A stretch of DNA of 64,000 nt, from positions 1-64,000 of the forward strand of contig CAWHWX010000018.1 of assembly GCA_963833125.1 (NCBI GenBank), given 5' to 3'. Below are positions 1 to 64,000 of the stretch, piece after piece (position 1 is the first letter of the stretch; each line of letters starts with the position of its first letter). Below the pieces are notes generated by a model, which searched no databases, was not told the origin of the DNA, and saw only the letters and a list, made by a program, of their open reading frames with translations. Source of the DNA: Candidatus Bathyarchaeota archaeon. Lineage in GTDB: Archaea; Thermoproteota; Bathyarchaeia; 40CM-2-53-6. The position numbers were made by a program, and so were the translations under genes.

Positions 1-384
1 AGAGACCAAATCCGAACGACTGTGAAGTGGAGCATCGAGATGTGCGACTTCCTCGCCGCAAACCTCACCCTATGCGCCAGGCTCCTAAACTCAGCATGTG
101 AAACCAACTATACCGAGGAGACGATGAAGACAATGGGGAAGAGAATTTGGACTCTGGCCCGCATCTTCAACGTCAGAGAAGGTTTCTCCAAGAAAGACGA
201 CACAATCCCACCCCGAATGTACCTAGACCCACTACCAGATGGTAACGTGAAGGGGAAAGTGGTTAGTTTGCAAGATTTCGACAGGATGCTCACGGAATAC
301 TACGGCTTCTGGGGCTGGGACGACCAAGGAAAACCCAAGGCTACCACAATTCAAGAACTCGGACTAACCGACCTGGCATTCTAA
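1..384 (+). CDS. Aldehyde:ferredoxin oxidoreductase family, C-terminal part (5' end outside window)
   Basis: Frame is open from base 1. C-terminal AOR-type motifs: GKRIWTLARIFNVREG, DDTIPPR, MLTEYYGFWGWD..GKP..T..ELGL. Confidence 0.85.
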   Translation, partial: RDQIRTTVKWSIEMCDFLAANLTLCARLLNSACETNYTEETMKTMGKRIWTLARIFNVREGFSKKDDTIPPRMYLDPLPDGNVKGKVVSLQDFDRMLTEYYGFWGWDDQGKPKATTIQELGLTDLAF

Positions 385-780
385 AATCAATTAGAGCTAC
401 GGGCTGCACCGACCAGCCCACCGATTCACCTAGCTGTGACTTTCAACGTGCAAGTCAACATGAGTGTGAAGCTTCTATCTACCTTTGATGGACGATTCGT
501 TCACAACCACTTTTATTTTCACACGTTCTTCTGCCTTATCGGAGTCGAAAACCTTGTTCCATCCTTTCCTCGGTTTGTTCTTCGTCGGGCTCACTTTCAT
601 GGCTTTCGTTATCGTAATCATTGGCGCAGTTGTTTGGATGGCTTGGATCAGATGAAGATCAAAACAGTTTACCTTGCGCCCGTAGCAGGCTTGTTACTCC
701 AGTTAAGATTCCTAGGTTACGCCGGGCATAATTCCTTGCTTTCTCAATGATTGCCTAATCCACTTTGAGTGTGCGCCAAA

Positions 781-2076
781 ATGGGATTGCATCAAGGCAC
801 TGTACTATTACTCCTCTCAGTTCTAATCCCCTCTCTGTTAGCTAGTGTTGTGTTACAGGCGGTAGTCTCTGGATTCCCAATGTCTAATGCCTCAGCAAAT
901 CCGCTTTGCATTTCGTCGCCCTGTGCTCAGATGATTACCGGGTGGCTGCACACTAACCCGGGCAGCGGAAATGTTTACGATAGCAACGGGAACGTGGTTC
1001 GTCTGCAGGGAGTGAACGTTGATGGACTTGATTTTGGGACAGGTGTTTCGTCGCTTAGTCCTGATTCTTGCGGGAGGGGCTGGAAGATCGCACCAACTTC
1101 GGTCGCCAATGTTGCCTCCTGGGGGTTCAACTTTGTCAGAATCCCCATCTCCTGGGAAAACCTTGAACCCGCCCCGCCTACACTGGCCGCGAACGGTACG
1201 TGGGTACACCACTGGAACACGGCATTCCTCGACGAGCTGGATCTAGTTGTAAGTCAATTCGGGGCTACACACATTGCGGTCATCTTTGACTTTGCGCAAG
1301 TCGACGTCTCCTCCGCATTTCAGCAAGCCCCTGAGAAAGTTCAGGGTGGAGAATGTGAAGGCTGGGGAAACCCCACATGGCTCTACCCGGGCATTACCAC
1401 CCCTACGAACGATGGGGAACTTGCCACGGCAATGTGTAACTTCTTCAACGACCGATCGGAGGTGGGCGGCAATGCTCCTCTGCCAATCGAGGCAATGGAG
1501 ACTGCGGAAGGAATGCTGGTTTCCAGGTACGTCAACAGCGCGACGGTCGTGGGCATTGATATGTTCAACGAACCGTGGTTCAACTCATCCTGTGGCTCCG
1601 TTAACTCAGAGGGTGCTCTTCTTACCAGCTTCTATACGAAGATGGGGCAAGTCATAGCTCAAAACAATCCTCACCTGCTCCTTGTCTTCGAAGACACAAC
1701 GCCCGGCCTCATGCACAACGCTCCCATAATCAACACACCTCCATCCGTTGCGAACGCGGTTTATGAGTTCCACATCTATACGTCGACTTGGGCAACCGCG
1801 CAACCATACGTGCAAGCATTCCTAAGCAACGCTCAACGGTGGGGCGTTCCAATTTGGTTGGGGGAGTTCGATGCGTTCGAAGCGGGGTGCACCGGCGTCA
1901 ACTGCAATCTAGATTCAAACTGGCAGGCGGACACGCAAACTATGCTCGCCTTCTGCAACTCAGAGGGCATCAACTGGGCATACTTCTCCTACTACTCCCT
2001 CGGCACAAACCTCCGAACCCCCATCCCACATTCCGAAATTCTCACTACGTTACGCGGTGAGATCACAGCTTCCTAA
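781..2076 (+). CDS. Secreted glycoside hydrolase family 5 (cellulase/endoglycoceramidase-like)
   Basis: Hydrophobic N-terminal signal. Motifs LQGVNV and GFNFVRIPISWENLEP, acid/base FNEP, EFHIY, nucleophile LGEF. Alternative GTG start at 769. Confidence 0.85.
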   Translation: MGLHQGTVLLLLSVLIPSLLASVVLQAVVSGFPMSNASANPLCISSPCAQMITGWLHTNPGSGNVYDSNGNVVRLQGVNVDGLDFGTGVSSLSPDSCGRGWKIAPTSVANVASWGFNFVRIPISWENLEPAPPTLAANGTWVHHWNTAFLDELDLVVSQFGATHIAVIFDFAQVDVSSAFQQAPEKVQGGECEGWGNPTWLYPGITTPTNDGELATAMCNFFNDRSEVGGNAPLPIEAMETAEGMLVSRYVNSATVVGIDMFNEPWFNSSCGSVNSEGALLTSFYTKMGQVIAQNNPHLLLVFEDTTPGLMHNAPIINTPPSVANAVYEFHIYTSTWATAQPYVQAFLSNAQRWGVPIWLGEFDAFEAGCTGVNCNLDSNWQADTQTMLAFCNSEGINWAYFSYYSLGTNLRTPIPHSEILTTLRGEITAS

Positions 2077-2213
2077 CCCCGAACGCCAACCCGAAGGCAG
2101 TCTCATGGCGGTGAAAGTTGCGCCGCACATTCACTGATCGAGCCGAAAATAATAGGGCATAGGTCAGGTGAAAGACGATATCACTCGATAATTTCTTGAA
2201 CAGGAGATAAGAG

Positions 2214-2236
2214 GCGGGTCCGGAGGGACTTGAACC
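2214..2236 (-). other. tRNA 3'-end fragment (T-loop plus acceptor 3' strand), possible att-site remnant
   Basis: Minus strand reads GGTTCAAGTCCCTCCGGACCCGC, the T-loop to discriminator of a tRNA. The 5' tRNA part is absent. Degenerate copies at about 3326-3345 and 16361-16380, each followed on the plus strand by ATAAGGTGYGGG. Confidence 0.6.
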
Positions 2237-2335
2237 GAATAAGGTGTGGGTAACTCAATTACGATTTCCTTGCAAATTGGAGAATGGTCCAAGGAATAGG
2301 ATTTTTTCCGGCAGCGCTTTTCTAGATTCATCGGG

Positions 2336-2727
2336 TGTCGGCGTGGTCACACGTTATTTTGGTACCATACATAGGAACTTGAGAGGTTTGTCGGAGCTTG
2401 CTTTGAATTGGTGTCTTTGATTTGGTGGAATCAGGATCGCATCGCCTGGTGCGATCTTCTCCTCTCGGTCTTCGTATCTAACCTTGCCACTCCCTTCTAG
2501 AACATAGACTTCATGTTCCCAGTCGTGACTGTGGAACGGAGTAAAACCGCCGGCGTCTACTGTGAAGTGTCGCATAAGGAAAGTTGGTGCCTTGTCTTTG
2601 TTGATAAGCCATTTTATCTTCACGCCTTGCGCGCCTTCCTCAGTTACAGCGGCATCGGGCGTTTCGTTCAGCTTGGCTTTGTACAATATCGTTCGTTGCC
2701 AAGAAACGTCAGCGGAAAGATAAACCG
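2336..2727. repeat. Repeat A copy 1 (about 390 bp, cupin cassette); direct repeat of 17227-17619
   Basis: Colinear at offset 14891, with one 1-bp indel upstream of the gene and scattered substitutions. Confidence 0.95.
2354..2686 (-). CDS. Cupin domain protein (110 aa), copy 1
   Basis: Metal motifs HSHDWEHEVYVLEG and PPNQRHQF. TTG start at 2686 is conserved in both copies; the longer upstream extensions are not. Confidence 0.85.
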   Translation of the reverse strand: MYKAKLNETPDAAVTEEGAQGVKIKWLINKDKAPTFLMRHFTVDAGGFTPFHSHDWEHEVYVLEGSGKVRYEDREEKIAPGDAILIPPNQRHQFKASSDKPLKFLCMVPK

Positions 2728-2769
2728 CACGTAGGTGAGGTATAACACAAGGCATAGGAGTAAGAAGAC

Positions 2770-3307
2770 ATGCAACTGATTCGATACTTCGAACGCTTTC
2801 CGTTTGAAGTAAGACAACCGCCAAACCATGATTGGTGTATCCCTGCGAGTATTGAAGCAGTCGCAAAATATCACATGCCGAACTCAACAGTAACGCAGGG
2901 GCAAATACTACGCGAATTCGTGAGAAGGAAAGGGCTGGATCAGATAGGACTCAAACCAATCCAAGATGTATTGAAGCAATACTCCGAGTTTTCGTGGGCC
3001 GATATCCGATATTGTGAAGAGTATCAATTTCATGGGTTATTCAATGCGTTAGTTAGCTTTCTTGAAGAATGTGTAAACGAAAATAGACCCGCCATAATTT
3101 CGGTACCGATTCCGCCGAAAAACTGGCATATGCTGACTGTGCTTGGTTATGATCAGGGAATTTCTTAGAGTCTACGACCCAAACCCATTTGTTTGGAGTG
3201 CGTACTGTGATGCTGCAAAATTGAAAATTCAAGGTGCGCTACGTTCACGAAAATTAACATCAGATACGACGGATGCTCTTGTCATTTCTCCAAAGACACG
3301 CACCTAA
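2770..3307 (+). CDS. Peptidase C39-like papain-fold cysteine protease (frameshift near 3160)
   Basis: Q..WCIPAS (catalytic Cys) and HMLTVLGYD (His). After the frameshift it continues FLRVYDPNP (Asp) to TAA at 3305-3307. Confidence 0.65.
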
Positions 3308-3316
3308 CTTACTAAA

Positions 3317-4086
3317 TTAGGGTCAGAGTCAGAGGGATTTGAACGAGATAAGGTGCGGGTCCTTTGAAAAATTAACTGGCTGCAGCGGAGATCCATTACA
3401 AGAACACACAACAATATGTAATCGGGATCGCTAGAAATGCAGGTTCCGTTTTTTCAAAAATAGATAAGAATTCTTTTCCGGGAGATAATCAAAACCAGAA
3501 GAACGCTAATTATCACTAAGTATGCTGGGAAGGCGTACTGTGAAAAAGTCCATGCGGTGATTGCGAGGAAACTTGTAAGGCCGCCGAAAATTCCAACCGA
3601 GTACATCCATGCTGACTCTGATTCCGGATGCTGCCACCCTTTTAGGAGCGTCGGAACTGAGGCCAGAGCGTCGCTTAAGATTGCGAACAAGATGGCAACG
3701 CCTGCATCGCTCGTCACCACCCAAAAAACTAAGGCCAAGGCCGATAGCAGGCCGCAGGCATAATCCAGTTTGACCAACTTCCAATGAGTTCCCTTTACAA
3801 CAAAGGAAGCAGCGAAGATCAAGAGCGGAACGAAACCCGACATAAACACTGGCACAGCAGCCAAGCCGGCGCCATTGGAAACTTCTGCAGCAAAACCAAT
3901 CATCGCCGCAATCGCCCACAGCAGCCAGCTCACTCGATTCGGCTTCACACTCCCCTTCAACATCGACCTTACGTAAACGTAAGCAGCGACCAAGAATGCT
4001 CCAGCCGACACAAAAACCAGATACTGCAACATCTCAATCATCAGTGACTACTTGATGGCATTGTCGTGGATGTGCACCCCACGGTG
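3317..4086. repeat. Repeat B copy 1 (770 bp, membrane protein cassette); direct repeat of 16352-17121
   Basis: Same offset (13035) at both ends; roughly 95% identical by eye. Confidence 0.95.
3454..4041 (-). CDS. Hypothetical integral membrane protein (about 7 TM, possibly PQ-loop-like), copy 1
   Basis: Hydrophobic 195 aa with KPNRVSWLLW and PTLLKGWQHPESES motifs. Near-identical paralogue at 16489-17076. Confidence 0.8.
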   Translation of the reverse strand: MIEMLQYLVFVSAGAFLVAAYVYVRSMLKGSVKPNRVSWLLWAIAAMIGFAAEVSNGAGLAAVPVFMSGFVPLLIFAASFVVKGTHWKLVKLDYACGLLSALALVFWVVTSDAGVAILFAILSDALASVPTLLKGWQHPESESAWMYSVGIFGGLTSFLAITAWTFSQYAFPAYLVIISVLLVLIISRKRILIYF

Positions 4087-4128
4087 GTCAAAATCCAGAC
4101 GCACTATGTGACCCGAAGAGTTGTGATG

Positions 4129-4974
4129 TTATAGTTTTGGATAATTTAGAGGCGCCCCTTTCTCTCCTACATCAAGCGCCCCGATGTGCATGCCTCCCAA
4201 ACTAGCTATGAAGAGTCTAGTGCTGTTTGGTTCGAAGGCGACGTTGGTTGGTTGATTCAACACCTCTCCGGTCGTGTCTTCGATTATTAAGTCGATGTTT
4301 CTGTCTGGGTAGATAATGTAGAGTCGATTTGGGTAGTAGCATGAGACATAGAGATTTCCGCTGTTAGCAAATGCGAGGCCGTCGAGTTCATTGCCTTGCA
4401 TTTGAACAAATATCTCCGGTGGTCCTGTCGTGCCGTCCTTGTTTATGGGAACACGAATAATGTCTGCCGCCGCTGTTTCAATCATATAAACGGAATCATG
4501 CTTGGGTGACATTGCTAAGCCGTTTGAGAAATGCCAGTTTCCTCCGATTAGTGATTCTGCCGTGTGGTTTCTGTTAACTCTAATTAGACGGCCGCTGGGT
4601 CTCCAGGTATCGTATCCTGAGTCGGAAAAGTAGTAGTTACCTTGGGGATCGAATAGGCCGTAGTTCGGCCATATGGTCGGTCCGTCTGACGCACGGTCAC
4701 AGAAAATTGCGTACTGTCCATCCTGAGTGAATCTGTACACTTTGTGATCGAAAGCGTTGCATCCGTAGACGGAGTGGTTTCCATCTACGGCCACTCCGGC
4801 GTAACCGCCTATTGTGTGCGCAAGTAATTGCAACGAATAGTCCGGAGGAGTTAACACATATATTTGGCCAGCAATGCCGCCTGCGTAAAGTCGGCCGTCT
4901 GGACCGAAGTTTACGCATTCTGGATGATCTAGCCCTTTCTGAATCACTTGTACCTGGTGCAGGTTTTTCCGCAA
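4129..4974 (-). CDS. SMP-30/gluconolactonase/LRE family beta-propeller hydrolase
   Basis: HPEC..FGPDG, WPNY, FSNGLA, LDGLAF, PTNVAF motifs. Confidence 0.85.
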   Translation of the reverse strand: MRKNLHQVQVIQKGLDHPECVNFGPDGRLYAGGIAGQIYVLTPPDYSLQLLAHTIGGYAGVAVDGNHSVYGCNAFDHKVYRFTQDGQYAIFCDRASDGPTIWPNYGLFDPQGNYYFSDSGYDTWRPSGRLIRVNRNHTAESLIGGNWHFSNGLAMSPKHDSVYMIETAAADIIRVPINKDGTTGPPEIFVQMQGNELDGLAFANSGNLYVSCYYPNRLYIIYPDRNIDLIIEDTTGEVLNQPTNVAFEPNSTRLFIASLGGMHIGALDVGEKGAPLNYPKL

Positions 4975-4990
4975 ATGAGTCTAACCTCGA

Positions 4991-6611
4991 TCACGAAGAT
5001 TCTTGATGCATATTGACCGTAGCCTCGTCATGGTGTCTCAGAACTTTTCCAGCCCGTTCAGAAGTTGGGCGGTCCTTCTCCAAAGCCTTTCTTCCGTTCA
5101 CGAAGACATAACTCATTCCCTTTGCGAGCAGGTTAGAATGGGAGAAGGTTGCGAGATCTTGTACGGCTTCCGGATCGAATATGGCGAGGTCGGCTTTGTA
5201 GCCCACCTTAACCGCTCCCCTATCCATCAATCCGATTCTAGCGGCGGGCATTGAAGTCATTTTCTTTACTGCTTCCTCTAACGTTAGCATCCGTTTCTCT
5301 CTCACATATTTGGCTAGGATATGGGAGTTGGTACCGAAAACTCTTGGATGTGGCTTTCCTGTGGGGTTAACACTATCGGATGCAATTGATGAGAGCGGGT
5401 GACAAACAACTGTATCAACGTCTTCGTTCGACATCTCGAAGAGGATGATTAGGATTGGGTGCGTTGATCTGCCATACTTTTGAACGAGGTCCACCACGGC
5501 CTCGGCTGGATTGCAACCGTTCTCTTGGGATATTGTAGCTAAAGTTTTGCCCTCAAGAGCGTGATTGTCCTCGCAGTAGGAGAGTATGATGTTCTCGGGC
5601 CCAGTTTCAACGAGCGGCCGTTCCTCGTCTGAGGATTTCATTAGCATCTCTGAAACGATCTTCGCTCGAGTATCTGGGGTCTTCATCCGTTCTTCCGCGA
5701 ATTGTTTGCCCGTTGGAGAATACCCAACTTGGGATTAGCGTATGGAGTGCCGTGTTGCCTGCATTATATGGATAGACGTCGCAGGCAGCATCCACACCTT
5801 GGTTTCGAGCAACCTCGATCATGCGAAGAGTTTTGCGGACTGTTCCCCAGTTGTCTCGACCGGTTGACTTGTGGTGTGAGATCTGCACCGGGATTTTTGC
5901 TTCGCGACCTATGCTCAAGGCTTCCTGTACGGCGGCTTCGAGGTTTGAGCCTTCTCCTCGAATGTGCGAAACGTAGACTCCTCCATCCCTTGCAACAACT
6001 TTGCTTAGCTCAACAAGTTCGGTCGTTTCTGAGTAGATGCCCGGTACATAGATTAAGCCAGTTGATAATCCAAATGCGCCGTCCGTCATTGCTTCATGGA
6101 CCAGGGCTTTCATTTTGTCAAGTTCCATCTCCGTCGGTCGTCGCTTTTCTGGTCCGATGACGTTCAGACGGATGACACTATGCCCCACAAGAGTACCTAC
6201 GTTGATTCCAAGATTAACCGTGTCAAGATGGCTAAGATATTCGCCCATCGTGTGCCAATTCCATGGGACGCCGGCGATGTTGATCAAGGATTCTTGAACT
6301 AAGTTCTCCTTTCCTAACAGGATGGGTGCCGCGGAGAATCCACAATTGCCTACAATTAGTGTGGTTACGCCTTGGCAAAGTTTCTCCACACCCGTGGGAT
6401 CGAAAAGGAGCCAGATGTCTTCGTGGGTGTGAATATCGATGAAGCCTGGTGCGATAACCAACCCAGACGCGTCGATGATTACTGACGTGTTGCGTGATTC
6501 TTCTCCAACGTATGCAATGGTATCATTCTGGATTCCAACATTTGCCTTACATCGTCGTGCTCCCAAGCCGTCGACTATCTCGCCATTCTTGATGAAAAAG
6601 TCTAGCGACAT
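4991..6611 (-). CDS. N-acyl-D-amino-acid deacylase (D-aminoacylase) family amidohydrolase (frameshift near 5700)
   Basis: ORF 5607-6641 carries PGFIDIHTH, GNCG, SHIR and ISHHK. ORF 4991-5686 carries ASD, PHPRVFGT and KKMTSMPA. They are halves of one gene; ATG at 6611. Confidence 0.9.
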
Positions 6612-6748
6612 GTTCGACGAACTCTGGAAGACTTTCCGCATAATTAAGGGTGAATATGAAAATCTTAATCCGCGTCCGAACGTTTGACGTACTGTTCCAG
6701 TGGTTTAAGTGAAGTCTTTATTAGCGAAATGAGCCTTGGCCAAGGAGA

Positions 6749-7876
6749 TTGAACTTGAGAGTTCCAGATTTCGAGCTTGAGAGATGGAAATTCACTAGAC
6801 AATATTTCTGCAAATACGACCTTACCGAAACTGGAGTTGACCCACTAACCATACGAGATTTAGCCGGGCAAGAAATCTTTGACCTAAAGTTGGATTATGT
6901 AACCACAAACGGGGATGAGGGGCTTCGCAGCAAGATAGCTGGGTTATACAATGACGTGGATAAGGATCAGGTTTTGGAGACGACGGGTATCAGCGAAGCG
7001 AACTTCATCGCTGCGAACCTTGTGATTGATAGCGGAGACGAAATAGTCGTAGAAGTCCCGACATTCATGCAAACGCTGGGCGCCGCCGAAGCGAACGGCG
7101 CCAGAGTCCACTTGTTTCATCTTCGTGAGGAAGAGAACTATCTACCCAACTTGGAGAGACTCAATGAGATCGTAAACAAGAAGACGAAAGCGATCTTGCT
7201 ATCGCATCCTAACAACCCGACTGGTTCGGTTCTCGACGAGAAAAGTGTGAAAGCCATTTGTGAGATAGCGTCTGACGTGGGGGCGTGGATTCTTGTTGAC
7301 GAAGTTTACCGAGGCATCGAATTTGAGGGGAACTTCTCTCCATCCTTCGTCGACTACTACGACAAAGCCGTCGTTGGTGGCAGTACCTCAAAAGTATGGG
7401 GGTTGGCTGGGTTGAGGGTCGGATGGATGATCGGACCGAGGGAAATTGTTGACAAGGGTGCAGCATACAGAGAATACACCTCGCTCTCGGGGAACCCTAT
7501 CTCTGAACGGCTCGCCAACATAGCGCTCGCAGAACCGATGAAAAGCAAGTTAATTCAGCGCGGCAGGGGTCTGGCGAAAAGCGGATTTGAAACATTCAGT
7601 ACATGGATGGACACACACAAGAATGTTTTCAGCTGGGTGAAACCGAAAATGGGAGTCATTGCGCTTGTGAAACATTCGCTGTCCAAGTCATCCCTAGAAA
7701 TCACAGACGAGTTGTTTAAGGAGAAAGGGGTTGCCGTTGTTCCAGGCGAAGTCTTCAACCTCCAGAAACATTTTCGATTTTGCTACGGCTTACCCGTACC
7801 AAAAATGAAAGAAGCCTTAGCCCACACCGACGAGTATTTGGAGAAACAGACGACGGTAATGCAGATAGCCCATTGA
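6749..7876 (+). CDS. PLP-dependent aminotransferase class I/II
   Basis: PNNPTG, DEVYRG, STSKVWGLAGLRVGW (PLP Lys), FRFCY. Confidence 0.9.
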   Translation: MNLRVPDFELERWKFTRQYFCKYDLTETGVDPLTIRDLAGQEIFDLKLDYVTTNGDEGLRSKIAGLYNDVDKDQVLETTGISEANFIAANLVIDSGDEIVVEVPTFMQTLGAAEANGARVHLFHLREEENYLPNLERLNEIVNKKTKAILLSHPNNPTGSVLDEKSVKAICEIASDVGAWILVDEVYRGIEFEGNFSPSFVDYYDKAVVGGSTSKVWGLAGLRVGWMIGPREIVDKGAAYREYTSLSGNPISERLANIALAEPMKSKLIQRGRGLAKSGFETFSTWMDTHKNVFSWVKPKMGVIALVKHSLSKSSLEITDELFKEKGVAVVPGEVFNLQKHFRFCYGLPVPKMKEALAHTDEYLEKQTTVMQIAH

Positions 7877-7983
7877 ACTCTAAGTGAAACTCTCAACCTT
7901 CTTTATCGCCGAAGAACGAGAGCATGGGCGACCGGACGGTGCATGCCATAACGTCCAGTTGGACGGTGTCCGTTAGTTGACTT

Positions 7984-8985
7984 TCACTTCTTCGTTTTAC
8001 GCCTGAAATATGGAATGATTTTTCGCCCGAACATCTTCACCGTTGCGCTCGGGTTGTAACCCCAATCCCCAATGATTATGTGATCAAATCCCGTCTCTTG
8101 GAACTCTTCAATGCGGTCAATTAGAGTATCAGATGAATTAGTGAGACAGGTTCTTTCATGGATGAATTCATCGGTTAGGTTACGGGCCGACGCCTCAATC
8201 TTTCGAGGGTCCATCTCGTTCGTATTCTCAGGGATCATGGAACCTGCGTGAATACGGAATTTCTTCAATAGCTTCCCGACGTTTCCGTATCCGCAATCTA
8301 TGTATACGGAACATTCCGCTTTGGCGGAAGTTTTTCCCGACATCTCCTGCCCCTTCTTAAACTCGTGAAGGATCGAACTGGGGACCCGTGCGGCGGACGA
8401 TGCGGCAGTCATTAGGTGGTCTGCTTCTTTGCCGGCTAGTAGAGCCGATTTCGGACCGAACGCAGACCAGTAGATCGGAATTTGTCTCTTGGGCTTATCG
8501 TAACAATACATCCCTTTCACCGTGAAATACTTGCCTTCGAAATTGAAGTAGTCATCCGAAGACCAATACTTTCGCATAAGTCGGAGGGATTCAACGAGAG
8601 TTTCCGCACGTTCCTTCCAACTTGGCCATTTTCCTAGTATCGGTTCCTCGTTTATGGCCTCTCCAGTTCCAACGCCTAGTAGAACTCTCCCTGGATGAAT
8701 TTGTGACATGGTTGCGAAGGCTTGGGCTACGACGATTGGATGGTACTTGAACATTGGGACAGTGACATCAGACCCTACTGGAATCTTATTTGATCTCTCA
8801 AGCGCAGCCGCAATCCAGACCCACGCTTGTGGGACATGCGCATGGGTATGGAACCAAGGCAGGACATGGTCCCCAAACCAAGCAGCATCGAACCCCGCTT
8901 TCTCGACTTCAACAGTGATTCGTAGTGAATCATCCGCCTCAAACCAAGTACCAGCGGGGCCCACATCGTAGCTAATCTTGAGCAT
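7984..8985 (-). CDS. LLM-class (probably F420-dependent) oxidoreductase, G6PDH-F420-like
   Basis: GFDAAWFGDHVLPW, AQAFAT, GRVLLGVGTGEAINE. Confidence 0.85.
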   Translation of the reverse strand: MLKISYDVGPAGTWFEADDSLRITVEVEKAGFDAAWFGDHVLPWFHTHAHVPQAWVWIAAALERSNKIPVGSDVTVPMFKYHPIVVAQAFATMSQIHPGRVLLGVGTGEAINEEPILGKWPSWKERAETLVESLRLMRKYWSSDDYFNFEGKYFTVKGMYCYDKPKRQIPIYWSAFGPKSALLAGKEADHLMTAASSAARVPSSILHEFKKGQEMSGKTSAKAECSVYIDCGYGNVGKLLKKFRIHAGSMIPENTNEMDPRKIEASARNLTDEFIHERTCLTNSSDTLIDRIEEFQETGFDHIIIGDWGYNPSATVKMFGRKIIPYFRRKTKK

Positions 8986-9102
8986 GCCACAACGAGAGGC
9001 GCTTTACTCTAAAAGAATAGTTCCTCAAACATTAGCGAGGAGCGGCGTACTCCCCCGATTGGCAATACGAAGCCTCAAAAATCCCGATATCGTCGCAAGG
9101 CA

Positions 9103-9108
9103 TATAAA
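9103..9108 (+). promoter_or_regulatory. Putative archaeal TATA box of the APC permease
   Basis: TATAAA about 30 nt before the TTG at 9138, consistent with a leaderless transcript. Confidence 0.5.
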
Positions 9109-9137
9109 CGGACCAATCGAGTTATGGCCGAATCATC

Positions 9138-10733
9138 TTGGCCAAGCAACCAGTTTTCGTTAGAGAAGCCACTGGCCTAGTTAGAGAGGCAGGCCTCATT
9201 GACATTCTAATGTTCAACGCACAATCAGTGACAGGTGTAGCGATTGTAGCGGGAGGACTACTCTTGCTTCCACTCATGACATCGGGAATTGGCATTACCG
9301 GTTCAATTATTTTGGGTTTGATAACAGCTATCTTCGTGAATTTCACCTATTACATTCTGAGTGTGACAATTCCTCGAAGTGGCGGAGACTACATCTACAT
9401 TTCCCGACTTCTACACCCAGCTCTTGGGGTTCTTGCAGCCGGCCTAATGGGAATATTCGTACCAATCATACTTGCTGCAACTTTCGGAGCTTCTGTGTGG
9501 GTTACGGCTGGCCTTAGCCCTCTCCTCGCAGCGATAGGACAGGGAGGTTTGGCGAGTGTCGTCACCAGCTCTACCAATTTGACCATTGCCGGAATGATCT
9601 CTACGGTCTTCTTCGCTGTGCTTTTGATCTTTGGCGGCAATCGGGCATTCTTCCGATTGAACAACGTACTCTATCTGATCGCGATGGTTGGGTTGATTGT
9701 GGGAGGTGCGATATTCCTATCGATGGATCATGCCACCTTCGTAAAGCTGTTCGATACCTATGCGTCCACGTATGGGACAAGTTCAGCGGACATTATCCAA
9801 ACGGCCTCTTCAAATGGCCTCACGATGCCCGCGAGCGACTTCCCCTCGATTACTCTGGCATCAGCCCTGATGTTCGCATCCTTCTACTGGTGTACACAGT
9901 CATCCTATCTGGGCGGTGAAATCAAGCACATAAAGCGGACCCAGTTCTGGGGCATGATAGGCACAGGAATCATCTGGGGCGCTATCACACTGTTCGCAAT
10001 TATCCCTGCCTACTTTACCGTAGGTCCGAATCTTATCACCGCCGCAGATTATCTGAGCTACCTCCAACCACAACTTTGGAAGATTCCCGTCTCATCGTTT
10101 TTTGCGCTCTACACGAACATCGCGGCTCAGAATCCCGCGGTGGGAGTTTTGATTGCGCTCGCGTTTTTGTTCGGTTATTTGACCGCAACGGGATGGTCTT
10201 TCATGATATTCTCAAGAGTCGTTTTCGCCATGTCCTTCGATAGGTTCCTTCCGACGAAACTTGCGGACGTAAGTGACAAGTATCATACACCTGTTAAAGC
10301 GATCGTGCTTGTAGCAGTCCTCACTGCTGTCTGCTTGTTACTCTTGACGAATTCACAGACAGCCGTGGTCCTCTATACTTGGGGGGTCGCGATAAATGTC
10401 GTCGCTATGCTAACTTTCATAATGTCTTCCGTCGCTCTAACACTAATGCCGTTCCTTCACAAGAACACATACGAAGTCGCTTGCCCATTTAAGCAGAAAA
10501 TCGCCGGCTTCCCAGTGGTGTCATTAGTAGGACTGGTAAGTGCGTTGCTGCTTATGGTCTATGAATATCTGGAAATATCTAACCCGGTATTTTTCGGCAT
10601 TAGCCCTGCGGCCTTAGAAGCAATGGGGATAACCATCGTATTCTTCCTTGCACTGTATTTCGTCGTGACCACATACCGAAAATCACACGGCGTAGACCTA
10701 CGCTTGGCATACAGAGAGATACCTCCAGAATAG
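9138..10733 (+). CDS. APC family amino acid/amine permease
   Basis: FVREATGLVRE, PRSGGDYIYISR, FDRFLP; about 12 TM; C-terminal REIPPE. Confidence 0.9.
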   Translation: MAKQPVFVREATGLVREAGLIDILMFNAQSVTGVAIVAGGLLLLPLMTSGIGITGSIILGLITAIFVNFTYYILSVTIPRSGGDYIYISRLLHPALGVLAAGLMGIFVPIILAATFGASVWVTAGLSPLLAAIGQGGLASVVTSSTNLTIAGMISTVFFAVLLIFGGNRAFFRLNNVLYLIAMVGLIVGGAIFLSMDHATFVKLFDTYASTYGTSSADIIQTASSNGLTMPASDFPSITLASALMFASFYWCTQSSYLGGEIKHIKRTQFWGMIGTGIIWGAITLFAIIPAYFTVGPNLITAADYLSYLQPQLWKIPVSSFFALYTNIAAQNPAVGVLIALAFLFGYLTATGWSFMIFSRVVFAMSFDRFLPTKLADVSDKYHTPVKAIVLVAVLTAVCLLLLTNSQTAVVLYTWGVAINVVAMLTFIMSSVALTLMPFLHKNTYEVACPFKQKIAGFPVVSLVGLVSALLLMVYEYLEISNPVFFGISPAALEAMGITIVFFLALYFVVTTYRKSHGVDLRLAYREIPPE

Positions 10734-10797
10734 AATCTAGAACCTCATTAATTCCCCCGACCCTCTGTTCAACCAGAATAGATCGAAGGCAAGCCCA

Positions 10798-11922
10798 CTG
10801 CCAGAAAAGACGTACGGCGCCGCCGTTCATGGCGCTGGCGACGTCAGCACCCAGCACATCAAAGCTTACCTCAACAATCCACATACTCGCGTCGTAGCCA
10901 TCTCAAGCAAACGAGAAGAAAGCGCACGAAAACTCGCAGAGGCATATGGACTTCGGGACGTCAAGATCTACACTGATTATCAGAAGCTCCTAGATGACCC
11001 GAACGTCGACATAATTTCCATTTGCACTCCGCAACAACTCCATGCATCAGAAACCGTGAGAGCCGCCCAAGCCCGAAAACATCTCTTGATCGAGAAGCCG
11101 GTGGCGGTAAACCTCTCAGAATTGCATAAGATGCAAGACGCGGTAAAGAAGTCGGGAGTGAAAACGGTAGTTGGTTTCGTGTTGAGATGGAACGGCGTTA
11201 TTGAAAGCATCAAGAACCTTCTTGCCAAGAATTTCTTCGGCAACGTATACTACGTTGAAACTGACTACCAATCTTTCGCCTGGGAACCTGTGGAGGAAAG
11301 ATGGGAATGGGTCAGATCTAAAAGCACAGGAGTTAGCCCGTTTCTGTTGGCGGGCGTTCATGCAATAGATATGGCACGCTGGCTGTCCGATAAACGCCCC
11401 GAAGGGACCTCGAACATTGTTGAAGTAGTATCCTATTCAGGAGGGTACCGGAAAGGAAAGGTACTCGCACCTTTGGATTACGATGTGAAACGGTATACTG
11501 GACGTAGTGCGACCGGGATGACGGTTCCCCCGCTCGAATATGATGGGCTAGAGGTAATGCTGGTCAAGTTCGATAACGGTGCGTTAGGAAAAATATCAAC
11601 GAACTTTGATTCGGTAATGCCCTACAATTTTGTCTGGGAGGTTTACGGCGATAGGGGTACCTGCAAACGAAACATGGTTTGGTCAAAAGAGTTCCCTGGG
11701 CAAACAGACTGGGTTCCAATTAGCGGAAATATGCCTGATTCTGCCGCCGTGGGTACGCATCCATTTCAAGATGAAATAGACCATCTTGTTGATTGCATTA
11801 GAACCAACCGTGAGTCACATTGCAACCTTGAGAACGCCGTCAATACGCATGAAGCCGCCTTTGCCGCCATGACTTCTCGCGAACAAGGAAGTAAGCCCGT
11901 CAGGCTACCTCTAACCGCATGA
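10798..11922 (+). CDS. Gfo/Idh/MocA family NAD(P)-dependent oxidoreductase
   Basis: The frame of ORF 11056 stays open upstream and encodes YGAAVHGAG (Rossmann), LLDDPNVDIISICTP and LIEKP. No ATG/GTG/TTG precedes the Rossmann motif; CTG at 10798 is the proposed start. Confidence 0.85.
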   Translation: MPEKTYGAAVHGAGDVSTQHIKAYLNNPHTRVVAISSKREESARKLAEAYGLRDVKIYTDYQKLLDDPNVDIISICTPQQLHASETVRAAQARKHLLIEKPVAVNLSELHKMQDAVKKSGVKTVVGFVLRWNGVIESIKNLLAKNFFGNVYYVETDYQSFAWEPVEERWEWVRSKSTGVSPFLLAGVHAIDMARWLSDKRPEGTSNIVEVVSYSGGYRKGKVLAPLDYDVKRYTGRSATGMTVPPLEYDGLEVMLVKFDNGALGKISTNFDSVMPYNFVWEVYGDRGTCKRNMVWSKEFPGQTDWVPISGNMPDSAAVGTHPFQDEIDHLVDCIRTNRESHCNLENAVNTHEAAFAAMTSREQGSKPVRLPLTA

Positions 11923-12011
11923 GGCACTCGCTACGACGGACTGAGTTGGCGTCGGGGATTATTTGCCGAAGCTTTAAGTGAAAAGCATCGCTTGCTCCGT
12001 CCCGATCATAA

Positions 12012-13295
12012 TTGAGTAATGGACGATTCAAGGTAGCCGAGGTTAAGGCTAGGCAAATTCTCGATTGCAGAGGCGATCCCACCGTTCAGGTCGAGATTCG
12101 AACTGAGGAGGGCATAACTGGACGGGCTGACGTCCCGCAAGGCAGATCCACTGGTAAGCACGAAGCGTTTGTCGTAAGAGATAATGGCCGTCAATTCGAC
12201 GGCAGGGGAGTGGGCCGGGCTGTTAGAAATGTTACTCACATTATCGCACCTGCGCTGAAAGGCCTCGATGTTAGACACCAGAGGGAAATCGATGCTAAGC
12301 TCATCAAATTAGATGGTACCGAGAATAAGTCGAAGCTTGGAGCGAACGCCATAGTCGGCGTCTCACTTGCAATATCCCGAACCGCAGCAAACGCACTGGC
12401 GGTTCCACTGTATGCTTACGTTGGCGGCGTAGCGTCATGTGTCCTACCCGTCCCGTTGCTAAATTACATTAACGGCGGTAAACTCGCTGCAACTAATCTT
12501 GATTTTCAAGAACATATGATACTCCCAGTCGGAGCAAAGTCATTCTCAGAAGCCATGCGGATTGGTGTTGAAGTCTACCATGAGCTGGGCCGCATGCTTG
12601 CCAGGAAGTACACGAAGTTCGTGCTCAATACGGCTGACGAAGGCGGCTACACACCACCTATGACTGATCCCAGAGACGCCCTGGACGCAGAACTGAAAGC
12701 AATAGAAGAATTAGGGTACGCGAAGGATTTCGTTCTAGGCCTAGACTGCGCCGCAACACACCTCTACCATAAGAAGCAGAGGACGTATACTTTCATGGGT
12801 AAGCGGATCAGCCGCGAGAGTTTGATCGACTTCTATGAAGACCTAACACGCCGTTATCCCATCGTTTCGATTGAGGATCCACTAGAAGAAGAAGACTTTG
12901 AGGGTTTCAAGGAACTCACCCGCACGTTAGGTATCCAAATCGTAGGCGATGATCTGTTCGTAACTAACGTGAAGCGGCTTGGGAGGGGAATTAGATTGGG
13001 TGCAGCGAATGCGTTATTGTGGAAAGTGAATCAAGTAGGAACGCTATCCGAGGCACTTGACGCGGCAAATATGGCTTTCAAGAACGGATACGGAGTACAA
13101 GTTTCCGAGAGATCCGGCCAGACTGAAGACACGTGGCTCGCTGACCTCACAGTCGCACTGAACGCGGGCCAAATCAAAACCGGAGCCCCATGCAGAAGTG
13201 AGAGAGTCGCGCAGTACAACCGTCTCTTGAAGATTGAGGAGGAACTCGGGAAATCGGCCAAATACCCCGGAAGGCATTTCAGGAAACCAGTCTGA
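12012..13295 (+). CDS. eno: Enolase-family protein 1 (divergent active site)
   Basis: RQILDCRGDPTV, LGANAI, DEGG, SIEDP, GDDLFVTN, KVNQVGT, QIKTGAP. Has GGKLA and SERSG where canonical enolase has GGxHA and SHRSG. Confidence 0.9.
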   Translation: MSNGRFKVAEVKARQILDCRGDPTVQVEIRTEEGITGRADVPQGRSTGKHEAFVVRDNGRQFDGRGVGRAVRNVTHIIAPALKGLDVRHQREIDAKLIKLDGTENKSKLGANAIVGVSLAISRTAANALAVPLYAYVGGVASCVLPVPLLNYINGGKLAATNLDFQEHMILPVGAKSFSEAMRIGVEVYHELGRMLARKYTKFVLNTADEGGYTPPMTDPRDALDAELKAIEELGYAKDFVLGLDCAATHLYHKKQRTYTFMGKRISRESLIDFYEDLTRRYPIVSIEDPLEEEDFEGFKELTRTLGIQIVGDDLFVTNVKRLGRGIRLGAANALLWKVNQVGTLSEALDAANMAFKNGYGVQVSERSGQTEDTWLADLTVALNAGQIKTGAPCRSERVAQYNRLLKIEEELGKSAKYPGRHFRKPV

Positions 13296-13319
13296 ATAGC
13301 GAATGGTGAGCTGCAAGAT

Positions 13320-14586
13320 TTGATTTTAGAATCAGTGCATGCGAGAGATATTGGATGGCCGCGGATGGCCGACCGTCGAGGTTGAGATTCGTTCGCAAGG
13401 GAAAAGCTTCCGCGACCAAGTCCCAACTGGACTGTCACGTGGAAGCCATGAAGCCTTCGAGCTCAGAGATGGGGGTAGGAGGTACAGCGGGCGAGGCGTG
13501 AGTAAGGCGGTTTCGAATGTTAACGAGATTATCGGACCAAAAATCGTAGGCAAAGACTTCTCATCCCAGCAGGAGATTGACAAGCAACTTATCGAAATCG
13601 ACGGCACCCCTAACAAACGAAGGCTTGGTGCAAATGCGATTCTAGGCGTGTCGATGGCAGCGGCCAGAGCTGGGGCGGAGGTGCTTGGCGTTCCAGTGTT
13701 CAAGTATCTGGCTAAGGGGGAGGCAAACACATTGCCCACCCCATTCTTCGACGTCATCGGAGGAGGAAAGCTTGCAGGTATCCCAATGGAAATTCAAGAA
13801 TGCATCTTCGTGCCATCAGGTTTCAATTCATACACCCAAGCAATGCAGGCGAGCGTCGAGGTCTATTACGAACTAGCTAAAGTGTTAGAGAAGAAATTCG
13901 GAAAATCCGCATTAAATGTAGGTGACGATGGCGGCTACGCACCCCCGATCAAGGCCGCGGAAGAAGGTTTTTCTCTAATTCGAAAAGCTGTTGAGAAATT
14001 AGGATATTCGAAGTACATAGATTACGCCATGGACGCGGCGGCGACACACTTCTACAACCCACGCACCCGAACATACACTCTACGCGGCCGCAAGATCAAG
14101 TACGAGAAACTGCTTGAATATTACGAAATGTTGGTTAAAAGATTCGACCTAATTTCAATCGAAGATCCTCTCTGTCAAGACGACTGGGATGGATTTCAAG
14201 AATGCAGACAACGACTAAAGATCCAGATCGTTGGCGACGACCTCTTTGCAACTAACCTGGCTCGACTCGAAAAGGGTATCCGACATCAAGCAGCTAACGC
14301 CATGTTACTCAAACTAAACCAAGTTGGAACTGTAACCGAGGCCTTAGACGCGGGTCGCAGTGCTTTGGGAAATGGGTACGGCGTCATGGTTTCTGAACGT
14401 TCAGGTGAACCTGAGGACGATCTGATTGCGGACGTTGCAGTAGCTTTGAACTGCGGGCAGATCAAAACAGGAGCCCCTTCACGGGCTGAACACACGGCTA
14501 AGTATAATCGGCTCTTCAGAATAGAGGAGCGGCTAGGTGCTCAAGCCAGCTACGTCGGTGGTCGGGCACTCTCTAAGCTATACTAA
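13320..14586 (+). CDS. eno: Enolase-family protein 2 (divergent active site; probable frameshift near 13345)
   Basis: Full enolase fold motifs with GGKLA, GDDGG and SERSGEP. A TTG at 13320, after GGTGAG, encodes ILESVHAR in another frame and joins EILDGRG at a GA repeat. Confidence 0.88.
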
Positions 14587-14672
14587 CGTCTGCTGGTTGC
14601 CCTCAAACCCCTGAGAACTTTGGCGAGTAACTCGGTGAGTGACATGGAGAATTTGGAGCGGGGACTCGCTAG

Positions 14673-16023
14673 TTGATCATCAAGAATCGCGAGGAACTTC
14701 TAAGCGAAGGAAATATTCCTGGTCGAAGGATCGTTCTTGATATTCTTGAGCATGCGGTCCGTGAGGTAAGCTTCGAGAAACTCGTTAGGGGGTTCGTTCA
14801 GGTCGGAGATCTGCTACGAATCGGTTCCCAATTATACGATCTCAAGGCGGTAAGCGATATCTACGTTCTAGGCGCGGGCAAACAGGTCTCATACATGGCG
14901 GCCGCCTTGGAGAATATATTGGGAGAAAGAATCAGTGACGGCGTCGTGATAGAAAAAGAAGGATGGGGCTGTTCGACTGAAAGAATTCGAATCGTGAAAG
15001 GCGGCCATCCACTGCCTGATGAAAATGGCATAGAAGGGGCAAAAGAGATCGTTCGAATTGCCAAAGCGCTTAAGGAAGATAGCTTGGCGATTGTTTGCGT
15101 ATCAGGGGGGTGCACGGCGCTCGCCGAATTACCCCCTGCCGGCGTCACTTTACAAGAAGTTCGAACAGTATTCGACTTGCTGCTGAGTGCCGGCGCTCCG
15201 ATTGAGGATCAGAACACCGTCAGGACACATCTGTCCCAATTGGGAGGAGGCAAACTATCGACTCTCCTACAGCCAGCTCAGGTCGTGGGCCTCATAGCTG
15301 TTGATGAGGTCTCCGGCCTGCTTTGGGGGCCCACTGTTCCTGACACAGCAACATTCGGCGACGCAATCAAAGTGCTAAGAAAATACGATTTGTGGGAACG
15401 GATTCCAAAATCGGTTCGTACGTATTTCGAGGAAGCGCGACCAAGTGAGGAAACACCCAAAGCCGCTGATTTTGATAGATTGGTTGTGAGGGTAGACAAT
15501 CTCGTCTTGGCCGACAATAACATGCTCTGTGAGGCAGCGGAGGCGAAGGGGAGAGAATTGAATTTGAAACGCGAAAACTATTGCGACCAAACTTGAGGGC
15601 GAAGCGAGAACAGTCGGGACAGTGCTAGCATCCATCGCACTCGAGATTGAAAGAAGTGGAAGCCCACTCCAGACGCCGTGTGTTATGATTGCTGGAGGAG
15701 AGACAACAGTCACTCTTGCTGCGAATTCGGGAAAGGGTGGAAGAAATCAGGAACTAGCTCTCTCAGCGGCGCTGAAGATTGCAGATAGCAAGAGAATCGT
15801 AATGGCATCCTTGGGCACGGACGGATCTGATGGCCCAACAGATATCGCGGGAGCGATCGTGGACGGCAACACGTTCAGGAGAGCAGAGAATGCTGGTCTA
15901 GACCTCTTCGAGAATTTGAAGAGACATGACTCTGCGAATACTTGCATAAAGTCTGGGTCTGCAATCCGCACCAACGACACAGAAACGAACGTCATGGATT
16001 TGATGATAATTTACGTAGCCTAA
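14673..16023 (+). CDS. MOFRL/DUF4147 glycerate 2-kinase-like protein (frameshift near 15568)
   Basis: GAGK, GHPLPD, SGGCTAL, RTHLS, then GEAR, GGETTV, GGRNQE, GTDGSDG, TETNVMD across ORFs 14673-15596 and 15622-16023. Confidence 0.9.
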
Positions 16024-16079
16024 TTGGCGATAGCGTGAAACATCTACAACGAATCTGCCACACAAATCCTACTCTTTTT

Positions 16080-16280
16080 GCCCGCCTCATTTTCTTGGGA
16101 ACTTTGTTCGTCAACGCTCTGGCGAATCCGGCTTGGGCAGGTCCCTTCGGCATTCAAACGGCCGCCATGATAATTGCAGCTTTCGTTCTTGGTGTCGGCT
16201 CCTATCTTGGAATGAAGACTTATCAGAAACGAAAAGGACTGGACATTTCCCTAGTGTTCAAAGAGATTCCGCCGGAGTAG
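16080..16280 (+). pseudogene. Orphan C-terminal fragment of an APC permease
   Basis: Two TM helices then KRKGLDISLVFKEIPPE, matching the C-termini of the full permeases. No N-terminal part upstream. Confidence 0.75.
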
Positions 16281-16351
16281 ACCTTTACTTCCTGATGGAT
16301 TTTCAGAAGCCAATTCGGCGGTCCGAACTGTGCGGTCGGACTTGAACTCAG

Positions 16352-17121
16352 TTAGGGTTAGAGCCGGAGGGACTTGAACTAGATAAGGTGCGGGCCCTTT
16401 GAAAAATTGACTAGCTGGAGCGGATATCCCTTACAAGAACACACAAAAATATGTAATCGGGATCGCTAGAAATGCAGGGTACGTTTTTTCAAAAATAGAT
16501 AAGAATTCTTTTCCGGTAGATACTAAAAACCAGAAGAACGCTAATTATCACTAAGTATGCTGGGAAGGCGTACTGTGAAAAGGTCCATGCGGTGATTGCG
16601 AGGAAACTCGTAAGGCCGCCGAAAATTCCAACCGAGTACATGCATGCTGACTCTGATTCCGGATGCTGCCACCCTTTAACGAGCGTCGGAACTGAGGCCA
16701 GGGTGTCGCTTAAGATTGCGAACAAGATGGCAACGTCTGGATCGCTCGTCACTACCCAAGAAACTAAGGCCAAGGCTGACAGCAGGCCGCAAGCATAATC
16801 TAGTTTGACCAACTTCCAATGAGCCCCCTTTACAACAAAGGAAGCAGCGAAGATCAAGAGCGGACAGAAACCCGACATAAACACTGGCACAGCAGCCAAG
16901 CCGGCGCCATTGGAAACTGCTGCAGCAAAACTAATCATTGCCGCAATCGCCCACAGCAGCCAGCTCACTCGATTCGGCTTCACACTCCCCTTCAACATCG
17001 ACCTTACGTAAACGTAAGCAGCGACCAAGAATGCTCCAGCCGACACAAAAACCAGATACTGCAACATCTCAATCATCAGTGACTACTTGATGGCATTGTC
17101 GTGGATGTGTACCCCACGGTG
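16352..17121. repeat. Repeat B copy 2
   Basis: Direct repeat of 3317-4086; begins with the tRNA-like motif GCCGGAGGGACTTGAAC. Confidence 0.95.
16489..17076 (-). CDS. Hypothetical integral membrane protein, copy 2
   Basis: 195 aa; about 13 substitutions relative to 3454-4041. Confidence 0.8.
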   Translation of the reverse strand: MIEMLQYLVFVSAGAFLVAAYVYVRSMLKGSVKPNRVSWLLWAIAAMISFAAAVSNGAGLAAVPVFMSGFCPLLIFAASFVVKGAHWKLVKLDYACGLLSALALVSWVVTSDPDVAILFAILSDTLASVPTLVKGWQHPESESACMYSVGIFGGLTSFLAITAWTFSQYAFPAYLVIISVLLVFSIYRKRILIYF

Positions 17122-17226
17122 AAACTCGTAATTTGAACCGTTAGGTTGAGTTGCAGTTTTTAGTGTGCGTATAGTAGTGCGTATCGTCATCGGTCCGTTG
17201 TCATATCTGTTGCAGGTGGATTTCGT

Positions 17227-17619
17227 TGTCGGCGTGGTCACACGTTATTTTGGTACCATACACAGGAACTTGAGAGGTTTGTCGGAGCTTGCTTGAAATT
17301 GGTGTCTTTGATTTGGCGGAATCAGGATCGCATCGCCTGGTGCGATCTTCTCCTCTCGGTCTTCGTATCTAACCTTGCCATTACCTTCTAGAACATAGAC
17401 TTCATGTTCCCAGTCGTGACTGTGGAACGGAGTAAAACCGCCAGCGTCCACTGTGAAGTGACGCATCAAGAATGATGGTGCCTTGTCCTTGTTGATAAGC
17501 CACTTTATCTTCACGCCTTGCGTGCCTTCCTCAGTAACAGCGGCATCGGGCGTTTCGTTCAGCTGGGCTTTGTACAATATCGTTCGCTGCCCAAGAAACG
17601 TCGGCGGCAAGATAAACCG
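17227..17619. repeat. Repeat A copy 2
   Basis: Direct repeat of 2336-2727. Confidence 0.95.
17245..17577 (-). CDS. Cupin domain protein, copy 2
   Basis: HSHDWEHE motif; 5 aa differences from copy 1. Confidence 0.85.
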   Translation of the reverse strand: MYKAQLNETPDAAVTEEGTQGVKIKWLINKDKAPSFLMRHFTVDAGGFTPFHSHDWEHEVYVLEGNGKVRYEDREEKIAPGDAILIPPNQRHQFQASSDKPLKFLCMVPK

Positions 17620-17652
17620 AGCGGAGGTAAAGAAGTACACATCCGCCTGCAG

Positions 17653-18678
17653 TTAGGAATTTTTTGCGAACGCGAAGTCTTGTTCTGCTATGCGGTTGAC
17701 CCACTGTTCTTGAATGTCACCGAGAATTACGTGACGTCCCATGCTTAGAGCTTCTTTGGCCCATCGAGCCCGACCCGCGAACGGGTCAAGCACCACATCG
17801 CCCGGCTGACTCAATGCTTTCAGGAGTTGAATGAATAGGGCTGCTGGTTTTTCGGCTTCGTGTTCTGTAGCGCCAATATCACAAACCCTCCTTAGTTTCT
17901 TGGCTTCAATGAAATTCGGCATTCCCAAGTCCCAGAGTTGACCGTTTCGTTCTCCTGCTGTGAACAAGAGAATTTGCATGCATTGGTTGCGACCGCACTG
18001 GTAGCCCATGCCGATTATTCCCTTATCCCACGTGATTGTTCCCCAGAAAACAAACCCGATTGATTGCGCAAGTTCGATTAGTTTTGTTATGTGTGGATAC
18101 GTGGTTCTGTTGAATGCGGGAACCATGACGGCGCAGGCTGCGCCGCCTTTCGGGAATTCCTCTTTAGTTTTCTTCTCTGCGTTTATGGTGTTCCATGTTC
18201 GAGACTTGTTCAAAACTCTGAAGGCTTCTCTTAGCCATTGTTCTTCTATGTCGTGTTGTTCGTATGTGCGCTTTCCGTCCATGAATGCGTGTGGACGGGT
18301 TGTGCCTTTTCCTAGCCATTGTTGTGTGCCCATGTTAAAGGGCGGGTCGGTTATGATGGCGTCTATTGAATCTGGTTCGATTTTGCTCAGTACATTCCAA
18401 GCATCGCCTTCAACTATGAGAATTTGAGCAGGCCCAGACCGTGCGAAATACACACCTTTCGTTACTCGAATAATTTTTCCCGCGTCCATGGCTTCATACA
18501 GTCGCGCTCGAATTGTTTCATTGGCCACGTCAGAACGGAATTTCTGAACGAATGAATAGATCGTGTTTAATGGTTCGGGTTTAGCTTGACATGCTTCAAT
18601 GACTAATTTCTGAATGGTTGGTTCTGTCTTTTCTTCGCCTTTTTGACTTGTGGTTTGAAACGTAAACGTAGTTTGCAT
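17653..18678 (-). CDS. N6-adenine/N4-cytosine DNA methyltransferase (beta class) with N-terminal winged-helix-like domain
   Basis: GDA, IDAIITDPPF (motif IV), H..EKP, DVVLDPFAG (motif I, degenerate FAGRAR). N-terminal TIRARLYE...IIRVTKGVY looks like a wHTH. ATG at 18678; ORF extends to 18738. Confidence 0.85.
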   Translation of the reverse strand: MQTTFTFQTTSQKGEEKTEPTIQKLVIEACQAKPEPLNTIYSFVQKFRSDVANETIRARLYEAMDAGKIIRVTKGVYFARSGPAQILIVEGDAWNVLSKIEPDSIDAIITDPPFNMGTQQWLGKGTTRPHAFMDGKRTYEQHDIEEQWLREAFRVLNKSRTWNTINAEKKTKEEFPKGGAACAVMVPAFNRTTYPHITKLIELAQSIGFVFWGTITWDKGIIGMGYQCGRNQCMQILLFTAGERNGQLWDLGMPNFIEAKKLRRVCDIGATEHEAEKPAALFIQLLKALSQPGDVVLDPFAGRARWAKEALSMGRHVILGDIQEQWVNRIAEQDFAFAKNS

Positions 18679-18829
18679 AGAATTCACCCATTTTCGATCC
18701 TGTGAAGCTAAATAGGGATGAGAGGTCCGTGAAAGCAATCAGCCATTAGGTTAGCAGGACCAGAATTCCGAATAGCGGGTTTGCGAATCTCAACTCGGCT
18801 TCCTTTGAAACGTTAGATGTCAAACCAGC

Positions 18830-19600
18830 TCATAATATCCGCGTTTTGCCTTCGGCAGTGAACTTCAGTAAGCCCTGGTCTCGCAATGTCTGCATTTGTT
18901 GTCGTATCTTTTGTTCAACGAACTTATTCTTAGGATGAAGTCGTTGAAGTTCATCTCTATACGAATATACCTCCTGCAGAGTAAAAACTGATTTCCTTAG
19001 GTCTCTTACGCACCTAAGAACATCTGCTGTCCAGCCTCTTCCCTCTAATGTCTTGCGAGCCAACAGTTTGGCTGTTCTCAGGTATTTCTCATGAACTTTC
19101 TGTATGTTTTCGATTTGCTCGTCTCTAACAATTGCAACATGACCATCCTCTGGCACCATTCCAAGTGAAATATCGCATCCTTGCCAAGGTTTGCTCCTTG
19201 ATTTTGGCTTACTAGGTTCGCTTGGGAGGATAGATGACTCCGTGAAGAAGAACTGAGGAATCACCTCTAGGTCTACAACCACAAGGCGAGGTTTGTCATA
19301 GTGGAGTAAGGCTAGATTGGGATTCGTTCTAGCCTTGACCGACCGCATGAGAGTCTGATAATCGCCGTCTCTGACCTTGCCTGCGAATGGTTTCATGCTC
19401 GCCTTGAGGTTGTAGGTTTGAAAACATTGAAGACACTTGAAATCAAGAACCTTCGTATTGGCCTTCTGCCGTGACAGTCTAAGTTCGAGACAATTTGGGC
19501 AATACAGATTGTTCTCTGCCCAACCTTCACTCAAACATCGCGCTTGCTGTTGACTGCTAGAATACTTATCCAGGCAAAGCGGATCTAGTGAGAGTTCCAA
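18830..19600 (-). CDS. DpnI / Dam-replacing family modification-dependent endonuclease
   Basis: YSS..QQAR.LSE.W, YCPNC, DF.C..C, DG.Y.T, NPN, GW..DVL.C and the C-terminal winged helix HPKN...KIRQQMQ.LRD.G. Confidence 0.88.
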   Translation of the reverse strand: MELSLDPLCLDKYSSSQQQARCLSEGWAENNLYCPNCLELRLSRQKANTKVLDFKCLQCFQTYNLKASMKPFAGKVRDGDYQTLMRSVKARTNPNLALLHYDKPRLVVVDLEVIPQFFFTESSILPSEPSKPKSRSKPWQGCDISLGMVPEDGHVAIVRDEQIENIQKVHEKYLRTAKLLARKTLEGRGWTADVLRCVRDLRKSVFTLQEVYSYRDELQRLHPKNKFVEQKIRQQMQTLRDQGLLKFTAEGKTRIL

Positions 19601-19748
19601 TATTTCACACCTACAAGTGCAGGTTTATCTAATTGTCCTTATGCGAAGCGCTGAAAGATGTTGGGGCAGCGATTTCTCAACTCAGCTCCCGCTGACGAGC
19701 CATTCGACACACGCTGTGCATTATTCATCCCTGGTCCTCCATGCCTGT

Positions 19749-19815
19749 AGTCCATTCTGCGCAGGCCAATTTGAAGCTAAAAGCCAAGAACGAATCTGTA
19801 ACGAAAACCGTCTTC
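19749..19815 (+). pseudogene. Degenerate fragment of a small Zn-ribbon gene (paralogue of 30104-30265)
   Basis: SPFCAGQFEAKSQERICN aligns with CPLCAGQLEAESQEQIWN, and both share the DNA TGCGCAGGCCAATT. The first Cys and the second CxxC are lost. Confidence 0.55.
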
Positions 19816-19880
19816 TTGGCAAAGGTTTAGGGTTCAAATTGGTGGGGGAACTCTCTAGCCGGTAAAGACTAATTATTCTA

Positions 19881-21098
19881 TTGAAGAAAGAGAACCTCAT
19901 GCATCTGAGCACAGAAGAAGAGGCAGCGCTCGGCGGTGGGTACGGCGAGGGTTCTCAGGTATGCATGGAACTACTCGTGGCAATTGGGGATGCGTTTGAT
20001 GCGGAGCGGATGATTCCGGTTACTCGTGCTCATGCGGCTTCTAGCGGGCAAGAGGGCGACTTGTTTTTTGTTGAGAAGTTAGCTAAGGGAGGTGCACGTT
20101 GTAAGATTCCGACCACGACGAACCCAGTCGCCAACTTCGATTACTTTCAGAAAATTATCAATATGGCCGACGAACCTGAGGAGGCTTCAGTCGCTTGGAA
20201 GGTTAAGCAGTACTACAGGGAAATTGGCGCCGTAATGAGTCAGTCATGCATCCCATACTTAGCCGAGAACATTCCGAAGTATGGGGAGCACGTAGCCTTT
20301 TCAGAATCCAGCGCAACGCCCTACGTTAACTCTGTTATTGGAGGATTAACGAACAGAGAGTCAATACAAACCGCCTTGGCTGCTGGAGTCATAGGCAAGA
20401 CGCCTGAGTATGGGCTGCATTTGAAAGAGAACCGCAAAGGAACGGTGCTCGTTAATGTCGAAGCCAAATTGACGAACGGATATGATTATGGGATTCTCGG
20501 CCAATACGTTGGGAAGAAGGTTGGGAACGGCGTTCCGGTGTTTATCGGCATAGGGAAGAACCCCACAATTGACCAGTTCATCAACCTGTGCGCAATGATG
20601 AACGTAACCGGCGCGATATCCATGTTTTTCATTCCGGGGTTCACGGTTGACGCCAAGACGCCTGAAGATGCCTTTGGCGGCGACGTTCCCAATGATAAGA
20701 TAACTGTTACCCAAAATGACTTGAAGTTGACTGAAGCTGAACTGCAGACAACGGATGGGAACGTGGAACTTGTCATGCTCGGTTGTCCCCATTACAACCT
20801 GGACCAGATAGGAGACGTTGCGAGGCTTCTGGACGGAAAGAAGTTGAGAACCGGGGTTTCTTTCTGGATTAATACTTCCGCAACAACGAAATTAATGGCG
20901 GAGAGGGCTGGTTATCTCCCAATGATACAGAATTCCGGCGCCCGACTCATAACAGACACCTGCATCGACATATTCGTCTTCAACCATTTACGAGGAAAAA
21001 CTGGGATGACCGACTCGCCGAAGTGCGCCTACTACAAAAGGTTCGGTAACGTGAGAGTCGGCAACGTAACCGAATGTGTCGCAGCAGCTGTTCAATAA
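19881..21098 (+). CDS. Aconitase X catalytic subunit (DUF521)
   Basis: PTTTNP, SCIPY, SESSA..Y.NSV.G..TNRES, GCPH, DTC, TDSPKCAYY. ATG at 19899 is an alternative start. Confidence 0.88.
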   Translation: MKKENLMHLSTEEEAALGGGYGEGSQVCMELLVAIGDAFDAERMIPVTRAHAASSGQEGDLFFVEKLAKGGARCKIPTTTNPVANFDYFQKIINMADEPEEASVAWKVKQYYREIGAVMSQSCIPYLAENIPKYGEHVAFSESSATPYVNSVIGGLTNRESIQTALAAGVIGKTPEYGLHLKENRKGTVLVNVEAKLTNGYDYGILGQYVGKKVGNGVPVFIGIGKNPTIDQFINLCAMMNVTGAISMFFIPGFTVDAKTPEDAFGGDVPNDKITVTQNDLKLTEAELQTTDGNVELVMLGCPHYNLDQIGDVARLLDGKKLRTGVSFWINTSATTKLMAERAGYLPMIQNSGARLITDTCIDIFVFNHLRGKTGMTDSPKCAYYKRFGNVRVGNVTECVAAAVQ

Positions 21099-21110
21099 AG
21101 GTGAAGCAAG

Positions 21111-21530
21111 ACGCCGGACCTTACGCTACGCTGCCACAAGATCGTGAAAGGTTACGGGGAAGGTGAAGCCCTCGTTTCCAAAGATCCAATCTGCTTCTAC
21201 CTAGCCGAGCCAAAGACAGGCGTTGTGCGAGAGCGGGGCCATCAGTTAGAGGGCAAGAGTGTTTCCGGAAAGGTACTGGTATTTCCTTCGGGAAAGGCGA
21301 GTTCCGCGGTTCAGATGGATGGACTTCGCAAACTGAATTTGAATAATGTTATGCCTACAGCACTGATCGTCACAGACGTGGAGCCGGTCCTAGTTTCGGC
21401 TGCCGCGTTACTGAAGATACCGATGGTTGATCGACTGGAGAAGGATCCATTCGATGCCATTCAGACTGGCGACATGGTCAAAGTTGATGCGGAACACTCC
21501 ACAGTCACCATAGTGAAGTCCGCGTCCTAA
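21111..21530 (+). CDS. Aconitase X swivel (small) subunit (DUF126)
   Basis: GEGEALVS..PI, H.LEGKSVSGKVLVFPSGKASS, IPMVD, TGD.V.VDA. The frame is open from 21105, and ACG at 21111 follows a GGTGA SD-like motif. Confidence 0.85.
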   Translation, partial: TPDLTLRCHKIVKGYGEGEALVSKDPICFYLAEPKTGVVRERGHQLEGKSVSGKVLVFPSGKASSAVQMDGLRKLNLNNVMPTALIVTDVEPVLVSAAALLKIPMVDRLEKDPFDAIQTGDMVKVDAEHSTVTIVKSAS

Positions 21531-21575
21531 CAAAGCCGTCCAGCAGCGGCGCTCTCAGATTCTTTTCTGGGTTGT

Positions 21576-23201
21576 TTATTCTGGCGGAATCTCTTTGAAG
21601 GCTAGGTCAACGTCAATGCCTATGCGTTTCTTCCATATCTTGTTCGCGTAGTAATACACCGCCAGCACCACGTAAATCCCGATCACTACGGCCAGGGGGA
21701 TTGGGTTCAGCAGGCCGAGCGATGGAATCGCAACGTAGAAGTAGATGAGTACCGCCGAGAAGATGATGGTCAGTACGCCCATGACGGATATCAAAGGCAT
21801 GCCAGCTATGTTGTATTTTGAAATTGGGGACTGCCTGTAAACATCCTTCGCCTTTCGCGGGAACATTATGGCGGCGACTGCGGCGAGAATGTAAGCCAAT
21901 AGAACTGCTGCCACAGAGGCTGATGTGTAGAAGAAGATGAAGGGATAGTACACAGCCAAGAGGACGAATACTACGGAGCCTACCAGGTAAAGGATGAGGC
22001 CGTACATTGGCGTAAGAAATCGGGTTTTGAGTTCAGCCAACTTGCTCGGAAGCAGCCTGTCTAGGGTCTGGGCGAGCATTACCCTGCTGCCTACAATATA
22101 CAGAACGACCATGAGGTTCAACAGGTTCAGGAAGACGCCGGCCGAGAGGAGGAAGTCGACAGCCCAATTATTTGATGCTATGAGAATTAACGTAACAAAG
22201 TTGGGCGTGAAAGGCATCTGGGCGGTAAGTGGAGAAGCGGAGTCGTAGAGATAGAAGAATGAGCCGTAGAAAGTCGCACCGACATTTTGAAGAAGAATGT
22301 AAATCGCTACGTAGAACAGACCAATTATCACGATCGAACCGTATATGGAGTAGAGCGCTAGTTTCAGAACTTTCGCGTCTTTAATCTCGCCCATGACGAT
22401 TATGCTCCAAAACCCATACCCAAGCGGAATCATCGTCAAAACAAGGACCCCAAACGTCTGGTACCAATCGAAACCAGTTGTGCTTGGGCTGTACCCTTGG
22501 GCAGCAGCCGTTGTAATAATGGCGTGATACCAATCGGTACGGTTGCCGGTGGCCGTGGAAACAAAATTATTGAACGAAGCTTGATAGGATGGGGGTGTTG
22601 TGAAAAGCAAGATTCCAAGAGCAAGCGCCACCGCAACGAACGCAATTACGACAAGCCAACGTTGAATTTTCACATAGAACTCCATTCCAAAAGCTGTGAC
22701 CAGCAAGGAAAATACGAGGATGAGAATGCTGATCAAGGCTTCAGCGTTCGGAGTGATTACCCAAGAACTGAGTCCGTAGGCTACCGGAGAACCCGTGTAA
22801 TATGCGACCTTCAAAATGAAGGGAGCTAGGCCTTCCCATATCATTTGGATTGGTGTTATGGCGGCGAAGTACCACTGCCATGCAACCCAAGCGGCGAAGG
22901 TAGCTACGAAGCCCCACATTGGCGACACGAGTCTGCTGATGAATACATAGTCGCCGCCGCTTCTAGGATAGCTTGCGGCAAGAACAGAATACACGACGTA
23001 CAAGGGCGCAGTAAATACGATTGTGAGCAAGAACGCAACGGGTATGTTAGCGTTCGGAAAGAACGATGGGGCCAACTGAAACGTGAATATGACGCCGCCA
23101 AAGAATTGAATCGTGACGAGGTTGAAGAGCAGAGCGTCGTGTGCGTTCATTACTCTGACGAGGCCTGACTTAGACCTTAGAAAACCGCCAGCTTGAGTCA
23201 A
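21576..23201 (-). CDS. APC family amino acid/amine permease
   Basis: FLRSKSGLVR, PRSGGDYVFISR, DRLLP; C-terminal KEIPPE. Confidence 0.9.
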   Translation of the reverse strand: MTQAGGFLRSKSGLVRVMNAHDALLFNLVTIQFFGGVIFTFQLAPSFFPNANIPVAFLLTIVFTAPLYVVYSVLAASYPRSGGDYVFISRLVSPMWGFVATFAAWVAWQWYFAAITPIQMIWEGLAPFILKVAYYTGSPVAYGLSSWVITPNAEALISILILVFSLLVTAFGMEFYVKIQRWLVVIAFVAVALALGILLFTTPPSYQASFNNFVSTATGNRTDWYHAIITTAAAQGYSPSTTGFDWYQTFGVLVLTMIPLGYGFWSIIVMGEIKDAKVLKLALYSIYGSIVIIGLFYVAIYILLQNVGATFYGSFFYLYDSASPLTAQMPFTPNFVTLILIASNNWAVDFLLSAGVFLNLLNLMVVLYIVGSRVMLAQTLDRLLPSKLAELKTRFLTPMYGLILYLVGSVVFVLLAVYYPFIFFYTSASVAAVLLAYILAAVAAIMFPRKAKDVYRQSPISKYNIAGMPLISVMGVLTIIFSAVLIYFYVAIPSLGLLNPIPLAVVIGIYVVLAVYYYANKIWKKRIGIDVDLAFKEIPPE

Positions 23202-23323
23202 CTTACAAGATCCGAATCTTCATCAGTTCGTTGTGTATTTAAAACTTCTAACAGGCAACTGGGCTCGCCGAGAATGTGTTCCGTTAGTGAAACGTTAAAC
23301 GTTCTTGGATACTTACACTACGC

Positions 23324-24647
23324 ATGACGAATTTTCAGGTTTACCGTTTGCGTGAAATTCCATCAGACGTTAAAAATAGGATAGTTAGGAGATCACGGCC
23401 AGATCTAAGCAGCTTAGAGCCAGAAGTGAAGAAGATTCTGGACGAGGTTAAGGAGCGAGGCGACGACGCCATCACTGAATTCCTCGCCACCCAAATCGGC
23501 AAGCCCGTTAACGCGAGTGAGCTTAGGGTTTCTAAGTCGGAAATAGCGAAATCCTACAAAGAACTCGATGCCAAAGTACTTCAGGCAATCAAACATTTCA
23601 TTCGAAACGTAACGAAATTTCACAAGATGCAGATGCCGAAGAGCTTCATGAACCAAATCGAGCCGGGAGTCTATGCTGGACAAATCGTTGTACCGCTGGA
23701 CTCGGCAGGCCTGTACGTTCCATCAGGGAAGGCGAGATACCCTTCAGTGGCGGGAATGGTGACCGTGGCGGCAAAGGTTGCCGGCGTACCCAGAATCGCT
23801 CTTGCCTCACCGCCTGCGGACGGGATGCGAATGGATCCAGCAACACTCGTCGCGGCACACCTCTCTGGTGCTGACGAATTCTACGTCATGGGAGGCGCAC
23901 ATGCGATAGCGGCGTTTGCCTACGGAACGAAAACAGTCAAGCCCGTTGACGTTGTCGCGGGTCCTGGAGGGCCGTGGACTTATTTGGCGAAGAGAATGGT
24001 TTCAGACTTTGTAAGGTTAGATCTTCCTGCTGGGCCAAGCGAGGGTATGGTCCTCTCAGATGGCACCGTCCCAGCAGTTCAAGCTGCATGGGACGTGCTT
24101 AACGAAGCAGAGCATGGCCCAGACTCATCAGGCACTCTAGTTACAACTTCATATGAATTCGGCGTCGCGAGTCGCGGAGGAGATAGACAAAGCCGTAGAT
24201 CAGCTTACTGAACCGCGAGCATCATTCGTCAAAGAGAACGCGAAGAAGTATTCAGCTATTATAGTCTGCGAAACCATGGACGAGGCGGTTAGTTTTGTCA
24301 ATGAGTTTTCTCCAGAACATCTCGCAATCGACAGCAAATACGCACAGCGCATCCTTCGGAAATATGCTAGAGTTCTCAAGAACTTTGGGACGATATGCCT
24401 AAACACACCAATCTCGGCTGGGAATTTCGGCATCGGTCCGAACTCAACTCTTCCTACGGGCGGAAACGCCCGATTGTTCTCGGGCCTCTCAGTAGACGCT
24501 TTCCTCAGGAAGCCTACGGTCGAGGAATTGAGAGGCAGATCCTGGAGGAAATTTGGTGATATGGTTCATACGTTGGCGGAATACGAAGGGTTTCCATCCC
24601 ATGCTCGAGCCATGGAAACTAAACTGACAAGTCTTTCAAGAAAGTAG
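23324..24647 (+). CDS. hisD: Histidinol dehydrogenase-like protein (divergent; frameshift near 24160)
   Basis: GLYVPSGKA.YPS, GGAHAIAA.AYGT, DLPAGPSE, EAEH, PEHL, LPTGG, EGFPSHA across two ORFs. Confidence 0.85.
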
Positions 24648-24648
24648 C

Positions 24649-25300
24649 TCAGTCTACCGTGCCCTTTACTCCAGCGATTCCACCTTTTCTCCATTCATCC
24701 TCAACTAAACTTTCTCGCAGCGCGACGCCGAAGGCTCTGAAACATGCCTCCCAAAGGTGGTGCGGGTCATCTGCCCGATGGAGGTCCAATTGTATCGTCA
24801 ACCTCATTCCTTGCGCGAAACCCTGAAAGAAGGATTCGAGAAACTCCTCCTGAACATCTTCCACAGTTCCAAATCTTCTAGCGTGTCTTGTGATGTAAGT
24901 TCCCACTCTCCCTTCGAAACTTACGCGCGCCTTCAGCAAATGCTTCGTCAAGGATGCATTGGCCAGAGCCGAAGCCCCTAACCCCAATCTTCTTGCCCCT
25001 TTCCGTTGCCAGCTCGTAAAATGCTCGACCAAGCGTTATCCCCGCGTCTTCAATCGTCGTATGGTTAAGCAGGTAATGAGGAGACTTTACGACCGTATCT
25101 ATGTTGAATTCGGAGAAGTACGCGAGTTCTTCGATCATATGGTTAAGAAAATTAAGCCCAGTACTCAGATCCCATGACTGCCTCGGCCCGTGACGGATTC
25201 TGCACGTAATCTCGGTTTCAGTCGTTCTTCTTACGACTTCAACCTCATTCAAGCCGAGTTTTCCTACTTGAATTCCGAGTGCTTTTTTCTTGGCAGCCAT
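24649..25300 (-). CDS. hisB: Imidazoleglycerol-phosphate dehydratase-like protein (divergent; frameshift near 24928)
   Basis: RRTTETEI, TGLNFLNHMIE, HTTIEDAGITLG, LDEA, HHLWEACFRAFGVALR. Confidence 0.8.
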
Positions 25301-25343
25301 ACGTGTCAAGTCCAATGTGATTCATTTAAGATATGCGAGCGCG

Positions 25344-26112
25344 CTACCACAGCGTCCAGCCGCCATCAACGACAATCAACTGTCCAGTAACGTAATCCGA
25401 GGCTTTTGAAGCTAAGAATTGGACGACGCCGGTTAGTTCCTTTGGTTTCCCGATTCTTCGCACCGGAATCCGTGACAGCGTGTATGAGAGTTCGTCCAAA
25501 TCTTCAATGATCGCTTTTGTCATTTCGCTGGAAAAGAAACCTGGCGCTATCGAGTTTACCTGAATATTGTAAGGGGCAAGTTCCAAAGCTAGTTGGCGCG
25601 TTAACCCAATAACTCCGGCTTTCGAAGCGTAATATGGCAATTCCGGGGAAGTATCAGCTCTCAAGCCGTATACAGATGAAATGTTGACGATCTTCCCTCT
25701 TCTTTGTCCGATCATCTGCCTCGAAGCATGTTTTGCGCAAAGGAAAGCGCCAGTTAAGTTGACATCCAGAACTCTCTTCCAAGCCTCTAACTTCAGCTCA
25801 TTAGTTGGAGACACGTGGGTTGTTCCGGCATTGTTAATCAAAACATCCAGGGAACCATAAGAGGCGACCGTCGCCTTTACGGCTCCCTCAACCTCCTTCT
25901 CTCTTGTCACATCACATTTTGTCGATTTGGCCTCGAATCCACGCTTCCTTAGCGAACCGCGCAAATCGATCTAGCTTATCGGTTCTTCTAGCTGCGAGTA
26001 CAACTTTGGCTCCGGATTCGGCGAGTCCTTCAGCAATTACGCTTCCGATTCCGCTTGATGCCCCCGTCACTAAGCATGTTGCACCGCGCAAATCGAATAG
26101 ATCACGGGTCAT
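25344..26112 (-). CDS. Short-chain dehydrogenase/reductase (gluconate 5-dehydrogenase-like; frameshift near 25960)
   Basis: FDLRG..CLVTGASSGIG, NNAG, YYASK, VNSIAPG, VDGG. Confidence 0.9.
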
Positions 26113-26579
26113 GACTTTATCACGATCAAGGGGATCGAACTTTCAACAGCTAAGGTTGAAGCTAAGTTAGCTGAAAAGTACAATTTCTTTGAGTCGGAGA
26201 CTACTAACATGGAATCGCAATGTCTCCGCACAGCCTCGTCCGAATAAACCGACGCCGGCAACCGATCTCCATCGTAGTCCAGCGCAATTAAATCGAAATC
26301 GAACCCTTTCAGGGTCTTGGCACAGTTGGCGCGGTCAACCGTCGGGGTACCAAATCTCACGGCAAACTTGCCAGCTGAATCCTGTGACAACTTCAGGTAA
26401 GCGATCGTGAGATGTGGTCTTTCACCTCGATTGCGTAGATATGAGGACACGAGGTGTAGGTCGCCTACGTCCCTAAGTGCCACTAGCACCTTACTCATGA
26501 CGTTCACGATCAGACTGTAGAAGTCATAGTTCGCTTGATAAGATTGATTAATCTCCTTCTCGAACACGTCCGTTTTCAT
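26109..26579 (-). CDS. Hypothetical protein, weakly universal-stress-protein-like
   Basis: MSKVLVAL near the start and SIPLIVIK at the end resemble UspA termini. The stop overlaps the SDR start (ATGA). The start may be 26498. Confidence 0.45.
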   Translation of the reverse strand: MKTDVFEKEINQSYQANYDFYSLIVNVMSKVLVALRDVGDLHLVSSYLRNRGERPHLTIAYLKLSQDSAGKFAVRFGTPTVDRANCAKTLKGFDFDLIALDYDGDRLPASVYSDEAVRRHCDSMLVVSDSKKLYFSANLASTLAVESSIPLIVIKS

Positions 26580-26608
26580 ACGCGTCAATCGGTTATTCAG
26601 CTCAAGGA

Positions 26609-27442
26609 GTGACACGAGGCCTGGCCACGAGTGTTGAAAATGTTCTGAAGGACGAGGTTGAACTCGCATCGGACGCGAACTCCAAGAATATCGACTTACG
26701 ACTAGTTGGCGGAATCGCTGTTTACCTTCACTGCATGAAGCATGAATCGGACATCTCAGGTTTGTACAAGAGCACCGGAAGGATTGCACAGGATGGTTCT
26801 TTCGGGGGAGACATTGATTTGGTCGCATATAGTTCGCAAAGAAAATATATCGTCCCATTTTTCGAAAAGGAAAAGCGATTGGTTCCGGATTTACGGTTCA
26901 ACACGATGTTTGGCTTCAAGAGATTAATCTACCAGAAACCAGGCGTCTACGAGATCGACCTCTTCTTCGACAAGTTGCAGTACAGTCACGATATCTCATT
27001 CGGCAATAAACCGGAACAGGGTAGGCTGGGCCTGGATTTTCCAACCCTGAACCTTACGGATCTGTTCCTTTCGAAGTTGCAAATTCACAAGATCACAAGA
27101 AAGGACCAACTGGACATAGGGCTCATGCTACTGCATCATGACCTGTCAGGCTCAGATTCACCCGAGCACATTAATTCTACGAGAATAGCCGAAACCTTAG
27201 CGTCGGACTGGGGTTTCTGGTACGATGCAATGGCTAACCTGAAGCAAGCCTCTGCGACAGCCAACTCTTTGGTTGCTGAACAGAAGCTCACACCACAGCA
27301 AGGCCAAACAATAGAGTCTCACACAAACGAACTAATCACGTCGATAGACAACACATCGAAGAGCTCTCAATGGGAGAAGAGGGCCAAAACCGGTACAAGC
27401 AAGCCATGGTACAGAGACGTTGAAGAAGTCGTTCGGACCTAG
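26609..27442 (+). CDS. Uncharacterised nucleotidyltransferase-fold protein
   Basis: LRLVGGIAV..H followed by DIDL and a third Asp (IDLF), then LSKLQI...KD..D; Pol-beta superfamily signature. Confidence 0.65.
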   Translation: MTRGLATSVENVLKDEVELASDANSKNIDLRLVGGIAVYLHCMKHESDISGLYKSTGRIAQDGSFGGDIDLVAYSSQRKYIVPFFEKEKRLVPDLRFNTMFGFKRLIYQKPGVYEIDLFFDKLQYSHDISFGNKPEQGRLGLDFPTLNLTDLFLSKLQIHKITRKDQLDIGLMLLHHDLSGSDSPEHINSTRIAETLASDWGFWYDAMANLKQASATANSLVAEQKLTPQQGQTIESHTNELITSIDNTSKSSQWEKRAKTGTSKPWYRDVEEVVRT

Positions 27443-27450
27443 GCACCCTT

Positions 27451-28653
27451 ATGAACCCCAGCCAGTTGCCTCCAAAACTTGAATCAATTTCTCTCGATCA
27501 ACCCAGTCGAATCATTTTCGGGGTGGGAGCCTCAAACGAGCTAGCCAAAGAAATCAGTCAACTGGTCCCCGGTAACGCCAAGGTCTTCCTTGTGCATGAT
27601 AGATTCCTAACAAAGTCAGATGTGTTACCGAAGATTGTGAACTCACTCAACGAAAAAGGCATGGGTGTACAAACGTACGAGGTCGCCGCTGAGCCCACGA
27701 TCGAAACGGTGTCAAAGATGGTTGAGTCAATGAGGCAGGGCCAATTCGGTTGCGTTGTTGGTATTGGGGGTGGGAGTTCGTTGGATACAGCGAAGTTTGC
27801 GAGCCTTCTCTACGCAAACAAAGGAGGCGTCGAAGATTACCTAACTTCAGATCCTATTCGAATCGAGAAACCTCTGCCGAAGATACTTATGCCTACCACC
27901 GCCGGTACGGGAAGTGAAGTCAGCTCGTTTGCGGTTGCGATAGGTAAGGATCGAGTGAAGCGCTTCCTTCAAGGGCAGGTTGCGTTGGCGGATGTCGCTT
28001 TGATTGATCCAACTCTCGCATTAACCTGCCCTAAGAACGTAACCGCCGGGAGTGGAATGGACGCTCTTGGAACAGCTATAGAGGCGGTGCTATCAAAGAA
28101 GGCGACGATGCTCTCGGACTTTCTCGCTACCAGCACAATTCAGCTCGTAGCGAAGAATTTGCGGAAAGCGGTGACAAACGGCGACGACATTCCTGCCCGC
28201 TACAACATGGCTATGGCCGCGATGTTCAGCGGTCTAGCTGTAAATACGCCAGCGGCCGTGAACATTTCACATTGCATCGCGGAGGTCATCGGCCCAATGT
28301 ACCGTATTCCTCATGGGGAAACGGTGGGGATAACAACGCCTTACGGCATGGAATTCAACGCGCCTGCATGCGAAGATGGGTTAGTCAAGATCGCCGAAGC
28401 AATTGGTTTGCAAAATCAAGGATTAGCATCGGGCCAAGTCGCAAAGTCATCAGTCGAAGCGGTGAGACAGCTCTGCGCAGACATAGGAATTCCATCCTCA
28501 TTTGTGGGCCTAGGGCTAAGTGAGCAGAAGTTGGACGAAATTGCAAACTACATCGTCAGCAAGCAAATCTCGGCCTACGGTCTATCCGAGATAAACCCTG
28601 TCGAACTCGGCTTGGACAATGTGAAGATGTTGCTGAAGAGAATGTGCAGTTAG
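27451..28653 (+). CDS. Iron-containing (group III) alcohol dehydrogenase family
   Basis: GGGSSLDTAK, PTTAGTGSE, GMDAL, PHG. Confidence 0.88.
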   Translation: MNPSQLPPKLESISLDQPSRIIFGVGASNELAKEISQLVPGNAKVFLVHDRFLTKSDVLPKIVNSLNEKGMGVQTYEVAAEPTIETVSKMVESMRQGQFGCVVGIGGGSSLDTAKFASLLYANKGGVEDYLTSDPIRIEKPLPKILMPTTAGTGSEVSSFAVAIGKDRVKRFLQGQVALADVALIDPTLALTCPKNVTAGSGMDALGTAIEAVLSKKATMLSDFLATSTIQLVAKNLRKAVTNGDDIPARYNMAMAAMFSGLAVNTPAAVNISHCIAEVIGPMYRIPHGETVGITTPYGMEFNAPACEDGLVKIAEAIGLQNQGLASGQVAKSSVEAVRQLCADIGIPSSFVGLGLSEQKLDEIANYIVSKQISAYGLSEINPVELGLDNVKMLLKRMCS

Positions 28654-28672
28654 TTCCACAGTAAGTGATGGT

Positions 28673-29655
28673 TCAACCTGACGTGAATTGGTAACTCTTA
28701 ACCCCACTTTCGTCCAGGTTGACGATAACTCCTCTCAGGATGCCCTCCGAATATTCGCTCCCTGGGTTAACGCATAAGGTCTTCCCAATTTTGACCGCAC
28801 CCTTTGATTCGTGAATGTGCCCATGTAAACCTAGGAATGGTTGATATTTTTCTATGGCAGACCGAACAGCAGTGCTACCAGCGCTTATCATGACGGGCAT
28901 TCCGTTTCTCGTCACATATCGCGGAGGGTTTACGGAAACGTCCACTGAGGGAGCTGCGTCAATTGTTGATTTGTGAGGCGGCACGTGGAAATTGAAAACC
29001 ATGCCTATTGCGGTCCGAAACTTGAGACATTAAGGCCTCGATTTTCCTATCAAGTTCTTCTTCCGCACATTCGCGTGGGGTTTTCCACGGAGTGTGGTTG
29101 CTGAATCCTAAGCTCACCATCGTGAACACTTCGCCGAGGGCAATGATTTCGTCCTCTGAATTGACGATACCCGATTGGTTCTTCAGAAAATCTACAATGG
29201 CTGGAGGGTCGTCGTTTCCTCCAGTGACATAAAGAGGGGTATTCGTCTCAGCCAGTTTCTCTTTCGAGAGCTCAATCCATTTTACTTATCCTCTCAAGTG
29301 CGAGTTGCTCATACAACCTATCGTACTTGCTCGGGTCAGCTGCAACATTCGCCCATTCCTCACTTGTTGTGTAGTAAGGGTAGAATCCGAGAATGTTGAT
29401 CCGGGCTTCTACATCCTGAAGCTGAGCGTTGGAAATCTCGGAGAATTTCTGTCCAAGAATATCAGTTTGATAGTTTCCATCTGGATTCTTGAGGATGGGA
29501 ATTACGGCCTTGCCTGTTAGGTCTCCGCCAAGAATCAACACGTCGCTCTTGTAGAATGATGGTGCCTTGAGGAACTTCGTGAACGTCTTATCGCAACCAT
29601 GTACGTCTGTCGCGAAGAAAATTCTGAAGAAATTCCCATTGAGCCATTCATGCAA
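28673..29655 (-). CDS. Calcineurin-like metallophosphoesterase (frameshifts near 29280 and 29005)
   Basis: FATDVHG and GGDLTGK in frame 1; GGNDD and TPWKTPRE in an unlisted middle frame; HVPP, LHGHIHES and NPGSEY in the last frame. Confidence 0.85.
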
Positions 29656-29945
29656 ACGAATTCAACCGCATTGGAGCAGGGCTGTCTCAAGCATAAGAAA
29701 GATGCAGAAAAAGGCTTTCACTCAACTGTGCATTAGCCGTCTTTGTCCTGTTCAAATAAAATGTGTAACTTCGTTATTTTACATGGCCAGTCTTAAGGTA
29801 GCGGAATTGGAATGAGAATTCCCAAACCTAAGCAGTTCCACCTCGATTCTGTGAGGATAGTTTCGTTGGTCTCTCAGCCTAGGGAAATTACACATTCCAA
29901 CCGTGATTAACCAAACACGGTCCAGCTACAAACTGTGAGTTAGAG

Positions 29946-30107
29946 ATGCAGTGTCCATCTTGCGGGGTCGGGTCTGCGTTCGAATGCTTCGAACAGGTGC
30001 GGAATAAGGGGAACTTAGAGTGGAGAGTAACCTTCTACTGCTATTCCTGCAGCAACCAAACCAAATCCACTACCCACCCAACTGATCGAACCTGGTGTCC
30101 CGATTGA
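29946..30107 (+). CDS. Small Zn-ribbon protein (53 aa), not in the ORF track
   Basis: Hand translation: MQCPSCGVGSAFECFEQVRNKGNLEWRVTFYCYSCSNQTKSTTHPTDRTWCPD*. The stop overlaps the next start (TTGA). Confidence 0.6.
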   Translation: MQCPSCGVGSAFECFEQVRNKGNLEWRVTFYCYSCSNQTKSTTHPTDRTWCPD

Positions 30108-30265
30108 ATTGCCCCTTATGCGCAGGCCAATTAGAAGCGGAAAGTCAGGAGCAAATTTGGAACGGAACCAGCTTCAACATTCGAACCAACTACCAGTGCG
30201 TCAAGTGTGAGCTGACGTTCCCTGACCAGTACCTAAGATCTCATCAGGGCTACGCTGAGGATTAG
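30104..30265 (+). CDS. Small Zn-ribbon protein (53 aa), not in the ORF track
   Basis: Hand translation: MNCPLCAGQLEAESQEQIWNGTSFNIRTNYQCVKCELTFPDQYLRSHQGYAED*. Same CPxC-x25-CxxC spacing as the upstream gene. Confidence 0.65.
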   Translation: MNCPLCAGQLEAESQEQIWNGTSFNIRTNYQCVKCELTFPDQYLRSHQGYAED

Positions 30266-30442
30266 TCGAAAGTCGATAGCCATCACCGTGTAAGTCCGCC
30301 AATCCTGCCAACATCCGATTTCCATCTCAATTGCCGAAAAGGAGTCAAATTCCAAACAACCCCTTAAACAAAGAAGGGTCCCCCAAGCGTTGAATGCTAT
30401 CCTTATCTCAAGACGACAACAACCCTCTCTTGAGGTCTGAAG

Positions 30443-30631
30443 ATGGTAAACGAGTTCGAGAGGAAAGCTGGGACAGTATTCCAGTGCGAGCTCTGCGGCC
30501 TCGGATACAGAGACCTTGACACGGCCGAGCAATGCGAAGAATACTGCGACACCCACGGTAGCTGCTCGCTTGAGATTACGAGGAAAGCCATCTACAAGCC
30601 TAACATCCGCGTCATGTCCGCCCAAGCCTAG
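30443..30631 (+). CDS. Small Cys-rich zinc-finger-like protein (62 aa)
   Basis: FQCELCGLGY.D...AEQCEEYC..H.SCS, preceded by a GAGGT SD-like motif. Confidence 0.7.
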   Translation: MVNEFERKAGTVFQCELCGLGYRDLDTAEQCEEYCDTHGSCSLEITRKAIYKPNIRVMSAQA

Positions 30632-30941
30632 AAGACAAACGCGGTCTTCAAGGTCTGCGAGTGTTGGGTAACGTAAGTTAGCGGTTGTTAATACCCGATC
30701 ATTGTGTGTATTCACCCACGTTCAGAATGTTACTAGCCTAACGAAAGAATACATTATCCGAGCCAGGGTGGATCCACCCCTCGAGGGGTGGCGCCAAACG
30801 GTGCCAAACGAAGGCAACCCTCGCCTCATTCTACGCCCCGATCCCCCCATACGAACCAGTTTGCAGCAGCAACCGACAAGTTGACGTTACCGAGCGTTGC
30901 GTCCTAGCTAGACGAGTAGTCCTAATGTTTCTAGATCATGT

Positions 30942-31925
30942 CTATGCTGAGAGTTTTTCCCATAGCTTTTCTGCGTCTTCTCTTGAAATCTCGATAGTAT
31001 CTAGGATCGAGTAGAACATCTTGTTCTCCTTGGAGTACTGTTTCATGTTCAGTACCGTATTGACGAACTCATCGTGCGATATTCCATAATCTCGCGGCCT
31101 GAACATTAGACCCAAGTCATCCATTACTTTCGCCACAGCGTCAGCCTCATTCGACTGGAAATGTGTTATGACGTAAATGCCCGTCCCAACGACTTCTCCA
31201 TGCACAAAGCCGCGTCCGGTGAGTTTCTCTAAGGCGTAGAAGTAGATGTGTTCGCTTCCTTCTTCAGGCCTTGGTTTGCCGGCAAGTTCCTGAAGGCGGT
31301 TGGTCTCTAAATGAAGTTCAACGATGGTGTCGATTCCTTTCTCGGTAACGTTCTTGATCTCGTTGGCGTTCGAGACAAGGTTGTCTAGGATGCGTTGCGA
31401 TCCTGCCGCAATCTTCTCGTCATACGATTCGCCGGTTCTCTCATGGGAAAGTTTCCAGTCGAATAGAGCCGTACGGCAGGAGTAGATGTCCCCGACCCCA
31501 GCCGTATTCAATCTCTTAGGAGCAGCCTGAATAGCCTTGTAGTCTATCACCACCTTCTGCGGAGAAATTTTACCGAGGTAATGGACAACGCCGCCCTCTC
31601 TCACCGCAGCAGCAGGAGTCGCGTAAGCGTTCACGGATACTATCGTCGGCACTAAGATCAGTGCGCATTTGCGTTTCCCGGCAAAATATTTCGCAGCATC
31701 ATTAGTCGTACCACCGCCAATCCCAATTACAGTTTCAACCTTAGGCAATTCCCTAACGAGACGATCAAGGTAATCATGCTCAAGGTCAGTAATCATGGTG
31801 ACTGAAGACGGCTTACCTCCGATTCTACCCTTGACCAAGTTCCAGGGTACATCCATCGTCATTACAGCGTAGGATCCTACAGAATTACCGATTCCATCAA
31901 CGCTTCCGTAAACATACTCAACCAT
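30942..31925 (-). CDS. Glycerol-1-phosphate dehydrogenase-like (DHQS/Fe-ADH superfamily) oxidoreductase
   Basis: GGGTTNDAAK, VPT..S, AGVGD, GSEH, HGEVVG. ATG at 31925 follows a GGCGGGG SD-like motif. Confidence 0.8.
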   Translation of the reverse strand: MVEYVYGSVDGIGNSVGSYAVMTMDVPWNLVKGRIGGKPSSVTMITDLEHDYLDRLVRELPKVETVIGIGGGTTNDAAKYFAGKRKCALILVPTIVSVNAYATPAAAVREGGVVHYLGKISPQKVVIDYKAIQAAPKRLNTAGVGDIYSCRTALFDWKLSHERTGESYDEKIAAGSQRILDNLVSNANEIKNVTEKGIDTIVELHLETNRLQELAGKPRPEEGSEHIYFYALEKLTGRGFVHGEVVGTGIYVITHFQSNEADAVAKVMDDLGLMFRPRDYGISHDEFVNTVLNMKQYSKENKMFYSILDTIEISREDAEKLWEKLSA

Positions 31926-32155
31926 GAAACATTCCCCGCCTGAATCAGGTTGCTGCATACATACTTCGCATATTTCACCGATTTGCTCCAGAATGTTCTT
32001 TGAGAATGCGGCTTTCCCACGGTTCAAACTCAATGCGTTGGAAATCCGGTTAGCTGCAGATGTTGGCAAACGTATCGTTCTTATATCGTTTTTTCTCATC
32101 CGACTTTATGAATCATAAACCCAACGCATTGCAACGGATTCCTCGACAGAAAGCG

Positions 32156-33088
32156 ATGCAGTTCCAGTTCGATAGGAAGATTACTCCAATCCTACACGTC
32201 AAACCAGGAGAGTCATTCTCAGTTGAGACTGAAGACGCATATGGTGGGTTGATCAGAACTTCTGACAGACTCCCGATCCCAGAACATGTCCCTGGCTTAA
32301 GTCCGGGCACCCTCTGGGGCAACCCTATGGCCGGTCCAATCTTTGTCGAAGGCGCAAAGACGGGAGATCTCATCCAAATAAACATCGAAGAAATCGAGGT
32401 AGATACGCAGGGTGTTACCTGTATTGAACCAGGCCTCGGACCTCTTCAGGATTCAGAGCGCTGGCCGGAGTGCCGCGGACCATACTCTCATATCATCAAG
32501 CATCTTGCCGGGCCTAGCGGAACAACTCGGGACGGTAAAGGTGCATTTACCGATAGAGTAGTCTGGGATTTGAAACCCTTCATAGGCACAATCGGTGTGG
32601 CTCCGGAGCTTGGTGTACCATCAAGCGTAACGGGTCAAGGGCCATGGGGTGGAAACATCGACTGCCGCGACATGAAAGAGGGAACGAAATTGTATTTGAA
32701 CAGCTATCAAGATGGAGGCCTCCTGTTTGTCGGCGACGTGCACGCAAGTCAAGCCGACACTGAGTTTTACGGAGTCGCAGATGAAACACGTGCTAAACTA
32801 ACGTTAATCTGCAAAGTGATCGAGAATAAGCGAATTGCTAATCCGCGTTTGGAAAAGGAAGATTCCATTATCACGTTGTGTAGTTCTCGGCCCCTAGAAG
32901 ACGCAGTTACCAGAGCAATGCTCGATATGATGGAATGGATGATTAGTGAATATGGAATCCGTCCAAGAGAAGCGTACATGCATTTGACCGTAAACCCAGA
33001 TATGAGAGTCCACGTCTACCAGATGGTTAACACTCCCCAAATGGCATTCACCGCTGGCGTAGAAATGCCCAAAAAGTACCTCTCCTGA
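32156..33088 (+). CDS. Acetamidase/formamidase family protein
   Basis: VKPGE...VETEDA, NPMAGPIFVEGA, PFIGTIGVAP, GGNIDC, GDVHASQAD.E. Confidence 0.88.
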   Translation: MQFQFDRKITPILHVKPGESFSVETEDAYGGLIRTSDRLPIPEHVPGLSPGTLWGNPMAGPIFVEGAKTGDLIQINIEEIEVDTQGVTCIEPGLGPLQDSERWPECRGPYSHIIKHLAGPSGTTRDGKGAFTDRVVWDLKPFIGTIGVAPELGVPSSVTGQGPWGGNIDCRDMKEGTKLYLNSYQDGGLLFVGDVHASQADTEFYGVADETRAKLTLICKVIENKRIANPRLEKEDSIITLCSSRPLEDAVTRAMLDMMEWMISEYGIRPREAYMHLTVNPDMRVHVYQMVNTPQMAFTAGVEMPKKYLS

Positions 33089-33106
33089 ATCGAGGAGGTT
33101 TCTGGC

Positions 33107-34484
33107 ATGACGAGACAATTCGCGCTCAGCCCGAAGAAAACTCAGCGAATCAGAACCAGATTCCGCAAAATTGTCACCGATATTCCCGCTCCCAAATCTA
33201 TCCCGATTTTGGAGAGATTAAGAAAGGCTGAGCCATTGTCCATGACTGGCCAACCACCAGTGCTTTGGGATCGCGCTAAAGGATTCCAGGTTTTCGATCG
33301 CTGGGGTAATTGCTGGCTCGACTGGTCAAGTGGGGTGCTTGTGGCGTCAGCAGGTCACGGCCGCAAAGAAATCATTGCTTCCATCAATCAGGTGCTGAAA
33401 AAGCCACTGCTTCACAGTTACTGTTTCCCAAGCGAATATCGGGGAAAGCTGACTACCGAAATCGTAAAGCTTGCCCCAGATGGACTAGACAAATGCTTTC
33501 TTCTCACCACGGGCGCGGAAGCCGTCGAATGCATCATCAAAACCTCGCGCGCCTTCGGACAGAAAGTCGGTGGCCCCAACAAGAACGTCATAGTCACCTT
33601 TCACGGTGATTTCCATGGTCGAACAATGGGCGCCCAACTCGCAGGCGGGTCGTCCACGCTCAAGGATTGGATTGGGCCGACAGCTGATAGCGGGTTTGTC
33701 CAAGTTGACTTCCCCGGTGACATCCGCACCAAGGACAACTCGTTTGAAGGCTTCGTGAATGCGCTCAAGGCCAAGGGAGTCACCGCAGACAGGATCTGTT
33801 TGGTGTTGCCGGAGACATTTCAGGGCGGCTCGGCAGCCTTCATGCCAGTCGAGTTCGCTAAGAAGCTTCGCGAATGGACAGCCGCGAATAGAATTGTTCT
33901 GGGTTTCGACGAAATTCAAGCTGGGTTTGGCCGTTGCGGTACACTTTGGGGTTTTGAGCATTACGGCGTAGTGCCTGACATCTTCAGCTTGGGTAAGAGC
34001 ATTTCCGGTTCGCTTCCCCTATCGGCCGTTGTCGGCAAACAGGAACTAATGGACTTATTCGGTCCCAATTCGATGACGAGCACCCACACCGGCAACCCAG
34101 TGTGCTGCGCGGCGGCACTAGCGAGCATTCACATAATTCTCAAGGAGAAGCTGATTCAGAAAGCAGCCAATACTGGCAGGATGCTTCACGAGGGACTCAA
34201 CCGTATTCGTGCGAAGTTTCCGGATAATATCGCGGCCGTACAAGGGCGGCGGTATGGTCGCTGGTGTGCACATGGTTAAACCCGACGGGGGAATGGAGCC
34301 AGACGCGGAGGCTGCGTTCGATATCGTCGAGCGCTGTATGGAGAGGGGGGTTCTCATGTTTGCACCTGTGGGGTTTGGGGGTGCTACTGTGAAGATTTCG
34401 CCACCACTCGTGACGCCAAAAGAAGCAATCCAAGATGGCCTCACAGTATTTGAAGAGGCCGTTCAGGATGTGCTAGACAAGTGA
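33107..34484 (+). CDS. PLP-dependent aminotransferase class III (4-aminobutyrate aminotransferase-like; frameshift near 34250)
   Basis: TGAEAVE, FHGRT, DEIQAGFGRCG, LGKSISG, STHTGNP. The C-terminus ISPPL lies in ORF 34209-34484. Confidence 0.9.
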
Positions 34485-34565
34485 TGAAGTTCTCGAGTCT
34501 ATGAATGGGAAGGATTGTTGCGTGATTTTGAGCCACTAAAACAAAACTGGCGGGTATAGCACATC

Positions 34566-34572
34566 TTATATA
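34566..34572 (+). promoter_or_regulatory. Putative TATA box
   Basis: TTATATA about 25-30 nt before ATG 34597. Confidence 0.5.
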
Positions 34573-34596
34573 TTTTCACAATGCGTCCATATCGCC

Positions 34597-36198
34597 ATGG
34601 CTACTAAGCCGACTCTCTTCGTACGAGAAGCGACGGGACTCGTTCGTTCGCTTTCAACTTTCGATCTCTTCAACTTAGCCTACGGCCAAATAATGCCAGC
34701 CGTCGGAATCGTCTTCATCGTATCCTTCACTCCCTTCGCTTTCCCACAAAGCAACATGTTCCTAGCTTTTCTGATAGTCATTCCCATGGTCGCCTTAGGG
34801 CCAGGCTTGATCTATTCAATGCTCGCGGCCGCAATGCCTCGCTCGGGGGGTGATTACGTGTACGTGAGCCGAATCCTCCACCCTGCCATAGGTTTCATGA
34901 CGAGCTGGTTGTTCACGTTAACTGTCTACAGTTTCATTGCGACTGCTGGCTTCATTTTTTCATCAACAGCTTTGAACGTATTTCTAGCTACAATCGGCAT
35001 TATGACCAATAGTCCTTGGCTGGTTACGGATTCAACTTGGTTTACGACAAGTTTGGGCGAATTGGTTACAGGTACGGTGCTGATTGGTGGGGTCATGTTG
35101 CTGCTAATCTACGGACGGGCTGTGTGGACTTTCATGAGGATTCTTTTCGTCATCGTAATGGTTGGCACTATCGTTAACATTCTCTATCTGGTGACGGCCT
35201 CACAGGGGGCGTTCGTCAGTGCTTTCAACTCTCAATTTGCTTCGAGTGGGTTTACGTATAACGGGATCATCCAGACGGCGACGAAGAACGGATATCTTTC
35301 CGGATCGACATGGGCGGGCACCTTCGGGGCACTAATTTACGCGATGAGCGGGCTGGTCGGGTTCAACTTCTCCGCATATTCCGCTGGAGAGGCGAAGAAG
35401 GCCTCGAAGAGCATGCCTATCTCTATCATTGGCAGCACATTAATCGGAGGTGCGTTATTCGCCCTTTGGGCGTTCGGAATTTACAACGCATTTGGCTATG
35501 ACTTCTTCTCGGCTGCGAATTACCTAGTCAACTGCTGCTCATCCACCGTGCCCTTACCCTTCACTGCCTCCGTGAACGCTCTCTTCACCTACCTTCCAGG
35601 TCAGAATCCATTGGTTGAAATCCTAGGAGCTTTGGCGTTCGGCCTCGCATGGATTTGGTTAACCCCAACCGATTTCATCCCAGTGGTTAGGAACATGTTT
35701 GCGTGGGCCTTTGACAGGGTTGGGCCGTCATGGTTGGCGGACGTGAATGATCGCTTCCATACGCCTGTAAAGTCGATTCTCCTCAGCGCAGCGCTAGGCG
35801 AAATTCTGCTGATACTTGCCATCTACACTACTGGCATTTCTATAGTCTTTGCGAACGGTGCAATTCTCATTAACTTGGCTTTCTTGATTACGAGCATCGC
35901 AGGGATACTCTTTCCCTTCAGGGCGAAGAAGATTTTCGAGCAGTCACCCGGCTGGGTTAAGAAGAGAGTTGGGGGAGTGCCAGTGGTTACCTTGGTTGGT
36001 ATATTCTCCGCCATTGTTGAATTGATTCTCCTCTACGGTGGCGTCACTAATGCCGTCATAGGCGGAGCACCAGCATCCTATCCCTTCAGCGCAGGCATAG
36101 CAATCAGCGGGATAGTCATATACTATATCGCTAAAATGTACCGGAAGAGACAGGGAATAGATCTCAGCCTGGTATTCAAAGACATCCCACCAGAATAA
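34597..36198 (+). CDS. APC family amino acid/amine permease
   Basis: FVREATGLVR, MPRSGGDYVYVSR, FDRVGP; C-terminal KDIPPE. Confidence 0.9.
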   Translation: MATKPTLFVREATGLVRSLSTFDLFNLAYGQIMPAVGIVFIVSFTPFAFPQSNMFLAFLIVIPMVALGPGLIYSMLAAAMPRSGGDYVYVSRILHPAIGFMTSWLFTLTVYSFIATAGFIFSSTALNVFLATIGIMTNSPWLVTDSTWFTTSLGELVTGTVLIGGVMLLLIYGRAVWTFMRILFVIVMVGTIVNILYLVTASQGAFVSAFNSQFASSGFTYNGIIQTATKNGYLSGSTWAGTFGALIYAMSGLVGFNFSAYSAGEAKKASKSMPISIIGSTLIGGALFALWAFGIYNAFGYDFFSAANYLVNCCSSTVPLPFTASVNALFTYLPGQNPLVEILGALAFGLAWIWLTPTDFIPVVRNMFAWAFDRVGPSWLADVNDRFHTPVKSILLSAALGEILLILAIYTTGISIVFANGAILINLAFLITSIAGILFPFRAKKIFEQSPGWVKKRVGGVPVVTLVGIFSAIVELILLYGGVTNAVIGGAPASYPFSAGIAISGIVIYYIAKMYRKRQGIDLSLVFKDIPPE

Positions 36199-36284
36199 GA
36201 AAACCAGCAAGTCAGCACCTACCGCGACTGATCCTCAAGCGAACTCAGAAATCCAGCACAAAAACGGTTTCCGGGCCGTCAGCG

Positions 36285-37383
36285 TTATTCGAGGTTGGAG
36301 CGGAGCATTGCCCTCAGTGTTTCACCGTTAGAAGTCCAAACCGCGTTTCGATCAACCATTTTGATGTATCCGGCCGCCTCAAATTGATTGAGAAGCTCTC
36401 GCCGTGTCAGGCTTACACTCGCGAGAACTGCCTGAAGGGTATCATCCGTTCGCTCTCTGGCTGGGATTGATTCTATAATTTGATCAAGTTGAGGTCCCAT
36501 TCGGTAGAATTCATCGATGTCTTTCACGAATAGCCTTAGCAACTCCCTGTTTATGGCGCCTTGTAACCCTCTCATCATTCTCTATCACTTCCCTATCGTC
36601 AGCCGTCATAACGAAAAGACCTTGAGTGCGGGGCAGAATCCGTTCATCTCTGAACGAAGCCCAATCTTGAAGTAGCCAAGGATCGGTTAGTTTGTGTTTA
36701 ATCACAAATCTAGCTTTAGGGTCTCGACCGTACCACTTACCCAAAACCGCCTCATCTAGTCGAATTAGGGGTCTCTCGATCCGCGAAGGCGAACCCTCTA
36801 TCGATAGAAAGCTGTGCCAGGGTCCACAGATCATGAAACGAGATGCAGTTTGCCATGACTCTCGTCTTGTAATGCCAAAGATCAAACGCAACGCGCTTCA
36901 CCAAGCCATCTCTCAAGTACACGTAGATCGGTTCGTAATCGTAAGAATGGGTTGGGGTTAATTGAAAATTCCAATAGTAGATGTACTCGATGCAGGATTC
37001 CTCTGGGTTCCTAACAATTCGGTAATATATCGACTCCAGCTCGGTCGGATCTGTCGATTCTCCGGAACCCGTTACTTGTGGAAGATGGGCCATCGCTGAG
37101 CGCGTCATCAAAGTCGACTCGGTAACCTTGTGGGAGCATTTCGGAATAAGCTGTTGACCATTCATTCATCTTTTCATGAATCAGATGCTTCAGCCATTGG
37201 TTCCCCCCCTCGGTTCTTGACAAAAACCTCTTCATCCGGATCAAGAGCGAATGACAAGCTTTCCACATCAACTCCTATCCCGTTACGTCCTAAACTGTAT
37301 CTCGATTTCCAGCTTTCTCACGAAGTATTCTCCTTTCTCGTTATTAGATACACGACGTTTTTCTCGATATCTACAAAGCTCAT
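36285..37383 (-). pseudogene. Hypothetical protein broken into four or more overlapping pieces
   Basis: Overlapping minus-strand ORFs (37011-37271, 36752-37165, 36511-36891, 36285-36578) read as a continuous protein with frameshifts. An in-frame TGA follows MSFVDIEKNVVYLITRKENTS. Contains EYIYYW...HSYDYEPIYVY. Confidence 0.5.
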
Positions 37384-37452
37384 CTGATCGCCCAAAGCGG
37401 AACGCTATCATTATGTGATTGGCCGACGGTTCCGTAAACGGCGTCATCTGGT

Positions 37453-37803
37453 TTGAAGGGAACCCGGGTAGGTCATGTTGGATCACGATCCTCGTCCCGA
37501 GGAGCAAATCAACATGGGCAGGGGCTAAAGTTATCCCATCCTCGTCTGTTTCGCTTCGCAGTCTCAACGCTTGCATCATATGTTGCTGCCAGATTCTTCG
37601 CCGACTTCCTTCACTTGCGACTATACGTGACACACGAACGAATCCACATCCATCACTTTGTACTCGGCTTGCTTTTGACGCCAATCACTTGGTTTGCTTT
37701 TGAGGAGAACAAAAACGTCGAGGCGGAAATACTAGCGGGAGCAGTTTTGGGTCTATTTCTATCAGAACTCAAGCAACTGATCCTAGAAGAATGGGGCCCA
37801 TAA
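37453..37803 (+). CDS. Small membrane protein with HIHH motif
   Basis: Three hydrophobic segments; HIHHFVLG and GLFLSE. Start uncertain. Confidence 0.55.
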   Translation: MKGTRVGHVGSRSSSRGANQHGQGLKLSHPRLFRFAVSTLASYVAARFFADFLHLRLYVTHERIHIHHFVLGLLLTPITWFAFEENKNVEAEILAGAVLGLFLSELKQLILEEWGP

Positions 37804-37866
37804 TGCGTCGGCACTCAATGATAGCGTTCTAATACTCTAACACCGTGATCAAACCCGTAATCGAAA

Positions 37867-38469
37867 TTGGCAACCCACGCATTGCTCATAATAGATATGC
37901 AACATGATTTCGTCGATGAAGACGGTGCCGTTCCATGTCAGGATGCGCCTGGGATAGTTTCAAAAATCAAGGAATTATCGCACGAGGCTCGTCGTGCGGG
38001 CATCCCGATCATATACACAAGAGAAGTACATCGGCCTCAGAAGGTCGATTTTGGAAGAGAACTAGATGGAGATGAAACCCTTCATTGTGTTGAAGGAACT
38101 AAGGGCGCCGAAATCGTAGAAGAGTTGACACCAAAAGAATCGGACTATGTCATAAACAAAAGGCGATACAGCGCATTCTTCGGCACCGACCTAGCTATTC
38201 TACTCAAAGGATTGGCCGTGGATACCTTGTACATAACAGGAGCCGCCACCGACGTTTGCGTCTACCTAACAGCCATGGACGCCCATCAATTTGACTTCAA
38301 AGTCAGAATCCCCAAGGATTGCGTGTCAGGGACAAGTCAAGCCGCTCACGAAGCGGCACTTGCCGCAGTTGAAAGGCTCCAAGAGGGAGCCCTCACCGAC
38401 TCGACTACGACCATCCGAATCTTTCATGAAATGACGAGGACCACACCCAGCCAAATTGACCCCCATTAG
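37867..38469 (+). CDS. Isochorismatase family cysteine hydrolase
   Basis: D-K-C triad: IIDMQHDF, KRRYSAF, TDVCV. Confidence 0.9.
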   Translation: MATHALLIIDMQHDFVDEDGAVPCQDAPGIVSKIKELSHEARRAGIPIIYTREVHRPQKVDFGRELDGDETLHCVEGTKGAEIVEELTPKESDYVINKRRYSAFFGTDLAILLKGLAVDTLYITGAATDVCVYLTAMDAHQFDFKVRIPKDCVSGTSQAAHEAALAAVERLQEGALTDSTTTIRIFHEMTRTTPSQIDPH

Positions 38470-39728
38470 TGTTGTTGAGAGGCGAACCTCTGGAGGAGCT
38501 TCCTAAGTGTCAATTTGTATTATGTAACGCAAGAATTCTCAATCGTAGCGAATCTGTTTCGATTTTGATTGAGGGAGACAGAATATCTAAAATCGCCTCA
38601 AATTTGTCGTTGGGAGCAGACAAGGAAATCGATGCGAAGGGCGGTCTGGTTCTCCCGACATTTGTTGAACCGCACATACATCTTGACAAAGTCTTGCTCT
38701 CAGAGGAATTCGGATATGCCTCCTCAATAGAACAAGCGTGCGAAATCATCAAGAAAGCAAAGGAGTCTTTCACAGTAAGCAGCGTAAAACAACGAATAAA
38801 ACGGGTACTGCCACTCGCTCTGAAAAACGGAGTGACCGTAATCAGAAGCCACGTGGATATCGACCACATCGTCGGACTAACAGCATTCGACGCATTGAAC
38901 GAGCTTCGACGCGAATATTCTCCCCCTTTTGACATTCAAATCGTAGCCAATCCACAGGAAGGAATCATTAGCCACGGAGGAACGCAGGAATTGCTCTTCA
39001 AAGCGATCGAGTCAGGAGCAGACGTTATGGGCGCTCTTCCCGAAGCTGAGAAATCTGTTGATGACTCAAAGGCACATTTGGACAAGGTTTTCTCCATCGC
39101 GAAAGAGAAAGACGTCGACGTAGACGTTCACAATGACGTAATCTCTTCCGGAAGAAATCTGGAGTATTTTCTCTCAAAGGTCGTCGGTAGTCATTATGAA
39201 GGTAGAGCTTCATCGGCCCATAACATAGCCTTGGCTCATTATGATGACGATTACGCCAGCAAAATCATCGCTTCAATAAAGCAGGCTAGAGTGAATATCA
39301 TAGCGAATCCCTGTACGATGATGACGAGCGGGGGTAAACATCTACCTCCAATCCCTAGGGGGATTACTCGCGTAAGAGAACTACTCAATGCTGGGGTGAA
39401 TGTAACTTACGGCATCGACAATATGGTGGACCCATTCAACCCATTCGGCGATTTCAGTCCATTCCGAAATGGTTGGCTGCTCGCTTACGGAGGGCAACTC
39501 AACTCCCGAGAGCTGTTCGAACAGATCCCTAGAATGATCACTGACAACGCAGCTCTCATGCTTCGGCTTAACGACTACGGAGTCGGGGAGGGTTGCAAAG
39601 CCGACCTAAACATAATGAATTATTCGAACGCGGCTGATTGTCTCAGATTTGGTGACATGCCTCGGTATGTCATTAAGCGTGGAAAAGTCCTTGCGGAAAA
39701 CCAGCTGATCAGCGCACTCTACTTGTAA
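38469..39728 (+). CDS. Cytosine deaminase/AtzC-like amidohydrolase
   Basis: EPHIHLDK, RSHVD, PQEG, DVH, GITRVREL, GIDNMVDPF. Confidence 0.85.
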   Translation: MLLRGEPLEELPKCQFVLCNARILNRSESVSILIEGDRISKIASNLSLGADKEIDAKGGLVLPTFVEPHIHLDKVLLSEEFGYASSIEQACEIIKKAKESFTVSSVKQRIKRVLPLALKNGVTVIRSHVDIDHIVGLTAFDALNELRREYSPPFDIQIVANPQEGIISHGGTQELLFKAIESGADVMGALPEAEKSVDDSKAHLDKVFSIAKEKDVDVDVHNDVISSGRNLEYFLSKVVGSHYEGRASSAHNIALAHYDDDYASKIIASIKQARVNIIANPCTMMTSGGKHLPPIPRGITRVRELLNAGVNVTYGIDNMVDPFNPFGDFSPFRNGWLLAYGGQLNSRELFEQIPRMITDNAALMLRLNDYGVGEGCKADLNIMNYSNAADCLRFGDMPRYVIKRGKVLAENQLISALYL

Positions 39729-39729
39729 C

Positions 39730-40848
39730 TCATAACGCCGATGTAATTTGTTTCGTGTATCGGCCACAGTATCCGCATTGGAGTACGCGTTCACCTTTGC
39801 TGGTGACCTCTTTCATGACTGGCGCAATTGGTTCGCGTGGTTGATTGGAAATGCAATTTGGGTTTGCACAACGTCGCATCCCGTTCGTGTTTGATGTCGG
39901 TTGGCGTTTCTTCACAGGACTGTACTTTGAATGGTAGACCGATAGGTAAAGGAAAGCCATTCTTACCAGAACGCCATTCGCGGCTTGCTCGAAATATCGT
40001 GCATTCGGGGTATAGTCAATCTCCAGAGGTATCTCCTCTATTCTTGGAAGGTGATGCAAGACTATGGCGTGTTTTGGCGCATGTTTCAGGAGATCTGTGG
40101 TCAGAATGTAACTCGCTTTGAGCGCTTCTGCCTGCTTAGGATCCGAAAAACGTTCTTTCTGCAGCCTTGTAACATAAATTACGTCAGCTTGATTGATGAA
40201 TTTGGAGGGGTCTTCGCCTTCTTCATGCTTGACGTCTTTTGTGTCGAGGTAATCAGTAACCTCAGGTCGCATTCTCAGGGTCTCCGGGGACACCAAGGAA
40301 AGGGTGATCCCCTTGTAATGTCCCAGCCCGTAGGCAAGGGAAGAAGCTGACCTCGTATGGTTCAGGTCTCCCATGAGGAGAATGTTGCAGCCGTCAATCT
40401 TGCCAAACTCTCTTCGGATAGTGTAAAGGTCGGTGAGTGTTTGGCTGGGGTGATGCTGAGATCCGTCACCGCCATTGAGAACCGGGACACCGGCTATTTC
40501 AGCAGCAAATTTTGCTGATCCTTCGATCTTATGCCTTAGCACAATCACGTCTGAATAAGATTCAACCATTCTGATCGTATCCGCCAAAGTTTCGCCTTTA
40601 GCGACACTGCTGATACCCGGTTCAGCAAACCCGATCACCGATCCACCCAAGCGATGCATCGCTGTCTCAAAACTAAGCCGTGTTCTCGTGCTCGGTTCAA
40701 AGAAAATTGTTGCCATCACATTATCTTTCAATTGATTCCGGCATTTCCTCGTGTACCGTTGCATAGAGTCGGCGGTTCTGAATATTGTCTCAAGTTCTCG
40801 TTTGTCAAAATCCAGGACTGAAACAAGGTCACGTCCAGTCAACGACAA
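39730..40848 (-). CDS. pyrB: Aspartate carbamoyltransferase catalytic subunit with fused C-terminal PyrI-type Zn domain
   Basis: FFEPSTRTRLSFE, KGETLADT, HPSQ, RLQKERF, HHLPR; tail CANPNCISN...CGYC. Confidence 0.9.
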   Translation of the reverse strand: MSLTGRDLVSVLDFDKRELETIFRTADSMQRYTRKCRNQLKDNVMATIFFEPSTRTRLSFETAMHRLGGSVIGFAEPGISSVAKGETLADTIRMVESYSDVIVLRHKIEGSAKFAAEIAGVPVLNGGDGSQHHPSQTLTDLYTIRREFGKIDGCNILLMGDLNHTRSASSLAYGLGHYKGITLSLVSPETLRMRPEVTDYLDTKDVKHEEGEDPSKFINQADVIYVTRLQKERFSDPKQAEALKASYILTTDLLKHAPKHAIVLHHLPRIEEIPLEIDYTPNARYFEQAANGVLVRMAFLYLSVYHSKYSPVKKRQPTSNTNGMRRCANPNCISNQPREPIAPVMKEVTSKGERVLQCGYCGRYTKQITSAL

Positions 40849-40955
40849 AGTGGATCAATCGCAGGCCTAAGTTTCCGTGCAAATAAGGTCTGTTTTCGAT
40901 TCTCTGACCCTTCAAATTCTCGCGCTCATGAATAACAGGGTATAAGTCCTGTTAC

Positions 40956-42371
40956 ATGCCGTACACTCCCGTGGTCGCAGTGCCGGACCTCTTGATTCGT
41001 GGAGGAACAATCGTCACCAACGATGGAGTTCTGAAGGCATCAATTCTTGTTGACGAGGGAAAGATAATCTCGATTTCCACGCAGAGCAATGTTCAGGCTG
41101 ACGAGGAGTTCGCCGCCACGGGATTGCACGTCCTACCTGGACTAATAGATTCGCATGTCCACTTCCGTGACCCTGGGATGACTCAGAAAGAGAATTTTCT
41201 TTCTGGGACGCGATCAGCGGCCAAGGGAGGCGTGACGACTGTATTCGACATGCCGACCACTCAACCAGTGGTTACAACAAGACAGCGATTTCTTGAGAAG
41301 ATCGAGCTAATCCAACCCAAGGCAATCGTAGATTTCGCGCTCTATGGTGGAGCCGGAGTTGACAATTTGTCCGAACTTGCTGGACTTGCCGAAGCTGGGG
41401 CTATAGCTTTCAAGACCTACATGGTAGCTCCCCCCGCAGAGAGAGTTCACGAGTACGCGGGCACCTTTGTGATCGACGCGGCTTCGCTATATCGTGTAAT
41501 GGAACAAGTCAAAAGAACGAACAAGCTACTTTGCCTACACGCCGAGAATGATAACACTATTCGCCTTCTTACTGACCGTCTCCGGCAAGAAGGAAGATGC
41601 GATGCCCCTGCCTACTACGATTCTCGGCCGCAGTTTACCGAGGCGTTGGCGGTTTCAGAAGCTCTGATAATTTCCGACGCGCTCCAGACTCGAATTCACC
41701 TACTTCACATCAGCACCGCCGAAGCAGTTTCCCTCATTCGCCTTTGGAAGCAGAGTGGGTCGACAGTCACAGCTGAAACGTGCCCGCACTATCTCCTCCT
41801 CACAAAAGACGCACTCGAGAGAAATGGGCCAAATGCGAAATTCAATCCGCCGCCGCGAGACGAATCTGACAATCAAGCACTCTGGCATGGTCTAAATGAT
41901 GGAACTATTGACATCGTAGTAAGTGATCACGCGCCTCACTCGAAACAGGAGAAAGATGCAGGCAAGGGGGATGTTTGGAAGGCGCCACCTGGAACACCTG
42001 GGGTCGAAACCAGATTACCATTAATGCTAAACGAGGTGTACAACAATCGACTGACACTCACCGACGTGGTAAGATTATGTTCCACAAGGCCCGCAGAAAT
42101 CTTCGGTCTTTATCCAAGAAAGGGCACGATTTCAGTTGGATCCGATGCTGATTTCGCAATAGTGGATCTTCAAAGGAAGTGGAAATTGAAACGTGATGAA
42201 CTCGAAACTAAAGCCAGGGACACATTTCTGTTCGATGGATGGGACGTCAGGGGCAAGTGTGTCGCCACGTTCGTACGTGGTAAATTAGTCATGAAGGATG
42301 GGCTAATCCTCGGAACCCCGGGAGAAGGCCGGTTCATACGAGCTACGGAAACTGATCACATACAAGCCTAG
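40956..42371 (+). CDS. Dihydroorotase/allantoinase-type cyclic amidohydrolase
   Basis: PGLIDSHVHFRDPG, FKTYM, HAEN, HIST, ETCPHYL, KFNPP, SDHAPH. Confidence 0.88.
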   Translation: MPYTPVVAVPDLLIRGGTIVTNDGVLKASILVDEGKIISISTQSNVQADEEFAATGLHVLPGLIDSHVHFRDPGMTQKENFLSGTRSAAKGGVTTVFDMPTTQPVVTTRQRFLEKIELIQPKAIVDFALYGGAGVDNLSELAGLAEAGAIAFKTYMVAPPAERVHEYAGTFVIDAASLYRVMEQVKRTNKLLCLHAENDNTIRLLTDRLRQEGRCDAPAYYDSRPQFTEALAVSEALIISDALQTRIHLLHISTAEAVSLIRLWKQSGSTVTAETCPHYLLLTKDALERNGPNAKFNPPPRDESDNQALWHGLNDGTIDIVVSDHAPHSKQEKDAGKGDVWKAPPGTPGVETRLPLMLNEVYNNRLTLTDVVRLCSTRPAEIFGLYPRKGTISVGSDADFAIVDLQRKWKLKRDELETKARDTFLFDGWDVRGKCVATFVRGKLVMKDGLILGTPGEGRFIRATETDHIQA

Positions 42372-42384
42372 GCTGTGAATGGTT

Positions 42385-42830
42385 TCATTTGCCGAAGACG
42401 CTGGAGAGCATGGTCTCGGTAAGTTGTGATGCTTCGCCTGAGAATTTGAGGGTCCCGCTGGATAATGCACTTGCGCTTTGATTGGTCAAGAAGCTGCCGA
42501 TTTCATGCGCGTATCCATAGTCCTCTGCTTCATACACGAAAGATTTTGCGTGTATTAGGCCGAGCCATGCAATTGTCATGGTTGCGTAACCGCATTAAGC
42601 TGGTCTGCTGTCATCTGTGCACCTTGTTGTACTTGTGTTCCGTCAGGTGCGTAGATTCCGCTGAGCGGAGTGATCAAACCGACTTCGATCGCGCCTTGCG
42701 CCGATGCGCTTGTCATGGATGCGGCTTGTGTTGTCATCATCGTTGTTTGCTGCATGGATGTTGACGTGGTGTAATAGTAGGCGCCGCCTACTATCGCTAG
42801 GATTACGATTACAGCGACAACTATGCTAGA
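42385..42830 (-). pseudogene. Collapsed remnant of a paralogous branched-chain amino acid ABC operon (SBP pieces plus ATPase tail)
   Basis: Minus-strand pieces IVVAVIVILAIVGGAYYY...IEVGLITPLSGIYAPDG, AWLGLIHAKSFVYEAEDY and SGTLKFSGE match three distant parts of the neighbouring Liv operon. Confidence 0.7.
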
Positions 42831-43064
42831 GTTTTCTTAGTTCCACTTTTGGTTGACGAGTAGATTTCCAGTTTTGCGTTGCTTGCTCAAATCGAGTCTC
42901 CTAACCATTACTCTTCATAATTTTTCCGAGACTCTTCAATGAAACCTTGATAATTTAGCCATGACCAACTCAACTCAAGTCATCGAAGCTCAACCAGCAT
43001 TCGCCACAGGTCTTGAGCGCCTCGCAGAAGTCTGAGATTATGTTCGTTGGAAAACTGGAAGACC

Positions 43065-43071
43065 TTATATA
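43065..43071 (+). promoter_or_regulatory. Putative TATA box of the ABC operon
   Basis: TTATATA about 25-30 nt before ATG 43095. Confidence 0.5.
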
Positions 43072-43094
43072 GGCAAAAGCTTCAACTTCAAGCC

Positions 43095-44393
43095 ATGACG
43101 TCAAAGCAACGATCGAAAACCCTTGTGACGGCCGTAGTAGTTATCGTTGTTATATTGGTGGCCGCTGGGGCAGGTGCGTATTACTACTTCACAAGTTCAA
43201 GCCCTACTTCAAGCTCTACTATGATGACTTCAAGCGCTACTAGTAGTTTTGTCGCTACTCCAATCACGATAGGTATGATTACGCCTTTGAGTGGAACGTT
43301 TCAACCTGATGGAATCATGGTGCAATATGGTGCCCAGCTTGCAATTAATCAAATAAATGCGAATGGCGGGGTACTAGGCAGGCCATTGAAGCTGGTTGCT
43401 CAAGATGAAGGCAGCACAACCGCTGAGACTGTCAACGCCGCGCAGGCTTTGGTTAGCGACTACAACGAGCTTCATCGTAGGCCCATTCTTCAGTGGTGAC
43501 GTAAAGTCCGTTCTGCCTACTACGTACTCGCATAAGGTTGTGGAAATTCTTTCTGTTTCCGGTGTTGACTCACTCATGGTATCTCCGCAGAACCAATACC
43601 TCTTTAGAACTACCCTGGATGACTACGGAGGTGCACAGATGCTCGTGCAATGGCTGAAAATGATAGGGGCAAAGAATGTAATGTTCGAAGGAGAAGACTA
43701 CCTCTATGTGCACGAGACTTATAATCAAACGGCGCAGTTGGCATCGACCGCTGGGATTACGCTTCAGCCCCGGACTACTATCCGGGCGATGCAACCGATT
43801 ACTCTTCAGCCATCAACAAAATTGCGACAAACAAGCCGGATGCAGTAATTGTCATCATGGAAGGCACGAACGGAATTGACTTCCAAAAGCAATATGTTGC
43901 CAATCCAATAACTAGCAAGATTTCTGTACTCCATTATTACTCACTTCTTGCGGATGTATCGAATGATCAGTCGATCGATGCGGCGGTTCCAAACGGGATG
44001 AACGGAACGTTCCTGGGTTTGACGACATATCCAACAAACCAGACACAGTCGTTCATAACTCAATTCGAACAGACGTTCAACACACCTCCAATCAACCCCT
44101 ATGGGTATGACTCCTATTCCGGGGTGATGATGTTGGCGCGAGCGATACAGAATGCAGGAACTGTTAACACAGACGCTGTCGCAGCGGCGTTGGTAAATGT
44201 TCAGTATCTTGGTCCCGGTGGCCTGTATGGATTCGTTTCTAACCACAATCCCATAACAGGGCCTGGATACCTATCGGGCTCGATCGACCAAATCACGGTC
44301 GACTCAAGCGGAGGAATCCACTTCAATGTCCTGTGGCCTATGACTGTTGCGAATGCCACGGCATTTAATCCAGCAACTGGCAAGCCGTATTAA
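43095..44393 (+). CDS. Branched-chain amino acid ABC transporter substrate-binding protein (frameshifts near 43466 and 43770)
   Basis: N-terminal TM anchor, S/T linker, IGMITPLSG, INANGGVLGRPLKLV, YLFRT, AIQNAGT..DAV. Three ORFs in tandem. Confidence 0.85.
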
Positions 44394-44415
44394 TCCCCAT
44401 AATTTTTGATGGGCC

Positions 44416-45303
44416 ATGCTCAGTGGCCTTTACGTTTCACTAGTGAGTGGGCTCATCTACGGGATAATTCTTAGCCTCCTTGCTTCCGGCCTTTCGCTGA
44501 TCTACGGCGTTATGAATAGCATCAATACGGCACACGGAGCATTTTACATGCTCGGTGGCTTCCTTGCGTTCCTAGGCTCCTCCACTCTGCGACTATCGCC
44601 GGCATTGGCAATACTCTTCGCGTTCGTAGCAGCTCTTCTCTTAGGTATGGTTACTCTCACAGTTGGCGTAAGGCGAAGTATTTGGGTTACCAATCAGCCA
44701 AGTGAACAGAATGTTGTTTTGATGGAACTTCTGGCGATAGCCTTTATCGCCGAAGAAGCCGTCTTTCTGCTCTTTGGCGGATCGAGCGTGTCTATTCCGA
44801 GTATTACTTTCGGGAATTTTCTGCTTCCTGGAGACATTTACATCTCGTACCAAGAAACGATCGCCGTAGGAATCTGCATTGCTTCGTATGTCGGGCTGTA
44901 TCTCTTCCTATTCCATACGAGGATCGGGAGAGCGATACGAGCATTTGCTGAGGATAGAGAATTAGCTGAAGGCTTGGGTGTGAATGTTACTATGATTGCG
45001 CTCTTGACATATGGTATCGGAGTCGCCTTGGCCGCCCTTACGGGTTCGTTACTAGGCTCAATCTATAGCGTGACCTCTGAATCTGGGTGGAATGAGCTCG
45101 TGATTGCATTTGTGATAGTGACATTTGGCGGAATAGGTAGCTTAGAGGGAACTGTAATAGCAGGTTTGATTTACGGTGTTGTGTACTCAATATTGGAATA
45201 CAATTATCCTTCACTCTCGTTCGTCCTTACTCTATTGTTCATCTACGTCATCCTCGTAATAAGGCCAAAAGGGATTTTAGGTGTAGTCGTTGAACGCGCC
45301 TAG
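44416..45303 (+). CDS. livH: Branched-chain amino acid ABC permease
   Basis: GLSLIYGVM..IN.AHG.FYM, TRIGRAIRA, GGIGS..G, RPKG. Confidence 0.9.
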   Translation: MLSGLYVSLVSGLIYGIILSLLASGLSLIYGVMNSINTAHGAFYMLGGFLAFLGSSTLRLSPALAILFAFVAALLLGMVTLTVGVRRSIWVTNQPSEQNVVLMELLAIAFIAEEAVFLLFGGSSVSIPSITFGNFLLPGDIYISYQETIAVGICIASYVGLYLFLFHTRIGRAIRAFAEDRELAEGLGVNVTMIALLTYGIGVALAALTGSLLGSIYSVTSESGWNELVIAFVIVTFGGIGSLEGTVIAGLIYGVVYSILEYNYPSLSFVLTLLFIYVILVIRPKGILGVVVERA

Positions 45304-46234
45304 TCAACGCTCATTGTTTAGCTCCATCTCTAAGACGTTGAGCTTTCAAATCTACATCGCGTTCTTGATCGGTTTAGTTGCAATCTTTCTGATTAACTCA
45401 AGCTATTTGGAGTATATCGCAATGTATCTCATGAGCTACGCGATTTATGCCGCGAGTTGGGACCTTCTCAACAGCTATTCGGGGCAGCTTAGTCTTGGTC
45501 ATTCTCTACCTTTTGGCCTAGGAAGCTTTGTTACGCTTTATCTGGCGAGTTTGCACATTCCAGTTACAATCTCCTTCTTGGGCGGGGTCGCTGCTGCCGC
45601 AGTAATAGCTGGAAGCGTCGGCACTACGACCCTAAGGCTGAAGCCTTCATACCAAGCCATAGCTCTCCTACTTTTCTCACAGGTTCTTTATTGGTTGATT
45701 ATCGTGCTCTTTAGCGACGAAGGCATTTCTCTTTTCTCGATTTCGTTTGGCATACAAGTATACTACGTGGTAGGATTTGTTCTCTTCGCCCTATCAATGC
45801 TCGCAATTACTCTCTATCTAGCGACTGGAGACAGAAGAATGAAACTCTTGGCGCTTAAGGGAGATAATCTTGCAGCCGAGGCAAGCGGCCTTCATGTAGC
45901 TCGGTACAAGGCTACTGTCTTCTACATCAGCTCATTTTTCGCAGGGATAGCAGGTGCTTATGTCGGTGTCTTTACTGCCCACAGCGACTACTCTATCTTC
46001 GCAGTTTCGCAATCTTTCTTGCCTATCGCGATGGTAGTTATCGGAGGTCCTGGATTCTTAGGAGGTACCCTTATCGGAAGCGCAATAGTTACTGCACTGC
46101 TTATTGTACTCCCTGTCAAGTACTCTATTGCAATAACCTACCTAGTATACGGTATTACAATTTGGCTCATACTTCGCGTGAAGCCGGAGGGGCTACTGAG
46201 AGTTGTCGCGACAAGATTTCATTTGAAGGAATGA
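45290..46234 (+). CDS. livM: Branched-chain amino acid ABC permease
   Basis: SWDLL..YSGQLSLGH, AAEASG....YK, MVVIGG.G, KPEG. Confidence 0.88.
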   Translation: MNAPSQRSLFSSISKTLSFQIYIAFLIGLVAIFLINSSYLEYIAMYLMSYAIYAASWDLLNSYSGQLSLGHSLPFGLGSFVTLYLASLHIPVTISFLGGVAAAAVIAGSVGTTTLRLKPSYQAIALLLFSQVLYWLIIVLFSDEGISLFSISFGIQVYYVVGFVLFALSMLAITLYLATGDRRMKLLALKGDNLAAEASGLHVARYKATVFYISSFFAGIAGAYVGVFTAHSDYSIFAVSQSFLPIAMVVIGGPGFLGGTLIGSAIVTALLIVLPVKYSIAITYLVYGITIWLILRVKPEGLLRVVATRFHLKE

Positions 46235-46243
46235 CTTACCAAG

Positions 46244-46942
46244 ATGTTCCGGGTAGAATCAGTGACAAAGCGATTCGGGGGTCTCGTAGCTTTAGACAAC
46301 GTTTCGCTTAGCATCGACGAACGTAAAATCTATGGCGTGATAGGTCCGAACGGCTCAGGCAAGACGACTCTCTTGAATGTGATTACGGGGGTGCTCAAAC
46401 CCAACGAAGGGCATGTCTATTTCAAGGAAAAGGAAATCACCTCCAAACCACTTTACGCGATCGCCGAGATGGGAATTGGAAGGACTTTTCAGGTACCCAG
46501 AATATTCCCAGAGTTAACGGTGGAAGAGAATATTCTGGTAGCCACGCGTAGTTCCGAGGGAGTACGATCCTCGGTGCCAGAAATTTTGGAACTGATCGAA
46601 ATGAAAGAAGTAGCGGGTGTAAGAGCTCAGAAACTCGGACATGGACAGAGGAAACTATTAGAGCTTGGAAGGGTAGTGGCACTCAATCCCGAACTCATAT
46701 TCCTGGACGAACCTCTTGCTGGTCTCGAATTCTCGATGATCAAAAAGGTTGTCTCGTACATAGGTGTCCTCAATAATGAAATGAAGAAGACAATAGTGGT
46801 AATTGAGCATAATCTTGAAGAACTGATGATGTTAGCGAACAAGATCTTCGTCATGCACCATGGCCAGAAGATTGAGGAAGGAGAATCCGATCTAGTAAAG
46901 GCCAGTAAGAAAGTTCATCAAGCGTATTTTGGGCTTGATTGA
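46244..46942 (+). CDS. livG: Branched-chain amino acid ABC ATPase
   Basis: FGGLVAL, GPNGSGKTT, RTFQ, LDEP, IEH. Confidence 0.9.
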   Translation: MFRVESVTKRFGGLVALDNVSLSIDERKIYGVIGPNGSGKTTLLNVITGVLKPNEGHVYFKEKEITSKPLYAIAEMGIGRTFQVPRIFPELTVEENILVATRSSEGVRSSVPEILELIEMKEVAGVRAQKLGHGQRKLLELGRVVALNPELIFLDEPLAGLEFSMIKKVVSYIGVLNNEMKKTIVVIEHNLEELMMLANKIFVMHHGQKIEEGESDLVKASKKVHQAYFGLD

Positions 46943-47655
46943 TAAAATTGCTGATAACAACTGACATTCGTTCCGGCTATTCCGGTTCGGAGGTTCTCCA
47001 TGGTATCAACATGAAGGCCGCCGACAAGAAGATAACCCTGATCACAGGACCTAACGGCGCAGGTAAGTCTACGCTCCTGAGAACAATTGTCGGACTCAAC
47101 TCAGTGAACGGCGGAAAAACGCAGTTCAAAGATAAGGATATCACGAGAATGAAGACAGCCGATATTATCAAACTTGGAATATCATATGTTCCTCAGGGCG
47201 CGGGCATATTTCCACGCATGACTGTCAAAGATAACCTCAGAATGGGGGGCTATTTAATCCGAGACAAGCATGTGGTCGAACAACGAATCGACAGGGTACT
47301 GGAATTGTTCCCAATCTTACGTGAAAGATTGACGCAGAAAGCCGGCTTCATGAGTGGCGGCGAAGTGCACATTTTGGCTACAGCAAGATCTCTGATTTCA
47401 TCCCCCGAATTACTTCTTACGGATGAACCCTCAACGGGCCTAGATGTGGGCAAGCAGGAACTTATATTCGCAAAGCTCAAGGAACTCAACAAAAATGGCC
47501 TTGGAATACTGCTTGTGGAACAAAACGTGAGGGAATCAGCAAAGATCGCAGACTATATGTACTTCATGACCAACGGCACCGTCAAGTTTGAAGGAGAACC
47601 CAAAGACCTCATAGAGCAGAAGACGATTAGCGACATGCTATTCAACAAGCTCTAG
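46939..47655 (+). CDS. livF: Branched-chain amino acid ABC ATPase
   Basis: GPNGAGKST, MSGGE, DEPS.GL, VEQN. Confidence 0.9.
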   Translation: MIKLLITTDIRSGYSGSEVLHGINMKAADKKITLITGPNGAGKSTLLRTIVGLNSVNGGKTQFKDKDITRMKTADIIKLGISYVPQGAGIFPRMTVKDNLRMGGYLIRDKHVVEQRIDRVLELFPILRERLTQKAGFMSGGEVHILATARSLISSPELLLTDEPSTGLDVGKQELIFAKLKELNKNGLGILLVEQNVRESAKIADYMYFMTNGTVKFEGEPKDLIEQKTISDMLFNKL

Positions 47656-47702
47656 CCCTCATAGGTTCTATGATCTAATTAGTTTGCAAGTGTTTTCTTT
47701 GG

Positions 47703-48143
47703 TTACGTGCCTTCGAGCTCTCTTCGAACGCACTCGAAGACTTCCTTGACAGTCTTCTCAGTGGCGCCGCCCATCATGCGTTGCCCTAATCCGGCCAACA
47801 TCCCTCCTACCCTCACGTCCGCCTTATAGACGAGTTTCGTTCCGCCTGGAATCTCGGTCAGATCTATTGTCGTGTCCATATCGACGCTGCTGCTCGACCC
47901 ACTTCCGATCCCTTTTAGTCGAGCATGCGAGGGAGCGTGCTTGTCCGCGATTTCAAGGCGAAACTTGAAATCGCCTTTGATGAGTCCTATTCCGACCCGT
48001 ACGATTGCGCTGAACTTATCTTCCCCAGTTACTTCGAGACTTTTCAGATCAGGCATGCATTTGCCAATCTTGTTCGGATCTATAACGAATTCCCATACCT
48101 TCTCGGCGGGTGCCTTCATGGCGTACGTTCCTTCAAAATTCAT
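47703..48143 (-). CDS. coxG: CoxG/SRPBCC family accessory protein
   Basis: APAEKVWEFVIDP...CMP, VGG.LAGLGQRM; downstream of coxMS. Confidence 0.85.
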   Translation of the reverse strand: MNFEGTYAMKAPAEKVWEFVIDPNKIGKCMPDLKSLEVTGEDKFSAIVRVGIGLIKGDFKFRLEIADKHAPSHARLKGIGSGSSSSVDMDTTIDLTEIPGGTKLVYKADVRVGGMLAGLGQRMMGGATEKTVKEVFECVRRELEGT

Positions 48144-48337
48144 CTTTCAATCACAATCTCCAACAGGCTTTGCCGTATGACTCTGTCGCATGCAACAGTT
48201 TTTGGGAGTTTGCCTAGTTAAGCGAATCATTGAGTGTATCTCCAAATTGATTCAGAAAGTCTCCTACAATTCGTTATGGCGGGAACCGGAATTCAAGACT
48301 GTAACTGTACGAGTGATACTTATGCAGCTCTGATATT

Positions 48338-48820
48338 TCATTTCCGCATCTTACTGATCTTACTTGCAGCGCCCTGCACAGCTTTGACGATGTTCACGTA
48401 ACCGGTGCACCGACAGAGGTTGCCTTCGATTCCTCTGCGAATTTCCTCTTCGCTCGGGTTCGGGTTTCGCTGGAGCAAGAATAGGCTTGAGAGAATCATG
48501 CCGGGTGTACAATAGCCACACTGAAGCGCATGATCCTCAGAGAAAGCCTCCTGGAGAGGGTGAAGTTTGCCCTCCGTAGCGAGCCCTTCAATCGTGAGGA
48601 TTTCTGCTCCATTCACCTGGACCGCAAACATCATACAAGATTTTACGGTGCTTCCACCAAGTAAGATCGTGCAAGCTCCACAATGACCTGTGTCGCAGCC
48701 GATGTGAGTTCCGGTCAGATTCAACTCATCGCGGAGGAAATCTACAAGCAACATTCGAGGTTCGACTTCTCGCTGGTACTCCCGACCATTGATCTTCACA
48801 CCAACCGATTGCTTCGTCAC
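48338..48820 (-). CDS. coxS: Xanthine dehydrogenase/CODH-family [2Fe-2S] subunit
   Basis: [29 protein letters not shown]. Confidence 0.93.
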
Positions 48821-49692
48821 ATCCTTCCTCCTTTTGCACGACTTAATGCAATCTTAAGCGTCCTTTTCACCATTACGCAACTCATTTCTAACCTGTAGTT
48901 GGAGGATGCATGAACATCTGACGGTGGCTTTAACCCCACATTCGCACTCCGTGCGGCATCGTCAATGGACTTGTGATCGAGCCTCCGTCCGACGAGCATT
49001 TCCTCAGTTTCCCTAGCATGTTGCGGCGTTGCTGCAACTCCCCCTAGGACGATATTGGCAGCTGTGCAGTTCCCGTTTCCATCAAGCGTGACAACTGCTG
49101 CAGCTCCAACAATTGCAAAGTCTCCATGCCGCCTACTTAGTTTCAAGTAGCCGCTGCCTGAACCAGGCGGTGGAATTTGAGCCTGAACCTCAAGGATTAT
49201 CTCATCAGGGAGAAGATTGGTTGTAAAAAAGTCTTGGAAGAAGTCGGTGCATGGAATAGAACGCGAACCTTGCGGGCCTATCGTCACAATAGTAGCGTTC
49301 ACTGCAACTATCGCTGGTGGAAGATCGGAGGTAGGGTCCGCGTGGGCTAGCGATCCTCCGATGGTACCTCTATTTCTGACTTGCTGATCACCGATAAATC
49401 TAGCCGCGTCGGAAAGAAGAGAGACTTTATCCCGCACCAGCCCGCTCTTCTCGAGTTGATCATGACGAGTAAGGGCACCAACAGATATTTTTCCAGCATT
49501 TTCACGTATGTAGTTCAAATCCTTTATGCCATTGATGTCGATCAAGATCTTAGGTGAGGACAAACGAAACCTCATCAATGCGACGAGGCTTTGTCCGCCT
49601 GCCAGTATTTTTGGTTGTTCTTGCGTCCTAAGCAAATTCAAGGCCTCATCGATCGAAACGGCGCGATAATAATCGAAGGGTCTCGGGCGCAA
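48817..49692 (-). CDS. coxM: Xanthine dehydrogenase/CODH-family FAD-binding subunit
   Basis: [39 protein letters not shown]. Confidence 0.92.
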
Positions 49693-50035
49693 TTTCGATC
49701 TCTCTCGAGTTTGCTTATAGAGCGACTTAAACTTTCTATTGCTGTCATCTCGTTCCCAAGCGCTATGAAACGAAGCTGCCCAGAGCCATTCTACAATGTG
49801 TTCACCGTTGATGCAGAGAAATGCCCGATGGCATGGTGATGGATAGAGAGAATAAGGAATTACGACGCGTAGTGAACTCTCAGACCTTCTGTCGTGATTT
49901 CGTATACCTAATTGAAGGTAAATCTACCGTTGCCATCTATTTTCTACTAGTTGAAATTCCGCAAAACTTTGCTTTCTTTTCGAGTAGCCAAGCACACAAA
50001 ATTAGCAGTACTACAAAGGTTGAAGTAAATGTTTA

Positions 50036-50545
50036 TTGCGAATCGCTGCGTTTATCGGCATCAAGTTGGGGCAGGAAACGGTAGAGTCGTTAAAGTTACG
50101 TATCGACTATGAAAAAATCGCGCCTGATGTTGGTCAGGCAATGTCTGCGTTAGGGGAATGCGTTAGCAAGAGTGGTCTTGAATCTTCTCTGCTGCATCTA
50201 GTAAAGCTGCGGGCGTCACAAATCAACGGATGTGGTTGGTGTATTGACATGCATACGAAGGATGCTCGGGGTGATGGTGAGACGGAGCAGAGACTCTACC
50301 TGGTTTCCGTTTGGCGAGAGTCCCCCTTCTTCAGCGAGCGCGAACGAGCGGCACTTGAATGGACAGAATCTGTTACGCTCGTCAGCGTGGACCACGTACC
50401 TGACGAAGTGTATGATCGTGTTCGCAAGTGCTTCAGTGAGAAAGAGCTGGCGTATTTGACGCTCGCCGTCGTAGCGATTAACGGGTGGAATAGACTCAAC
50501 GTTAGCTTACGCGCAATCCCCGGCAGTTACAAACCTCAACATTGA
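50036..50545 (+). CDS. Carboxymuconolactone decarboxylase/AhpD family protein
   Basis: LVKLRASQINGCGWCIDMH, ERAALEWTE, INGWNR. Confidence 0.9.
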   Translation: MRIAAFIGIKLGQETVESLKLRIDYEKIAPDVGQAMSALGECVSKSGLESSLLHLVKLRASQINGCGWCIDMHTKDARGDGETEQRLYLVSVWRESPFFSERERAALEWTESVTLVSVDHVPDEVYDRVRKCFSEKELAYLTLAVVAINGWNRLNVSLRAIPGSYKPQH

Positions 50546-50661
50546 GGCCACATAGAATTGTGCATTCAGCGCTTCAACTTCCCTTCTGAGGATCCGGACA
50601 ATTTCTGGTTGTACTATAACTTGCCATAATTTAATAAGCTGACTTCAGGCTGTCCTGACTC

Positions 50662-53071
50662 ATGCTTCCAGCGACGGAGACCGTTCAGAAGCGTTGGATC
50701 GGCCGTAGACTGAGCAGAAAGGAAGATGCGCGTTTCATAACAGGGAGTGGGACTTACATTGATGACATCACCCTCCCCCACATGCTCTATGCATGCATCC
50801 TCAGGAGCCCGTATTCACACGCTACGATAAGGAGTGTCAAAACGGAGGAGGCTTTGGGACTTGATGGCGTCGTGGCGACATTGACGGGCAAAGAGGTGGC
50901 TGAAATGACTCGCCCATTTTCTCAGGTACTGGAGCCACCAGGTTCGAAGATACTGGATTACTGCATGGCCGTTGGAAAGATCCGTTTCGCAGGGGAGCCG
51001 GTGGCTGCCGTAGCTGCTCAGGATAGATACCTCGCTGAAGATGCGCTTGAGTTCATCGAAGTCGATTATGACCCCTTGGAACCAGTTGTGGATCCGGAGA
51101 GGGCGATGCTCGATGGTTCAACTTTGGTGCACGAGGAAGCCGGAACGAACGCTGTTTTTCACAAACTCTTTCACTTCGGGAAGGTTGAGGATGCCTTTCT
51201 AGAGGCGGATTTTGTGTTGAAGGAGAAATTTCACTTCAACAGATTCAGCTCATTCCCACTAGAGACGAATGCGATCATCGCAAGCTACGACAAAGCGTCT
51301 GAAACCCTTACGGTTTGGACAAACAACAATATGCCGATGTATTCGATAACCGATGTAGCATCCGCGTTGAAACTTCCATCTAACAAGATTAGGATAATCA
51401 GTCCGGATAGTGGAGGAAGCTTCGGGATTAAGATAAACAACTATCCATATGCAGTGCTTGTAAGTCTTCTTTCCATGAAATCTGGAAGACCCGTTAAATG
51501 GATAGAAGACAGAAGCGAGCACATGAGGGCTGCAGGCCACGCGAATGAACGAATCTTCTCCGCTGAAGTGGCAGCGAAGAATGACGGGCAAGTCTTGGGT
51601 CTTCGAGTGCGAAGCATAGACGACGAGGGAGCGTACTTTAGGTACGAACCCGCGGGACTTATCCTCCCAATTGACGTAGCTGGGGGATGCTACCAGTTCA
51701 AGGGAATAGAGCTTGACACCTATGGGGTTTTGACGAACAAGTGTCCCGTCGCTCCGAATAGGGGTTACGGACGAATGCAACACTTCTTCATGCTTGAGAG
51801 AATGATAGATCTCGTAGCCACGAAGCTACGAATGGACCCTGTGGACGTCAGGCTCAAGAACTACATTCCCCCTCAGGCCATGCCTTACAGGACCGTGAGA
51901 CGGAAGTCTCTATGATAGTGGCGATTACGAGCGATCACTGAAGATTGCCTTGCGAATGGTTGATTATGAACGTATACGAAAAGAACAACCAGCAAACTGG
52001 AGAGCCGGCAAGTACATCGGGGTAGGTATTGCAAATACTCTTGATTCGGCCACAACGAATTTCGCGCGAGTAAGACTGGCGAACTCAAGTATACGTTCAT
52101 CTGGATCTAGTGAAGGTGCTAGAATAAGTATTGACGATATGGGGAAGGTTACAGTAGCAATAGGTCCACATGCCTCTGGACAGGGATATGAAACATCATG
52201 CGCTATGGTCGTCGCCGATGAACTCGGGATCAACCCTGATGACGTTAATGTGGTGCCAGTTTTTGATTCGTTTCTCAATCCTTACACCTCCCAATCGGGA
52301 AGTTATGCAAGTCGTTTCGTTGTCATGGGAATAGGTGCTGTCCTCGGTGCCTTGAAGAAAATGAAAACGAAGCTGCTCAGAATCGCTTCACACGTTCTTG
52401 CGGCGCGGGTGGAAGACCTTGAGTTCAAGAACGGGGGCATATACATTCGTGGTTCGGAAAAACATGTCTCCTTAGCTGACATCGGAAACCTCGCATACCA
52501 AAATGTGCTGGAACTTCCTGAAGATGTAGAACCCGGCTTACTTGAGACATACTTCTACAAGGCTGATTTCGGCCTTCCAAGCAGCAGGGGGGGGAACTTT
52601 ATGATGACTTATTCCTCTCAAGTTCATGTGGCGGTTGTCGAAGTCGATTTAGAAACCGGCGAGGTCAGCATTCTCAAATATGCGATCGTTGATGACTGCG
52701 GAACTGTCATAAATCCACTCTCGATGGAGGGGCAACTGCAGGGAGCTGCTGCCCACGGGATAGGGGCATCTCTTTACGAAGAGTTCAGGTACGATGAATC
52801 GGGGCAGCTAATTACTTCTACCCTCATGGATTACCTCGCTCCAACTGCATGCGAGTTACCCAACATAGAGATTGAACACGTTGTGACACCCTCCCCTAGA
52901 ACGAAACTCGGCCAGAAGGGTATGGGCGAGGGTGGTGGTGCTCCGGTGCCTGCTATCGCGAACGCAGTTGACGATGCGTTGCGGCCCTTCCGCGTTAAGA
53001 TCGTCGATTCACATATTACCCCAGAGCAGCTGTTCTGGCTGGCAAAGAACGCTCCTCGGTCGCCTGTCTAG
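50662..53071 (+). CDS. Xanthine dehydrogenase family molybdopterin-binding subunit (frameshift near 51900)
   Basis: RKEDARFITG, GGSFGIK, PNRGYG, GQGYET, DDCG..INP, GQ..G, KGMGEGG. Lacks the AYxCSFR motif of true CO dehydrogenase. Confidence 0.92.
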
Positions 53072-53160
53072 GTCGGCTCATCATTCTCGTCTGCCGCCTG
53101 GATAGTTGCAAAACAGCTGCTTGGTATAAGTGTCAGTAGTTCCAACTTTCGTAACTAAGC

Positions 53161-54120
53161 TTACCTTTTCAGAAAAGAGGGAATTATTTCGTTTGCGAAG
53201 ACATCTAACTCCGCCGGATTTAGAGTGGTCGTGATGAAGATTATATCATTCACACCTGCTTCCACATACTTTCTCAACTTTGCTACACCTTCGGCTGGGT
53301 CTCCCACGACAGCCCCCCGGGTCTTAAGCGCTTCATCGAGGGGCAATTTGTAGTACTTAGTAAGAAAAAGTTCAGCCTCCTTCTTCGCCTTCTCCGCACT
53401 GCTGTCAATATGTGTAAAGAGTTGTACCGCGAATCTGAAATCCTGAAGGTTTCTGGAATTTTCCGTTGCGATTGAGTTAATCTGTTCGAGATTTTGTTTA
53501 CAAAGTTCGGGCGTATGATTGTATGAGCCGATATAACCATCTCCCTTTAATGCTGCTAATCTCATGGCAGAGTTCGAGTATCCTCCTATCCAAATCGGAA
53601 CATGAGGTTTCTGGATGGGTTTGGGCTCCATCACTGCACCTTCGAATTTGAAATATCTGCCGGCGAATGATGCTGGGGACTTGGTCCAAAGTTCGTTAAG
53701 AGCTACGATCCCTTCATAGAGTCTCTCCGATCTTTCTTTTGGGTCAATCTTCCACACGTCGAAGTTCTCAACACCGCCACCTATCGCAACGCCGAGATCT
53801 ATTCTGCCTTTAGTCATGTAATCAATTGAGGCTATCTGCTTCGCCAACACGAAAAGATTTCTCACTGGCAGCATCAACACGCCGGTCCCTAACCTAATCG
53901 AGGTGGTTACCGCACCGAGCGCTGCCAGAATCGTCAGCGATTCCAGAATTCTATGCGGGAATATTACGTGATCAAAAACCCATGCTGTCTCTAGGCCAAG
54001 TCTTTCCGCACGTCTGACAAATTCCAACACTGTGTCAGGAATGGGCATATCTGCCCCTCGCGTTGACGTTGGAATCAATATTCCGAATCTCAATCTTTTG
54101 TTCTCATTGGCCATCGTCAT
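53161..54120 (-). CDS. LLM-class flavin/F420-dependent oxidoreductase
   Basis: WVFDH, IRLGTGVL, GRIDLGV, PKPIQKPH.PIWIGG. Confidence 0.88.
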   Translation of the reverse strand: MTMANENKRLRFGILIPTSTRGADMPIPDTVLEFVRRAERLGLETAWVFDHVIFPHRILESLTILAALGAVTTSIRLGTGVLMLPVRNLFVLAKQIASIDYMTKGRIDLGVAIGGGVENFDVWKIDPKERSERLYEGIVALNELWTKSPASFAGRYFKFEGAVMEPKPIQKPHVPIWIGGYSNSAMRLAALKGDGYIGSYNHTPELCKQNLEQINSIATENSRNLQDFRFAVQLFTHIDSSAEKAKKEAELFLTKYYKLPLDEALKTRGAVVGDPAEGVAKLRKYVEAGVNDIIFITTTLNPAELDVFANEIIPSFLKR

Positions 54121-54303
54121 TGTTCACACCTTTCTGAATCGTGCAGTCCGCATTAACTCCATCCCAAGATTCAAGAAAAGGGGATCGTCACCTCAATATC
54201 ACTTCTTACAGTATAAGCATTAACAATTCTGACGACGCTATCAAACGAATTGTCCTTTTTCCTTGACACCACACAATCTTAAACCTCGAGGAACAGGATA
54301 ATC

Positions 54304-54309
54304 TTATAA
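54304..54309 (+). promoter_or_regulatory. Putative TATA box of proC
   Basis: TTATAA about 25-30 nt before ATG 54334. Confidence 0.45.
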
Positions 54310-54333
54310 CGCTACTGTCTTTTACATTCTCAA

Positions 54334-55155
54334 ATGGGAACTCGACAGATGTCAAAGGATTTGACTGTAGCCTTCATAGGCTCCGGAAATCTTGGCGTGT
54401 CCATGATCCAGGGTCTGCTCAATAAGGGCACTTACAATATCATCGCGACGGACGTAAACGAACAACGACTGGAGCCCCTCAAGAAACTTGGCGTACTTAC
54501 CTGTTCAGACAATGAGAGGGCAATCGCGCAGTCGAAGGTCATACTGCTTTGCACAACGCCGTTGCAAATGAAATCCTTGTTGCCAACCATTTCAAAATTA
54601 GTCAAGGGGAAGATAATAATTTCAGTTGCAGCTGGAATAGCCATAAGTTACCTTGAAAAAAACCTGCCCGGCGCAGCGATCATGAGAGCTATGCCGACGA
54701 TCGGGGGTCCCGTTAACGAATCAACTATGGGTTTTGCAGCAGGGGCTTCTGCAAGCCCGCCTGATGTGGAAACCTCGTTGCGTATTCTGAACGATATCGG
54801 GAAAACTTTCGAAGTTGATGACTCTCTGATCGATTATGTCACTGCCGTAAGTGCGAGCGGAATTGCGTTCATCTTCGATTGCTTCGATGGACTTGCATCT
54901 GGGGGTGTGAAAGTCGGTCTGAAACGAGATCTCGCTGTAAAATTAGTAGCGCACACCGCCCTAGGCGCATCTAAACTCATTTTAGAGCAAGGGAAAGAGC
55001 CCTCAGAACTCAAGAATTTCGTCACTACGGCCGGAGGAACCACAATTGCTGGCCTTTACGAGATGGAGAAACAAGGTGTGAGGTATGGATTGATGGCGGC
55101 GGTTGAAGCTGCCGCAAAGAGAGCGAAGGAGTTAACCGCCAGTCTAGCTAACTAG
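54334..55155 (+). CDS. proC: Pyrroline-5-carboxylate reductase
   Basis: FIGSGNLG, ISVAAG, RAMP, TAVSASG, VTTAGGTTIAGL. Confidence 0.88.
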   Translation: MGTRQMSKDLTVAFIGSGNLGVSMIQGLLNKGTYNIIATDVNEQRLEPLKKLGVLTCSDNERAIAQSKVILLCTTPLQMKSLLPTISKLVKGKIIISVAAGIAISYLEKNLPGAAIMRAMPTIGGPVNESTMGFAAGASASPPDVETSLRILNDIGKTFEVDDSLIDYVTAVSASGIAFIFDCFDGLASGGVKVGLKRDLAVKLVAHTALGASKLILEQGKEPSELKNFVTTAGGTTIAGLYEMEKQGVRYGLMAAVEAAAKRAKELTASLAN

Positions 55156-55306
55156 CCTGCTTCCCTGAGAATTCCGTCGAATCTTAACTGTAAGCCCATC
55201 ACAGTTCTTAATCGTTAACGAGACGGGTTCATTCGAACGAGAGAGATCAAGTTACCACGACAACAAGCATCAAACTCCCTTAATCAAACTTTGCCTTTGA
55301 AATCAT

Positions 55307-57400
55307 CTAATTGGCGGTGATCAGTAGCTCTCCATATTTCAGAACCTCTGCCTGGTATTCAGGATGAATTACTGTCGTGGAGTCGAAGTCCTCTACGATG
55401 GCTGGCCCTCTAACAACAGTTCCCCTGGAGAGCTTAGGGCGAAGATAGCACGGGGTATCTACGAAACCATCAGTTTCGGTGAAGTAGACCTTTCTGTTGT
55501 GAATCAGCGCATTTGCAAGGTTTGATTCACCCATCAGTAGCTCTGTCAGCTTCGGTTTTGCGAGCTTTCCGACAGCGCTCACCCTTATGTTCACCAACTC
55601 AACTGGTTCTTGGCGTGCAGCGTGTCCATAAGACCGTTCATGTGCTTCATGGAATCTACCTGTAATGATCTCCCTGTCAATAGTTTTCAAATCTCCTCCG
55701 GGTATTGGTATGACAAGTTCGTAAGACTGTCCAATATAGCGCATGTCCAGTGCTCTTATGAAAGTCATGTTTTCCTCCGCAACCTCTTCACGTCGAAGCA
55801 GTTCTCTTCCCTCGTCTTCCAACTCTCTGAATCGTTTTGTGAGGTTGTTGAGGTCGAGAGCTGCGAATTCTGCTACGTACGTTCTGACATAGTCATGCTT
55901 CAAGTCTGTCATCAGGAGACCCATTGCTGAAAAGAGGCCGGGGTTAGTAGGCACAATCAGCCTTGGTATTCTGAACTCAGAGCGCGAGGGCGTTCGCATG
56001 CATCGGCCCCGCACCTCCATAGGCAATCAACACGAAATCTCGAGGGTCGTACCCTCGTTCGACCGAAGCGCGAGACGAATTGATCGCTGCATATTGGCAT
56101 TTGCAATATCAATTATGCCTTTCGCCGCTGCTACTACATCACCCTCTACGGCCGAGGCACATCTTCGGGCGATGGCTTTCATTGCTATTGAGGAGTACAG
56201 TCTTATTTCTCCACCGAGAAAATATTCTGGGTCGATTCTTCCCAAGACAAGGTTAGCGTCAGTGACTGTTGGCTCTGATCCGCCTTTGTCATAACACGCG
56301 GGCCCAGGTGAAGCGCCAGCACTCTGAGGTCCGACTCTAATTATTCCTCCTGAATCAATCCATGCGATGCTTCCACCTCCTGCACCAATTTCGACGAGGT
56401 CGATTACCGGTATCTTCAGAGGATATCCCGACCCCTTTGTGGAACCTAATTCGTTGGTCGCCATCGCCCCCACCTCGTAAGTTGACACGATTTTCGGTTC
56501 TCCCTTCTCTATCAATCCAACTTTGGCAGTTGTACCACCCATGTCAAACGAAATGACATCGTCGAATTCCAAGAGTTTCCCCATGGTCGACGCGGCGATG
56601 ACACCTGCTGCAGGCCCAGATTCGATCATATAGACTGGTCTCTTCTTCGCCGTTGCGGCAGTCATTAGTCCGCCGTTTGATTGCATGACGTATATTTCCG
56701 ATTTGATCCCCAGGGTTGAGAGCCTCGTCTCCAGGCGATCAAGATACTTTGCGACGATCGGCATGATCACCGTGTTGACTACCGCGGTACTCGCTCTGAA
56801 ATACTCTCGGAATTGAGGTGCTATCTCGGATGAAATAGTGACATAAAGGCTTGGGTTCTCCTTCGATATTATTCTGGCAATCTGTTTTTCGTGTTCCGGG
56901 TTCAGATATGAATGAAGAAGACAGATCGCTGCGCTGTCGAAACCTTCGTTCTTGATCTGTTGTGCCAATGCCTCAACCTGTGAATCATCTATCTCCTTCA
57001 GGACGTTACCTTCCGGCGAAATGCGTTCGGATACTTCGTAACAAAAGCGTCGTTCGATGAAGGGTGTTGGTTTGTCAAAGAAGATGTCGTAGAGCTTGGG
57101 TCTTATCTGCCTCTGAATCTCGAGGAGGTCTTTGAAACCCGAGGTCGTGATGAATGCTCCTTTGGCAACTTTACCTTCGATTACCGCGTTGGTTGCAACT
57201 GTGCTAGCGTGAACGATTTGCGTTATGTCTTTGCCTTCAGCGTGAGGAGTGACGTGGTTTACTGCCTCCAAGAATCCCATTGAGAAGTCAGACGGAGTGG
57301 TAGAGACCTTTGATCGAACGATACTTCCGGTCGCCATGTCCATCATTACGGCATCCGTGAAGGTTCCGCCGATATCCACGCCGAGACGGTACTTGGTCAT
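55307..57400 (-). CDS. Hydantoinase/5-oxoprolinase subunit A (frameshifts near 56065 and 55980)
   Basis: [47 protein letters not shown]. Confidence 0.92.
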
Positions 57401-59150
57401 TTCTCGACGCTTCCACCAATAGAACTCCTGAGTTTCTTCGTCTCTTTCTCATCAAGGATTAGAGTTCGTTCGTTTACAACGATACCATATTCGCTTCTAG
57501 CTCGCTTGGTCGAGAGTTTTCCGTTGATAATGTCCGAAAGAACGGCTCGTGGGTCTGCGTTTCAAGCGGGCTGCCGTACCCACCTGCACCGGGTGTTTGC
57601 AGACTGATGATATCTCCAGGTCGGAGCTTGAGCGTGAATTTACCACTCAACTCTTTTTCTCCAGATCGACCAGGATTGAGTATCACTCTCGAAGTCTTTC
57701 CGGCTTTACCCCCGAATAGTCCTTGAGGCGCAAACTTGAAGGTATCTGCAAGAACTGTGACCGTTGGTTCGTGGTCTCTAAACTGATAATCTGCGTCTCA
57801 ATCCCAATCCTCCCCTGAACTTTCCGGTCCCTCAGAGTTTGGTATCAGCTCATACCTGGTGATGAGTACAGGGTATCCTATCTCCATCTCTTCTATTGGA
57901 GAATTCTCAGTGTTATGATGGTGCGCCTGAACCGTGTCGACGCCATCCTTCGTAGATCTCCCTCCGTACCCTCCTGCCAAAGTCTCCATGAAGACGTATG
58001 GTTCCTTATCTCTCGGGTCCACTCCGCCGAAAGCGATATGAAAATAGGTCTTTTTGCCTTCTGCAGCTATTCGTTCGGGTATGAATTGTGAGAAAGCACT
58101 GAACACCGCCTCAGTAGTCTTGCAAGCAACCTCCCAACCTCCCACGACAGGTGCTGGATAGGCACAATTAACAACCAACCCCTTGGGAGCCTTAATTCTT
58201 ACTGCACGATAGAAACCATCATTCACGGGAATATCTGGAGGAACCAGAGCTTTGATTGCATAGCAACAGGCTGAAAACGATTGTGACGAGGTCGAATTCA
58301 TCGGACCTTGAGATTGCGGGTCTGACCCGGTTAGGTCGATTGTTATGTCTGATTGGCCTATTATCAGCTTAACATGTATCTTGATCGGCCTATCGACAAC
58401 GCCGTCATCATCAACGTACGTTTCTGATTCGTAAACACCACTCCGAAATTCACCAATAGCACTTCGTGTCCTTCTTTCTGTGTAGTCATAGAGGTCTTCA
58501 AGCACTACTTTTACTTCATCCAGCCCGAAACGGTCGAGTAGGCCAGTCATCCGCCTTTGAGCAAGCTTGTTCGCTGCAACTTGCGCTCTTAGGTCACCAG
58601 CGAATTCTTTCTTTCCACGAACGTTCGCTAGAATCAACTTAAGCATCTCTTCGTCTAATTCCCCTTTCTTGAGTATCTTGACGCCAGGAAAAATGAGTCC
58701 TTCTTGAAAGATTTCAGTGGTTATTGCCAAACTTCCTGGTGCCCTTCCCCCCACATCTACGTGATGCGCCAGATTTACAACGAATCCGAAGATCTCGTCC
58801 AGATAATAGATTGGCGAGATCAGACTCACGTCGTTTAGGTGAGACATGCCACGATGCGGGTCATTGATCAATACGCCATCTCCAGGTTGTAGGTTCTCGA
58901 CCCCGTATTCCCTGAGGGCGGAGGGTATAGAGAAGACAAGTGAACCGAGGTGGCATGGCTGATTAAATGCCTGAACGATGACTCTCATCTGGTTATCAAA
59001 GAACGCGCATGAGTAATCGAGTCTCGTCTTTATGTTCGTCGAATAGGCAGATCTTGCAAGTGCTGCACTCATTTCATCCGCTGTCGCTTGCAGGGCATTC
59101 CGAATCACTTCAAGCCTTATTGCGTCTGATTTTCTCTCCGTTGTTATCAC
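57397..59150 (-). CDS. Hydantoinase B/5-oxoprolinase subunit B (frameshifts near 57820 and 57560)
   Basis: DYSCA, NDP, HLND, HHVDVGG, EIFQEG, GAGGYG. The last frame ends ...GGSVEK-TGA, overlapping the subunit A ATG. Confidence 0.92.
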
Positions 59151-59184
59151 ATCTCGGAGCAGCCTAACTCGCCAGCTATTTCAC

Positions 59185-59196
59185 TTATATATATAT
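59185..59196. promoter_or_regulatory. TA-rich element in the divergent intergenic region (possible bidirectional TATA)
   Basis: TTATATATATAT between the divergent starts at 59150 and 59202. Confidence 0.45.
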
Positions 59197-59201
59197 TCTC
59201 G

Positions 59202-60389
59202 ATGTCACAACGAAGTTCGAGGTTCACAAGACTGGAAGATCATGCGACTGTCGCAATTATCGGAGGTGGCGTTCAGGGGCTCTCCCTAGCGTATAATCTT
59301 GCAAAACAAGGTATCAACGATGTGGTAGTCCTCGAGAAATCCTACATAGGCAGTGGTGGCTCGGGAAGAAACAGCGGAGGAATCAGGAGTCAGTATGCCA
59401 ACAAAGCCAACATACTGCTTGCAAATGAGAGCTTGAAGATTGCGGAGAAAATATCTGCCGAGCTGAATTACAACATAATGTTTCGGCAGGGCGGATATCT
59501 CTATCTGGCTCGATCTGAGACCCAGATGCAGAACCTCAAGGATGCAGTAGCTGCCCAGAATTCACTTGGGATTGGGACCAGGCTTGTCTCCCCTGAAGAC
59601 ATTCAAGAAGTTGTACCAGACTTGAATACGGAAGGGGTCATCGGCGGGAGTTACAATCACAAGGATGGCATTTCAAGACATGATGCCGTAGTATGGGGAT
59701 ATGCGCGTCAAGCTAAGAAACTAGGGGTGCGAATCCATCAAGAAACTCCAGTTCACAGAATAACGACTGAAAGCGGGAGGGTAAGGTCGGTCCTGACAAG
59801 CCGGGGGGAGTTCTCTGCTGACTGGATTGTAAACGCTGCGGGTGCTCACTCAAAGGATCTAGCTGCAGACGTGGGTGTAAATCTCCCAATCTTTCCAGCG
59901 AAAAGAGAACTGTTTGTAACTGAGTCTGTCGAGCCATTCCTTGATCCACTCGTGGAAGACTTAGACACGATGGCGTACTTCACACAGACGGACAGGGGTG
60001 AGGTACTCGCAGCTACTCATGTGATCAGGGAAGAGGAACCCACCTATGACATGATGTGCACGTTCATGATGCTCGCGAAGACTGCCGAACAGACAATAAT
60101 GTACTTTCCTCGCCTGAGAAATGTGGCGGTGCTAAGACAATGGGCGGGAACCTATGATATCACGCCGGACGGCAGCCCGATACTCGGTGAGGTCGATGAG
60201 GTAGGAGGTTTCATTCAAGCGAACGGTTTCAGTGGCGCCGGGTTCAAACTGTGCTTTGCAGTCGGAAAGTTCTTGGCCGAACTAATAATGACCGGCGAGA
60301 CACCCTCGATCCTTCAACCGTACTCTCTAAACAGATTCAGAGAGGGAAAACTCCTTCTAGAGATGGAGGCAAAGGAGTCGGCCGCATAG
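59202..60389 (+). CDS. FAD-dependent oxidoreductase, sarcosine oxidase beta / dye-linked proline dehydrogenase subunit
   Basis: IIGGGVQG, GSGRNSG, RQWAG.YD.TPD..PILG, GFSGAGF. Confidence 0.9.
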   Translation: MSQRSSRFTRLEDHATVAIIGGGVQGLSLAYNLAKQGINDVVVLEKSYIGSGGSGRNSGGIRSQYANKANILLANESLKIAEKISAELNYNIMFRQGGYLYLARSETQMQNLKDAVAAQNSLGIGTRLVSPEDIQEVVPDLNTEGVIGGSYNHKDGISRHDAVVWGYARQAKKLGVRIHQETPVHRITTESGRVRSVLTSRGEFSADWIVNAAGAHSKDLAADVGVNLPIFPAKRELFVTESVEPFLDPLVEDLDTMAYFTQTDRGEVLAATHVIREEEPTYDMMCTFMMLAKTAEQTIMYFPRLRNVAVLRQWAGTYDITPDGSPILGEVDEVGGFIQANGFSGAGFKLCFAVGKFLAELIMTGETPSILQPYSLNRFREGKLLLEMEAKESAA

Positions 60390-60779
60390 CGGCCTAGATA
60401 ATCTACTAGCCGAAGACCAACTGCGTATCAAGAGGCGTCATGTCGTTCTATTACCGCCCTTCGGAATAGTCCTAACTTGATCTGTCTCAAACTAGATCGG
60501 CCTTGTCAAACATATGATAACATTTTGTCCGTCGTACTCGAATTGAGATTTCTCGTCACACACCACCGGGGACCGCCACCAAGTCTGGCTCATTACTTCC
60601 GTGTAGTTTCAATCGGTCGAGGATTCTCTGTCTTGCACGATCTTTGTCATATCCGACAAGACGATATACTACAAAATGCCCATATCTCCCTCAAGCCGGG
60701 AACTGCCAGATTGCGGAAGCTTGTACAATTGCAGGCAAATAGACCATAATCGCCAGCTTGGTCGCATGGAGCTCAAGAA

Positions 60780-62283
60780 TTGGCTGAGGGTTCACGCATC
60801 AACGATCACCCTTTGCTGGGTATTCAGCGAGGAAAGAAGGTCTCCTTACTTTTCGAGGGCAAGAGAATCGAGGCATATGAAGGCGAGACTGTCGGAGTTG
60901 CGCTCCACGCTTCATGCCAGAGAATCCTCTCAAGGAGTTTCAAGTATCATAGACCTCGCGGTCTGTTCTGCATGACCGGTAATTGTCCCAACTGCACTAT
61001 GGAGGTTGACGGGATCTCAAATGTGAAAACCTGCTTAGAACCTGTGCGAGACGGCATCAGTGTGAAGGGTCAGCACTCTTGGCCAGCTTTGAACAGGGAT
61101 CTAGGGTCGAGCATTGAGATATTTGATTTCCTTTTTCCCGTGGGGTTTCAATATAAACGATTCATTCGTCCTAGGATTATCTGGCCGATAATTGACCGGA
61201 TAATCAGGCGAGCTGCGGGTGTGGGGTCCCTTCCTAGCGAATACGCAGGCCGGAGCCAAGAATGACTACAGAAAGGTCGCCGTTCAAACTGAAATATTGG
61301 TTATTGGCGGAGGGCCCGCAGGCTTATCGGCTGCTCTGGCGGCCTCGAAGTATGATACCAAGGTAATGCTGGTCGAGGAAAGGAAACAATTAGGCGGGAT
61401 GCTAAGGTATCAAACGCATGGATTCGAAGACGTATTTCAGTACAAAGCCAAGAGAGGTTTTCAAATCGCTGATGATATGGCAAGGTCTGTAGAAGGAAAC
61501 AGTCAGATCGACTTGCTTACTGATGCCAAAGTTTTTGGTTACTTTGCCGATGGGATTGTTGGCATCTGGCAGGGTAAGACCCTCTACCGATGCGTTGCAA
61601 GGAACATAATCGTTGCGACGGGAGCATACGAGAGGCCGATGCTATTCACCAACAACGACTTGCCCGGAGTGATTCAATCATCCGCCGTGCAAATTCTCCT
61701 ACACAGGTTCGGCATCAGACCGGGTCAGAGCGTTGTAGTTGCGACTACCAATGATTACGGTTACAGGGTGGCAAGGAACTTAGAGGAGGCTGAAGTACGC
61801 GTCGTTGCGGTTGCTGATTCAAGGGAGTCAAATCCACGCTCGCAGTTACACAAGAGCTTGCTCTCCAAGAATATTCCGATCTTTCAGCCTTTTGTAGTAA
61901 GAGAAGCCAAAGGGGTCAGATGCGTGAGGGAGGTTGTTGTGGAGCCGGTAGTGTCAAGTCGTTCCGAAAGCTCATCTATTGAGCAGCTAAGATGTGATAC
62001 TGTCTGCACCGCTGCAGGTTTTACCCCGGCAGTGGAGATTTTGGCGCAAGCAGGAGCCTCAATCAGTTTGACGTCTAATGGACCAATGCCAAAACACGAC
62101 GAACATATGAGAGTCAAGAAAGGGCTTTACGTCGCTGGAAACGCTGCTGGGATAAAGGACCTATACAATTCGATTCTGGATGGCTGGATAGCAGGATTAA
62201 CATGCGTGGTCGACATTGGCACTCATTCAGATGAAGCAAAGACCGTCAGGGAAGAGTATTTGCAGATGCGGCGGAGTTCGTGA
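60780..62283 (+). CDS. Sarcosine oxidase alpha / proline dehydrogenase alpha-like subunit (2Fe-2S plus FAD/NAD domain; frameshift near 61250)
   Basis: SRSFKYHRPRGLFCMTGNCPNC...TC, IGGGPAG, ATGAYERP..F.NNDLPGV. Confidence 0.88.
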
Positions 62284-62308
62284 GTGATTCATACCGGGTA
62301 AATCGTTC

Positions 62309-62614
62309 TTGTCCAAGAATAAGAAGATCGTCTGTTTTTGCATGGACGTAACGCTGAAGGATGTGGAGGAGGCAATAGAGGAGGGCTACAATCACCTAGA
62401 GGTGTTCAAGCGATACACTACTTGCTTCATGGGTACATGCCAAGGGAAGCAGTGTGGACTCGCTTCGATCCTGCTCTTTTGTAAATACGCCAACAAGGAC
62501 CTGAAGAGCGTGAGTGTGACGACCATGAGACCTCCAGTTTTCCCCGTACCACTCGCGGTGCTGGCCGCACAGGAACCACCAACTCCGATCCAGAATTCTA
62601 GCAAAGTCGATTAG
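62309..62614 (+). CDS. BFD-like [2Fe-2S] protein of the sarcosine oxidase/PDH complex
   Basis: CFCMDVT, KRYT...MGTCQGKQC, RPPVFP. Confidence 0.88.
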   Translation: MSKNKKIVCFCMDVTLKDVEEAIEEGYNHLEVFKRYTTCFMGTCQGKQCGLASILLFCKYANKDLKSVSVTTMRPPVFPVPLAVLAAQEPPTPIQNSSKVD

Positions 62615-62729
62615 ATCAAAGGAACGATGCGCTTAACTTTAAAGCATACGAGATTGAGTGCGAAGTGAATTCGCTTGAATCTTCATACATTGCGAATTAA
62701 CGCTGATAACTTCGAGAGACTGACGACGG

Positions 62730-63935
62730 TTGAAGCTTAGCCCTGTCCTAATTCTAGGATTTAGTCTTCTTTCAACGTACGCGATAAATACAGTCCTCTC
62801 CGTTCTACTTCCGTTTGTCCGTAAAGATTTCGAAATGTCCCTGTTGCTCGCAGGTGTTCTCATCTCAAGCTACGGATGGTCAATAACGATTCTTCAAATG
62901 CCGGTTGGCGTAATCTCAGATCGTTACGAACCACGCAAGATACTCTCTCTCTCGATGCTCTGTCTATTTATTGCATCCCTCTGGTTTTCTACGTCCTCTA
63001 GTGTAATATCGCTGATTACCTCGAGAGTGATTATGGGAGTCGGTGCTAGTTTCGTCTTCGTCGCCGGAGTCAAGACAATCGAGTCGTATTATGCTGAAAA
63101 GGATAGAGGGAAAGCTATAGGTCTATTCAGCTCGCTGGCAAACGTTGGCGTGGTAGCGGCGAATCTATTTGCGCCTGCAATATTGCAATGGACCGACCTA
63201 GGTTGGAGAGGCGTTTATGGGTTAGTGGGCCTTTTGGCGCTGGCATCATCCATAATTTCGCTGAAACTAATACCACGACAAGCTGCGACCTCTCAAGTTG
63301 GAAACGATTCGAATGGAGTAGTCGACAGGGCAGTTGAGGACGAAATCAGGCTTGTTAGTCGCAATCCACACTTCTGGGTTCAAAACGTGATATCTTTTGT
63401 TTACTTTGGTTCAAATCTCGGTTTGCTCTTCTGGATACCTAGCTATTTGAAAGCAGAAGGGTTCAGTCTAGGCTTCAGCGGGATCGCGGTTTCCCTGATT
63501 GGTGTTGGATCTATTTTTGGTAGCACGCTCGGAGGATGGCTGATTGACAGAAACGGGAAGAGAAATCCAGTAATGAGAGCGTTCTTCGTTATCTACATAG
63601 TGGGAATTCTTATGATTGCATTGCTTCCTGGATATCCAGGTTTAGGCTCACTGTTCTTGATTTCGCCAATCCTGATCGGGCTCTCCTGGGGCGGAATCAC
63701 AGTGAATACACAGCTAGTAGTCGAACTTTTTCCAGAGAAACTCGTCGGAACAGCATTTGGTATCACAAATACGGTGAGATGGTTCGGATCCTCTCTTTAT
63801 CCTCTTATGATAGGTGCTCTCTTAACACTAAATTTCACGTACGGAGAATCGTTCTCAGTTCTTTGCGCTACCGTGATTGGTGCACTGGTTGTCAGTCGCT
63901 TCTCACTTGAGACGTGGCAAGACGCCGTTCTTTAG
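62730..63935 (+). CDS. MFS transporter
   Basis: About 12 TM; motif A in G.ISDRY..RK and GWLIDRNGKR. Confidence 0.9.
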   Translation: MKLSPVLILGFSLLSTYAINTVLSVLLPFVRKDFEMSLLLAGVLISSYGWSITILQMPVGVISDRYEPRKILSLSMLCLFIASLWFSTSSSVISLITSRVIMGVGASFVFVAGVKTIESYYAEKDRGKAIGLFSSLANVGVVAANLFAPAILQWTDLGWRGVYGLVGLLALASSIISLKLIPRQAATSQVGNDSNGVVDRAVEDEIRLVSRNPHFWVQNVISFVYFGSNLGLLFWIPSYLKAEGFSLGFSGIAVSLIGVGSIFGSTLGGWLIDRNGKRNPVMRAFFVIYIVGILMIALLPGYPGLGSLFLISPILIGLSWGGITVNTQLVVELFPEKLVGTAFGITNTVRWFGSSLYPLMIGALLTLNFTYGESFSVLCATVIGALVVSRFSLETWQDAVL

Positions 63936-64000
63936 CTCGAACCCACGACGAGCCAGTTGGCGGCACTCCAGGCGAAAATATTCCATATTTAGACCCATTC

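Follow-up and report, generated by a model that had tools for sequence, protein, structure and literature searches.

The analyzed window is a 64,000-nucleotide stretch of a contig from a Candidatus Bathyarchaeota archaeon. It carries two adjacent enolase paralogues, followed by a kinase gene and preceded by genes for a permease and a dehydrogenase. The positions given for these five genes in a sequence-only reading were correct, and the Pfam and NCBIfam results agree with them. The features of the locus are as follows.

4991-6641, minus strand: amidohydrolase (Amidohydro_3, D-aminoacylase-like), with Pfam matches on both halves
6749-7876, plus strand: PLP enzyme, aminotransferase class I/II (Pfam Aminotran_1_2)
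7984-8985, minus strand: luciferase-like oxidoreductase of the F420-dependent glucose-6-phosphate dehydrogenase family (Pfam Bac_luciferase)
9138-10733, plus strand: APC-family amino acid permease (Pfam AA_permease), with a 77% identical orthologue in cluster L109
10798-11922 (start uncertain), plus strand: Gfo/Idh/MocA oxidoreductase with Rossmann and C-terminal domains
12012-13295, plus strand: enolase paralogue 1, Glu-type subtype I (TIGR01060, 546 bits; alignments; tree), with the motifs GRSTG, GGKLA, QEH, ADEGGY, and SERSGQ
13339-14586, plus strand: enolase paralogue 2, Glu-type, in a subclade of its own (TIGR01060, 481 bits; metagenome loci), with the motifs GLSRG, GGKLA, QEC, GDDGGY, SERSGE, and RAEH
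14673-16023, plus strand: MOFRL (class II glycerate-kinase family) kinase with DUF4147 and MOFRL domains, read as ORFs 14673-15596 and 15622-16023 with a +1 frameshift between them (A run 15567-15569)
16119-16280, plus strand: 3' remnant of an APC permease just past the kinase

The amidohydrolase is covered by ORFs 4991-5686 and 5607-6641, which overlap, and is apparently frameshifted. In the Gfo/Idh/MocA gene, no ATG, GTG, or TTG lies ahead of the Rossmann motif, and the CTG at 10798 is the sole start candidate; the ORF caller picks a GTG at 11056, inside the domain. Read from 10795, the gene contains PF01408, PF02894, and PF22725, and its orthologue in cluster L109 has an ATG five codons ahead of the shared YGAAVHGAGD.

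Both enolase copies have full-length Enolase_N and Enolase_C domains, exceed the TIGR01060 equivalog cut-off of 300, and are 50-53% identical to the genome's own canonical enolase. The latter (L001:1450-2766) and the M. jannaschii structure 2pa6 were the alignment references. The alignment confirmed the claim that both copies carry GGKLA in place of GGKHA and SERSG in place of SHRSG. The altered codons are those of Leu158 (12483-12485) and Glu366 (13107-13109) in copy 1, and of Leu145 (13771-13773) and Glu353 (14395-14397) in copy 2. The GDDGG, TGLSRG, and RAEH motifs ascribed to copy 2 were likewise found in the alignment; the general acid Glu of GDEGG is thus present in copy 1 and is Asp in copy 2. 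The position of Ala38 is Arg in copy 1 and Leu in copy 2. The His of the GGxHA loop, the His of SHRSG, and the Glu of GDEGG correspond to His159, His373, and Glu211 of yeast enolase. The changed positions (His159, His373, Ala38, 169, and Glu211 in yeast) presumably lie over the C3 side of the substrate and on the lid loops.

The metal ligands and the catalytic Lys had been described as kept, and this description held for both copies. The metal-I ligands are retained as the Asp of DAA (LDCAA/MDAAA), the Glu of EDP (IEDPL), and the Asp of GDD (VGDD), together with the general base Lys of KxNQ (WKVNQ/LKLNQ) and the carboxylate-binding Lys (GQIKTG in both copies). The lid Ser, aligned with the canonical copy, is also retained (GRSTG in copy 1, GLSRG in copy 2), and the Arg-Ser of SxRSG and the Gln-Glu of QE are unchanged. 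Canonical enolase (EC 4.2.1.11, TIGR01060; the copy on contig C4 and 2pa6) has the same architecture, metal ligands, Lys pair, Gln-Glu, and Arg-Ser as the window copies. However, it has the loop His, the SHRSG His, Ala38, and Glu211, where the window copies have Leu, Glu, Arg or Leu, and, in copy 2, Asp.

These substitutions are shared by many relatives. SERSG is present in 120/120 best relatives of copy 1, and the 18 close relatives of copy 2 all share its Leu, Asp, and Glu substitutions as well as the His of R.EH, and conserve all metal ligands and both Lys. In a 91-row tree, the Glu-type sequences (56/56) fall on one side of a single branch, with a support of 96 (FastTree) and 94 (IQ-TREE quick). 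The SHRSG His is replaced by Glu in all 56 clade rows, and Arg38 and Glu373 occur together in 44 of them. The loop His is present in all 31 tree rows with the SHRSG His and also in L029, where the SHRSG region is out of frame. Within the clade, subtypes vary at motifs that scarcely change among ordinary enolases, including N/E/C/G before GG, QEH/QEF/QEC, ADEGG/GVEGG/GDEGS/GDDGG, SERSG/SERSA, and IKTG/IKNG, and several subtypes may co-occur in one genome or locus. GGKLA and SERSG hence mark a separate conserved clade and are not motifs of the ordinary enolases of the lineage, a point on which the sequence-only reading had depended. The Glu-type family is a conserved and mostly archaeal one, and its substitutions are family traits, not decay. 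Copies 1 and 2 were placed in different deep subclades. A recent tandem duplication was considered as the origin of the pair and was rejected, the copies being deep paralogues.

The window copies coexist with a canonical enolase. It was found on contig C4 (GGKHA, GDEGG, SHRSG; 582 bits), whose base composition matches that of the contig with the window, so the window pair is not the housekeeping enolase. Across the class, 26 of 400 sampled genomes have a copy-1-like Glu-type enolase, and in 24 of these 26 one or more additional enolase matches were obtained. In genomes G242 (93% complete) and G374 (87% complete), the Glu-type enolase alone was found, and these two count against a substrate other than 2-phosphoglycerate.

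The kinase is also divergent, as had been claimed. Compared with the solved kinases 1x3l and 2b8n, which have SGGGSAL, VRKH..KGGKL, and SDV..IASGP, it has SGGCTAL, VRTHLSQLGGGKL, and AVDEVSGLLWGPT; RKH has become RTH, KGG has become GGG, and the part corresponding to SDV..IASGP is shortened to VDEVSG-LLWGPT. RKH is found in 19/24 other aligned kinases (4 RRH, 4 RNH). The shortened segment, [IV]DE[IV]xG-xPWGPT, occurs in 16/20 aligned archaeal kinases that adjoin a Glu-type enolase. With the class II glycerate 2-kinases, i.e., the T. tenax enzyme, T. maritima TM1585 (2b8n), and P. horikoshii PH0495 (1x3l), the window kinase shares DUF4147, MOFRL, and the family motif; its DGSDGPTDIAG fits D-x(0,2)-G-x(0,1)-D-[GP]-x4-[APS]-[ACDGST] as given in the T. 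tenax study (PMC2063504). In contrast, its two halves score 90.6 and 80.5 bits against NCBIfam glycerate 2-kinase equivalog cut-offs of 550 (NF041176) and 670 (NF040791); splitting of the gene lowers these scores, but even their sum is far below the cut-offs.

The linkage of this kinase to the enolases is conserved, as expected from the earlier proposal of a module. Among the sampled relatives, a MOFRL kinase adjoins 20/26 Glu-type enolases, whereas it adjoins only 1/26 ordinary enolases, and it lies 3' of the enolase in 12/12 copy-2-type loci with >200 nt downstream. A canonical-type MOFRL kinase is also present in the genome, on contig C14. In the kinase tree it groups at a support of 100 with the kinase that directly adjoins a canonical enolase in locus L012, and the window kinase is apart from this pair and grouped with kinases that adjoin Glu-type enolases.

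The conserved surroundings extend beyond the kinase for the copy-2 type. In cluster L109, a copy-2-type enolase occurs with a PLP enzyme, a permease, a Gfo/Idh/MocA gene (11145-12266, 72% identical), and an intact amidohydrolase (12307-13902, 56-59% identical). Orthologues of the PLP enzyme, 77-83% identical, are found in the copy-2-type clusters L107, L108, L109, L114, L118, and L119. The best NCBIfam models were PRK07324, GntC, and VioD for the L109 PLP orthologue and PRK09061 for the amidohydrolase orthologue, all below cut-off. The dehydrogenase and permease assigned to the module by the sequence-only reading are thus linked to the copy-2 type, but its limits were too narrow: since the PLP enzyme and the amidohydrolase also belong to the conserved cluster, the unit is larger than 9138-16023. 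Other clade members adjoin 2-hydroxyacid dehydrogenases, Ldh_2, or LarA-type 2-hydroxyacid racemases, and class III aminotransferases lie near members in L005, L083, L086, and L092. Except for the kinase, gene content around these enolases varies from locus to locus and so points to no particular substrate.

The residues for carboxylate, phosphate, and metal are kept while those of the C3 side and the lid are changed, suggesting that the substrate, its stereochemistry, or the leaving group differs from that of D-2-phosphoglycerate. We give about an even chance to the locus encoding a kinase and enolase-chemistry module for a glycerate-like 2-hydroxy acid other than plain glycerate. From the residues and gene neighbourhoods, we infer for this module a substrate other than glycerate and the following reactions, in this order. 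An amino-acid-like compound would enter through the permease and be turned into the 2-hydroxy acid by the PLP aminotransferase-like enzyme, the amidohydrolase, and oxidoreductases of the Gfo/Idh/MocA or F420 type. The MOFRL-family kinase would phosphorylate the 2-hydroxyl. In the Glu-type enolases, two Mg ions would hold the carboxylate and phosphate, the conserved Lys would take the C2 proton, and the C3 substituent would be lost, giving phosphoenolpyruvate (PEP) or a 3-substituted analogue. The earlier idea of a new catabolic pathway is thus partly supported: a specialised module with a linked kinase is a reasonable interpretation, and the 3-amino substrate and the heterodimer are not supported. 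A broader reading, which we offer tentatively and consider rather unlikely, is that the Glu-type enolases are a family of PEP-forming lyases whose subtypes (I to IV, plus the copy-2 type) differ in leaving group. With their partner kinases, they would act on 3-substituted lactates or on 2,3-dihydroxy acids of greater length. The kinase would make the 2-phosphate ester, and the enolase-type enzyme would expel a non-hydroxyl group, or a hydroxyl from another stereoisomer; candidate substrates would be L-glycerate, 3-sulfolactate, isoserine, tartrate, and deoxy-tetronates. If this is true, the enolase family proper would have its first known case of functional radiation, and anaerobic archaea would have an ATP-neutral way of making PEP from beta-substituted amino or hydroxy acids.

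Alternatively, the Glu-type enzymes might be 2-phosphoglycerate enolases, serving as catabolic isozymes that act with a glycerate 2-kinase to convert glycerate from serine, glyoxylate, or sugar acids to PEP, with the His changes compensated by Arg38 and His169. We regard this explanation as a serious competitor, though a less likely one than the module described above. Passing the enolase equivalog cut-off with all metal, Lys, Arg-Ser, and Gln-Glu residues retained agrees with it and counts against a non-glycerate substrate, and the co-occurrence of Arg38 and Glu373 could represent a compensating pair. Some neighbours, among them a TPP enzyme, GlcD/GlcF-like genes, and a glyoxylate-reductase-like 2-Hacid_dh, are of the glyoxylate/hydroxypyruvate type and would suit the normal metabolism of glycerate, glyoxylate, or serine, and yielding PEP instead of pyruvate would be of greatest use with a C3 acid. 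According to PMC2063504, characterised MOFRL kinases produce 2-phosphoglycerate, and the conversion of glycerate via 2-phosphoglycerate to PEP ends the non-phosphorylative Entner-Doudoroff branch, the serine cycle, and the glycerate pathway. In this route the kinase and enolase families follow each other as proposed for the window, and L012 pairs such a kinase with a canonical enolase. In the window, however, both families are represented by divergent paralogues, which lie among genes for a PLP enzyme, an amidohydrolase, and an amino acid permease, and the genome also has canonical-type copies of both. Under the isozyme explanation, this genome would use three enolases along with two kinases for a single reversible step, and most genomes with the copy-1-like type likewise have another enolase. 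Moreover, the active-site motifs vary between subtypes, unlike those of ordinary enolases, and the partner kinases mostly have altered motifs of their own.

The remaining explanations are less probable still. That the copies form a heterodimer, with copy 2 (Glu211 to Asp) as a weakened or regulatory subunit, would fit the second Glu-type enolase found near the copy-2 type in 7/12 loci, the window included: the copy-1-type then copy-2-type tandem recurs in L104, L106, and L114, a fused remnant is present in L117, and in L110 and L113 a subtype III enolase is found close to the copy-2 type. Nevertheless, no second Glu-type enolase was found in the available flanks of 5/12 copy-2-type loci (L107, L108, L109, L111, and L112), the copies are no recent duplicates, and the copy-2 relatives conserve the Asp along with both Lys and the metal ligands, a pattern that an active enzyme would show, all of which weakens this proposal and makes it improbable. 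It is even less likely that the Glu at the His373 position suits a 3-amino substrate, such as 2-phospho-isoserine, in an ammonia-lyase reaction. A further acidic side chain near C3 would go well with a positively charged group, and amino-acid genes (class III aminotransferases and the window PLP enzyme) lie near many members; but these aminotransferases would strip the amino group before the kinase step, and the lid-loop Arg added in 44/56 clade members is a poor fit to a cationic substrate. Nothing in the results points specifically to a 3-amino compound. Least credible is that the cluster is decaying or that its features are assembly artefacts, as might be read from the frameshifted kinase and amidohydrolase, the dehydrogenase without a normal start, and the RTH of the kinase. 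The two enolase genes have full-length ORFs, and independent assemblies share their special residues, in keeping with the earlier argument that the substitutions are not indel errors. The kinase shift amounts to a single additional A in the short A run at 15567-15569, relative to a 73% identical orthologue in L110; the one public sequencing run located has no coverage of this site. Frameshifts also occur in the unrelated C14 kinase and in the kinases of G303, which are in three pieces in a same-genus, few-contig assembly, and this fits assembly indel errors. Such errors seem to account for both the frameshift in the kinase and the absence of a dehydrogenase start.

With regard to precedents, an enolase homologue of phosphinothricin biosynthesis forms carboxyphosphonoenolpyruvate in a biosynthetic, actinobacterial pathway. 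It resembles the proposed Glu-type enzymes as a member of the enolase family proper that is said to dehydrate a 2-substituted glycerate other than 2-phosphoglycerate.

At the edges of the cluster, the luciferase-like protein scored 190.7 bits against NCBIfam TIGR03557 (cut-off 210.4), and a 74% identical orthologue occupies the equivalent position in L114. The permease remnant corresponds to the last 53 residues of ORF 15942-16280, which resemble the C-terminus of the permease at 9138-10733 (E 1e-8).

A separate canonical eno, which the sequence-only reading had proposed to look for, is present on contig C4 of the same genome, so the tandem pair of the window is not the housekeeping enolase. 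Three enolase matches were found in this genome (3.07 Mb, 39 contigs, 87.8% complete, 7% contamination): the canonical enzyme with 582 bits, and the neighbouring paralogues of the window, copy 1 with 546 bits and copy 2 with 481 bits. The genome also contains two MOFRL kinases, one in the window and one on contig C14. C4 and C14 equal the window's contig in G+C, and the tetranucleotide profile of C4 correlates with that of the window's contig at r = 0.96. Because the C14 kinase groups with a kinase beside a canonical enolase in a Thermoproteales MAG (L012) and the window kinase falls elsewhere, the genome has two sets: a kinase and an enolase of canonical type, and a variant kinase accompanied by two variant enolases. 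The genes around the variant enolases are as follows.

Genes of the cluster
9138-10733, + strand, APC-family permease
about 10798-11922, + strand, Gfo/Idh/MocA oxidoreductase
12012-13295, + strand, enolase-family gene, copy 1, full length
13339-14586, + strand, enolase-family gene, copy 2, full length
14673-16023, + strand, MOFRL-family kinase, in two ORFs

These genes lie where the sequence-only reading had placed them, but its cluster was drawn too narrowly, as a PLP enzyme (6749-7876) and an amidohydrolase lie outside it.

Copies 1 and 2 were aligned with the canonical enolase of the genome and with the M. jannaschii enzyme. The alignment bore out the reported motifs of both copies, namely GGKLA in place of GGKHA, SERSG in place of SHRSG, and retention of the Asp/Glu/Asp metal ligands and the KxNQ Lys. 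In addition, the Lys of QIKTG, the Gln-Glu pair and the Arg-Ser of SxRSG are retained in both. The changes ascribed to copy 2 were also found (GDDGG vs GDEGG, GLSRG vs GASTG, RAEH vs RGER), and copy 1 carries further ones that had escaped the earlier list: GRSTG (Ala to Arg), QEH vs QEF, ADEGGY and ATHL. As members of EC 4.2.1.11, both copies pass the tests of fold, score, metal ligands and Lys; neither passes the test for either His, and copy 2 does not pass that for Glu. Similarly, the motif differences claimed for the kinase hold against the solved MOFRL kinases 1x3l and 2b8n; as a class II glycerate 2-kinase it passes the domain and motif tests, but its scores stay below the equivalog cut-offs and it deviates in several conserved segments. 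Judged from their sequences, these proteins probably work much as enolase and class II glycerate kinase do.

The substitutions belong to a conserved group. SERSG occurred throughout the best 120 relatives of copy 1 (68-100% identity), and the 18 close relatives of copy 2 (66-88% identity) all had Leu, Asp and Glu at the three sites as well as the His of R.EH, the latter states being read from alignments. An enolase tree was built with 91 rows, which remained from 290 sequences (380 residues or longer) after filtering at 78% identity. The 56 rows in which the His of SHRSG is Glu (Glu-type enolases) all lay on one side of a single branch, with a support of 96 in FastTree and 94 in the quick IQ-TREE run. 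Copies 1 and 2 are old paralogues, not a recent tandem duplicate, since they were placed in different deep subclades. The loop His is retained in some clade members, and His vs Leu at this site requires four changes on the tree. Clade-wide discriminators against the 31 ordinary rows were His to Glu, Ala38 (yeast numbering) to Arg/Leu, and Ser to Cys/Gly in DSRG. Segments that are near-invariant among ordinary enolases vary by subtype inside the Glu-type clade, which may be the mark of a diversified specificity.

The distribution was sampled in 400 other genomes across the class, 383 of which had an enolase match. Among the best 29 places outside the window's genome, 26 were Glu-type, in 26 genomes, and 3 were canonical. 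At least one further enolase match was present in 24 of these 26 genomes; the other two, G242 (93% complete) and G374 (87% complete), had the Glu-type enzyme only, also when the family model was included, which incompleteness could explain. Sampled clade members came from Bathyarchaeia, other archaea and some bacteria (Desulfobacteraceae, Chloroflexota), and all relatives bearing source names were labelled 'phosphopyruvate hydratase' or 'enolase'. In G303, a genome of the same genus, a third enolase-like gene (L101, contig C17, 8999-10321) reached just 327 bits; its active-site motifs are mostly unrecognisable, and its neighbours are a kinase in fragments and a mandelate-racemase-type gene that is split. 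A separate and more divergent clade of bacterial enolase-like proteins was observed in Petroclostridium, Pelethousia and Desulfovibrionaceae records (L024, L026, L027, L042), in which GDEGG is GNY[CS]GY (Asp-Glu to Asn-Tyr), SHRSG is SGRAGG and the loop His is Tyr. Each of these copies lies directly 3' of a MOFRL kinase, and further neighbours are GntP, DcuC or Opp-type transporters and a mandelate-racemase-type enzyme.

The synteny of Glu-type enolases with a MOFRL kinase, which had been put forward for checking, was found in 20 of 26 loci, where the two genes adjoin. In G295 and G242, roughly 6 to 12.5 kb of flanking sequence on each side contained no MOFRL kinase, and at the remaining four loci the contigs were too short or ended at the gene. 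A MOFRL match occurred in the flanks of 1 of 26 ordinary-enolase loci, a sample of genome contigs that overlaps the Glu-type genome sample in part. This single case, L012 (6524-9281), has a MOFRL kinase with canonical motifs and, immediately 3' of it, a canonical enolase (GGKHA, SHRSG); the variant modules may have arisen from such an arrangement. The shortened motif [IV]DE[IV]xG-xPWGPT together with [TS]GG[ACS][ST] was found in 16 of the 20 aligned archaeal kinases beside Glu-type enolases. In the kinase tree, the window's kinase lay among kinases adjoining Glu-type enolases and the C14 and L012 kinases were paired with a support of 100; the motif group as one group was weakly supported (13).

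Metagenome loci extended the cluster. The order of copy-1-type enolase, copy-2-type enolase and kinase recurs in L104 and L106, and L114 has the tandem enolase pair too, ending inside copy 2, with the PLP enzyme and the luciferase-like gene placed as in the window. In the other arrangement, a copy-2-type enolase is followed by the kinase and a PLP aminotransferase-like gene (L107, L108, L109, L118, L119), the latter 77-83% identical to that of the window. L109 further contains the permease (77% identical), the Gfo/Idh/MocA gene (72%), the amidohydrolase (56-59%) and an SMP-30-type lactonase. The synteny with Gfo/Idh/MocA genes, also put forward for checking, holds at this copy-2-type locus. 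The kinase was 3' of copy 2 in all 12 loci with more than 200 nt downstream, and the window seems to merge both arrangements in rearranged form. Copy 2 is paired with a subtype III enolase in L110 and L113. The proposal that the pair acts as a heterodimer is weakened in its obligate form, because no second Glu-type enolase was seen in the available flanks of five copy-2-type loci (L107, L108, L109, L111, L112). In L117 (6227-7108), an in-frame chimera joins a copy-1-type N-terminal half to a copy-2-type C-terminal end, without the metal ligands and catalytic Lys, and a kinase lies 3' of it; it is explained either by a deletion that joined tandem paralogues or by collapse of the assembly.

Across the clade, the varied neighbours lean to 2-oxo/2-hydroxy acid and amino acid metabolism. 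They include D-2-hydroxyacid dehydrogenases (L082, L090, L099), Ldh_2 (L110), LarA-type nickel racemases of 2-hydroxy acids (L083, L087, L092, L094), class III aminotransferases (L005, L083, L086, L092), aldehyde dehydrogenases (L009, L086, L090, L092), M20 peptidases, a TPP enzyme and GlcD/GlcF-like genes. A compact operon behind an AsnC-type regulator in a same-genus genome (L092, G329 contig C2, about 3299-11036, - strand) codes for an enolase of subtype IV, a LarA-like racemase of 2-hydroxy acids, a MOFRL kinase, an aminotransferase of class III and a protein of the CoA-acylating methylmalonate-semialdehyde dehydrogenase type (544 bits, cut-off 448). The clade neighbours, this operon included, name no substrate. 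Pyrimidine/purine catabolism (L005, L006, L095) was considered and set aside, as L006, with its OTCase-like, amidohydrolase and DHO-dehydrogenase genes, may simply code for pyrimidine biosynthesis.

In the mechanism that we propose, the PLP enzyme, amidohydrolase, oxidoreductases and permease would convert an imported amino-acid-like compound to a glycerate-like 2-hydroxy acid, the kinase would form its 2-phosphate ester, and the Glu-type enzymes would perform enolase chemistry on this ester, giving PEP or a 3-substituted PEP. The retained residues are those that bind carboxylate, phosphate and metals, and the changed ones presumably lie over C3 and on the lid loops, as located in the yeast enzyme. 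On these grounds, we infer that the C3 substituent, leaving group or stereochemistry may differ from that of 2-phosphoglycerate. The whole mechanism has, in our judgement, about an even chance of being correct. As the leading alternative, with a lower probability, the Glu-type enzymes may still be 2-phosphoglycerate enolases which serve with a glycerate 2-kinase in a glycerate, serine or glyoxylate route. Their equivalog-level scores, the precedent of a canonical enolase beside a MOFRL kinase in L012 and the particular usefulness of PEP as a C3 product speak for such isozymes; against them stand the number of enolases (three) and kinases (two) in a single genome, the diversity of subtypes in the clade and the coexistence of canonical copies. 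Several specific substrates were set aside because no observation bore on them directly: phosphosulfolactate (to PEP and sulfite), 2,3-bisphosphoglycerate (to PEP and phosphate, with ATP wasted), threonine-derived 2,3-dihydroxybutanoate, for which a one-step PLP dehydratase exists, and an amino-sugar-acid route based on the Gfo, SGL lactonase and deacylase genes of L109.

The enolase family proper, as distinct from the wider superfamily, is usually regarded as single-function, and its active-site histidines as fixed. Here, a conserved clade without both fixed histidines occurs alongside the normal enzyme and travels with its own kinase subfamily. If its substrate is not 2-phosphoglycerate, metabolic reconstructions of the sediment and soil archaea that carry the clade count too many glycolytic enolases and overlook a catabolic route; if it is, the roles now accepted for His159 and His373 must be reconsidered. 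Full-text literature, with subscription journals mostly outside it, yielded no paper on His-less enolases or enolase/MOFRL modules. PMC6946804 deals with mandelate-racemase-type superfamily paralogues, which are distinct from the Glu-type clade.

Several genes of the cluster have defective reading frames. The kinase switches frame at the AAA run 15567-15569, with one A in surplus relative to the 73% identical, intact orthologue at L110:994-2343. From the permease stop to the Rossmann motif of the oxidoreductase there is no ATG, GTG or TTG, the sole candidate start being CTG at 10798; the 72% identical L109 orthologue starts with ATG, five codons ahead of the shared motif. In the same assembly, the amidohydrolase (4991-6641) is split by a frameshift and the second MOFRL kinase (C14, 5289-6753) is likewise split. 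In the same-genus genome G303 (~20 contigs), the kinases are in three pieces each (L096, L101). Such recurrent splits fit an indel-prone assembly in few-contig MAGs of the window's genus. Since frameshifts are common in the assembly, the kinase frameshift and the absent oxidoreductase start are probably indel errors. One public DNA run was found, with 8% of sampled words, and no RNA run was listed; its pieces in 10700-16100 (12410-12654, 14254-14412 and 15851-16031) leave the kinase frameshift and the dehydrogenase start outside.

At 16119-16280, the final 53 residues of the ORF 15942-16280 match the C-terminus of the APC permeases (...KEIPPE); they form a 3' permease gene remnant directly behind the kinase, which suggests a past rearrangement. 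Between the enolase cluster and the aconitase X genes, an N6/N4 DNA methylase (17653-18738, - strand) adjoins a DpnI-family methyl-directed restriction endonuclease (18830-19600, - strand), which is an odd pairing. For the aconitase X large and swivel subunits (19881-21098 and 21144-21530), the match to the cis-3-hydroxy-L-proline dehydratase model is below the cut-off of that model; after them comes another APC permease (21576-23201, - strand), which ends in the KEIPPE tail of the first.
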